A DNA stretch of 64,000 bases, from positions 32,755,967-32,819,966 of the forward strand of contig CM120640.1 of the NCBI GenBank assembly GCA_051362555.1. Direction: 5' to 3'. The translations under genes were made by a program, and so were the position numbers. Under the pieces are notes generated by a model, which saw only the letters and a list, made by a program, of their open reading frames with translations, had not been told where the DNA came from and made no database searches. Below are positions 1 through 64,000 of the stretch, in pieces. Source of the stretch: Lingula anatina. Lineage: Eukaryota > Animalia > Brachiopoda. Position 1 is the stretch's first letter; the number at the start of each line of letters is the position of its first letter.

Positions 1-3000
1 CCACGGTCACTCTCCTCTGGCTGGAGTGGTAAGCCAGCTAACAGGGCGGCTACTGCCTCCATACTAGCCTGGTCCAAATCTCTGGACAGGGTCAACCTAG
101 GAGTGGACATGCTGAACTACAGTCAATGTTACAACTTTAAACCACAGTGAGACTTACATTATTTCAGCTATCAAGGAAAATCACACACACATTATCAAAA
201 TACAGGGACAATGGAGTGCTGTAATATTGGTAGATGAGGTATATATGGCAAAGACTTAACTATGTGGTAAACCATCATTAACTTCAAACATATGTTATGC
301 CTGTGTCAGTTATTCAACTATGTGCAAATGTTTGACAGAAGGACTTCAATTTTTCTTCTTCTTTTCTCTATTTAGGCCTACCTTGACATATGACTAACAT
401 CCTGAGCATTGTACTGATGAGAATTCCCCATGATCCAGTCAGTCAAGTACTCCACCAGTTTGTTTCTAAATTTCATTTCCTGGCGGAATGTCAGGTCATC
501 CCTACGGTTCATCATCTGGTAAAAGAAGAGAATGCAAGGACTGAGAAACTCACTTTATTTACAACAGTTCAAGTTAATGTGATCTGACTGAAATTTGAAT
601 TTTTTTAGGAAAGGGAAAAGCCCGTTTGGTAAAAGGGATCAGCATCTGTACAGATGCATTGGGAAAGCAATAGGTCAATTTCCAACCAGAAATATGAAGG
701 TGCAAATCTAAAGCTATTCTTTGATTACCTTGGTTTATGTCCACTTTATTTTAGTCTTATAAGAAACCAGTAAAAGGGTTTCTATACAATACTGGTGATC
801 CATGTGCTTTATATGTAGCTTTAAAAATACCATAGTTCAACTCTATAAAACACCAACAACACTGAGTTTATGTCTGTTTAAATCCACATTTTTCAAAATA
901 ATATGGATGATACTCACAGCTTCCACCAGCTGACACAACTTTGTCTTGATTTGTATAGCATGAACATTAGAGTCAAGATGACGGACATACCTGGAAGCAA
1001 GCAATCAGGTGAGGACAGTTTGATTAATAATAGTCTGCATACAGCATTTAGATGTAAAATCTTAAGTGGAATACCCTACCATTAAATGTAAATGGTGTTT
1101 CAAGAACTCTTTCACTTTAATTCTTAAATTTATAAAATGCTGTAAAATAATAATTCCCACAGCAAGCATCTACTCACTTGACAATACCCAACATCAGTGA
1201 TTCAATGCTGGTCACTCCCAGATGCTCGCACGGCTGATCTGGGCGACTCTCCAGAATGTTCTTCATTATAAAGATCACATTCTCTATGAACTGGGTGTTC
1301 CAATCATTTACTATAACCTGTGATTATATAAACATCAAATCATGTTAGTACTTTTCCCCCATTGCTACTCATACACACTCACATTTGCACATACTGGTCG
1401 ACTCGGAGACAATTTGACAAAAACATTTTGTGTAGTTATTCATAAATCTGTTGTCTATAATCACTCATGGCACATGAATGAGAGACTTTATCCAATTAAT
1501 TACACTAAATTAAAAATAATTGTAGAAATTCATAAACTTAAACACATCCAGTATATTTCTCACCTGTCCTGCTGAATCAAAACACTTCTCTACACATATT
1601 TTAATCTGGTCAAAGAGGATGGGGTACACGGCAGAGTTCAGTTCATGTCCTACAAGTTCTTTGACATGTTTCTGTATCTGTGGACCAAACTTCTCATTCT
1701 GACACACCAACAGCTTCAACAGGTTGCCAATAAATCTAGAACATGGATAATATGACAGATGATGAAATGGAGAAAGTAAAATGTGAAATGGTAAAAAGGT
1801 CTGTTTAAATTGGTGTACCATCTAGTCCCTATTCTCCAGAATAAGCAACTTCTCTTCTTCCTTTTAGCCATCTCATAGTGATGACCACACAAACCTTATC
1901 AAGTTATAATAAAATATTTTTAAAGTTCTACTGCTTATAGGCCCAGCTGTATGTTTGAAGTATTTTTGACCTAGATAGGTCTTAGGAAGACTAATTTACT
2001 ATGCTAAGTACAAATTTATGTAATGCTGGCATTGCAATCAGTATACATAAAGCAATACTCATAATTCAAACTAGATGAAAAAATTCCCAATGAAATCTTT
2101 CCTTACTGCGTAACAGGGCAATACTGTGACTCTGAGGTGTGGCATGAGATGACACTAGCTTTCCTGCTCTCCAGGGAAGGCAGGGATCCCACATTGGACC
2201 TCAGGACAGCCTTGTTCTGGAGACAGACACTGCCCAGGGCACACAGGAACCCCGTCATATTGGCCCACTCATTCAACATGTCCTTCAAATACAATAATAT
2301 TCCAAATGTTATTTAGATTTATTATATCATCATCACCATCAGTTTTTCAGATCTTCAGTCCTGAATGAACAGGGTTGCACCTTTTCCCACATATGGTTCT
2401 AACACATCTACTATGGCAGATTTAGATTTCTATGGCATTAAAAAAAGAACAGAATGATTACAATAAAATCATAATTACTTAAGTTTATAATTAATATCTA
2501 ATTATGAATCAATATGTTTAAAATTATGACAAACTAAATAAATTCAGTTTTCACCCATTTTAATTTCTTTTATTATAACATGTAAATATATCAAATTCCC
2601 ACTTTTTAAAACATATCTGTACCTCAAGATCATGTTCTGTACTTTGGTGTGAGGAGGCTCTCCTCTTGTTGGCTCTATGAAATGTATCCCCTATCAAGCT
2701 GCCATCATCTAGTTTGGATTTGGGATAGGTCACCAGATATCTTGTAGCACTTTCCCAATTCATGAAGGTATCTTCCCAAGCCTAAAATATAAGACACGCT
2801 ACAGCAATTGTAATCCCCATGGTGAAGTGTTTTAGTCTTATCTTTATTGCTGGACAAATAGCATGCTGAAAATTTTAATATCATAAAATATACATTGTCT
2901 TCAATCCAGAAACCTACCTGATAGTTACCAGCTGTAGAGTATTCAATTTTTCTCAACAAGGCCATAATTCTCTTCTGAAGAGCAGCTCTCCCTAAAATTA

Positions 3001-6000
3001 TAATCTCACAACATAAACTTTGCAATACTTTTCCAAAAACTATCCGAACTTTTAGGATTCCTCTCTACAAGACATACTCATCAACATTTTAATTAGTAGT
3101 ATATTTCTAAAGTGAGTTTTATCTTTTCAAATATCACAATACCAATTGACTGACCTGTGGTCAGTTCCATACTGGCCTGGGCTAGCTCTGCATACACACT
3201 GTAGTTAGGAAGGAGCTGTGTGACCGCCAACTCGTCAGATCCACAGCGGATGTCTGCCTCTTCACACAGCAGACGGAAGCAGGACATGGCAGTCAGCACT
3301 GCATCTATGTCTATGCTCCACAGGTACATGAAGAAAACAACCTGAAACAAAAACACGCCAATTGTGTTAAAATGTGCAATGATATTTGATTAGAAAGTAC
3401 AATGATCAAACTCAAATACAAAGCATGGATTTTTGACCAATAATTGGTATTGTTATCTTGTCATTTAACCATTTACTTAAAGCATTAATGATTAAATTTA
3501 ACATTTTCAAACAATTCTATACCACATCTAGGTTATTTTTACATCCATTCATTCACTGTAAACAAAATATTTGCTGAAAAATATATCAAAATCAAAATGC
3601 TGACCATCATATGACCATACAAGACAAGCTAACATACATTATTTACTTTGATAGAGACTAAAATACAATTATGACTTTTCTTAAAAGATTAATCACAGAT
3701 GCTTGTTAACCCTTCAGCTGATTTAGTATTGCTTTTCACTTAACAAAAGTGATCCTATCATCAGCACAAACTCAGTTAAAATAAAACTGGATGTAACAAG
3801 AATTACAAACTATAAAGGGAAAGATCTACCTCCAGTTTTATGTGAGCCTGCCTGCAGATGGGAATATTGCTCCCAACATTAGCATAGTCCTTGTGCCTTT
3901 GCAGGAAATTGTTACGACAGATCAAAATTTCTCTCAGCCACTTCAAAATTTCAGTGTAATTCACTATCTGGTGTTGAATAAGCTTTTGGGAAATGGAAAA
4001 TAGCACCTGGGAGCTGAAAAAAAATGCAATGAAATCTCAAACAGAGTAAATACTTAGGTAGCACTTTTAATGTGTCTTAAAATTTAAAAAGTTAAAAATT
4101 GATATAAACACCATCAATCCAGAAATATCAAAACAGACTGATATATCGAAATGTGATTTATTTGACCTGTATATAATAGCAAAAAAATTATCCATGATTT
4201 TGGATGAGTTTTCTTGGTTATACAAGCTTTGTTGAAATCTCCAGGAATACATTTTTCATTTCCTATCTTTTTTTTTTTTGCTATTTTTTACATTTAATTT
4301 AACAGTATTGTTATATTTCATCAACTGTTTTATAAAACATACATCAAAACCTAAAGCAACAACATACAAATACAAATACCTACCTGACATCCCAGAAAGT
4401 ATTAATGGGAGCCTCAGGGTTCCACAGTTCAATAGTAGCAGGTTCATGTAAACACAGCAAGGCCTACAGTGCAGGGAAAATGGAATAAGGAGATAAAAAG
4501 GACATATTCAATCACATTTAAGTAAATTTTATCCACATGCTCATCAAACTAGAGGATCAGAGAGGCGATACCGCCTCCGAATATTGTACCACCAGCTGGA
4601 GCAAGCGCATTCGTATAGACCCCCACATACACAAAATAAGGGACACAGCCACCAGTTTTGTGCTTGACAAGCTGTAAAAATGCAATCAACAAGAATTTTT
4701 AAACTTTTGCAAAAAATATATATGGTACAATCAAATTTAAGTTCTTCGTAAGATAGGTCAAGGGTCAATTTCAAGGTCACAGTAAATTGCCAGTATATGA
4801 CTTCCTATTCAAGTTCAAGAGTAACTATGGACCTATCTCTGCCAGTTTTGGAGATAAAAGGGAAGCAAAATTTGCAAAGTTCAGTTCATGGTGAAAAGTA
4901 GGTCAAAGGTTAATTTTAAGGTCACATTTAGATTGCCAGTATATGACTTCCTATTCAAGTTCAATAGTAACTATGGAGCTATCTCTGCCAGTTTTGGAGA
5001 TAAAAGAAAAGCAAAATTTGCAAAATTCAGTTCATGGTGTAAAGTAGGTCAAAGGTCAATTTTAAGGTCACATTTAGATTGCCAGTATATGACTTCCTAT
5101 TCAAGTTCAATAGTAACTACGGACCTATCTCTGCCAGTTTTGGAGATAAAAGCAAAGCAAAATTTGCAAAGTTCAATTCATGGTGAAAAGTAGGTCAAAG
5201 GTCAATTTCAAGATCACATTTAGATTGCCAGTATATGACTTTCTATTCAAGTTCAATAGTAACTACGGACCTATCTCAGCCAGTTTTGGAGATAAAAGAA
5301 AAGCAAAATTTGCAAACTCAGTTCATGGTGTAAAGTAGGTCAAAGGTCAATTTTAAGGTCACATTTAGATTGCCAGTATATGACTTCCTATTCAAGTTCA
5401 ATAGTAACTATGGACCTATCTCTGCCAGTTTTGGAGATAAAAGAAAAGCAAAATTTGCAAAATTCAGTTCATGGTGTAAAGTCGGTCAAAGGTCAATTTT
5501 AAGGTCACATTTAGATTGCCAGTATATGACTTCCTATTCAAGTTCAATAGTAACTATGGACCTATCTCTGCCAGTTTTGGAGATAAAATGGAAAAAAATT
5601 TTTGCAAAGTTCAGTTCATGGTGAAAAGTAGGTCAAAGGTCAATTTTAAGGTCACATATAGATTGCCAGTATATGACTTCCTATTCAAGTTCAATAGTAA
5701 CTACGGACCTATCTCTGCCAGTTTTGGAGATAAAAGGAAAGCAAAATTTGCAAAGTTCAATTCATGGTGAAAAGTAGGTCAAAGGTCAATTTTAAGGTCA
5801 CATATAGATTGCCAGTATATGACTTCCTATTCAAGTTCAATAGTAACTACGGACCTATCTCTGCCAGTTTTGGAGATAAAAGCAAAGCAAAATTTGCAAA
5901 GTTCAATTCATGGTGAAAAGTAGGTCAAAGTTCAATTTCAAGATCACATTTAGATTGCCAGTATATGACTTTCTATTCAAGTTCAATAGTAACTACGGAC

Positions 6001-9000
6001 CTATCTCAGCCAGTTTTGGAGATAAAAGAAAAGCAAAATTTGCAAAATTCAGTTCATGGTGTAAAGTAGGTCAAAGGTCAATTTTAAGGTCACATTTAGA
6101 TTGCCAGTATATGACTTCCTATTCAAGTTCAATAGTAACTATGGACCAATCTCTGCCAGTTTTGGAGATAAAAGGGAAGAAAAATTTGCAAAGCTCAGTT
6201 CATGGTGAGAAGTAGGTCAAAGGTCAATTTTAAGGTCACATATAGATTGTCAGTATATGACTTCCTATTCAAGTTCAATAGTAACTACGGACCTATCTCT
6301 GTCAGTTTTGGAGATAAAAGGAAAGCAAAATTTGCAAAGTTCAATTCATGGTGAAAAGTAGGTCAAAGGTCAATTTTAAAGTCACATATAGATTGCCAGT
6401 ATATGACTTCCTATTCAAGTTCAATAGTAACTACGGACCTATCTCTGCCAGTTTTGGAGATAAAAGGAAAGCAAAATTTGCAAAGTTCAATTCATGGTGA
6501 AAAGTAGGTCAAAGGTCAATTTCAAGGTCACATTTAGATTGCCAGTATATGACTTTCTATTCAAGTACAATACTAACTATGGACCTATCTCAGCCGGTTT
6601 TGGAGATAAAAGGGAAGCAAAATTTGCAAAGTTCAGTTCATGGTGAAAAGTAGGTCAAAGGTCAATTTTAAGATCACATTTAGATTGCCAGTATATGACT
6701 TCCTATTCAAGTTCAATAGTAACTATGGACCTATCTCTGCCAGTTTTGGAGATAAAAGGGAAGCAAAATTTGCAAAGTTCAGTTCATGGTGAAAAGTAGG
6801 TCAAAGGTCAATTTCAAGGTCATAGTAAGATTGCCAGTATATGACTTCCTATTCAACTTCAATAGTAACTATGGACCTATCTCTGCCAGTTTTGGAGATA
6901 TAAGGGACTAAATGTTATAATTTTGGAGTTACCATAATGTGCCTTAAATTTCGTACAGAAAAAATTAATTAAAATAAAGAAAATGTCATTTTGGTCAAAA
7001 TTCTTGAAATAGGAGGTGCTCTGAAGTTTCAGAAGTTCAAATTTGATGAAATAATGTCATTTTTGAACACAAGCCAAGCCAAGCCAAGCCTTATGTTTTA
7101 TTTTTCCAGAGTTCAAAATTTATTATCCATTACCGTACTGCACATTTTGCTTTTACCACCAATATGTACTTTTTGATACAGCGTAACTCGAAAACCGTAT
7201 GGAATACAAAAAAACCGAGACCACTTCCAGTTTTGGGCTTTACATGCTCTACAAAATGCAAAAAAGAATGGGTCTCTAGCATTAACGGTTCCCGAATTAG
7301 AGACAGTTTTCAGTTTCGGTATCTTATGGCTGCTACTCCCGTGAAAATGCACCGATTGACCCCAAATTCATGGAGATGAAAGATGACCTGAAGGGTAACA
7401 CTTTCCAATAATATTATTGGTTAAGTCTGTGTAGTGTCTGAATAACAGGGCAAAAAAATTTTTTTTCGTAAAAAATTTCATTTTTTTGAAAATTTTGTCC
7501 CATTTGACCTTGAAGTAAAGGTCAAAGGTCAAATCCAAGGGTATATTTGAAATCTACACATATGACTTTTGGAAAGCCGTCTATAGAAATTTTTCCCATA
7601 ACTCCTTCCGTAGGGTAGATAATTAGCATTTAATTTTGCCATTTTTAGACAAGGGTGCATTGTAATGAGTGCCACACCCAGACCCCAATACCGACAAAGC
7701 CCAAATTTTACGTGGAACGAGTTGAGATTATAGGTGACCTAAATCCATGAGATGGGTACGGGGGCCCTTACCGTCTAGGAGGAGAAGCGGTAACGGTAGC
7801 CGTCCGGCGGAGCCGGCGGAACGATCCGGACGGGACCGAAACCATGTGTACCGCCAGCGCTAACGCTGGTGGTACAATAAAAACAATTATTTCCCAGATG
7901 TCAGTTAAAAATAATTTCACTTTTGCTTGATTTAATCATTCTCATGCTAACCCTTACCTTTCTTTTCACCCAACTGTGGATACCTTAAAATCACTAACAT
8001 AACATAATTGAATATAAAAACAGCCATAACTATTCCAGTGGAATACTAAAGCAAGCCTCACCTCCATGGCTTCCTGTGCCACATCAGGCATAGACTGCTG
8101 GTGAACCAGGGACACTAAACCATTGATCAGCTCCAGGGTGCTGCTTTGGATTTCATGACCAGCACGACCAGGATTCTAGAACAGTAAGATTGGAAGAGAT
8201 AAGAACAGAAATGCAAACACCATAACCAACCATTAACTATCCAAGCCTTCAAGTTGCACTGACTTTTGTCAATCTATAAATACAATTTTTACAAAATGCC
8301 TTACTTAATTAGTTTACATTTAAGCTCCTTCACTTACACAATATTTTTCTACCTATGTGAAAGGGACACTTCTAAGCTAACAACCCAAACTATCTGAAAA
8401 GGTCCCAGGGGTGCTACATGTTACAGGATTAACTTACATGTAACATAAGTATAGGGTCAGCATGGATAAGCCGTACAATCCACAATAAGAGGTACTTGTA
8501 GTTTGGCCCCTCATCAGGATTCTTTTCTTTGGTGAACTTCAAACCAGGCACTTTCTCTTTCCACTGAAATATTATATTCAATAATACTTGTACTATTATA
8601 ATAACAAAGTTGCGATTTTTCATTAACCAGTTCCTTTAGCTTTATATGCCTATCCACTTTTTACTAATCTAGTGATATTGCTCTCTTCACATTAATACCA
8701 GCTGTAACCGTTTTACACAACACAGCTGAACTCTGTCAGAACCAAGGCATTTCCAAAATAAATAAATAAATAAATAAAACCACTTCTCTTATCCTTATAT
8801 ATGTACTGTTGATATGATGTCACCACAAGCTGCCGGTGTTATAACTATCATACCTGCTGTCGGAGAGGGGTGTGGCCACTCAACCCCTGGGACACCTTAT
8901 TCAGTGTATCTGTGAACATATTTCTTAGTTCGTGGGCTTTGCCATAGATGATGTCAATCTTGGGCCACCAAGACAACCGGGGCTGAAAATGGAACACTAT

Positions 9001-12000
9001 CAATCAAATACATCAATAACCTTGCCCAATTTTTCACTGTTACATTCTTTTCATCATTCTGTCATTAAACCATTTATATTCACAATTGTTATCATCTCAG
9101 TATTACCACGGATATTAAGAAATAAAACTTTTGTCTAGTGTTATAAAGACAAAACGGAAAACTCAGTGATGATCCAATAGGCTCAAGTATCTGGAAAAGA
9201 GAACTAGAGACTACTGTAAGCTGTATGACAACTGACCAGGTGACCAATCCATCCAGGTCACTGACCTAGTGCAAGGTCTCAGGTTGAGACCGCAACGTCA
9301 GTCAGTTGCTAGATGTAAGTTCCATTATCAGAGTGATACATATTTCTCATTCTAAAGTTACTGGAAGGCTAATAAAATCCACTCATTTATCTACAAAACA
9401 CATGAATGTAGTTGCTAAATGCAAGTTCCAATATCAGAGTTATACATATTGCTCATTCTAATTCTGCTGGAAGACTAATTATATTCATTTATCTAGAAAA
9501 GACACAAATGAAGTATATGTTGCCTCCTCTACCTGTGTGATGATCCTGTGAAGAGCATTCACTAGCACAAAGTGATATGTGGAGGGGGAGCTAGGATGCA
9601 GGCAGATCTTCAGGACATCGTTATGGTGAGGAATAATACGGAAGAAGGAGACAAAACAGTCAATCATCAGATCTATGTCTTGGGATACACTGCTAGGGCC
9701 ACGAGAGAAAGGCTTCACTTGGTTGAACAGGTGATTCTGGAAGATAACCAAATATAGTGACTTTATTAAAATATTGGGAGATAATATGGATTATCTATAG
9801 CTATCTTCTGACTATAAAACTTCTTAGCACAAGCATATAAAACTTCTTACCACAAGCAATACATGTGACAGTAGAAAATAAAACTTATTAACACAAGCAA
9901 CACATTTGACAGTAGAAAAAAATGTATCTTACAGTTGACACTTAATAACAACAACATCTCATACAAAAAACAAAGGCCATTAAGCTTACCCTTAGGTCAG
10001 CAAAGACATGCTGGACCAGCACAAAGACCACATTTGTCCTATCGGCTATGTTAATGTAAGTTGATACTTTACACAGCTTGACAGATGTCACTGCTGCAGC
10101 CTCGGTCAGCTGTTTGGAGTAGCCATGATGGGACAGTGCCTTCTTCAGCTCATCCACAAAATGTTTCTGGAAATTAAGAATAATTGTATCATGATGTGCT
10201 ATCACACTTTCTTTTTTTAGGCTGCACCTATGTTTTACACACCAACAATGTTTATTGATTGTACATATCTTTTAAAAGGGCACGTTTTGTTGCCTGAAAA
10301 CATGAATAAAACTAGTAGGCTAGCAATATTCAAAGAAAGGTATTTCACTGTACTGATATATCTTGATGCTTGGTACAGTTCTACATTTTTACTGAGGTCC
10401 ACATACCTTTTTCAGATGATCTGGAGAGCATGGGGCTCCTGCATCTGAGTTGGTGATTTCTTCAAGGACTTTCTGAAAAATCATCAAAGCAAAATATATG
10501 AACTCACAAGTTCAAACATGTAGATGAAATATATTAAAGCTTTCACTGACCTCATGAAATTGAAATAATTTGACTTTGCACATATGAGGCCAAGACTTAG
10601 GAGTGCACCCAAACTCATGGCAACAAATAAGCTTGATATCTTTCCAAGCACTTTATATAAGACTTTAAGCAGAACATCTTGTTGCAATAAGATATTTGCC
10701 CCAAAAATGTGTATCACCCATCACACAATGAATACACATACTGGACAGAATACCACCCTTTGCATATTGAATACACATATTGGACAGAATATACAATACA
10801 ATACAATAAAGTTTATTTCATGTCAGAAAAAATGAAAGTACAAACATGAGCTGAGTAGCTACTCATCGACAGAATATCACCCAATACACAATGAATACAC
10901 ATACTGGACAAAATACCACCCATTACACAATGAATACACATACTGGACAAAATACCACCCAATACACAATGAATACACATACTGGACAGAATACCACCCA
11001 TTACACAATGAATACACATACTGGACAGAGGACCAGCAACATCATCTGCAGGGGCCACACAGCTGCTTTTCTCTTGGCATTCTCAGCGAAGTGGTTGAAC
11101 AGTTCAAATAGGCGGTCACAGCAATCTGAAAATGTTCAACGGGAATTGCTTTTTAAAAATACAACTGAAGCCTGCTTCTTCAAAAGCCATCGTTTCATTA
11201 TCATTGCCTTCAACTATCTCTATTAATAAGACTGAGGAACATCGGTCTTTATTAAAACCTGAGGTTTCTCAAATTTGTTATTATTTTTATTAAGTAATAT
11301 GATGCATGTTTTAAATTGCCTCAACTATTAAGTCTAGCATTTCACCCAATCAATACCATCACGTAAACATTTTGCAAAAGAAAACAAGTTATACTAAGAA
11401 ATATCTACCACTGTTATGGTCAGTCAGATTGTTTAAGGTTTTAAAAAATATCCCATTGCTCAGGTTTCTATAGTAATATGACCCCCAGTTTACCTGCCAG
11501 TTCATCATCAGGTCTTCTCTGCAGATCAGTGAACTCCTCTGGGTAGTTGTCCATCCAGTTCCATATAGCCTGAAATATCAACAATACCTCTTGTTATGCT
11601 AAAAAGTAATATTTTTGCAATGATTATAAATCACATGTTCGTACATCACAGGATTTAAGTTTTAAAAAACACTATAATACAAGTTTAAGCATGTTGGCTG
11701 TTCAAGGAAAGATACTACAAAATTAGACATAGTCAATATGGAAATCATTTTCTGAAAGAATGTGTATGAAAAGACTTGGAAATGTGTTTTAATGAAGTAT
11801 TTTCCACTATCATTTCACCTTTCTACAATTAATGGGCTACACATGAGCCAGAAATTACAAGACTGTATAGAACCCCTAGTGATGCATCACCAAAGAAGTA
11901 CAAATCCGTGTGCTTACCTTTTCCAAGCTAATTGCCAGTGAGATATGGACATTTTTCTTCAAAGATTTGAACTTGTTAGCAGTCTCTGGAATTGTTTAAT

Positions 12001-15000
12001 TAACTGATAATATTTACAAAAATATTTAATTGCATACTTTGATGATAATTTTTTTTGTATAATTTATATTCCATTACACATACATGATCCATAAACTAGG
12101 AGTGTTATGTTTTTCACTTACAGACACAAAATTACAATTTAGAAATAGTCTTGAATTTGATGTGAAAGGCCTCCTTCAGTCCACTAAATTAATCCAAAGC
12201 AGTTCAATCAAATAAAATCCTGTGCCAGTCTAAAATGGAAAATATGTGGCTAACGTTTCAACCCAATACTTAATTTACGTGAACTATAAGACCATTGATT
12301 TCTTAAGAGCTGAAGAAAATCCAATTTTTGGTCTGAAAATTTAGACCCATTTTCAGGAATTTTTTTTTTTTTTTACAGAGAGAAACCACCCCTAGGGGCC
12401 AATGATAATCTTCAGTTTCACCTCCCTTTACTCTACCTACCTGCCAATAACTTGATCAACCTGTGCATGTCCACATTGATGTGCTGGATGAGCTCAAGGT
12501 CTGTGGTATCCGACACATCTTCACTAGATGTCGACAAGGCATGTAATCTATGTGGAAACAAAACATATATTACATCAATATTTCTGTCTCTGTCCCTAAT
12601 CTAATTCAAAACATCAAAATCTCAAAACAAAAGAAAAATTAGTACATAAAACAATTCTTTCTGAAAAAGTATATGGATGACTTCAATCTTTTAATGAAAA
12701 CAAAAAATATATAATAAGAATTATATTATTTTTTAAATAGAGATCAAAGACTGGCAATATGGCAAATAACAGTTCAAACACTTTCATTTTCTTTCAAGAC
12801 TAAATTATCATTTGATAAAAATGTTCTGCCTAAGGTAAGCTTTGTAATCCTGTAGCATCTGTGTCATTTTTCGATTCTTTCCATTCCTGCTTTGCCACAT
12901 ACCTGGCTGAAATCCTGTTGAAGACAGCGGTGAAGTTGTTGAGGCTCAGAGCAAACAAAACCTTGGAAGATAGGTGCTTCAACTGATTCAAAACTGGGGT
13001 GTCACTTGGCAAGTTCAAAAACTAGAAGAAAATATGCATATATAGTTCAAAAAGGGAAAACATACAGATAGATAGACATTGACATTTACCAAACCATTCA
13101 GCTCATCATCAGGTAGTTTTTTACAATAATTATATGAATGATATTTTGACAGCATTCTTGTTTTTGATTGAAAAATAATTCAATGAATCACTAAAAATTA
13201 ATCATCACACTGTTCATTCCAGGAATTCCTTACTTTACAGATCTCTGGCAGCAACAGCTTGACGTACATTTGTTCATCCAAACGGGAGGTGTCCTTTGGT
13301 TGCTGGAATGATAAATAACACAATAATTCCAAAACTTAGATTGAAATCAGATAAGAGCAAGATCAAAATCATTGCAGACACCATCTCCATCTGTTAATTT
13401 TTCTAAAAGTATACCCAAACAATCTGACATAATTTGTACTATTGTTTCTTTTGTAACCACATGAATGACAAATAGAAACATGCAAAATATCAAATTACAA
13501 CACACAAATTATGTAAAAATCTTTGAAATGTACTTACTCCATTTAGACACTGTTCTAGAGTTTCTAGAATTATAAGCTGTGAATCATAAAAATTCCTCTC
13601 TGCTTCTGGTCCATATATTTTCTGAAACAAGATTGAGGTGTTTATACAACTGTAAAGAATGAGAGAGGAAAATCTAAAGAATTAAAACTTGTAAACATAG
13701 CTTTCCAATCAACATCTTCAAAATCTGTTGTGATCTATCAATTAAGCAGTTTTAAACTGATTGAAAAAGAGACAGGAATATATTTTTAAGTTTATTTGCA
13801 TTTTATTAATGTGCCAATAGAAAATACAAACACATTTCTGCATTAATGAAGACTTATATAGCAAAGATAATCATTTTGATTAGATCTGAAAAAATTACAT
13901 TTTAAGGGCAGCTTTCATTTTCTTATTGTTTTATACAGTTAATAGAAGCTATTTGGTTTTAATCCACATCAAACATGCCTGTTGCCAGCAATTTCAAGGG
14001 GGATAGCGATTTTTCTCTGAAAAAGTGAATCTTTTACCCCTTTAGCTAACCTAATGAGAAATGGTATAACCTTCATCAAATTTTCATTAGGAGTGGACCT
14101 TTTCTGGCCAAAAGGGCACTTCTGTCCCCTCCCCCCCATCCCCCCGCCCAGTCTATAGGTCTGACAAATAATATTTTGTTATAAGTTATCTTTTGAACAG
14201 CCAACAAAGGGATACACCCATTTTCTTCTTTAAACAACAGCACACAATAACGAACACAGACTGTTATGCCATACAGTAGCATATTGAAAATTCAGAACAA
14301 AGGTTTGTAAAATGTAAATCACTAGCTGCTAGCTTTATCATACTGAACTGTGTGTGTCGGCAGTATTCTATTCCAAATAATCAATAAAGGAAGTCTTGTA
14401 AGCAATCATTTCTATAGCAACAGCCCACACACATTAATATAATATTGAAGGAGAAAACCAACATACATCAGAAAACTGACGTTAAGTTTAAATAACAATA
14501 GTTGCCTTTTATTCAAACTAACAAGAAACTTAGCTTCTAAAAATTATCTAGCACTTTAAAGCTGTTCTATTTTATTCTTATGTTATGCATTATATAATAA
14601 GGCTGTGGAAAACAGAAAAAAAACTATTCCCTTTAAAACCAGATACTGCAAATGCCTCCCTATTAGGCCTAAATATCTTCTAGTGTTTGACTAGCAGTGA
14701 ATTTCAGAAAAAAAAAAACAGAAAAGACATCTGTCCCAAATTAAAGTTTTACCAATGATTTCAAACAAATAAACAATTGTGATTCCAAATGTTTAAAAAA
14801 ATATTAAACAATCAAGTAAAAACTGTTAACACATAAATCTTGACATCAGAACGTCATCTCTTACCATGGAGTCCACATTTTTGAGAATATTGGTCAGTCC
14901 ACTGATGACCAAGGAGAACTTGTATTTGCTGACATTAATCAGACACTCCTTATTCTGTTCCACATTCTGGATTGATTGGGTGGTGTGCTGGCCAGTGCGG

Positions 15001-16482
15001 ATGGGCAACTAAAACAGAGGAACACAAAAGTGATATTTACCTTATCATCATGGATAAAAAATATCAATATTATAAGGATGTTAGATCTAAAATTACGATG
15101 CATCTTTTTTCACTAAGTAAATCTTGCTAGTGATACAGCTACTAGGAAGAGGGTCAATTCCAACTGTCTAATCAGGTGTGACCAAAATCTCAAAAAGTGA
15201 GATAAAAATTGTCAGCAGTTAGTTCAAAAAGGTCTGGTTCTGAAATTTATGAATCTAATTTCCTTATATCTTATTATTGTCTGAAGATTAATCAAAACAT
15301 ATGGCTCTGCCTCATGGTTTCTAATAAACTTGCAGGTCACTTTCATTACACTTTAATAAATAGAACAATTAATTTATCAATATCTGTATGTGGGGAATAT
15401 TCTTTCATTGTATCAAAGAGGGATAACTGGCAGGGATAAAATATGCCTATAAATGCACAGGCAAACTGAAAATAATTGCTACTGCAATACACTGACATCC
15501 TGTATGTTTTGCATCATAAAATTAAAATACTCTAAATTTCCCAGATCCAACCTGACTGACCATCACCTTATGTTACAAAATGTTTGTTGTTGGTTAGCAG
15601 CTGGTTATCTGATGGTGGAAAATGCTTTCTTTATTATTTAAAGTTAACCAAAGAAAGTGGTAGCAAAGTAGCTTTATCCAATTCTATTCACTGTCCTACA
15701 ATTTTAAATACCCACTTGTAAATAAACATGTTTATTATAATAAGCAGGCAAAATACCATTTTAATAACTTATGAGACCATAAAATCTTATATTATTTATT
15801 TTCTTTTTCATTACAGTAATATTGCCTCTCTCATGAATGCATCATACTATCCACTGGCATTAGGGCTCAACATTATTTAAAATATAAGACTTCAGAATTA
15901 AGAAAACAACAATAACGTCATATATTCGAGTTTCTTATGCCAAGGTACACAATAACCTACATTTAAGTCTAAATAAAGACATAACGAGGCAAAGCAAACA
16001 ATAAACATTGGTGTAACCGTTATGGCAGCCAGCATATGTATTATCGGCATAATGCCACTGGATATAACTCATCTTAGCACAACAGAAATTATATCTGACG
16101 TTGATGCATGTGCAGACTGCAAAGCTTATGAATGTGAAATAATACTCGGGTACGTAGGTGGTTAATTTAACAATCCACTTCCTTAGGTTGTCAGTCGTAA
16201 AAAGTAAACGACTATGTACTACACGAAAAGACGAACACGACATCTATCAGGCCCACAAATGCACTGAATTACAGCCACGGTGACATTTTCGGTTTGTTGC
16301 AACATATGATAATCATTACAAATTTATGAATGAAGGTCAATATCCATTCATAAATTGTCCTCCCAATATTACAGCCTATTTCTTGAAGGACATGCCGTTA
16401 ACTGTTCAGATTTTTCACTCACCTGATTGTCAAACCGGGTTATGAGCGATTGTACCCATTCACCCGGTTTCTGCGTTGCCAT
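1..16482 (-). CDS. NF1: Neurofibromin (NF1), N-terminal part; 26 coding exons, 3' end lies outside the window
   Basis: Exons in transcript order: 16423-16482, 14865-15008, 13538-13621, 13234-13302, 12903-13021, 12441-12547, 11918-11985, 11494-11569, 11022-11125, 10407-10472, 9990-10166, 9533-9736, 8854-8982, 8438-8563, 8062-8175, 4384-4463, 3830-4013, 3155-3341, 2918-2991, 2623-2781, 2107-2282, 1564-1735, 1178-1317, 918-990, 382-515, <1-81. All are GT-AG and phase-compatible. The translation is recognisable as neurofibromin: MATQKPGEWVQSLITRFDNQLPI, NKECLINVSKYKFSLVISGLT, AAVWPLQMMLLVLCP, EILKWLREILICRN, GRAALQKRIMALLRKIE, EWANMTGFLCALG, RDLDQASMEAVAALLAGLPLQPEE. Confidence 0.97.
4549..7879 (-). 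mobile_element. Non-autonomous Helentron/HINE-type rolling-circle element with an internal tandem array, in NF1 intron 4464-8061
   Basis: Perfect 15-bp subterminal inverted repeats TATTGTACCACCAGC (4582-4596) and GCTGGTGGTACAATA (7865-7879). The right copy also forms a hairpin with TGTACCGCCAGCG just upstream, next to a degenerate CCGT/GGCGG tract (~7785-7835). The left end has stem-loop GAGGCG-ATAC-CGCCTC (4562-4577) 9 nt from a terminal CTAG (4549-4552). Both flanks are A-runs. Confidence 0.8.
4757..6901. repeat. Tandem array of ~146-bp units, ~15 copies, highly homogeneous
   Basis: The motif TTG(C/T)CAGTATATGAC recurs about every 146 bp from ~4787 to ~6831 (15 occurrences). The ORF-track hits at 4888-6215 are translations of this repeat. 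Confidence 0.95.
9314..9500. repeat. Degenerate ~106-bp tandem duplication in an NF1 intron
   Basis: tgtaagttccattatcagagtgatacatatttctcattcta...tcatttatcta recurs as tgcaagttccaatatcagagttatacatattgctcattcta...tcatttatcta. Confidence 0.7.
10712..11029. repeat. 39-bp minisatellite overlapping an NF1 exon/intron junction (4 contiguous copies at 10868-11029, ~2 more at 10712-10790)
   Basis: Unit ACACAATGAATACACATACTGGACA(A/G)AATACCACCCA(A/T)T. The last copy runs into exon 11022-11125. Confidence 0.9.
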
Positions 16483-16540
16483 CGCACTAAAGTGAGGTAA
16501 AATTTTATCGTAATTCATCGAAAAGGAGAGACAGCATGCC

Positions 16541-16660
16541 CGCCATCTTACTTTATTTTGGTTAAAACTGCGCATGCTCAATTCAATTTGCATTCCATAT
16601 AAGGAAAACAGGCAATAATGTGTTTTACGTCATGAGTGTGTAAAGTCAAGTTGCTTCCGG
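16541..16660 (-). promoter_or_regulatory. Putative NF1 proximal promoter with housekeeping-type motifs
   Basis: YY1-like AAGATGGCG (16541-16549, minus), NRF1-like TGCGCATGCTCA (16569-16580), CRE-like TTACGTCA (16625-16632) and ETS-like CTTCCGG (16654-16660), all within 180 bp of the ATG. Confidence 0.5.
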
Positions 16661-16863
16661 CCCAAGGCAGGGGAAACGCTGTGCATTATTGTGAAAATGA
16701 AAACACTCCAATATTTATACATTTTTATTTTAATATAAATCAATAAAGAAATGTGTGTATTGACTGGCCTATAAAATTTCTTTCTTATGCTGTGTGAAAA
16801 ATCATGTTACACTTGCAGGCCCCCTTTTTTCCAACCAAATGCGATTTTTAAAACAATTTATGC

Positions 16864-16866
16864 AAA

Positions 16867-16909
<43 letters not shown>

Positions 16910-16910
16910 A
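16864..16910. repeat. (AAAT)n microsatellite
   Basis: About 11 perfect AAAT units. Confidence 0.95.
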
Positions 16911-17867
16911 AGTTACATCACTGTTTTCAAATATTGTTCACCCTGGGTTTCAGAATTTCTAACAAACTCATCTCTGTTTTCAGGATGTATATGTAGTTTA
17001 CAATCAAACCAAGTCAAACCAAGTCAAACTATATTCATTCTGATAGGTTACAGAGAGCATTACGTACCAGTATATCTGTAAATGTACATGTACATTGATG
17101 CACTGGTATTTGCTACCGGGAGAATATGTTTTCTAATTTTTTGTTATGTACCAGTACACATACAACAGTATAAGAAGCACCACAAACAATCAATCACATG
17201 TTTACATGCTGTCAGTGGCGGCAAGTCAGTGAGGTGTCTCTGACGCTCGCTTCATATAAATGTAAAATCATTTTCAGATTCGATTCTTTCAAATCGGACT
17301 TCACTTGTAATAAGCTTTGGTAAATTGCATTTTCAGTTTTCCGTTTTAATTAAATAGTTAACCTAATGTTTAGCTTGAATCTTTACACACGAGTGCGTAC
17401 GGAAAATGCGCAATTTACAAATACACTGTACGTTAGCTTAGGACTGATGTGGTTGAAAAAAAAAAGATGCTTGGGGTGCTAAAGATTCTATATCTAAGCG
17501 GGGGTGAGGAAGGAACAACTAATAAATCGGCCTGCATGGTCATATATTTTGTTTGACCCAATATTAATTGGAATAAATTCCCCTGTGCGGCATTTGACTG
17601 TAACGGGATACAGCAGATTTGTTCTCCTTTGAATTTTTTCAATAAGGGGTATATATTATTGCTTTTTGGAAATACCCCAAAATCGTATTTTCTACATGCT
17701 TGTCTACATATCCTGCAATATTTATAATTTTTTTTCAATTCAGAGCGTAAAAATGATAACATTTATCATGTTGTTGATATTTTCTTCCAAAATGTTGAGG
17801 ACGGCAAGCGGTGTCAGTTACTTGCCAGGTATTCAGATATTCAGAACTGAATCTATCATTATTACAT

Positions 17868-17868
<1 letters not shown>

Positions 17869-17926
<58 letters not shown>
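17869..17926. repeat. (TAT)n microsatellite
   Basis: About 19 perfect units; source of the poly-I and poly-N ORF artefacts. Confidence 0.95.
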
Positions 17927-18496
17927 GAACAAAGAAATTGTATAAACGGTCGAACCAAAGTGCAGAGATGAGTCGAACAAATAGTTGGGCAAAATTTCTT
18001 CTTATTTGAGGAAAATTCTATTTGGCGGAGGAAATCACGGAAAAAATGCGTTTAAACCCTACTGTGAAACTATAGCCGCAGTGCCAAGACTGCGTGTTTT
18101 GATAAAAGATGGCAGCAGCAGCATAGTTTATAATGAAAGTAAGATTATTGTGTAAAACACGTTCATTTTTTGTCTGCATATTGGAGTCATTGTTTCATTC
18201 GACAAAATGAGGTTCATTACCACAAGAGTAGTAAAAATTTTAATGAATGGAACATATATGCTTCAAAGTGGGCAAATGAAATGAACTATTTTGGTCCTTT
18301 TCCATTCGCGCAAGGATACATGGGACCGGTGCGTGGACTACTTGCACATGTGTTTATCATATCTTAGCATTCAGGTTGAGTGCAAGTGATCAGGCAGAAT
18401 ACGATGTTGGCGAGGCGAGGAATGTTGTGAACGGGAAGTTAAAGTTGCTTGATCATCTTGAATCTTACTGGAGGTGTCTGCTCCAGATGGATTGGA

Positions 18497-21400
18497 ATGG
18501 CTGATCTGTGGCCGATTTGGGCATATCTCTGGACATCAGCTTTGCTGGGTGAGTGTATTATTTGTTTGTCAGAGACTGCAGTTAATCCTCTGTAGTTCGT
18601 CTGCTTAAAAATGCAACTCGTTCGTTATAACATAAAGTCAGAGCATTCCCCAAATAACTAGATTGCGCATGGTATTTGCTCTGAAATATATGGGTTTTGT
18701 CTTATAAAAGATGATGGGAAATTACCGTTTTATTATTGTATCCAGTGATATTGTATTAAATGTGTGAAATACGTTATCTGAAGCGTCGGCGTGTAGTAAG
18801 GATACACGTTAGACCGTTTAATGAACATCGTCTTCAAGTGTGTTGTTCTTTATTAGCGTAGTTGAATAAGGCACAATTGGTTTTGCATGATGTGATCAAG
18901 TCAAAAGGAGTCAAGTTGAAAATCAATTATTGCAAATTTATGACTTGGTATGATAAATATACTTTGTTAATTTATGTATCTATTTGTTGGAATTTTAATC
19001 GCAGATATGGTACAAAAAGTTGATACCTGTAAAAAATTCTGTGGAGCATTTTTCTTTGGATTTTTATATAATGATACAGTTTTGAAAAAAAAAGTATTTA
19101 TTTTTTTAATATGAATTTCATGTGTAAAGATTGAATACTAATTAAAATTATGTCTTCCTTCAGCTTTTAAGTTGATGTAGGGAGAATTTTCGTATTTTTT
19201 GATCATCTGAGTATTTTTCACTAAAAAACATTTGAGTCTTGATTTCTTTAACATGTGTAGGCAGTAAAGTTAAAAATACAATGGTCCACTATAAATTATT
19301 ATATATTTACAGTTTTCCATTTGATGAACCATCTCTTCACAAATTCGCTTTGATCAGTAGGATACCAGTCGGTTTCCGTTTGATTCTTACGGTTCTAACC
19401 AGTGTGATAAGAGTAATAGAAGTTTTAAGAGATAGAGATTACTGCAAAATCAGGTCATGGTTGTTTAATTTTGTATTTAAGGCTAATCTAGAAGTTGTAT
19501 GAGCAAACAGTCTCATCTACACACCCCAAGGAGGAATTGATTAGGGGTGGTATTAGAACAACATAGCTATGTTGGAAGTAGGGGCTAGGCAAGCTGGTTA
19601 TTTTACCTTCTAATTACACCTGACAGACAGTTCACTTAAAGGGTTCATCTCCATTACAGAGCACAATTTTTGATGTTTTTCAAACACTGGGTTATAAAGC
19701 TCTTTGATCAGTTCTAAATTGTTTCACATTTAATTAGTTCCTTTCAATTTTCATGCAGTTAACCATATACTTGTACTCTTGTCCTATGCTATTAAGTGTC
19801 TGTCTCATATTTCTTTAGGAGCATTATGTTTAGGCAGTGGTTTTCCTTCCCCTAGTTGCTCTTGATTGCTTCTCATTAAAAGGAGACTGGTGATCATAAA
19901 TAATTCAAGTAAAGCGCCCCTTATCTGCCTTGGTTTGAGTTGTTTTGTGTTGCATTCAATAGGACCTGGAACCTGATGCCTGATTAATGCTGGAAGATAT
20001 ATGGCTAGAGTTCAAATATACTGGTGTGGATATCAGTTCAAAAGCTGAATAAGAACTTACATCTTTAAGCTGTGCCCCACTGTAATAAAACATACGTAAT
20101 AATTTTCAAAAACTAAATGCATTATGTCAAATGAAAATTTTAATTTCAAGTTGTTAATTAAATTGTTTACGATCTTTCCAAAAAGGCCAACTGTGTCAAG
20201 AGAATATCAGGTGTGGATGAAAGTTAAATTTGTATAGTATTATATAATAATATTATATTTGAAAGTTGTATTTTAAAGGCAATTGGGAATTGACGCTAGA
20301 CGGATTTTTAGAAGGTTATAAAATTACTCCAAACAGAGGTGGCATTTTTAGAAGTTTTGTTTGTGTTTTTCAGGTTTGTCCCAGGCTGTTGATGTCACTT
20401 TCAGTCATCTGGGGGATGGTTACTTTGTCAAGTCACCATTACTCAAAAAGAACAATCATGACCGCCAAGTCCAGCAGGAACTGTTTGTGGTGCCGACGGC
20501 AGGCAAAGTGGCCACCTTAAGGGCTAGCTATGGCCCTCTTATTGCAGAGGGCTCCACACCACATTTCTATGCCAATAAAACCAATGCATCAGCCCAACAG
20601 CCGGCAGGACTGCTTTTTCCAGGAATGGATGTCAGTGTTCACATCATCAGAAAGGAGATACCACACAATTCTGCTACAGTTTTGGTGCTTTCCCATGCTA
20701 GTCATGGAAGCCAAAGAAACAAGTACAAGACTCGAAACCGACAAAAGTGGTGCTTATCAGTCTATGTACAGAAAGACTTGAGTGAAGTTTCCTCCTCTTG
20801 CGAGATCAAAGAGGATGATCCTTTATGTTTATTAAAACTCAGTTTGCCAACAGCATGGTGGAATAATTCAACTGTCACAGCAAATGTCTACCATTCTCTC
20901 CACACAGTGGATATTAATTCTCCCTGTGTCAGTGCTACAAACTCAATCCTGCCCAGCAAAACTAAAGAAGAGGATGTTTTACACATACAGAAGCATTTTC
21001 TCTCATCTGTGATTTTAGTTCCCAATAAACCCTCTGCGCAATCCCTGGATGTGAGATACCGTAGGGTCCAGGGGGATTTACTAGTCATTGATATTCCCAC
21101 AGAAGGTTTCCCTGCAGGAGCCACTTTTGAAGTTCCAGTCTTATTACAGGCAGAGTCCTACCTTAGGGCCTTTTCTATACAGTAAGTGTTTCACTTTCTA
21201 CTTAACCATTTTTATTTTTTATCAGAAATTAAATTTCAACAGTTGTTGTTATGTATAAATATTGCTTCATCGAAGTAAAATGTCTTTTTTTCTTTTGTTT
21301 TTTGACTGAAATATTTGTATATTCATTCCAGCACAAAAGCAAGAAAAGGTCTTAGAATTCTGGATGCCAAGTCCTCAAACCCTAGTATTTGGAGGGTGCA

Positions 21401-24400
21401 GCTCAGTTTGAACCACAAGCATAAAAGTGGCATGGTTACAGCATTTGTCAAAGATGCAGAACATTACACGAAGAAGTCAAGGTAACTTGTGGAATTATAA
21501 TTTCTTGTCACTAATAATTCTTATTTTATTATATAATCCTAGTACTTTTTGTGTTAAGTTTGTGATGACCATCAACTTAAATACATTATTCATGCTACAA
21601 GTCAGAGGGAGATAATTTTCTCTCTTTTTTTCATGCATCTCTTAACTTTCTAATGTCCTTCAGCTTCCATTGGGAATTGGTTCTCTTGATACCTTATGTG
21701 TTTTCCATCATCAAGGCATGTTTCATTACTTGGGGCTGCTTGCTTGCTTGATTTATACATGTTTGTAAATCTATGTAAACTGGCTTCCAGACAGACTATA
21801 TACATTGCACATTTCTAGCAAAATAGGAGCCTAATTCTCTGCAGTATGAATTGGGATCCCTAGATAGTAACAGAACTCATTTTGATTGCTATAAGTCAGC
21901 AAACTTGGGTCATTTCATATTTTCTGGTTTAAGCTGGCCACTGAAGGGGTAGTCTTTAAATGATGAGAGGGGAGCGGTTTTGTAAATTGCATGGTAAAGT
22001 TGCCATTCTTTAAAAAGGATTATCAGGTGACGCAGATGATTATAGGAAGATGTAAAGGAGTGTGATATAACTCATAAGTCCATGTATCTTACTTTACTCA
22101 ATCCTATCAATATGGTCAGTGTAAGATGGGCTTTCCTTATCATTATCTGATGCTAAAACAAACATACTCAATTGATCGTAGAACCTTTCTCAACAGCAGA
22201 GAATTAGAATTATCTGAGGGAATTAAGGGGGCTCAGCTGCAAGAAAAATGTTCATTAGACGTGTGGATATTGGTTGTCCATCTGTCATGCGGCATTCTTG
22301 GGCATGTTGAATATATAGAAGATATAAACCAACTGAGCATTTGCGCTACAAATATTTATCTAAATGAACAGTAAATGTCCCTGTAACTGTAGACAACAGT
22401 GCAGGTGTGAAGGAATATTGATAACACAGAATCCATTTCCATCTAATAAGAGGGTTAATCTTACTAAATGGGAGTGTTAGACCCTGTTAATATTTCATTC
22501 CCTGGTCTATGGACCATTACCTACACTGAAAGGCTTTAGAGAAAAGACGGTTGAGCTTTTTGTTTACTCCTTAGTGTCAGAGGTGTTGGCCTTTTTTGTC
22601 TGCATTAATTTCAAGAGTTGCTGTTTAGTTTCTTGTATCATAGTCCAGCCATTTTGCATGACTTACTTTGTTATTTAATATTTAGGAGAAATGGAAGCCA
22701 TTGAATCGAATATGATAGATTGTGTCCAAATGGAATAGATCAATCAATCATTGCATTTTCTAATCAACTTGTAGTCAGACACCTCAACTCTGTAACAGGT
22801 TTGAAAAGTCCCATATTTCATCACTTCATCTCCTAAAAGTAGGAAGGAACAATGCATTTGGGGAAACATTAAGATTATATTTGTGCAGTAGTCCACAAAA
22901 TTAAATTGCAGTCAGGTAGAAACTCTTAAGCTTGTTATTCTACCACCCTTCTTTTTCTTCTCTCCTCATTCCTGGCTCTGCAGTATGTGGTCTCAAGTTG
23001 TTTGTATTCATAACATGCTTCTTCCAACTATTGACAGGGCCAGACTGAAGGGTCTTTCTGTAAACTCTCCTATCCAATTTCAGCACTAGGGCACTTGACC
23101 TGGAATGCAACAATGGAAAAAGCTCTTTTGTACCTCTGATTGTTACTTAAAAAAACTTTTAAGTTGTTTCAATTAATATTAGTATATGGTATGTTGGAAT
23201 TGAGGGGGGAACATGAAAAATGTGTGTGGGTTTTGCTTTAATATTTTTTGTTCCGTGTTTCAACTAGAGATATTTCACCTCAGATTTTTTAATGTGGGTG
23301 ACTTTAGCAGTATGAAAAATCGTGTATATATATATATATATGAGAATTTCTACAGGTGCACCTTTTTTAAATGTCAGTATTTATAAAAATTTAAAATCAA
23401 TCCCCATGCCCTATTTTTTTCATGTCATTGTTTTCCCTGTTACTTGTGTTTCAGATATTGCATTGTAATAGTATTTTTATATAGCAGTGTTAAATGATAA
23501 ATATGAATTCCTGTACCTTTTGAAATTTCAGTGTTCAAGAGGTTTTGCGTTTCACAGTGAAAGTGGATGATGATTTTGAAGATGAGCAGACAGGAAGACT
23601 TGCCTTTGGCATTGAATATAAGAATCCTATTAAAGCAAAGAAGAAGCATAGGCAAAAAAGAAATAACTGGAGTGCTAGAGTGGTTGCTAGAATTCCATTA
23701 TATCCAGATACAGAACAAACAGTTATCCCAGTGACACATGTAAGTGGGGAAGTATTTAGTATATTATAACAAATATATAATTTATATCTTAAATTATATT
23801 TGGCTCAACACTTTTTTTGCCTTTTTTAATTTTATTTTTTATAATATTCTGTTTTTTATGTGGGATTACTGTTCTGTTAAAGGTAGATAGAGAGGTAGAC
23901 TGTTTTAATAAATACTAACACCTTCATGTCGTTTAGCATACCCTCTGTTCAGATTTGGTCATTGTCATCTCATTTCTGTTTGAGCATTATATACTGAACA
24001 TAAAAACCAGCTGACTAGCCTTTGGCCAGTCTTCAGGAGTTTAAACCTCCAGCTCTCCATTCCTCTTACACATAAACCTTTCATTCTGTTTTATGGGCTA
24101 TAAAATTGAAAATATTTTAACCAGGCATAAAGATATATGGATCCTGTGCATATTAATGGGTAGGCTTGGAATATATTCATGAATAAAGTACTGTCATGCA
24201 CCTGAATTTGCTAGACATGAAAATGTGCATGCTTAATCATAATGACAGTGCAAGAGCTATCATGACAAAAGAAGATGAAATACATAAATACTCATTAACA
24301 ATAAGTATGGAGCTTCAAAGGGACCACAAGCTCCTATTCATGTTACAGTGCCATTAAAGTGTCCTTTAGTACCTGAATCTCTCTCTCTCTTTTATTGTGG

Positions 24401-27400
24401 AGAGGTACACTTGAACTATCAATTTCAGCATGCTATGTAATGTGTATTTGAGAATGAAAAGATCTTTTCACAATGATTGTATTACTTAAGTAGAGATGGT
24501 TAGTTTTACCCCTGTGGCCATTATAAATTGAGGTTGTTTTGAAAGTGGGCATTCTACGGCCATTTTGACTTTACCAGTGCTTTAGATTTTAGATATATGT
24601 TGTGTACCTACATACCTTGGCTAAGACAGAATAACTGAGGTTGAAATCAAAATAAACTTATATACAAGTAATCTAAGGTTGTTACCATTGGCTAGACTTC
24701 AACAGCCTTAAAATACTTTATTTTTATTGTACCTCAGATCACAAGTCAGACTGATTTCAACCACCTCTTTTCACTCTGAGGTCCAAATAATCCAAATACC
24801 ACAGCATATTGGGTTAATATATGGCAGTAGGTGAAGCATGTGCTAACATTTATATCTTGGGGACTAGCAGAAGGGAGATGAATAACTGCACATTTTCAGT
24901 AATGGTGTTCAATACAGAACTTGAATAAGAAACAGCGTGAGATAATATGGTTTGGTAAATTAGAATGGAATGAAAATGGATTTTTGGGAGGAAGTGCAGT
25001 ATATCTATGCATATTTGCCAAATACGCCCCAAGAAAACTCATACACAACAACTTGCTCTTGTTATTTGGATTTTGTCAAATTGATATTGTTTAATTTAGA
25101 GAATAATTACCAAAAATATTTTATTAAAAGCATAAAGATTGTAGGGTTGGTGAGAAAAACATACATATTTAAAGTATTTTTTCTTCTTTTCCATTACAGA
25201 ACACAGAACTGATCAATACTGCCATTTTAACTGGAAAGCAGCAAATGTTCCCCCTGAATGTCTTTGGTGTGAGTAAGGGTGGTACTGTGAAAGACATCAG
25301 GGCAACTTGTACCTGCGTATCTAACATGCCTGATGCATTAAAGGTGAGTACATGTAGTACAGATACATTTTTACACAACTTTTGTTTTGATTCTGTTGTT
25401 GCTTTGAAAGATTATGCATTGTTCTCATAATATAATATTTATGATTATTTGAGAACCATAATATATCAGTGGCGAGGAAAAGTATTCATTATTGGATGGA
25501 AAGTAGATGCCCCTGGATGAAAGTTTTTTTCAGCTCAGTACTTAAGGTATTGAGCCCATTTACAATCCCTGGCACAAGCACACATGCGGTCATGTGCTTT
25601 GAGATTTAAGAAATTGGCCTAATCTCATAGAAAAATGCTTTTTGTTCTTCATCTTGTGTTATTCAAGTGGTAGTGTTTTAGATAGTATGTTGTATACATG
25701 GGAATCGATCTTTCTGAGCCCTGAGAGCATCAAGCAGTTGTTACTGAAGAAATCCATTCCACTGGGTGCCACCACATCGCAGCTTTTTCCAGGGGTACTT
25801 TACACAGTTATGTTGATTTCCATTATAGTGTAAAAGCTTACAGGAAATGTTTCCTCTAGAGATGGTCCAAATGTGCTCATTTCCAACAGCGATTTTACCA
25901 GTTTATTCCCAATAGATATCTTTCTGGTTGGCATTAGCGCCGAGTTGAAAACTAAACTACACCTGTGATCTGACCTCTGTGGGCTTTCATGATAGAAGAA
26001 AGATATTGATTACAGCACTGTTTTAAAACATAAAGAGACCAATTAGTCCAGAAGGTTTTAACAGGACCAATGAACCAGTCAATAACACTATCTATGCCAT
26101 TGAAACAGGTTGTGTGCCATTAAAAATGGTTTGTAAATATGAAGTGAAAGAGGTACCGACAGTCATTATTCATTAATGTATGTAAAAGCTGAGAAGACTG
26201 TTAAAGTACTTTTGAAACTCCAAATGTTTTTTACAATGTGATCTAAACTGAATGATGGATTAATCCTAGGAAAATGTATTTTGCCTGTGAAAAAAGTCCC
26301 ATGTCTTGTAGTCATTTCATGTTGTTTTGAATGTAGTTCTGATTGGCAACTTGTAGCAGCTGGATATTTTTCATTTCATTGATTTCAATACAACGTTGAT
26401 TGCTGATGCCTTTTTCTTGTATCCATAATCAAATCAGTGCTTTGTTAATGAAAAACTAAATATTGATCTTGCAAAGCACAATGTTCAATTATTTTTAAGG
26501 TTGGTTGCAATAATATCAGATATCGATTGTCATATTGAGAGCAACGTGATAAATTCTATTATCCAACCTTGTATTTAAAAGGATTGAAAGATAGTGCCAA
26601 GAGGCATCCCATAGCTAATAATTGCTGCATTTGCAACTTCAGTCAGACAAAAGTTCATTTTTCTGACAGTCTACTAGAAGCTGCAGAAAAACACAACTGT
26701 ACGCAAGTTAAGGGGGGGTCTAGACTTACAACACTGTCATCATTTTGTTAAAAAAATGTTTTAAGAAAACCCAGACAACATTATGTTTCAGATATCATTA
26801 ATTTATAAAAGTAGTCTTCTTTTGACTTTGTTTGTACATTTATGTAATGAGAAACATTGTTTTTTAAATGCAAGATGGCTTTGGCAAATTTCTGATTTAT
26901 GTCACTTGTAACAGAATAATAATAACTAAGGCTTATGTTTTGTTTATTTCTTGGTTGTTTTAGGTGTCCAGCAGTTGCCTTGATGTGTATTTAGACGGCA
27001 CAGAGAGCACAGGGAGTGATCAAGTCACCATCACTCTGTCATGTGGGACCTTCTCTCAAGAACTAAATTTTAGAGTCTGGGTGCCAGATTTTCCTCTTGA
27101 AGTGGTTCTATCAGACAACAAACTCAGTCAGATCAAGGCTTGGAAAGTGCCGCCAGGGAGGAAGAAGAGGTAGGACCTGTGCAGGAACTTAAGTGATAAA
27201 ATCTTGTCTATACAGGAGGCAGTGAATTATTCAGAGTTGTAGTAGTAGGGTTTTTTTTTTTCCTGGCTAGTCAATAACAAAGCTGGGCCAAGATCAAAGT
27301 GCCTTCAGTAAAAAAAGAGAAGTGTTGAGCTTCTGATTCTTTGTTTGTGGGTAAGGTGGTGGGTTATCTTACTGAAGAGCAACAAAGCAATCAATAGTTT

Positions 27401-30400
27401 TCAGCAGTTTTTAAAGGTCTTTTCTTTTTATAAAAAAGTGAAATATAATCAGTGTTCATTGTGAATGTTAGGTTAACATTAAGATTTTTGTTGACGTTGT
27501 TGTTGAGAAATAAAAGATAATACAACATAGACACAAAAATTGCAAACAAGCATGGTGTGAGGTTTTTTGAAGTACAGGACTGGGCCACTGAATCTAATCC
27601 ACAATTGTATTCTGACATTTACAAACTTAGGGGGTTTATGCATATACCAGTAAATATAAAATGCCAAGTGTTCACTTCAAAGGCCAGTCAGTCTCATAAT
27701 GAAGAAGGGCACGGCATCCTGGAATGAAAATATATCATAGATTCTTCAGTGTTTTAAGAGGAAGCACTTGTATAACAAAAAAATGTGACTTTTTTGTGGA
27801 TAATGTTCAAGAGGTCTCCTTAAGTGGCGTCGCTTTGAAAAATGTGGAGGAAATTAGAAGTTTAATGGGGATGGTAACACTTTGTTTGGTAGTAAAATGA
27901 TACCATCCCTTTGTTTGTAGTTGATTTATTTTTCTAGGTAGTATTTAATGCTTGAAAAAATTAATGTGGTGGTCCAATAGTGTCTTCTATGCCAGTTTAT
28001 GTGGCATTTAGGTGTTTGGTCCCGTATTTGTGGCACATTAATTTAATATCTTCAATGATGGATGGGTCTGGCAATAGAGCTGGTGTGGAAAAAATGCCTC
28101 TCAATATCACAAAAGAGGGAGGGCAGGGGGTCAAATACCTGTTAAAGGAACCTTTGATGTACCTGCGTGCCTGCTATAAACTGGTTTGGGACTTGATAGG
28201 AGTGCAGCGGAGCAAAGCCAGACGTCACTTCATACGGTCCTCACTCTAGGCTGTATCATGTCAAAAGTAATAAATCCCAGTCAGTGATGGATGCTAGTAC
28301 AATTCAACCACTATCCAAGATGTATCAAGATAGGATGTGGTAAATAATAGGGCTGGAGAATCAAAGGGGTTGGTATGTGGTCCATGCAACGTACACTGTG
28401 TTACTCAATATCAAGTCCAATGTTCTCTTTTTTTTTTTTAATGGTTTAAGCTCATTCGGTGTAACCAGTCATATTTATAAACAAATATCGGTGTCCAAAT
28501 AGGTTCTATTGGAGTGCATTTTGTACGAATTGGATGACATTCTCACCAATATTGAGTGAAGGAGTTATCTTTTAAACCCTTGATAAACAGTGGCACATCT
28601 GATTCCCAAAAGTCATGTTTCCATTTTCAGCTATAGAGATATTGATTAGTTCTTGTACAGTTAGTGGTATCTGTTTGCCTCAGCATGGGGGATAACCTTT
28701 CTGTAAACCACTCTCAGCCACATATTTTAACCACAATTTTCCATGAAGTTATTCCATTCAAAAGAGACCTATTTGAAACCCATGACCAATATTTGTTACA
28801 TAAAGTTAACAGCACAGTCAGTTTTTACATTATGGAAAGGATACTGGGAAGAAAACATCTTTCAGCAGTCCCTGCCTGCTGTGTAACAAAACACCACTGT
28901 GAATCCTTTGATTTCATCACATTCACTGCATTTGTTTTCTTTTACCTGCTCCAGCCAGTTGGGCTGCCATTCAGTCAAGCATACTTTCACAAACACATGA
29001 AAATGCCATGGAAACAGTTTTTTAATTGATATTATGAACATTAGAAAATGTGTGTTGCTTACCCTCAGCTGGTTACATTTCTACTCAAAACCAAACGTAT
29101 TCGGAATGTTACACTTTGTTCATATTACAATATTTCAGCAGCTCTATATTTCTAAAAGATATATTCTTGTGCAGCTGTGTAATAATTAAAATTAATTTTT
29201 GTCTTATAGAGAAACTGGCCCAGTAACTCATGGGCTGCTCATGCAAAAGTCCCGCAAGGGGAAGACATTTGCAGACAGTGCAGAGTCCAACAATCCATGT
29301 CGGTTAAGGTATCAGCAGTCTTTAGTGGAAGTCTATGCAAAGTTCCGCATCCCCAGAGGTGACAGAAATGAATATTTACCACTGAAAAAAGCCTCAGTGC
29401 GTGTAACAGATCTCATTGCCAACCAGTTGAGGATAGCTGATTCAAGTATTGCTGACCTTCGTGGCCGTTTGGTAGAAGGAAAACGCCAAGGACTTACTGA
29501 AGTTCAAGTAAGAGATTGATTTTCATTAGATTTTCTTCTATCAATTTGTGTTTTAAGACAAAGGTCAGCAGAAACACATTTCCCTCGATTGAAATATAAA
29601 CTAGAGGAAATATAAATTGCTTTATTTTGATGGTTCTATGGAATAAATTTATTATATAAGGTAGACAGAACAATAAAAAGAGAGAAAATCAAAATACTTT
29701 TTTGGTGTATCTGTTACGTGATTTAAAATGCCTTGAGTTATATTGGATAAAGCAATTTCATTACAAATTTCTACACCAGGTTCTTTCTCCAAATGGACGT
29801 GTGGTGGGTGCGTGTGAAGTGCGTGTGGGCACTGACAAAGTATCCCTGGAAAAATTATTGGTCACCATGGTAACTAATTTAAGTGTAACCATAGACCCCT
29901 GGCAAGAAATGGCCAACACCTATGTTGCTAACATCAAGATAGAACAGCAGCTGCAAAGGAAATACCAGGTAAATTGACTGAAGGGCCAGTTCTTTATTTC
30001 TGTGTATCTTTTCCTTGCATAAATGATATTCAGTTTGGTCGATTTGTGCTCTTTGCATCTCTGACAAGTGGTGCTTAAACATCAGAATTTTGGCAAAGAT
30101 TCAAGTTTGTATCATTTCATCTGCACAACTTTACCTAGATGTGTATGGGAGGTAATATTTCAGAATTTTATGCCAGGTTGAATGGACATAAAAAGTTCCA
30201 GTGCTAATGGTCAGATATTTGGAAGGTCTGGTGTTTTGGAGGAGAACTAAATTTCCCTTTAAATTCTTGTGTATACATGTCTTTAATTGATATAAAACAG
30301 AGATGTTTATGCATAACCTTGGAACAAGCAGACAACTGTGCATGTGTTTGTAAATGGGGAAGGAAACATACTTCCCCCGCATGGCGGGAAGTGACTATGA

Positions 30401-32577
30401 AAACAAGTAAGCACATCTGGAGTTGACCACATTTTCCTTTTGATGCAGCATTTGAGTAAAAAAAAGCCCCACTTTGTACTGTGTGACCTTAAAATCCACT
30501 GACTAAAATACATGTAACACTTCGGAATGTCATATTTGATGCTTATTAGGGTGTGTCATATAGAATTGGCACATTTTGGAGGATTCATATTTTGTGCTAA
30601 GGATTTGTCATATAGCTAGGCTTGGCACACAAGCGTCCCATTATGAAACAGTATATTGATGAGATTCCCTAGACATAAAAGATCATGCACCATCAGTCAT
30701 GTTAGTAGTATGGCTAAGACTGCTCCCTTCAAATTAAGCGCATATTGCTTAGTGTGTGTTCAGTGCCATAAAAGTCATTAGAAAAGGGTATTGATTTTTG
30801 GTCTACATTAAGTGATGATGCTCGTAATGCATGAATGCAGAGTCAAGGGATTTATTCTTTGCCCATGCAGAATTCTGTGTATCTAATGGAAAACTGTGGC
30901 CTAATCATATTATACAGCAAGCACCAGCTTTTAGTAATTATATTGGGTGGAAAATAATTCTACAAGGTTCAGCAAAGCTCTTTTTTCATTATGTTTATTT
31001 ATTTAGGATATATCGACTGTGCATGACAATTTTCCTATATGGGAGCTCTGAAACAAATTTTACAGTATTTGACAATAAGAGCAGATTGTTTTGCATAAAT
31101 AATCATGCAAGAATTTCCCCATTATTTTTGCTTGAGAGAAAATGCAAATACAGCCTAGATTGACCAGCACAGTCCTGAGGGAGGTTGTATTCAGTGCAAG
31201 TGCAGAGAAATGAAAATTAACTCATTCAATCAAGTTGCTCTGTACTGCTTCTCAGCACGACACATGCAGCAATTGATTTCTTTTCAACATGAGTATTATT
31301 CAGCATGATCCCAAAGTGAAAGTAAATGAAAGTCGTTTCCCTATTCTACCAGATCATTTCCCTGTTTTCATTTCCATTTTGGAAGGAAATAAGAGCGAGC
31401 AAATGAAATATCTCTTTCTTAATACATTAATTTGTTTCCTTTAAATTTTCAGGAAGGAATTTTAGACATATCAGTTCAGTTCTCTGATGGCAGTGTGATG
31501 CCCCTGCGCTACTTCCCTTCCTCTAGTTTTACTCTGGATACTGCTTCTCTGAACAACCATGTGGTAGCCAAGGGTGGATTGTATGGTCCTGCACAGCCTC
31601 ACGTCATTGCAGTGGGGCAAGGAAAGGGGGAGTTACTCAAATTGACTCTCGAAGTGAATGAATCTTGCCAGCGACGTAAAACCAAACCCTTGTCTATAAC
31701 ATATGTCTATGTGGATGTTGATTTCTCCCGAGATGAACAATTTGGGGAGCATCTGCAGAATGATGGGCATTTTAGCCCTCTAGTTAATAGTGCAAGTGAC
31801 AGATGGGAAATAAAGGAGATTTACACAGACAAAGGCTTCCTACATATTGATCTGAATAAGGACTTTGATAAAACAACAGAAAAGAAGGAGACTAAGTCAA
31901 GGTCAAAAGATAAATATGAACGAGTGGAAAACATCCCACTAGGGATTGATCTGGGTAATTTGCCTAAGTCTGCGCCCCAACCTCTGCCTAAAACTGAGCC
32001 AGAGACAGAAGCACAGCCACAGCAAATGAGTAAAATGAATGGGATCACACCCCTTGAGATTGGAATGTATATTTTACTTGCTGTGTTTGTATTGGCTATC
32101 TTTGTATTTTTGGTCAATTGTATTGTATTTGTTGTACGTTACAGACGTAAGCGTGTGCCAAAAGACAGTAGTGAATCTATTGCCCAGGCTATGGACTGGG
32201 TCTGGATTGGTAGCTCCACTCTGGAGCGCACTTCTTTTAAAACCCAATGCTCAGAAACTCTGATGCCAAAGGCAGACTTTGATGAGCAGAAGCGCCACAG
32301 CTCACAGTCAATTCACAGTGCTCGTAACTCTATTGGTAGTCGATCTAGTGCAGTCTCTACATATAAAGGCTCAGAATGTAGTATACGTATAACCAGCAAC
32401 CCACAGGCAGATGAAGAAGAGGAGGGAGACAGTGGAGAACAGGAAGAGACAAACAATCTTCCTGAGGCAGAAGCTGACCATTCAGATGGCAGTTTATTAT
32501 GGGATCAGGAAGCTTTGGGGATGACACATGATGAAATTTTGGTGTACTTTGACAATCTCAAAGAGTCAAATGCATAA
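18497..32577 (+). CDS. TMEM132: TMEM132-family single-pass membrane protein; 9 coding exons
   Basis: Exons: 18497-18548, 20374-21181, 21332-21481, 23532-23739, 25200-25343, 26964-27169, 29210-29507, 29780-29968, 31453-32577 (GT-AG, phases consistent). Signal-peptide-like start MADLWPIWAYLWTSALLGLSQA. Family motifs: TELINTAILTG, LKVSSSCLDVYLDGTE, RVWVPDFPLEVVLSDNKLSQIKAW, CRLRYQQSLVEVYAKF, QEGILDISVQFSDG, TM segment ITPLEIGMYILLAVFVLAIFVFLVNC, cytoplasmic DWVWIG. The first exon is less certain than the rest. Confidence 0.92.
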
Positions 32578-33562
32578 CACAGTGCATTACGATCTTAGAT
32601 GAGTGATGAGCAAAATACCTTTTTGGGTCCCAAATACATGTTTGTATTTATAATATCAAGATTTCTTGATAATATGTAGTACTTACTGTGTTCGTTTATT
32701 ACTTACAAAAATATTCTGTTATATGCCATATTTTAAATAAATTCAGTTATATTAGATATCATTAGATGTCATTCATATGTATATATTTTGTGTATGGTGC
32801 AGTATGTGTGCTTTGTCTTGCCAGAGATAAGTAAAAGAATTTTGTCCTGCCAAGATAACCATAGAATAGTTCTTATGTAATTGACATGAAATAAAAATGG
32901 CTAAACTTTTTGAAAAATCTAATGATTAATTCTAGAAAAGCTATAGAAATTATTAAGGATAACTGCTTCAGTGCATAACACTGAATTGTGTTTCAGAAAG
33001 GAAGAAATGTTTTTGTTGTGTAGAAGGTAGAGATTAAAAATGTCAAAAAACAAATCTACAGTTGTGCTATTTAAAGTGGTGGACCATTTAGAAAAGATAA
33101 AATTATTTATCTGATAGACTGAAAATAAAGTTTTATTTGTTTTCATATCACTGTTAAAAGAATCTATGAAACTACTTAAAAATATTGAATCCATTAGGTT
33201 AATCTTGGCAGAGGAAAAGGACAGCAAGAATGGTGTAGCTACTTCACAGGTTAAATATGTTGGATCATTATGTAATTGTATAGTTGTGCAAATGTTATAG
33301 ATGTTTTCACAACTGGTTTGATTACCCAGTCGTCTGGTAACACTTCCTTATTATTGTATTTATTGACATCAGTAACATATTCATATCATGTAAATACCAT
33401 TATATACATCAAATTATTCCTGTTGAGCTCCATTACAAATGTGAAATAAATGAGTAAAATTGATGACTGTTTCTGCTTTTAGAACTCCTGTTAACATATC
33501 ATCAGAGTTTGTGACATGAAAATCATTAACTTGGCCAACAATGCTCCAGTGTGAGAGAACAT

Positions 33563-33566
<4 letters not shown>

Positions 33567-33615
<49 letters not shown>
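33567..33615. repeat. (AT)n microsatellite
   Basis: About 24 perfect AT units downstream of the TMEM132 stop. Confidence 0.95.
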
Positions 33616-33618
<3 letters not shown>

Positions 33619-35828
33619 CACTTGTAACTGCACCATTATGCTCCTTTGGGGCTTTCTTGACAAACCCATTTTTATATGCAGAAACAGATGTGTCTGTACA
33701 AAAGCAAAATAAAAGGAAGACCATTTTCAGTTTCAGACCAGTTTTAGCTGAAATGAAGGCATTTTGTGTTATTGACATGAAAATTGCTTTTTTTTTTTTT
33801 TTTTTTTTTTGTTGTTGTTGTTGTTTCTTTTTGAGAATTTGATAAGACTCCCCATGTAATTTGCCTAGATATCATTTAATCTGTCTATTCAAAAGGTTTT
33901 GTAAATGAAATACCATATCTGGCTAAAAAGAAAATATCAATCTTAATAGCAAAAAAAAAATAATAATAAATTAAAAACTGTGGATGGACTATGGTACAAA
34001 CTATGTGGAGAACCTTTTTGTTATAGCCAACAGTTATGTTGTAAGTTGAAAACGCTTCCAAGTAGTAATCTGTCTGTAATCTTTTTTAAAAAATCTTATA
34101 TATAAATGAACTTGTTAGTGTGCTTGAAACAAAAAATCCATCCAAAAAATGAGAACTTCTCAAGTAAAAACATGGTTGACAAGTTTAACATCATTTGTGA
34201 AAATGTACAGTTCCATGTCTGAATAATAAAATTGAGAATTCCAAAACACTTAAAATGAAACTAGAGTTTTGGGTGTTTATCAAAACTGTTTACGCTGCAG
34301 ATATTTTGTAAATGTGTTACATTTACGAATCGAGGGCATATTTTGACATTTTATTTCAGATATTGTAATCCATCCTATTAGAGGTGATAACAAAATTTTT
34401 GAACCATCATATATAATGCACCAGGTGGATCACAATAATGCATCAGGTGGTCTCACATAAATTACTGAACAAAGGTAGCTCAACTAACACATCATGTAAA
34501 TGGAGGTGAAAACTACTTAAATCTTGGCCATCACAGAAAAAAAAACAAATTTCACTTGTTTTGGTTTTTATTGTCACTAATTACTGGGACAAGCATTATC
34601 AACATCAGCTTCTGATGACATTTATAATCTAAATTTCGAGTATGCTTCAAAGAAAAATGAAAACCAAACAAAATACAACAACAACAAGCACTATTTTTAA
34701 TGGACAGTTTATTCGCAATACCTTCAGAGGAATAGGCTACATCACTCTCTTCATTCCTACCAGCCAGCAGTAGGAACATGAACCTTTCAATGCAAAAAAA
34801 TCCCACAAATGGGAACCTCTGTAATAACTGTAGCTGTAGCCGTTATTTGTCATTTTTCATCATTTGAAATTTCACACAATGGAGTATTAATTTTGTTTCA
34901 TCAATCTACAAAATAACACGTATGAACTAAACACCCTATTAAGGCATTTAATGCTGTATGATAAGAAACTAATCTGAATTGAACTATCAATGTAATCCTG
35001 ATGTTCAATACACACCTTAAACGTATACATAATGATGACAATGCTGCATTTCATTTACTAAGAGCAATTTTGTCATGGTCATCAACATTCTTTCTCTTAT
35101 CTCATGTTCCAACATGAACATTTATCATTCAAAGTTTGGGTGTACCTGTCAGGTGGCAACAAAAACTAATGAAAGTACCTTTTTTAATTGTAAAAATCAT
35201 TAACACTTCAGGTCAGGGATTACAACTATGCATAAGGTACATGACATCGCATTTAATTAAATGCATATTTTAGAAAATCTTATCGTCCATTTGTAAAATT
35301 GTTTTTTTTTTTTTTTACAAAATATATAATGGAATGGTTTCTTATTTTATTCAACATTCATGTAAGAAAACATCAAGGCATTCAATTCTGTTAGACATAC
35401 ATGCCAGGAATGAAGCACATATAGACAAAACAATGGCTATCTAATGGTGTCATGGGTCATATCCATAAGGAGGAACATTAATTTCAAGTCAGTAAAGAAC
35501 AGATATTGTGTTATATTTGCATAATTTTGACTTCGCCTATTTTTTTTTTTTTTTGCACTGTTCTATACTGAATGACCCTCCAATATGAAAAAAAGTCAAC
35601 AGTGATTAAAAACAATATAAATCTATCATGCAAATATTACACAAAACAAATATGTGGCTCACAGACATGACTAAAATGTTCTCTTTTTGAGGATTGACCC
35701 TCATTATTTGGTTGTATAGTAGTTACACTATTTCATGTATTATGCTTTTAATATCTACAAGTTTAGTATTCTGTCGGGCAATATCGGAATTACTGTATAT
35801 GCCATTTGGCACAAACAATCATAGGTGT

Positions 35829-36040
35829 ATTCCCAGAGATTTAGATCGATCCAGGGATTAAGATTTAGATCGACCTAACTCCCTGGGGGTTCACGCTAAA
35901 TTGCAGTCAGCCGAGCGCGCACCATAGTTAACTACCCCCTTACAGCTTTCAGTAGGCGGGACAGACGCCTAAGCCGGCTAAGCTGACAGTAATCTAGTGA
36001 GACTCCCCACAGGGATAGATCGATCTAAAATCTATGGAAA
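35829..36040. mobile_element. ~210-bp foldback (MITE-like) element between the convergent TMEM132 and SLC15A4 3' ends
   Basis: Nested imperfect inverted arms: ATTCCCAGAGATTTAGATCGATC / GATCGATCTAAAATCTATGGAAAT, CCCTGGGGGTTCAC / GTGAGACTCCCCACAGGG, and CTAAATTGCAGTCAGC / GCTGACAGTAATCTAG. GC-richer than the flanks. Confidence 0.65.
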
Positions 36041-36497
36041 TGGGGTCATAGTCTTTGACGTACATAATACATTTGATATGGACTATTTCTAGTGGCTCTT
36101 ATCTGGGTATCAGTTTAAATTGTTGTTTATAACATGCTGCAAAGACTGAGATGGCCTTATAGGAAACTTTTAACCTGAATTCTAGCCCTTATATTGGCTC
36201 ATCTTCTAACAAAAAGCAACTCAGGTGAAGAAGAACAACACTTCAACATATCAACAGCATATGCTGCAGAGTAACATTTTACATAAACAATTTAAAAACT
36301 CAATAAATGATATGGCTTAATGGCAAGATACAAAAAGTTTCAAAATTTACAAAAAATTTCTCCCACAGTTTGAACTTGATAAAACCTGAATGCAGTTCTA
36401 AATGTTAAATACATGCCATTACTTAAGCCAAGTGCATATTTTGTACGTTTTGACTTGATGTCATTGAAAAACCAATTGAGTATGGTAATCACGTTTA

Positions 36498-39400
36498 TCA
36501 TCCATCAAAGATAGTTTTCTGCACGTGGCTCGAATCATCGCTTATATTACCAAGGCCGTTTTGTGTTCTCTTTTTCTTTTTAACTTCACCCAGCCTATAA
36601 TACCTAGCAGCCACAAAGAAAATCAGAAGTCCAACAAGCTGGAGCCCTGCTAAAAAGTAATAGTAGTAGTCCAGGTGGCATTCACATGTCTTATTCTTAC
36701 CACATGTAAACTTACAGTTTATATTTCCATTATCCTGGTCAAAAAACCACACACCCTGGAACCAAACCATGGAAAAAGTACCCAGCAAAGCCCCAATTCC
36801 ACTAAAAAGCCAAAACAACCCCATAATGATGCTCTGCATAGAAGCTGGAGATTGAGAGTAGGCAAACTCCAGACCTGAAATGAACAAAATATAAAACAAC
36901 GTTACCTTCGTTCTTTTTGGTCAAGTTATATATTATAATTCTGTTGACTTATTGGGATATCTTGAAACTTTGATTTGAAAAGACATCAATGTGGGTAAAA
37001 TACAAGAAAACATCTAGGGAAAAAGGTTATGAGTACCATTTCACATTCAATTTCTATAAATTTTTACACATGCTGTCCTAATTCTGAATCAGATAGAAGG
37101 ATAAACCTATCCAAGTAACATATACCTGCGACACTGGCAAAAGCCTCACTGATACCAATTAGGCAGTACTGTGGAATCTGATACAGGATACTTAGGTGTG
37201 AAGCATTATATGAAGTGTTTCCTATAAACAAGAATGTAAATTTATCAAAGGTAAAATAAACATTTGGAAAGTCATTTCAAATGAAAAATACCCTTACATC
37301 TATTACAATCTTTAAAAGCATTAACATGATATCAGTAATTATAATCTCTATTACACACTACAAAACAATTTCCTTTTACATGGATAACAACTGTTCTCTT
37401 TGGCCAATAAATTTCCTCTTAAAGGGATAACAACTGTTCGTTTTGGCAAAAAAATTATTTTTCTGGGTAAACATTAATTTTTCCATACTAACCAATGGTC
37501 AATGAATCCATTCTGACATTCAAAGATAGTCCATGGTTAAAAAAAAATTTGGCTTTTTGTAATAATCTCTTTAGAGATTATAACAAAGGGTAGCCATCTA
37601 TGGAGGTCACATGGACTGATGGCAAACACAGATTTCAGGATAAGTGCAGTTACCACTGATTTGGTGGTAAAATAGAATTTATTATACTTCTATGAAGTGT
37701 TAACAATGTATTTATTGTGAAATATGAAACTCAAACATAGAGTTTTTATCCCTTTAAATATAACTTTTAAACTACTTACCAATTTCCTGTATGATGATCC
37801 CGTTGTTATGTACATCATGTAATCGTATTGTCTCAATACCCCCCGCCATTGCAACAGCAAGGACAGAAAACAACAGTCCAACTGTAATACGGGAGATCAT
37901 GCTAAACTGTCTTCCAGAGCGGTCAAGTTTAGGATAGACACATCTGTCCAACAGAGGGATTAGAAACAACAAAAAGAGGACATCAAAAAGAGAAAGACTG
38001 GCAACTGGTACCTGCAAGGAAAACATAAAAATAAATAAAACTTCAAATAATTTAATAACTGAATATTAATAATGATTTTAAGGTTTGCATTGAGGCATTT
38101 TTCACTTATGTTTTATAATGCTTAGTTCTTTTTTTATTCCTGAAAAACATTTAAAATAATCTCAAAAATCATTATAAAATATTTTGTCACCTTTCTTACT
38201 AGCTGCATTAGAACATCTCATCATTCCCAAAAATGAAAAAAGGAAATAATGAAAATGTAATTGAAACAAATAAAATGTAAAACAAAAACTTATTTTAATT
38301 AAAACACACAATAATATGCCTAAATAAACTTACGTCATATTCCTTTTTGGGTTCAAATATACTCAGACTCATGTGAAGACCTTGCACAAGAAATGTGGAT
38401 TCCATCTAAAAAAAGAAATTGCCAAAAATAATACTTCATCCAAACTCAAATAAGGAGAAAATTATCTTTACTTCTTTATGCAAAAGTTCTTAAAATTTTT
38501 TCAAACAACACACAACAAAATTCCTATATACCTGAAAATACACCATCCAATATGGAATGAGTGCTGAGAAGACCATCATAATTTTCCCCAAGGCCTTGAC
38601 ATCATCTACCATGGACTCATGGTAGCTGCCTCCAAAGCGCACTTTGGCATAGTCCAGACAGTCTGTGGGTTTACTACTGTGCGACAAGTCTGCAGAGTCT
38701 ACGTGTTCTTCACTGCAATTAACAATGTTTAGTTAAAATTCTACCTCAATGCACTGATATCAGGGTGAAGATCAACAGTCAACAGCCTAATGCTGATAGA
38801 CCCATTTGCTAATTATGGATCATAATTGTTGACTGGGGAAATAATACAGATCTGCACCCTGAAAGAACAGATCTTTAATTCAAAGAGTAAGGTTGTCATA
38901 TTTTACATTCATCAAAATATGCAATTTACCAATCTTACACCAGAACATTTACTTACAAAGCTGGACTGTTTTCTCACTGATACAATCAACTGATTTATGA
39001 GAATCAAAGAATATTAATAAAAAAGCAACGATTATTTTCTATTCATCCTAGATAAATTACCTATGGAAAGGTAACTGCCCATCAATTACTTTTCTATTTC
39101 TTCGGTTCCTAAATGCTTCACCTATAATCTTGAAAATATTGGTAAGAACACTCCCGGTAGCCGGCCTCCTAATGTAGGCAGGAGTACCTGTAAAATATTG
39201 AATAATTATCAACATATATGTTATTAAACAAAAAGTAGTTTACAGTACACCATAGTAATGTTTCAAATAACATTTTAGTTTCCAGTCCTAGAAATCTACA
39301 CCTGATTGCAATCCCCCCACCCCCATTTGATACCTTTAAAATCCAACAAACCACTTTTTGTACCGATTGCTAATTGTGGGATGCTGCAATTGAAAGCAAT

Positions 39401-41521
39401 CTGAATGTGGCTTATCACTCATTTCACAATTGGACAAGATAACTGACAGAATATCCTCTATCATACACATCATGTGTTCAAACAGTCTGAGAGTCAACAC
39501 TAAACTAGGTTAGTACACTGAATGACACGAAAACAGACATTCTAATTCCATTTCAACTGATAGGCAATCATGTAACATAATTTAGAAAATTAATCCCTTG
39601 TCAACATGGAAGTTGGATAAGTTAGCAATTTCTCGAACCTAATGACATTTTTTTTTAGCAAATCCATCATTTTCTCCATCTCTGCTTGTTTGTGGTAAAA
39701 TGATAAAAATGCTTTCTAGAAATATGCTGGGAAACAAACTTTGAAATATCACCAGGGCCAAAACATTTATTTCAGTAAAAATCTATCAAGCCTTGCATAT
39801 ATATATACAAAATAACAGTAATAAGGTAAGTGTCATATTCTGACGGTAAAAAAGTGATACAATACCTATGACAAACAGAAGGAATGAGACTCCAAGGCAT
39901 ACTAGAGGTATTAAGTATCCACGGAAGAAATCGATATTTTGCTGCACATAAGCTATGATTGTAAGTGATAAAAATGCCCCTATGTTAACACACCAGTAGT
40001 ACCAGTTGAAAAACGTCCGCATCACCTCTGCTCCATCACGACGAACCTGAAAAAAAAACAAAAAAAAAACCGTCACAGTTCAATAAAACTAAATCATGAT
40101 TAACCTGAAAAGATTGAAGAAGAGGGGGTGGGTAGACCATTTAGCTGCTTTAAATAAAAGACATTGAAAAAATAAAAAGAGCTCTTATGTCACAGAATAC
40201 ATGGCTATGCAGAGTTAAGATGGAGAAGTACCCCCTACCAGGGCAATAGATTGATTTTTCACAAGTTATTCACAGATATGTCTTTACATAAATAGCTGGC
40301 CATTTGGTTCTCTGGCTTTTGGAAAATTTGCCTATAATATCTACCACCCTGGTAGAGGGCAATGGAAGGGCATGTTTTGACAACGCTGGACCAGCTGCAT
40401 TCATTTACCAAAATTTTAGCTTAACTGTAAAGCCTTGTTATGTGACAAAAATCACATTTAATACAGATAAAATGAAAGAGCAATCATTTTGAAAACAATA
40501 GACATTGTGATAAATGTTTAGATACAGTGGGGCTTGGCTCTGAATACATGTAGAACTGCCAAATTGAATGCATTCAAACAGTAAAACAAATAGTAGTTAT
40601 GTATGTATACAACATGAAGTATCCAGGAGAATACCATTATCATTGCAACACTGATAAACTGTTTGCATTATCATGCATGGGTCTAATTGATTTCAAGTGC
40701 TGATAATGATAGTGCAATTGTTGATCCTTGTTCTAGTTTACACTTCATGTTTAATGTGGGAGATATACAGCATTCTGTTACTTATATTTCAAAAACACAA
40801 CCGTGAAAGTAATATATACTAGGAATCTCTTCATGGTGAACTGTTTCATATTATTATCATCATTTCCTTTAATGATTACAACAGTGTTACTAAGAGACCA
40901 GCCCTTCACCTGCTCAGCTCCGAAAGGTGCCAAATTTGCTTTCACGATTCCTACACCACATGCCATAATGAAAAGAGACAAGTATGCTGCCCACGCACAC
41001 TGTTCAGTCCAAGGATATCTGTGGTTCTCATCATCTCCACTCGAGCTCTTATTGCCTATAACGTACCAGCCTGTGGTTTCAGTTCTGCAGAAAGCTGGAG
41101 CTTTTTTTCTTGTAACATTTTTCACGACATCCCAGTCCCAGTCAGCTTTTAGGTTGGAAGGGTTCGGCGCCATAAATGGCATAAACAAATACCCACCAAG
41201 GTAAAAAATAAAGGCCAAAATAATGCTTCTGTATTTTCCACAACCACTGTCTGCCATGAAACCCCCGACCAGAGACATCAAATATGAAATTCCGAAGAAA
41301 AAGGCCTGGGCATTGACAGAGTTGTATGACGTCCAAAGATATGGTTCTTCGTTCAAGAATAAGACGAGATTTCCTGCGATTCCATAAAAAGCGATTCTCT
41401 CGAACATTTCTGATGAGAGTATTGTAAAGCAGGCAAATCTGCGTCGCCATATTGCTCTGTTATTTAAGCGCCCTGGTCCCGATGAAGCTAGCAATCGCCT
41501 CCTTTCGCTGTTGTTATTCAT
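36498..41521 (-). CDS. SLC15A4: SLC15A4/PHT1-like proton-coupled peptide/histidine transporter (POT/PTR2 family); 8 coding exons
   Basis: Exons: 40910-41521, 39866-40046, 39061-39187, 38532-38712, 38334-38405, 37780-38011, 37126-37221, 36498-36874. ExxERxxxY motif EMFERIAFY, plus [56 protein letters not shown] and [15 protein letters not shown]-terminal dileucine signal ERRRLL. Confidence 0.93.
37423..37753. mobile_element. 331-bp Kolobok-like MITE with TTAA target-site duplication, in an SLC15A4 intron
   Basis: TTAA|AGGGATAA ... TTATCCCT|TTAA termini and an internal palindrome TGTAATAATCTCT-TT-AGAGATTATAACA. A second copy lies at 54578-54908. TTAA TSD with AG..CT ends fits Kolobok better than piggyBac (CCY..RGG). 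Confidence 0.75.
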
Positions 41522-42193
41522 TGTGGATTTCACAAATTTGAACTTTCTACAAGTTCTTCTATCATAGCAACTTTTCCTCAGATGTTAATCCGATATTAAT
41601 TGGTAGCTTCACCGTAAGTCCAAAGCAGATCTTTCAGACATAAAATGCCCTGGAGTCTCCGATTAGATTGAGGTTCCACTTGTCTGTCACCTGACCGTCA
41701 CTCATGTGTGAACTAAATAACTCTAGCAAAAGTTCTGATGGGGTGAAGCCTCGATTTCAAACGAAAACATATTCTTCCTGTTTCCGGTTCAAGGGTGAAA
41801 GGTGAAAGTGCATAGCAGAGGAGGTTGGTGAGTCCTGTTATTTTTCTCCTTGTCGTATGTAAAGACAAGAGGTACATTCAAAATAATGTATGCACGGCTG
41901 AATAACATATCTTGGTTTTCCTTTCCCCAAATGTGTACAAATGTGCGCATAAAATAAGGTCCAGCTGGTAAATTATTGAATGTCCCGATTCTGCAGTGCA
42001 CTTAAAATCTTATTAACTTCTTAGTATTTTTCTTAGTCAGCCTTGTTTTAATCTAGGATCCAAGATAAAGACCTTTGAAGTTTTATGTTGGATCCTATTT
42101 TTCAATGCAATGGCAATGTATTTTGTGTGTGTGTGTCGCTGTTCGTGTGATATGAATTGTAAGGATCATTTTTGCTAGGACGGAAACCAGTGC
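41522..42193. promoter_or_regulatory. Putative bidirectional promoter shared by SLC15A4 and GLT1D1
   Basis: Divergent ATGs are only ~670 bp apart. ETS-like motifs CTTCCTGTTTCCGG at ~41774-41787 and CGGAAA at 42181. Confidence 0.55.
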
Positions 42194-45100
42194 ATGGAAT
42201 CAAAGAAGAGTGTGTTATTCTTGTCCCCACTTAAGCCATACAGTGGAAACCAAACTACCATTGACAGAATTAGGTAAATGATGTACATGTGTGTATTAAA
42301 GTATATGATGATATTTTAATATTCGCAAAATACAGGTAGTTTCTAGAAATTGAAGTTAATACAAATGTTTCACAATGATGTCTGTAGAATTTAAAAACAT
42401 ATACTAGTATACTAGTATATCATTATTGAATTTTTAATTAAGAAAATTATTGAATTATTCAGACTCTGTATTTTTATTGTTTAATTCAGGCAGTACCTTG
42501 AGCCATTGTACAACTGCTACACAGAAGACCCTGTTAATCTCTGTCCACAGAAAACATTTTCTGAGTTCTTAAAAGTAAAACAAATATCTGCAATACTGGC
42601 AGTGCATGCATATCACTCAGGAATAATCTTGTTGGGTGAGGCAGTCTGATATTGCTTTACAGTATGTTTTTATAGCTAAATTACTAGTATAGTATGTGCA
42701 TACAAGCAGTTATAGATAATACCTTAAAAAGAGTAGTGTTTTGAATTTTATGTAAAATATTACTGGTATATGTACATGTATGTTTGTTCAAAACTGTCTA
42801 CTCTCATATATATGTTTCTAATATGATCAATATAAAGATTTAAGAAGACAATATTGTTTCTTTTTATTCAGACTGCACAGTGCCATACATTTTGGTGTTT
42901 GGAGGTACAGATATCAATGAATTTTCCAAAGATGAATCAAAATTTCAGATTATGACCCGGGCTGTGCAACATGCAAAGTAAGTATTCTATAACCATTTAT
43001 ATCCTAATATGGGAACTAAACCCATCAGTATGACAACTATGCATAACTGTCTCTGATACTGGGAATTAATTAGCAACTGACCAATGTCACATGTAGTCTC
43101 AACCTGAGACCATTCACTAAGTAAACTTTACTCATCTTTTAAAGGATTTTGCATCTTTCAGGTTTGCTGTTGCTTTTAATGACTCCGTGGTAAATAAAGC
43201 CAAATCATTATGGGTAAGTCTTAAAATGAAGGTAAAATAATAAATGTATAGATATTTGCCAATCTCTGATACAACCTACAGCAAAATTGTGTCCAAGAAT
43301 TTTAAATGATGTGACTTTGTTCAAAATTTAATACTTATTTTGATTACATTAACTAAGATTGACATTCTTTCAAAAGACTTTTTAAATATATTACTTAATA
43401 AATGAATATGTTTTTATATTTCTATATATAAAATTCCATATATATATTACATAAATTATAACAATTTCAGTTTGTGCATATGACAATTACTCGATCTTTT
43501 CAATTGTAAATTTGACATATATTGTATTTTTTAAAGTCATAATTTCTTTAAATAAGAGCATTTCTATTGAGTGGCAGCAACAAAATTAATAAGCAGGCTA
43601 CTCTTTAGTTCCTTTCTATAGTAACAGTAAAAGCACCATAAGTGCTATACAGAAATATAATTTTGTGATTAAAAAATTATGTTTCTGAAATTGAAAAGAT
43701 CATGTCATTACCGTTATTTTAAAACGAATAAAAATATGTATTGATACATATTAACATTTTTTTCTTTTTTTCTGTTATCCCATAGCCTGATGTTTGTCCC
43801 AAAAAGCTTATTATGATACCTCAGGGTGTTTCCACTACCCCTTCCAGTAGTTTCAGTGTTACCCAATTTCTACAGGAGAACTATAACATAAGCTGTGGAG
43901 ACAGCCCTCTAAGGCTATTCACTTTGATTGCTGGGATAAGACCAGTGAAGGATGTCACATTTCTTCTGAAGGCTTTTTCTGGTATTGTTATGGCTTTATA
44001 GGTATTATTAATTTTACAATAGTTAAAATTTTTTTTTTAAATTATGAACATTATGATAGGTGAGTATACTGTCTTGCATATGATAGTCAGTTTAGTTAAG
44101 CAGGATGTTTAATCTAAAAAAAGAATTCAAAAAGAACAATTAAATGTAAATATAAGAAACTAGGTCTAAATCTTGAAATTTTGCAGATAGAAACCCACAT
44201 GCATACTCTATAGATTTGAATCAATGTAAAATGGCAATACCTTCTTGGATTCCAGCTTGGCATTTAGATGATCACCGTGACTGCTTTTTCTTGATCATAG
44301 GACCACTTGTAAGTTCATCAGAAGACAATGTAATGAAAATACACTGAGCAAAAATATATACATCCCACACAATACTTATAAAAATATAATTTAAAAAATT
44401 ATCATCAATATGGGTTAAATATATAGCTCAATATGGGTTTTATATATAAAAACCCCCTGAAGATGCAATGAAACCGGTTGGGGCAAAATAACTGCTGTTC
44501 TTTATTTCTTTTTTATCATATATATATAGCTTAAATAAAATTTGAATTTTTGTGCCCATTGTGCTACGGATTAACATCAGCTCATTTAGTGTGCCCATTA
44601 CATGTTACATAAATAATTCACATGGGGCATTAAGATTTTTGCTCAGTGTATGTCAGTGACTAAGGTAAGAAAGAGAGCAAAATGCTTAAACTAGCCAAAG
44701 AAGCGCTGGTAATTTTTGATGACGATTCTGCTACATATGCCATTGCTAGGGTTGTTTTCTACCCAGAATAATGCTATTGTTTTGGAATTGAACAGATCCA
44801 TATAGACCCGGTATGAAGAGCAGTCTGGTTTGTTGGAGATATTAGGCTATAAAACCAATTTTAACCATTTCAAACTTCCAGCATATATTGACATTGTAGT
44901 CCTTTTCTTTTGTAGACTGACAAATCTTATCAAATGCAAGTGGAGTCCGTAATTGATAGGTGAGTCTACATTTAATGGTAGTTATCTTGGTAGAGAGCAA
45001 TAACCATTTGCTTTAAGTATCAAAATAAATAATTAAGTTATTTTAATGATGCATCTATGAAGTGCTACTATAAAGATGTAATATCTAATCCAAGCTTTCG

Positions 45101-46252
45101 GCCCCTAGTCCTTCTTCAGGGATTTGAAAAAAATCCTATCACATCTTTATAGTAGATCTTCATAGATGCATCGTTATAATAACTTATTTATTTCTTAAAA
45201 ATCTATACAGTGATTTGATATAAATCTTCAAAACAAATAATTAAAACAGGCACATAATTGGTGAAGTGCGCCCATGTCATCCAGAGTTTCAGGGGACACT
45301 GCTAACTCACCTCTTTACTGATAGTACAGTGGTAATTTTCAGTTCTCTCTGAAAATCAGGGTATTCCTTGTCTATCTGTGAACTAAGAGATGTTTGCTTT
45401 CAGCTGTAAAGGTGTGCTTCAAATCCTTGCACTGGAAAAACCAGACTGTCACGCAATAATCAGGGATAGTTTTGCCCTGGTGAATTCATCACTTAGTGAG
45501 GGTATGTCAGCAGCTTTATTGGAGGTAAGGTTGTACTAGGTGTCCAGTATTATCAGCACATGTCTGCACATTTTTAATGAATTGAAAATTTTTAGATTTT
45601 TATTGTAGAGATGATTTCACAAGTAGCATTTCTGATTATAATTGGCCACATAATCATTAGTAATCTGAATGATTGAATTGGGGTGTTACATTATGACTTT
45701 TTAAAATAATTTCTGTTTAGAATAAATTTGAGAGCAGTCTGACTGACATATTAAAGAGCACCTTGTCTAAAGAAGAATGATAACAATATTCATTGTGCAC
45801 ATACTGTAGGCAATGGCCATGGGTGTCCCAGTTGTTGCCAGAAATATACCTGGTAATGCTGCTGTCATTCAGCACAGGAAAACAGGGTTTCTGTTCAACA
45901 CACCTCAGGTAAATATGAAACCCATTTCTTTTTCTTTCTTTTTTTTTTTTTTGTTAAGTGCATTGATTCCAAAAAAATACTATACCATTCAGTAGATAAT
46001 ATCATGAAAAAGTTTGGTAATCCATAATACATGTAGATAAATTGCTTTATAATGTGAGTGAGATTTCTGGCTGTTGTTTAACTATTAGTCATGTGCTCTT
46101 GTTTTCAGGAATTTATAGAGATTGCACAGGAGTTGCTGCAGGACAGGACTCTGTGCACAGCCATTGCAACCAGTGCTAAAACTGAGGCAGAAAGGAAATA
46201 TTCTTGTAAGAAGGAAATGGAAGCTTATAGAAAACTACTTAATTCAGTGTAA
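42194..46252 (+). CDS. GLT1D1: Glycosyltransferase 1 domain-containing protein 1 (GT4-type); 10 coding exons
   Basis: Exons: 42194-42273, 42490-42635, 42872-42977, 43162-43213, 43786-43981, 44256-44308, 44916-44959, 45404-45524, 45810-45908, 46109-46252. Motifs [79 protein letters not shown] match GLT1D1. Mostly missed by the ORF track because the exons are short. Confidence 0.92.
44453..44483 (+). ncRNA. Minimal type-I hammerhead ribozyme motif (Penelope-like element terminus)
   Basis: CCCC-CTGAAGA-tgcaat-GAAA-CCGGTT-GGGG: stem I CCCC/GGGG, core CUGANGA and GAAA, palindromic AACCGGTT in place of stem III, cleavage triplet GUU. Followed by AAAATAA. Confidence 0.6.
45034..45186. repeat. ~50-bp-arm inverted repeat enclosing the hammerhead motif
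   Basis: TAAGTTATTTTAATGATGCATCTATGAAGTGCTACTATAAAGATGTAATA (45034-45083) pairs with 45137-45186 with about 5 mismatches. Confidence 0.85.
45087..45124 (-). ncRNA. Minimal type-I hammerhead ribozyme motif inside an inverted repeat
   Basis: Minus strand reads AATCC-CTGAAGA-aggactaggggcc-GAAA-GCTT-GGATT: 5-bp stem I, imperfect stem II, palindromic AAGCTT, triplet CUU. Confidence 0.65.
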
Positions 46253-46349
46253 AACAAAGCATCTTTAATTTTGATTATATATGATTCAAATATATTCTGA
46301 ATTTTTGGTAAATTAGGTAATAAATGTACAGACACTGTACAATATTTTG

Positions 46350-46790
46350 ATCACTATTTGCCAATGCCATCCTACATATCTGTTGTTCACCCTATACCTG
46401 CTTTACCATATTTTTTGTTCTTTTTATTTTAAATTAAATGATTGGCTTTGTTTGGTAAAATTGCCAGTTCTTTTTAAAATCAGCATTATCAGATTGTTTT
46501 TGTGTAAGTCATTGATTTCTTATATACATTTTGGTGACCTTTGCCCCAATAAGTGCCAGACTATATTTCTGTTCTACCTCAAATTTGCTGAGTGGCTCTG
46601 TATGATTATGAGGCAGATTTACTTTGAAAGTCACTTCTATCAGGTTATTTTTGCCAAAGTTATTGATTCTTTTCTGTTTGTTTATTTTTGCAATATTTCT
46701 CCCATAGTCATACCTTTGTTTTACTTCAAACTTACTGAGTGGCTTTGTTTGATAAAAAAGCAGGTTCCAATCAAAATCAATATGATTGGT
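46350..46790. repeat. Degenerate ~148-bp tandem repeat (~3 copies) just 3' of GLT1D1
   Basis: AAA(T/C)TT.(C)TGA(G/T)TGGCT(T/C)TGT.TG recurs at ~46431, ~46581 and ~46728. It appears as repeated F(Y)FKL.EWLC in the spurious ORF 46347-46793. Confidence 0.6.
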
Positions 46791-48030
46791 TAATAGTTAC
46801 TTAAGGATCTTTGAGTTTAGTGTGCATTCCCTCTCACCATTTTTAGTGTTCTTAGTAGGTCAGTTGTCTCTTTCTGTCAGTATATATACAGTATATCATA
46901 TAAGCAAATGTTTTCATTTAAGTTTGCTCATATTCTACTCATATAAAATATTGTTAAAGGAACTGCTGTGTTCAAAATTTAAAAAATGTGCTGACACAAT
47001 AATGTGCATTCATGGTTGGTCAGAAAACCAAAAGAGATTGGAAAAAGTGAAAAACATTCACTTCTTTTAGGCACTATATTTGTTGTTGAGGTTTAAGATT
47101 TTGATTTCTTTTTATTTTATAATTAAAAAAATGTTTATTATATATCTTGCCTACATAGATGTTTTTGAATTTTTGCTTTGAGTTTATTTGTTAAATGTCT
47201 TTAACTGTGCCATCGTCACTATCTACTTTAGATTTATTTTATATATTTTGTAATAAGATTACCTGCTTTTAAATTCAAAGTTTATGATCATTTCACCTAA
47301 TTTTCCTGTAGTCTGTAATTTTCATTATGTTAAGCTACAATTCCCCTGACTTACAAACCCCAACTTACTGTATGTTAAAGTCACTTTTCTTTAATTTTCT
47401 TGATGCATGGTTTTGTTTTTATTATCTGCTAAATTCCATTGTATTAAGTGCAGGTATTAGTTTTCGGGCAGCATTTTAAAATGGCCAAGTGGAAAGTTTT
47501 TAAACACATTTTAAGAAAAAATTGAGTATGTTAAGGGCTGATTCCCAATTAATGAATGTGATACTTTTCTTATAAACCGCAGTTGTCACAGATCAACTTT
47601 CTTAAAATTATTTTATAGAAATAAAGTGCTGTACTATTTATTAATGACAAGCGTGCATGCATATTACAATCAAGTAGATTGATTGACTTCCATTTAGTCT
47701 TATATTTCACCATTTTAAATAAATTGTTTTTATGAAATGAATATTTTTGTTTTCTTCTTTAAAGGTTTTACTTGTTTTAGATCCAAGTTTAAGCACTTAA
47801 AACCCCTGTTGCAGCCATTCCATAACAAAAATGACATAAAAGGACCAATTTCAAATACTGTCATAGTTTTAGACCTCATGTTTTTGTATACTCAGTTTAC
47901 ACTTGTACTGTATATCTGACAGTACCACAAATCATATTTCAACATTATCGCCCATTATAATTGGAATCCATTCTTAAGCATTATACGTGCAATTTACATG
48001 CACTGTGTGGAGATTGCAAACTTGACCACT

Positions 48031-49355
48031 TTTTATGTACAGACAGATGTGTCTGTACATATAGCTGTCACCTGCATCTGTCATAGCCGTCGCTGTCAAC
48101 GTTGTGGTGCACTTTCACCGATAGCACAGTAAGTGGAAAATCATTTTATCTTTTGGCTTGAAACTTATCGAGCTGATGAATATTCATAATACGCAGGTCA
48201 AGTTAAAAAATCAGCATGATCAGGCCATTTTCTTAGAAGTTATGCTGTTTTTTAAGCTTATATGCAATATTGATAACACTTCTAACAATTCTAAGGCATG
48301 TTAACAGTCCCATTATTAAACTAATCAGATACTTCAAAATGTTCTTTTGACATTTTCTGCATCTTAACAACATTGTTAGTTGATAATATAAAAATGATGG
48401 TAAACCTGTTATCGTGTATTATGTAATAAAGTGTTAAAAATGAAAATAAACTCATAATAATAATGATAATAATCTATTTTTCTTTGGCGCATTCCATTAA
48501 AAATCTCAACGCGCCTTACAACATTCACTTAAAAGAGCTAAATATCACAATACTAGTATAAGAACACATTACAATTTTAAAGGACTAAGAACTAATTTAA
48601 AGAACCAATTATTTCATATTCTAAAATGATAAGAAACTAAAGTGACAACATTTAAAATTAATCATAAAATTACAGTACACCTTATTAAAAACTAGAAATT
48701 AACTATATGATAGTTACTGATAGGCTATTCTAAAAATATGAGTCTTCAAAAGCTTTTTAAAAGTGTCTATGTCACCTGCTGCTCGTATTTCAGAGGGTAA
48801 GGCGTTCCAAACTTTGGGTGCATATCATATCATAAATGCCCTTTCACCGTAAAATTTACCAGCTTTTTTCTCTAAGACACTGTGTTCTAAAAGTAAATGA
48901 CTAAAAGTTGAAGACCTGGTAACTCTTCCATGCTGATGTTGCTTCACAAGTTCTGAGATATAAAGTGGTTTATTCTCAGTGACTGCTTTATTGCATATCG
49001 TTGCAGTTGGTCAGATTCACTCATTCACTTTGTTCAGAAGAACAAATTGGACAAATAAAATTGTTCTGATGATATTTTTCCTATGTCAACAATTTTCTTA
49101 GTTGATTATGTGAAAATGAAAGTAAATTTATTATTTTGTTTTATGTAAAAAAGGTGTTGAAAATGGAAATAAACTCATTTCAGTATAGTTATCTATTGTT
49201 TACTTTGTAGCATTTGCAAGGTTTGACTCTTAACTTCCATGGCCTTGAAGACTTTTGCTAGTCACATTTTCTGAATATCCATGATACTTTTATTTTATTA
49301 TTAAAAATTGATGGTCATAATGCTGTTTAGCATTATGTAATATTGCATCAAAATT
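48031..49355. mobile_element. AT-rich dispersed repeat with a HINE-like hairpin end, interrupted by a LINE
   Basis: Starts TTTTA-TGTACAGACA-gatg-TGTCTGTACA-TATAG (perfect 10-bp stem, 48036-48059; similar motif at ~33671-33700). The body is collinear with 53640-54240 and partly with 63190-63400. Confidence 0.6.
48457..48993 (-). mobile_element. 5'-truncated CR1/L2-type LINE: ORF2 C-terminus, 3' UTR and (ATT)n tail
   Basis: Minus strand translates ...PLYISELVKQ...FYGERAFMI*YAPKVWNALPSEIRAAGDIDTFKKLLKTHIF..., the typical CR1/L2 ORF2 end, with one in-frame stop. ATT-repeat tail at 48457-48473 and a possible CATA target duplication. Confidence 0.8.
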
Positions 49356-51277
49356 GAAGAAACCCCAGGGGTGGACCCAGGATTATTTAAAAGTGGGGGG
49401 GGGGGGATGCGAAGACGACCCTTCCCCCGACACAAAAACGAAACATTTTGTAAAGCATACAAAGATAATTTTGCTACAATGTGCAAGGCCCAGGGATAAA
49501 AAAAGCATCATTCTGTTTCAATCCAATACAGTGTGTGTGTGTGTGTGGGGGGGGGGGTACAACTATGTTTGCTGATTACTAGCAATGAATACAAACTAGA
49601 CAATATGACACCAGAAAGCTTTTTTTTAATTAAACATTACAAAAATCAAATGCAGAATTAACAGAAACCCCAATTGATTGTTTATTTTCAAATGCTTAAA
49701 TTGCAGATTGGTGCAGATTGTCTAATCAATGTGCTTCATTCTATTCAACTTCATTCTGGATTAATTTTTTTCAACATCCCAGGAACAAATAATTCTATAA
49801 TGAATAAGGAAAACTTCTTTAAGGAAAACTGCCCACCTCTGTATTAAATTTTATTACAAAAATATACAGTATAAGATCAATACTTTCAATATATTGCTCT
49901 TTACTTAACATGAAATGTAGAACACATAAGGAATAAAGCAAGCTTGCCTTGAAATCGTTTGGGTCATTGGTATAATTTCAAGTAACTGTCCACTTCCGAT
50001 TTTAAGTTTATTTTTGATTTAGAGAGTAAAAGGTACTCGTGTAAAGTAGTTATTGCTCAACCACACTTGAGAAAATCGGAAAAGCAGTGACATGCGATCC
50101 TCCTGCGAAAAATGACTGTGTGCACCCAGCATTCTTCGGGAGGAAAAGGATTAGAATTAGTAAGGTTAGCAAAAAGGACAGATTATGATTTTCTCAAATG
50201 TAATGCTGAACAATTCCCATGTCAGAGGCAAATATTTTATAAATACTAATCCAAAACAATTGGCTGAAATGTGGACAATAATTACTATAGGCAATACCAA
50301 TGTTTGTCATGAGAAATTAACCCTGCGCATTTCTCATATAGACCCAAGACCTATAGCTACTTGTAGTGCAGATTAACCAATTAAATATATACTAAATTAA
50401 TTATATACATATGATATGAGGACTATCCCACTTAAGTTAGATAAGATGTCAAAGTACATTGAAATGCACAAGTGAAAAAAAATCTAATTCATCTTGATAA
50501 AACCACATCTAACAAACTTTTAAAGTAAACCATAAACAAAATAAAATACCCTGCATTTGCAAGTATTTGTGAAAACCATTTACATACATGTACGTACACG
50601 TGTATTAACAATATTTTTCCAACAAAGAGTTAGATCTATTTCAAACATAGAATTAGACGCATTGGGTTTGTTATAACCTGCATTGCGATTCTCCGTACTC
50701 TTTAGCCCTGGTCCAAAATGTTTCAGTTATTCTCTATGAACTGGGTACATTATTCGATGCATTTCTTATGTTTGGTGTTTTGCATGTTATGAGAAATGCC
50801 TCTAAAACGTAGACAGTAAAGATGACGCCAATCCCACATATTCAGTTCTGAAATAGATATCATAACTAAGTCAAGATTTTTGTGAAGTTCTATATCTTAT
50901 TACATATACTGCAATCATTACAGTCCACATTCAGTTTAAATTTATTTGACATTATGGAAAGATTTAGTGGGTAAACATGAAAACATACCATTAGGTGTAT
51001 GGAAATACCTGAATAATCATTGGAAGGAGAGACTTAAATTCAGTTGCTGCCTTATTCATGACGTTGTTGCAAAGACTTTCGTTAGCCTACAAGTTCAAAT
51101 TAAATCTTTGTCAGAGCATTGAGAGCATAAGAAAAGTTAATATAACATGTATAAACAAATATGGACTTAAGTCAACCTGTAAATGCTAGAGGTTTATCAG
51201 GCCTACTGGTGGCAGGCCCAGTTCAATATATTATTTTCAATAACTAGCAATAACGTACGTAACCATTTTTTTCTCAC

Positions 51278-51970
51278 CCACTTGCCTTGAAACATTCGTT
51301 TTCAATGCTGAAGCAACACGCTGCTGGAAGGCTATCTACTTCTGATCACTTCTGTTACAAAGAATCCTAAACAGGCATGTGCCCTTGTACCTTTTCATCT
51401 TGGAGAGATGCCATTATCCTTTGGACGTCTGGTGTAGCTATACTATAGCCTAAAAATCAAATTGTATGTTAACCAAAAAACTATGAAAGGAAATGGAATT
51501 GAACCTTGCAAAATGAAATATTTAAAGTACTAGTATGTGCAGTATATGCTAAAATTTTACGACTACCACCTGGCACGACAGTTATCCTCTTTTGTGAAAA
51601 TCGGTTGCATTGTGAATAGGGGTAGGGATTTTTTTAAATTGCATTTGTCATCGTACACTGTGGGTATGACACCCTTAATTGTTTATGTAATAATATATAT
51701 TTACTCCAAGTAGAAATGGAAAATATTTGTTTTCTTGCTCCCCTCTTCCCCACTTACAGTTTACTAACCTTGTTTTATCCCAGGAGTGTGAACAAGCAGG
51801 TTAAGGTCTGAAGAGAGGCTGTCCGTCTATCCCAGAAGTGTAGTCAAGACCTAATGGTAGACACTATATATGTCGTAGAAGTGGGCTAGCTGTCTCATGC
51901 ATGTGGCAAAGAACCTGATGTTGTTCCTCCAAGGAGCGCAGTCGAAGTCCGAGAGGAGGCATTCATCATC
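51278..51970 (-). other. Putative unique downstream exons of the micro-exon array transcript (51769-51970; probably 51278-51449)
   Basis: 51769-51970 has the same flanks as the array (TTTTTACAG| and AAG|GTTAGTAAA) and starts GATGATGAATGCCTC, homologous to the class A exon. Frame 0 reads DDECLLSDFDCAPWRNNIRFFATCMRQLAHFYDIYSVYH*. 51278-51449 is bounded by TTTTTAG| and |GTGAGA. Confidence 0.45.
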
Positions 51971-53473
51971 CTGTAAAAAGAAATAAAAATGAGATTAGAT
52001 TACTTGCACTTCTCCAACCCCCACCTTTTCTACCCCCCCCCCCAAAAAAAAAGGTTAACTAACCTTAAAATTGTTGATCCGAAGAGTAGTCCAAGTTTGA
52101 TGGTAGTCACTCATCATCTTCTATGTCCTGTAAAAAGAAATAAAACTAGATGAGATTTTTTCTTTCAATTTACCTTTCCCCTCCGAAAAAATAAAATTTA
52201 CTAACCTTAAATTGTTGATCCGAACAGTAGTCTATGTTCCATGATAGGCACTCGTCATCTTCTATGTCCTGTAAAAAGAAATAAAACTAGATTAGATTTT
52301 TTCTTTCAATTTATCTTTCCCCTCCAAAAAAATAAAATTTACTAACCTTAAATTGATGATCCGAAGAGTAGTCTATGTTTGATGGTAGGCACTCGTCATC
52401 TTCTATGTCCTGTAAAAAAAATGAGAATGAGATTAGATCTTTTTCAATTTACCTTCACCCCCCCCCGTCCCCTCCCCCCCAAAAAAGAGTTTACTAACCT
52501 CATATTGTTGATCCGAAGAGTAGTGTATATTTGATGGTAGGCACTCGTCATCTTCTATGTCCTGTAAAAAGAAATAAAACTAGATTAGATTTTTTCTTTC
52601 AATTTATCTTTCCCCTCCAAAAAAATAAAATTTACTAACCTTAAATTGATGACCCGAAGAGTAGTCTATGTTTGATGGTAGGCACTCATCATCTTCTATG
52701 TCCTGTAAAAAGAAATAAGAATGAGATTAGATCTTTTTCAATTTACCTACAACCCCCCCGTCCCCCCCCCAAAAAAAAGAAAGTTTACTAACCTTAACTT
52801 CTATCAACATGTCAAGTCAAGGTCTGTGTAGAGTTGCTTATCATCTTCTATGTCCTGTAAAAAGAAATAAAACTAGATTAGATTTTTTCTTTCAATTTAT
52901 CTTTCCCCTCCAAAAAAATAAAATTTACTAACCTTAAATTGATGATCCGAAGAGTAGTCTATGTTTGATGGTAGGCACTTGTCATCTTCTATGTCCTGTA
53001 AAAAAAATGAGAATGAGATTAGATCTTTTTCAATTTACCTTCACCCCCCCGTCCCCTCCCCCCAAAAAAAGAAAGTTTACTAACCTTAAATTGTTGATCC
53101 GAAGAGTAGTGTATATTTGATGGTAGGCACTCGTCATCTTCTATGTCCTGTAAAAAGAAATAAAACTAGATTAAATTTTTTTTCAATTTTCCTATCCCCT
53201 CCAAAAAAATAAAATTTACTTACCTTAAATTGTTGATCCGAAGAGTAGTCTATGTTCGATGGTAGGCACTCATCATCTTCTATGTCCTGTAAAAAGAAAT
53301 AAAACTAAATTAGATTTTTTTTCAATTTTCCTATCCCCTCCAAAAAATAAAATTTACTAACCTTAAATTGTTGATCCGAAGAGTAGTCTATGTTCGATGG
53401 TAGGCACTCATCATCTTCTATCTTCTGTAAAAAGTAATAAGAATGAGAATAGACTTTTTTCAATTTACCTACA

Positions 53474-56080
53474 CATGATCTTGCCATTTTTATAAAAGTT
53501 TGCCGTTTTTTTTTTTTTTTTTTTTCACTTTTTTCAGCTTTAACACATTGTAAGGAAAATTGATTGGCCAATTGCATTGAAATTCACAGGAGTGATCAAT
53601 GTTACTGAAATACAGATTAAGTTTTGAAAATAAGCTTGACCAGTTAAGTTTTGGTGAAGTTATGCCTTTTTTTATTTGTATATAAGTGTTTTTTCCTCAA
53701 ATTTAATTCTCAGGCATGTTAACAGTCTCATTTTTGAACTAATTAGATATGTAAAGTTGTTCTTTTGACATTTTCTGCATCTTAACAATATTGTTAGTTG
53801 ATTATTTAAAAATGATGATAAACCTGTTATTGTGTATTGTGTAATAAAGTGTCAAAAATGGGAAAAAACTCATATCTTTACAGTTTGTCAAATTCAATCA
53901 TTCACTATGTTCAGAATCCAGAATGGAGCAAACTGGATATTTAAAATTGTTCCATTGATATTTTTCTTATGTCAACATTTTTTTTAGTTGATAATTTAAA
54001 AATGACAGTAAATTGATTATTTTGTTTTATGTAAAAAAAAAAAGGTAATGAAAATAGTAAGAAAATCATTTCAGTACAGTTATCTCGTTTACATTTTGGC
54101 ATTTTGAAGGCGAGATTCTTAACTTCCATGGCCTTGAAGACCTTTTCATGTCACATTTTCTGAATATCTATGATACTTTTATTATTAAAAATTGATGGTC
54201 ATTATACTGTTAAGCATTATGTAATATTGCATTAAAATGGGGAAAAAACCTATTTTGGACACTGATGACCATCAAGGGAAAACCATGTCACTTATAGTAC
54301 TTACTGAAAAGTGCAGCTTGTGTTGGAAAATCAGTGTGATTGTTTTCCGTTTTGTAGGCAATGCAGTTCTATAGAGTGCTATATGATGGTACTGTATGGA
54401 TGGCATGAGCAATTGTATTGGTTTTTACGTCTTTGAACATCATGTAATATTATTTTATGCACTGTCATCATTTTTCACATATTGGGATTTTCATTATGTG
54501 AATTTGAACTCTCACACATGGTCCTGAAAATGTAATTTTTTTTCACCATGTTACCTGTTGTGGATGATGAAATTTAAAGGGATAACTGTTCGTTATGGCC
54601 AAAAATTGAATTTTCCTGGAGTAAACAACAATTTCCCAATACTTACCAATGGTTAATGAATTAATTTCTACAATCAGAGTTAGTCCCTGAATTTTTTCTA
54701 AAAAGTTTTTTTTTTCTTTTTTTGTAATAATCTCTTAAGAGATTATAACAGAGTATAGCCATCTATGGAGGTCTTGTGACAAGCTCAGATATCAGAATAA
54801 TAGCTATAACTGCCATTTTGTGGTAAAACGGAATATATTATATTTCTATGAGTTGTTTACAATGTCTTATTGTGGAATATAGATCTCATACAAAGAGTTA
54901 TTATCCCTTTAAGTGTTGATTGTGCTGTTATAAACATTATTTATTACTGTATCAAAATTGACAAAATGACCTATTTTCTGCATCTTTTTAAGGTGTGACT
55001 TATGGGCCTGAAGGCCTTTACTAGTCACATTTGTAATTTTTCCTTGGGTATAATTTCAGAGCTATAAAATCAATAAGATTCAAGTGGCCATTAAATGACA
55101 TTACGAAAATGCACTTGTTGATACTGTAAACTCCCATAGGTTAAGTTCTCTGCCAGATAACTGTCCATAAAAAGGAAGCAGTGATAATTATGCAGGTAAA
55201 TATTGTTTAATATTGCAAATAAGTTTTCAAAGAAAAAATGATTTTGTGTAAGATAAGATAAGATAAGAGTTTATTTAGCCAATTATAAAAATCGGAAATC
55301 ATTTTCCTTTTGGAGCAATATACAGAGTAAAAAATAAAATAATACAATAAATAAATAAATTAAGAATTTAGTTTTGAGTTAAAATTAAAATGCGTCACTG
55401 CACTTGGATAAAAGCCAACATTAATGCTATAGATGAATAACAGTGCCTTATCTATCCTCAAACTCAATGGGGTTTTTCATATCATGTTAATACAGCAAGA
55501 TTAAAAGTTTGAATAGCAGCTTTATTGGAATATTTTTGTTTTTTTGTTTTTTTAATTTTTTTCAAACACTGGCATTTTAAAGATGTAACTTTTTACTCCC
55601 ATCCATTTGAACCTCTGCACATTTTCTGTATTTCCACATAAGCAGTTGTATTTGTATTTATGTCTTTAAACATTACTGTCATTACTGCACTGTCATCATT
55701 TTTCAAATATTGTGATTTTAATTATGTGAATTTGAACTCTCGTGGTCCTGAAACTGTAATCTTATTGCAGGGGCTGATTGAGACCATCTTCTGGACCTTC
55801 TGGAAGACTGTCAGATTTTAATGTTTACATTGATGGGTATCTATTTTTTTCTTTTGGAAGACCATCAAAAATGGAGGATGGATCAACAGAGATAATTTGG
55901 AATACTGTCAGAAAATATCTCTCCTGTTCACTCCTGTTATTGACCATGTTATCTGTTGTTCATGATTAAAATTCAGTGTTGATTGACAGCATTATTTATT
56001 ATTGCACCAAAATTGACGCAATGACCTATTTTTTTGCATCTTTATTTTCTGTTTTTTGCTGTACATTTCACAGCTTTGCT
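53474..56080. mobile_element. ~2.6-kb composite block of dispersed repeats inserted into one intron of the array
   Basis: Contains a copy of the 48.2-49.3 kb repeat, the 54578-54908 MITE and an internal duplication (54420-54990 resembles 55655-56045). Confidence 0.65.
54578..54908. mobile_element. 331-bp Kolobok-like MITE, second copy
   Basis: TTAA|AGGGATAA...TTATCCCT|TTAA, collinear with 37423-37753. An empty paralogous site lies at ~55944-55985. Confidence 0.8.
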
Positions 56081-59000
56081 GCCCCCCCCACCCCCCACCC
56101 CAAAAATAAATAAAGTTTATTAACCTTAACTTCTATCGACGTGTGAAGTCAATGTCTGGTTAGAGTTGCTCATCATCTTCTATGTCCTGTAAAAAAAAAT
56201 GAGAATGAGATTAATCTTTTTCAATTCACCTACCCTCCCTCCCCCCCCCCCAAAAAAAAGAAAGTTTACTAACCTTAACTTCTATCGATGCGTGAAGTCA
56301 ATGTCTGTGTAGAAATGCTCATCATCTTCTATGTCCTGTAAAAAGAAATAACACTAGATTTTTTTTTTTCAATTTTCTTATCCCCTCCAAAAAAATTAAA
56401 TTTACTAACCTTAAATAGTTGATCTGAAGAGTAGTCTATGTTTTATGGTAGGCACTCGTCATCTTCTATGTCCTGTAAAAAAAAATGAGAATGAGATTAG
56501 ATCTTTTTCAATTTACCTTCAACCCCCCCCCGTCCCCTCCCCCTCCCAAAAGAAAGTTTACTAACCTTAACTTCTATCAACACGTGAAGTCAATGTCTGT
56601 GTAGAGTTGCTCATCATCTTCTATGTCCTGTAAAAAGAAATAACACTAGATTAGATTTTTTTTTCAATTTTCTTATCCCCTCCAAAAAAATAAAATTTAC
56701 TAACCTTAATTGTTGATCCGAAGAGTAGTCTATGTTTGATGGTAGGCACTCGTCATGTTCTGTCCTGTAAAAAGAAATAACACTAGATTAGATTTTTTTT
56801 TCAATTTTCTTATCCCCTCCAAAAAAATTAAATTTACTAACCTTAAATAGTTGATCCGAAGAGTAGTCTATGTTTTATGGTAGGCACTCGTCATCTTCTA
56901 TGTCCTGTAAAAAAAATGAGAATGAGATTAGATCTTTTTCAATTTACCTTCAACCCCCCCCCGTCCCCTCCCCCCCAAAAAAGAAAGTTTACTAACCTTA
57001 ACTTCTATCGACACGTGAAGTCAATGTCTGTGTAGAGTTGCTCATCATCTTCTATGTCCTGTAAAAAGAAATAACACTAGATTAGATTTTTTTTTCAATT
57101 TTCTTATCCCCTCCAAAAAAATAAAATTTACTAACCTTAATTGTTGATCCGAAGAGTAGTCTATGTTTGATGGTAGGCACTCATCATCTTCTATGTCCTG
57201 TAAAAAGAAATAAGAATGAGATTAGATCTTTTTCAATTTACCTACACCCCCCCCCCGTTCCCCCCCCCTCCCAAAAGAAAGTTTACTAACCTTAACTTCT
57301 ATCGACTCGTGAAGTCAATGTCTGTGTAGAGTTGCTCATCATCCTCTATGTCCTGTAAAAGAAATAAAACTAGATTACATTTTCTTTCAATTTTTCTATC
57401 CCCTCCAAAAAAATAAAATTTACTAACCTTAAATTGTTGATCCGAAGAGTAGTCTATGTTTGATGGTAGGCACTCGTCATGTTCTGTCCTGTAAAAAGAA
57501 ATAAAACTAGATGAGATTTTTTTCTTTCAATTTACCTTTCCCCTCCAAAAAAATTAAAATTTACTAACCTTAAATTGTTGATCCGAAGAGTAGTCTATGT
57601 TTGATGGTAGGCACTCGTCATCTTCTATGTCCTGTAAAAAGAAATAACAATGAGATTAGATCTTTTTCAATTTACCTTCACCCCCCCCCCCCCGTTCCCC
57701 CCCCCTCCCAAAAGAAAGTTTACTAACCTTAACTTCTATCGACACGTGAAGTCAATGTCTGTGTAGAGTTGCTAATCATCCTCTATGTCCTGTAAATGAA
57801 ATAAAACTAGATTACATTTTCTTTCAATTTTTCTATCCCCTCCAAAAAAATAAAATTTACTAACCTTAAATTGTTGATCCGAAGAGTAGTCTATGTTTGA
57901 TGGTAGGCACTCGTCATGTTCTATGTCCTGTAAAAAGAAATAAAACTAGATTAGATTTTTTCTTTCAGTTTACCTTTCCCCTCCAAAAAATTAAATTTTA
58001 TTTACTAACCTTAAATTGATGATCCGAAGAGTAGTCAATGTTCGATGGTAGGCACTTATCATCTTCTGTGTCCTGTAAAAAGAAATGAAACTAGATTAGA
58101 TTTTTTTTTCAATTTTCTTATCCCCTCCAAAAAAATTAAATTTACTAACCTTAAATAGTTGATCCGAAGAGTAGTCTATGTTCAATGGTAGGCACTCATC
58201 ATCTTCTTATGTCCTGTAAAAAAATGAGAATGAGATTAGATCTTTTTCAATTTACCTTCACCCGCCCCCCCCATCCCCCCCCCCCCCCAAAAAATAAAAT
58301 TTACTAACCTTAATATTGATGATCCTAAGAGTAGTCTAAGTTTGATGGTAGTCACTCATCATTTTCTATGTCCTGTAAAAAGAAATAAAACTAGATTAGA
58401 TTTTTTTTCAATTTTCCTATCCCCTCCAAAAAAATTAAATTTACTAACCTTAAATTGTTGATCCGAAGAGTAGTCTATGTTTGATGGTAGGCACTCGTCA
58501 TCTTCTCTGTCCTGTAAAAGGAAATAAAACTAGATTAGATTTTTTCTTTCAATTTATCTTTCCCCTTCAAAAAAATAAAATTTACTAACCTTAAATTGAT
58601 GATCCGAAGAGTAGTCAATGTTCGATGGTAGGCACTCATCATCTTCTATGTCCTGTAAAAAGAAATGAAACTAGATGAGATTTTTTTCTTTCAATTTATC
58701 TTTCCCCTCCAAAAAAATAAAATTTGCTAACCTTAAATTGATGATCCGAAGAGTAGTCTATGTTTGATGGTAGGCACTCGTCATCTTCTATGTCCTGAAA
58801 AAAGAAATAAGAATGAGATTAGATCTTTTTCAATTTACCTACACCCCCCGTCCCCCAACCCCCAAAAAAGTTTACTAACCTTAACTTCTATCGACGTATG
58901 AAGTCAATGTCTGGGTAGAGTTGCTCATCATCTTCTATATCCTGTAAAAAGAAATAAATTTAGATTAGATTTTTTAACTTCTGCTAACCCCCCCCCCCCA

Positions 59001-61464
59001 AAAAAAAAAAAAAAAGAATAATAATAATAATAATAATACGTTTACTAACCTTAACCTGAGTGGAAGCACTCATTATCTTCTATATCCTGAAAAAGGAAGC
59101 AAAATTATATTAATTTTTTTTAGTTTTTTATTGACACAATACATTACAAATGCATGACAGTACAAAAAAGGGAACAATACTAACTCACACTTGAGAGAAA
59201 ACGGACTTCAGCCGAAAAGAAACAACATCAAAATTCGACGAGCGTGACCTAAATCGGGCACATGAAGGTTTTGGTTCTAGCCTTAAAGGGCAATCAAGAT
59301 CGACCTAGATTATGACAGAAATGAAAAGAGAGTGTGACATGGTGGCACTAACCCATCGCCAGTACCTTGGATTTCAGTCCATTTATGATTAATTTTTCTG
59401 CGGTGGTTATTCGATGTACATTTCCCAGAGCGACGAGTCCGCATGGATTGAAGAGTCGAATTCACAGAAGCACACAGCGGGGGGGGGAAAGACGAAACAA
59501 TCGGTGTTTTGTGCTAGTAAAGAAACTATCCTCAAGTGCGATGCATTGGCGTAGGATCTCATGAGATTTGATGGCGGTTCCCCGGAGAATAACGCTCTCA
59601 CTTCGCGTCCTTTGTTCTCCTCTGGAGTGCAACGCAATGTGTCCTCCCTGCTGCTCAGTGTGCTGTAAAGTGATCACACATTCACAATTGCCCGCTCTTA
59701 AACTTCCTATCGTAGATTGTCGGCTGGGGGCGTTGCTGTCGCCACCATCCTGTCAGTTTGGACGCGGGGGTGTCGTATGAGAGTGAGACACAGATTTCAT
59801 TATTGTATTGTATCTACACCTACGTTTGAAATACATTCAGCGTTTTCATACCTTAACCTTTTAGTTTAAAAAGAAAAAAATCGCACATTTACTTCGGAGG
59901 GAAGAATCAATGTTAGGCTTTAATAGTTTTTGGAGGGAAACCACGCATGCCTCTCCCCTAATTATGATTGACAGTGTCCATGCATCTTGTTGACATGATA
60001 TCAACTTGAAGTTTACTAACCTGCCCCAGGCCATCATTGAACGACCTTGTCCGCGTACACTGGAACACTTATCAACAATATATGCTGATCTACAATGCAC
60101 TTTGAAGAAACTTTCATTTCATATCTTGTTTCACAGATGATGACGTCATAATACATTTTTGCTATAAACATTTATGTGGAGTTGTCCAGCTTTTTTGGTT
60201 GCTTTGATTTTGCAAGGAGAAAGGATAACGAAAAGATAATATGCTTTGTGTGATTTTTAAATTAAAATGTTTTAGTTACTTTTTACAATTGCTTAAATAT
60301 TTTAACTATTTCTTGTATTTGCTTGAAAGAAGATGGCATGCAGCGCCCCATAGTTCCCCTTTTCACAGTTCAGAACTGGCATGTGCTTTAATGTGTGTGT
60401 GTGTGGGGGGGGGGGGGGGGGGGGGGGGAGGAGTAGGGAGTAACCTCCCTCAGCACCTGTTATCTTTTGTGTTGTTTAATTACCAAAATAAACAGGTCTC
60501 TAGCCTGAAAGAGGGGGTCAAACACGGGGGTTTCATGGTAAAAGGTCAGCTTTTCCAGGAAATGACCCCCCTCCTTTGAAATGGCTGGGTAAACTACAAT
60601 TTCTCTTTCCTTCTTTTAATTTCTTTACTAATTAGTTGGATATAGAATAAAAAAAAAGTCACGTTTTGATAATCTACTTCTCCTACAATTACCCAAATGG
60701 TCTTTTATTTTAAAAAAGATCAACAAAAAGCATACAACCATATAATGAAGAGGACATTGTACATGTTATCAGAAGACTGAGTCTCTAATAACCAAAATAA
60801 AAAGTATACTTTTAGCTGAAGATGGACTTAACGGGTTCAGGGGTTGGGGTGAGAAGTAAAAAAATAGAAAGCCAAAATGATGAAATGACCTTAACATGAT
60901 ATTACACAGCTTATACTAAGCATATTTTTCTGACTGGCGTGGAGTTTTCATTTTTACCACATGGAATTTAATGTAAGCGATACTCAGACTACCTGTTCAA
61001 TACCCGCTAGAGATATGCAAGGCGGGGACATCGTGGGATATGGTGACCAGGCCATGGATAGACGGCAGAGAGTTACAGGTGGATGAAACATGTGCCGTTG
61101 ATTACTTTTCGATTTCATTGGTGTGATGTGCGTAGAATAGGTGGTTTTGCTACTTAAAGATGAAGCCTATTTAGTGATGTCAATCAAATAATGGGGGATT
61201 GTGAAGATCTGTGAAAAATGGGTAATTGAAGGTCTGATCTTTCCCCTACTTCTACCCCCTACCGGAATAGACAAAAAACTATGAAAACTAATATTTTAGC
61301 CGATACATATTTATATTCTTATTAAAGATAAATTTCCTAAATTGATGGGTTTCAGGGGCGGATACAGGATTATTTGAAGGGGGTCCGGTGTCATGTACCA
61401 GAAAGTCCCCAATGACAGAGGGTCCGCTTTGTACAGATGTGCCTCGCCCTAGATTTTGACCCAC

Positions 61465-61728
61465 TTAGGTCAGACTAACCCTAACCATTATAAATATATG
61501 GAGGGCAAACTTTCTGTCACACGGACACTCAGTTTCGTGACACCGGAACGACAGGCCTCGAACGCTAAGCATAAGGGTGGCTTGACCCAAACCCCTCTAA
61601 TGGGTATGAAAAAACATTTTGTACAACCAAAATTGTTGTGTAAATATCCCCTTTTACGTCTATTTTGCATAAAAAGTAAAATAAAAGGCTCCATCATACA
61701 CACCCTAGTTTTATTACTTCTGACCTAA
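61465..61728. mobile_element. Possible ~260-bp MITE
   Basis: 10-bp inverted termini TTAGGTCAGA (61465-61474) and TCTGACCTAA (61719-61728). Single copy in the window. Confidence 0.35.
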
Positions 61729-63189
61729 TCTTCCACACCAGCGCTATTCGTAATAGCTTTGTAGTTTTTTTCACCAAAATGCTATAAATGGCTTTTGTTG
61801 GCAAGGAGATAAGTGAAAACCTATTGACTTGGTAAATAGCCTAGTCCAAACAAGAGACCATCAAGCCTATAATAATTACCAGAAGTTTACCAGATAAAGC
61901 AAGCTAGCCAATATACTGATGAGCATCTGCTAGATGGCCAGTTCGAAATCAATGTATGCAAGGATGCACCTGATTTAATCAGAGCCAAAATAGTTAATTA
62001 AGGCACACATCTAGCCACCAGTACACATTATGGATTCAGACCTCCCATAGCAAAACTAGACCCTCAGTGGCTGGTACTGTCAGTGTAAAGCAGGTTTCCA
62101 AGACAGTTGGAAGTTGTGCACATATGACTTCAGTTCTGTGGTATATGGGGTTTGCCACGAGGCAGGGGTACAATAAAAATTATGTTGTGGCGAAGGCTGT
62201 TTGGATGCCTCACATTTACCAACATCAAGTGGTGAGAGTATTAGCGAGACAGAAAGTGTTTCAGACAGCACATCTGATTAATTATCTATTGTTCCTTTAC
62301 ATTTTTTTAATTCTCATATTTATATATTTTGTATAAAATAACTCTTGCATTGCATTCTATACAAGGTCTTTATCACATACATAATCATATATGAAGTACT
62401 TTTTAGGTGATTTAATTATCATTGTCACACAGATTATTGGCCATAACTGTTCTTACGTGTACTATATTTTCATTTGGTTTTTACTTTTACCTTATCATTA
62501 TTTTGGTACAATTTATACCTTGTTTATTTCATGGTTAATGGAAACATTCCAAATAGCTGTTTCGAGTGCATTTAACGCATGATTTTTTGTGTTACTGTAA
62601 CAGCCTTTTACTTTTAGCATTTTTTACTATTCCATAGAGCATTGTATAAAAAATGTGTATTGGTTAACAATACAATTATTTAGACCAACAAATGCTGGTC
62701 TGTGAGAAAAGTTATATAAAATTAATAAATACGCTGAAACAAGTTTTTCTAGTTACAAGACTTTTATACAGTAAAGTGAAATCAGTGATGGTTTCTGTGA
62801 GAAAATATCGTAATACACCACCCCTCCCTCTCTTCTCTAGGATTAAAAAAAAAACAATTACTTTCCCACTTACTTGTGCCACACCACAATTATTTAACAT
62901 ATAACTCTTTTTCTTTTCACCACAAGACAAGTTTCATTAGAAAAAATTATTTAAGTAAGATGCTGAAATAAGTAGCTCTGATTCATATTAGACTGCATAC
63001 AACAGGTAAATCTGGTTACCCCCACCCCCACATATAACTCATTAAAAATACTAAGTTACGATGCCTGAAACCAAGTAATATTTTTTCACACAACAAATAT
63101 ATGCATAAACTTAATAATAGCAAATTATTTTAAAAAAATTGACGATGGGCACTTTGCCAATGGTTATCTGCACTCATCCTTTAATTTTT

Positions 63190-64000
63190 CACATATCGAC
63201 ATTTTCAAGGTGTCACTTTGAACTTCCATTGGCTTGAAGACCTTTGCTAGTCTGAATATCCGTGATATTTTTATTTTATTATTAAAATTGATGGTCATTA
63301 TGCTGTTAAGCATTATGTAATATTGCAACGAAAATGAAGAAACCTCTATTTTGGACACTGCTTTTATAGTAACCATTAAAGGAAAACCATGCCACTTACT
63401 CTTCTTAAACTTACAGGAGAGACACACAGGACTAAAATGCACCCTGTGTTGGAAAAGCAATCTAATTGGCTTCTTTTTCTGTTGTACATGTTTGTGAAAT
63501 TGTTATCTTTCACATATTGGCGTTTTCAATGTGAGACTTGGAACTCCCATGGGCATGATGCCCAGTGGTAATCACATTTTCTGAATGACCATGTTATTAA
63601 TAAAAGATAAATGGTGGTAATTATAGTTAATCATTATGTAATATCGCATCAAAATTGACAAAAAGCCAACTTCGTGCACTGTCATCACAAACGTTATGAT
63701 AAAAAGAAAACTGTGTTACTTATTATTTTTTTAGCTTAAAAGAATTATTCTTAGGATTGACATACAGCTCATATAAAAAAAAACAGCTCTATTGGATTAT
63801 CATTTTTTATTGAATTAATGCAACTTTTTGTGAAATTCTCATTTTTCTCATTCTGGCATTTTCTAAGTATGAACTTGAATTCTCATGGGCCTGAAGCCTT
63901 ATGCTTTTACTTTCATCGGTATTGCTATTGTGCATAATTTAAATTTGATGTTGACTTTGCAGTTAAGCATAATGTATTATTGCATCAGAATTGACAGTAT
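63190..64000. repeat. Further degenerate copies of the AT-rich dispersed repeat
   Basis: aacttccat.ggc.ttgaagac...attaaaattgatggtcat.atgctgtt.agcattatgtaatattgca matches 49232-49350 and 54121-54300. Confidence 0.75.

Follow-up and report, generated by a model that had tools for sequence, protein, structure and literature searches.

In a 64,000-nt stretch of the Lingula anatina contig CM120640.1, hereafter the window, a tandem array of short exons was analyzed on the minus strand. We consider the array best explained, with a rough probability of 0.55, as the decaying but still transcribed descendant of an acidic repeat-protein gene, consisting of a CpG-island first exon followed by tandem exon-intron units and giving a partly spliced RNA. 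RNA reads of the family displayed minus-strand transcription, spliced joins from the first exon to a unit and from unit to unit, and many retained introns. The array is likely one member of a small multicopy Lingula gene family. This copy is without an intact reading frame, and coding ancestry of the array has about even odds.

A total of 30 repeat exons of 60-64 nt were detected on the minus strand from position 58941 to 52064, each lying between CAG and GT. Their lengths were 63 nt (16 exons), 62 nt (nine), 64 nt (three), 61 nt (one) and 60 nt (one). ACAG was the acceptor of 29 exons and TCAG that of the remaining one. The donor GTTAGT was present in 27, and the three variants GTTAGC (58731), GTTAAT (56124) and GTAAGT (53223) occurred once each, exactly as originally predicted. 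The 30 short introns measured 74-108 nt, and the unit of exon plus intron 140-155 bp. TCTAAT was located no more than 40 nt from the AG in 21 of the 30 units, in line with the claim that most units carry this motif. Within the two blocks of the array GTTAGT occurred 27 times on the minus strand vs none on the plus strand, compared with seven and eight times, respectively, in bases 1-51700. An exon-core search that was blind to splice sites returned 30 units and a profile search returned the identical 30 as strong matches, indicating that no unit without GT/AG had been missed. The sequence and these independent searches thus confirmed the original prediction that all 30 repeat exons and a 37-nt relative keep GT and AG. 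The prediction also described a single array; its tandem units were recovered, but they are divided into two blocks (59086-56125 and 53424-52064) by a 2.7-kb spacer. The features are listed in Table 1.

Table 1. Features of the exon array, its flanks and its neighbors; positions are those of the window.
Feature	Position	Strand	Remarks
CpG island with probable promoter and first exon	59200..59800		CpG o/e 0.96 vs 0.34 for the window
First exon, 5' end approximate	59353..59680	-	Read depth and joints; ends ATG G, then GTTAGT donor at 59352
Truncated unit exon, 37 nt	59050..59086	-	CAG and GTTAGT; profile E 2e-9
Array block 1	56125..58941	-	13 type A and 7 type B exons (20 in all); introns 74-96 nt; 6/20 open in frame
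Spacer of 2.7 kb, enlarged intron with interspersed-repeat pieces	53425..56124		BLAST matches to 48287-49364, 37419-37757 and 63188-63681
Array block 2	52064..53424	-	9 type A exons and 1 type B exon (10 in all); 8/10 open in frame
Downstream exon, 202 nt, about three decayed units	51769..51970	-	CAG acceptor; GTTAGT donor at 51768
Possible 3' region	49630..51768	-	AATAAA at 50946, 50012, 49855 and 49686
Neurofibromin exon	upstream of array	-	Recognizable gene
TMEM132	upstream of array	+	Pfam search
POT-family transporter	upstream of array	-	Pfam search
Group-1 glycosyltransferase	upstream of array, ends near 46200	+	Pfam search

The repeat exons could be divided into type A (22 exons, mean pairwise identity 93%) and type B (eight exons). 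The two types are identical at 18 of 40 positions in mid-exon, whereas both exon ends and the splice flanks are identical. Two runs of four open exons occur within block 2. The spacer had a CpG o/e of 0.20. Tandem Repeats Finder placed a 141-bp satellite at 52037-53461 and 56082-58831 and also reported longer periods near 293 and 434. Since what repeat finders call a satellite is here a spliced gene structure, masking hides a transcribed family.

The ATG of the first exon is located at 59356-59354 and has G at both -3 and +4. Reads used the donor at 59352, in place of the GTGAGT donor that had been predicted at 59188. The flanks of the array had been taken as unique, which does not hold for the downstream exon. 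In this exon the unit profile gave three matches (E 3e-12, 0.097 and 0.013), and local alignments agreed on decayed units. No joint was found at either of its ends in a joint table that was filled by an abundant interspersed repeat. The possible 3' region displayed a depth of 0.1-0.8 in X1 and X4, nearly all on the minus strand; in both of these runs this sparse cover was present in five of six bins of the non-repeated flank 49921-51882. A search for terminal inverted repeats gave 422 pairs, the best 25 of which, being the longest, were all low-complexity or AT-rich; a DNA-transposon frame is therefore not indicated.

Transcription was analyzed with raw RNA reads from six of nine Lingula-labelled runs (X1-X5 and X7), of which roughly 6% (large runs) or 25% (X7) was sampled. 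The libraries were poly(A) or of unspecified type, and X7 was unstranded. Two reference regions were used, 42400-52200 and 58655-60350, the latter with one exon of each type, so that linear and back-spliced unit joins look alike. For 42400-52200 the tables of joints and loose ends were filled by the abundant interspersed repeat, which hid joints at the 3' end. A GT..AG joint of the plus-strand glycosyltransferase gene, with 21 reads in X1, served as control and fixed the strand convention. In X1 the last unit (52127-52064) had a depth of 14.6 on the strand opposite to this control gene vs 0 on the control's strand. Its depth was 2.4 and 2.4 on the two strands in X7, 0.2 in X4 and 0 in X5.

A total of 542 reads mapped to 58655-60350. 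Those on the CpG island (59339-59680) were mostly minus-strand, with some plus-strand reads upstream. Ten reads joined the first exon to a unit, namely 58936>59352 (three in X1, one in X2), 58943>59353 (four in X3) and 58936>59353 (two in X1). About 21 reads among the matches listed joined unit to unit without the intron, in rows that may overlap. They included loose ends at 58799 (four reads in X7), 58899 (eight in X1) and 58936 (five in X1), and joint rows 58943>58899 (two reads each in X1 and X3). The four X7 reads run from a B-type exon end to a unit start, which is the kind of junction that had been predicted. A further joint, 58788>58916 (four reads in X3), was ambiguous. The 37-nt exon had zero depth in all four of four runs, but it adjoins a stretch that was skipped in mapping. 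Reads from X7 that seemed to match the exon at 58072 were rejected once their positions had been checked.

Unspliced reads outnumbered spliced ones. The intron base 58798 was covered by 101, 124, 58 and 11 reads in X1, X2, X3 and X7, respectively, where the X7 count probably includes the four spliced reads. In the same order, the counts were 11, 7, 10 and 2 at 58959, 2, 5, 10 and 4 at 58726, and 7, 7, 15 and 0 at 58875. Spliced reads are short-anchored and therefore under-counted, so these numbers do not translate into a splicing rate. At the level of the family the reads support the prediction of a minus-strand, spliced transcription unit that grew by duplication of exon plus intron.

Only two of the 542 reads were at least 99% alike to this copy and 15 at least 95%; the other 527 were below 95%. 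Transcription and splicing are thus demonstrated for the family, that is for related copies or alleles, and not for this copy. The big read pile at 58781-58832 runs on into sequence that resembles the downstream exon but has diverged from it, and is not the exon of this copy. Some reads carry a 62-nt exon type that is absent from the window, and reads like the first exon continue into other sequence at 59414 (eight in X1, 17 in X2). Reads on the unit 52127-52064 differ by as few as one or two further letters (row 52107). In the control gene the sequenced animals also displayed fixed differences from the window. Lingula heterozygosity is given as 1.6% in an excerpt of PMC4595640. These two observations indicate that part of the read divergence is allelic. 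Various classes of reads nevertheless suggest that more than one locus is involved, although paralogues and distant alleles are not separable from the reads.

The type A exon of 63 nt, read in phase 0, gives DIEDDECLPSNIDYSSDQQFK (exon 57631-57569), and the other two frames contain stops. Fourteen of the 22 type A exons are open in phase 0, which had gone unnoticed in the original prediction. Stops or frameshifts break 16 of the 30 repeat exons, comprising eight of type A and all eight of type B, every one of which is 62 nt long and contains a stop. Lengths divisible by three are limited to the 16 exons of 63 nt and the one of 60 nt, which is out of frame inside. The ATG of the first exon is out of frame in this copy, leaving an ORF of five codons in all four joins tried, and the longest ATG-started ORF of the full-inclusion product has 96 codons. 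A coding cassette-exon gene is not supported for this copy. The A copies carried alleles that were silent (five), changed an amino acid (18) or made a stop (four), at a ratio of about 1.0-1.5 to the neutral expectation (dN/dS about 1). By our count, spliced exons in the reads are also 62 nt long, so that the reading frame would break in expressed relatives as well. By our reading, six of the ten first-exon joins carry two extra letters (AG), which bring the ATG in frame with the open A frame, a hint of coding ancestry.

A second hint is that silent exceeded amino-acid divergence in four of four pairs of old exon types. Against it, only the pair of A vs the terminal exon reached significance whichever of the three A copies was used (Fisher P 0.001-0.04). 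The frame +1 control also had more silent than amino-acid divergence, though more weakly. A codon-position permutation gave P 0.2-0.3, and an open phase-0 frame arose in 24% of shuffles. Pfam contained no family for the A exon or the downstream exon, nor for another four frames spanning the array and the first exon. A word search of proteins with the exon alignment gave no relative at 8-83 or 84-2000 residues. A HMMER search of 1.84 billion representatives returned one match (P0121), an unrelated single-member repeat translation matched over a short non-acidic stretch. ESM Atlas, with a best score of 0.83, likewise yielded no related protein. No signal peptide or protein product was found for the array.

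Under the preferred explanation, exon 1 of the ancestor would have carried a start ATG at its end, followed by D/E-rich repeats of 21 residues encoded by 63-nt phase-0 exons, to which we give about even odds. The unit would be transcribed by Pol II from the CpG-island promoter, and promoter and splice sites would still work in the family. Because every unit brings its own acceptor and donor, each duplication adds a splice-competent exon. The array may have grown by unequal crossing-over of an A/B pair, and one intron presumably took a transposon-like insert. The array would now evolve without protein constraint, and its RNA would probably stay in the nucleus or be destroyed by nonsense-mediated decay.

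One finding that counts against this explanation is the intactness of GT/AG in 30 of 30 exons despite decay of the frame, which leans to selection on splicing, albeit at P 0.03-0.12. It could also fit a functional repeat-built lncRNA under selection at the RNA level, a nuclear scaffold like the exonic repeat of Firre, which is possible although we doubt it. In such an RNA the short introns and purine-rich exon starts might, equally doubtfully, load spliceosomes, exon-junction complexes and SR proteins. Changes were counted on trees of the A and B units. There were none in the eight GT/AG columns, whereas exon bodies averaged 0.45 per column (P 0.027), and there were four in 24 columns of core splice positions, where about 11 would be expected (P 0.016). 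Scoring by the proportion of invariant columns instead gave P of about 0.06. However, with CpG sites excluded P weakened to 0.12 for GT/AG and 0.05-0.08 for the core. The branch-like motif, with 12 changes in 10 columns, displayed no greater conservation, and its higher count arose partly because two intron types were aligned together. Splice-site conservation within the array is therefore borderline (P 0.01-0.12, depending on test and baseline), and the prediction that splice motifs are more conserved than their neighbors is weakly supported and fails for the branch-like motif. The CpG-island promoter and the expressed relatives, with the same layout, 62-nt exons and heavy intron retention in poly(A) RNA, also suit a functional lncRNA. 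So does the identity of A and B exons at their ends and splice flanks, but crossovers in shared flanks can homogenise unit ends. Depth was moreover low, near zero in X4 and X5, and neither exons nor introns contained structure. A further reading, rather unlikely in our view, combines both ideas. It would be a brachiopod ncRNA family born from a repeat-protein gene, in which the selected function would be the very splicing of dozens of 80-nt introns, providing a nuclear splicing-factor scaffold. The 140-bp spliceable satellite would then stand, with the same slight credibility, between pseudogene and lncRNA, in-frame and out-of-frame members being co-expressed.

An active coding family of the SmPoMuc or micro-exon type, whose intact members or alleles translate acidic 21-residue repeats, skip broken exons and vary in repeat number, is unlikely. 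The 63-nt phase-0 exons, the two open runs in block 2 and the in-frame ATG of six of ten joins agree with it, as does the precedent of repeated exon-plus-intron units with pseudogene members in an excerpt of PMC2576457. Opposed to this are the out-of-frame ATG of this copy, a dN/dS of about 1, the frame-breaking 62-nt exons of the expressed relatives and the lack of a matching protein in the word and HMMER searches. More improbable still is that the array at this locus is silent, a satellite born of a dead exon, with all reads coming from other loci. The scarcity of close reads, the uncovered 37-nt exon and the largest pile running into a diverged downstream-exon relative would be expected from it. 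The retained CpG island, the last-unit reads with only one or two further differences and the sparse minus-strand reads on the non-repeated flank argue against it. Some divergence is also allelic, as the control gene differs from the window too. A host of intronic small RNAs (mirtrons or snoRNAs) resembling C19MC-HG is very improbable. The intron length would suit it, and Rfam gave one weak match, to a microRNA family, over the 3' half of an intron (21 bits vs a cut-off of 90, E 1.6). However, in none of the 30 short introns did folding surpass that of shuffles (mean z +0.53, best -0.57), and none of five Rfam matches reached the family threshold, which together make such a host unlikely.

The architecture is already known from SmPoMuc and C19MC-HG, and the Lingula family appears undescribed. 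A literature search, including a term search of the Lingula genome papers, found no description of the locus or family; supplements or lncRNA annotations in databases may list it. The known systems are compared here from excerpts of the cited papers. SmPoMuc of Schistosoma mansoni has a 27-bp exon plus introns in 1-kb tandem units, up to about 20 of them (PMC2576457). It is a multigene family that includes pseudogenes and evolves in concert, is spliced alternatively and aberrantly, and has a signal peptide and detected proteins (PMC2576457). As in Lingula, the tandem unit is one short exon with its flanking intron, but the Lingula unit is 140-155 bp with an exon of 60-64 nt and a broken frame, and a sequence relation was neither found nor expected. 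The C19MC host gene is a non-coding Pol II transcript in which repeated exons of about 120 nt are spliced into a ladder and the introns hold pre-microRNAs in 400-700-nt units (PMC2691840). It resembles the family-level reads of Lingula as a spliced non-coding transcript of repeated exons with a unit of exon plus intron, and differs in that folding and Rfam found no pre-microRNA or snoRNA in the Lingula introns.

The repeat RRD of the lncRNA Firre makes up seven of 13 human and 11 of 23 mouse exons, and its nuclear retention and hnRNPU binding were demonstrated (PMC4820808). As in the Lingula family, a local repeat contributes exons to a spliced non-coding RNA. According to the same excerpt, however, RRD exons do not form a compact head-to-tail exon-intron satellite, and the Lingula repeat is present at further loci or in divergent alleles as well. 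The amphioxus 'mirages' are minisatellite-like units of 150-160 bp with splice signals and turnover by unequal crossing-over. They duplicate one exon-intron boundary in a coding gene and are skipped (PMC3087553), whereas each Lingula unit holds both splice sites and unit exons become joined in the RNA. The micro-exon genes (MEGs) of schistosomes contain many short tandem coding exons, which are symmetric and 6-36 nt long (PMC4699917). The main Lingula exon type is likewise symmetric, a multiple of three, but Lingula exons measure 60-64 nt and not all are multiples of three.

If coding ancestry holds, the array would be a compact case of a repeat-protein gene turning into a non-coding RNA, the reads containing first-exon variants both in and out of frame. 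Without a function or demonstrated expression of this copy, it would be a curiosity, a known architecture in a little-studied phylum.

After each donor lies a U-rich site that we take to be Sm-like, from which the idea of a spliced-leader RNA arose. This candidate was rejected, as each unit has an acceptor of its own and read depth was low at exon ends. A tRNA search found none, and a pattern scan of metagenomes gave four single 20-letter matches, none reaching into a unit. No coding host gene was found on the strand of the array. Among the neighboring genes, the POT-family transporter is presumably SLC15A4 and the group-1 glycosyltransferase GLT1D1. The last exon of TMEM132 was 99% identical to a Lingula anatina protein, the next best among 120 listed matches reaching at most 44%.

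The reads of X1, X2 and X3 (raw RNA runs under the species label) that carry a GTTAAT-type donor at one unit intron were unspliced, and the variant was found in 6/7, 7/7 and 13/15 reads, respectively. The same donor variant also occurs in the window itself. Weakening of the donor may account for the frequent failure to remove one intron in an expressed relative. In the unstranded run X7, four reads passed from the end of a unit-like exon directly into sequence matching neither intron nor unit (agreement 0.68), possibly the last exon of another family member.

Sparse plus-strand reads (X1, X2 and X3) lay across the CpG island and upstream of it, as for divergent output from a promoter. An additional donor-like GTTAGTAAAC was located there, and no joint at this site was detected in the RNA reads over 58655-60350.

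Coordinates of the features in the window
Feature	Position	Strand
TMEM132, POT-family transporter and group-1 glycosyltransferase genes, consecutive	1-46200	
Satellite (146 bp period, 14.7 copies, 94% matches)	4754-6905	
TMEM132 exon pair	29208-29510, 29777-29974	
Interspersed repeat family	47959-49593	
Related pieces of this family	53705-54912, 63184-63995	
GTTAAT donor in the window	56124	
Unit-like exon end in X7 reads	58742	
GTTAAT-type donor in unspliced reads	58875	
Sparse RNA reads	59282-60350	plus
Donor-like site	60020	minus

In P0001, a database TMEM132 protein, residues 523-687 recur at 697-859, and both segments fall on a single exon pair of the window. Judged from this sequence comparison, a two-exon duplication is present in the database model and absent from the window; another haplotype, another assembly or a model error are alternative sources of the mismatch. 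The three consecutive genes are presumably adjacent in vertebrates as well and would then be an old microsynteny block.

The 146-bp satellite sits in the neurofibromin-like gene region, with some plus-strand frames open over 60-110 codons. RNA depth over the interspersed repeat was very high (>1000 in X1 and X7) and came mostly from one strand in the stranded runs, with reads containing internal back-jumps of 100-140 nt.
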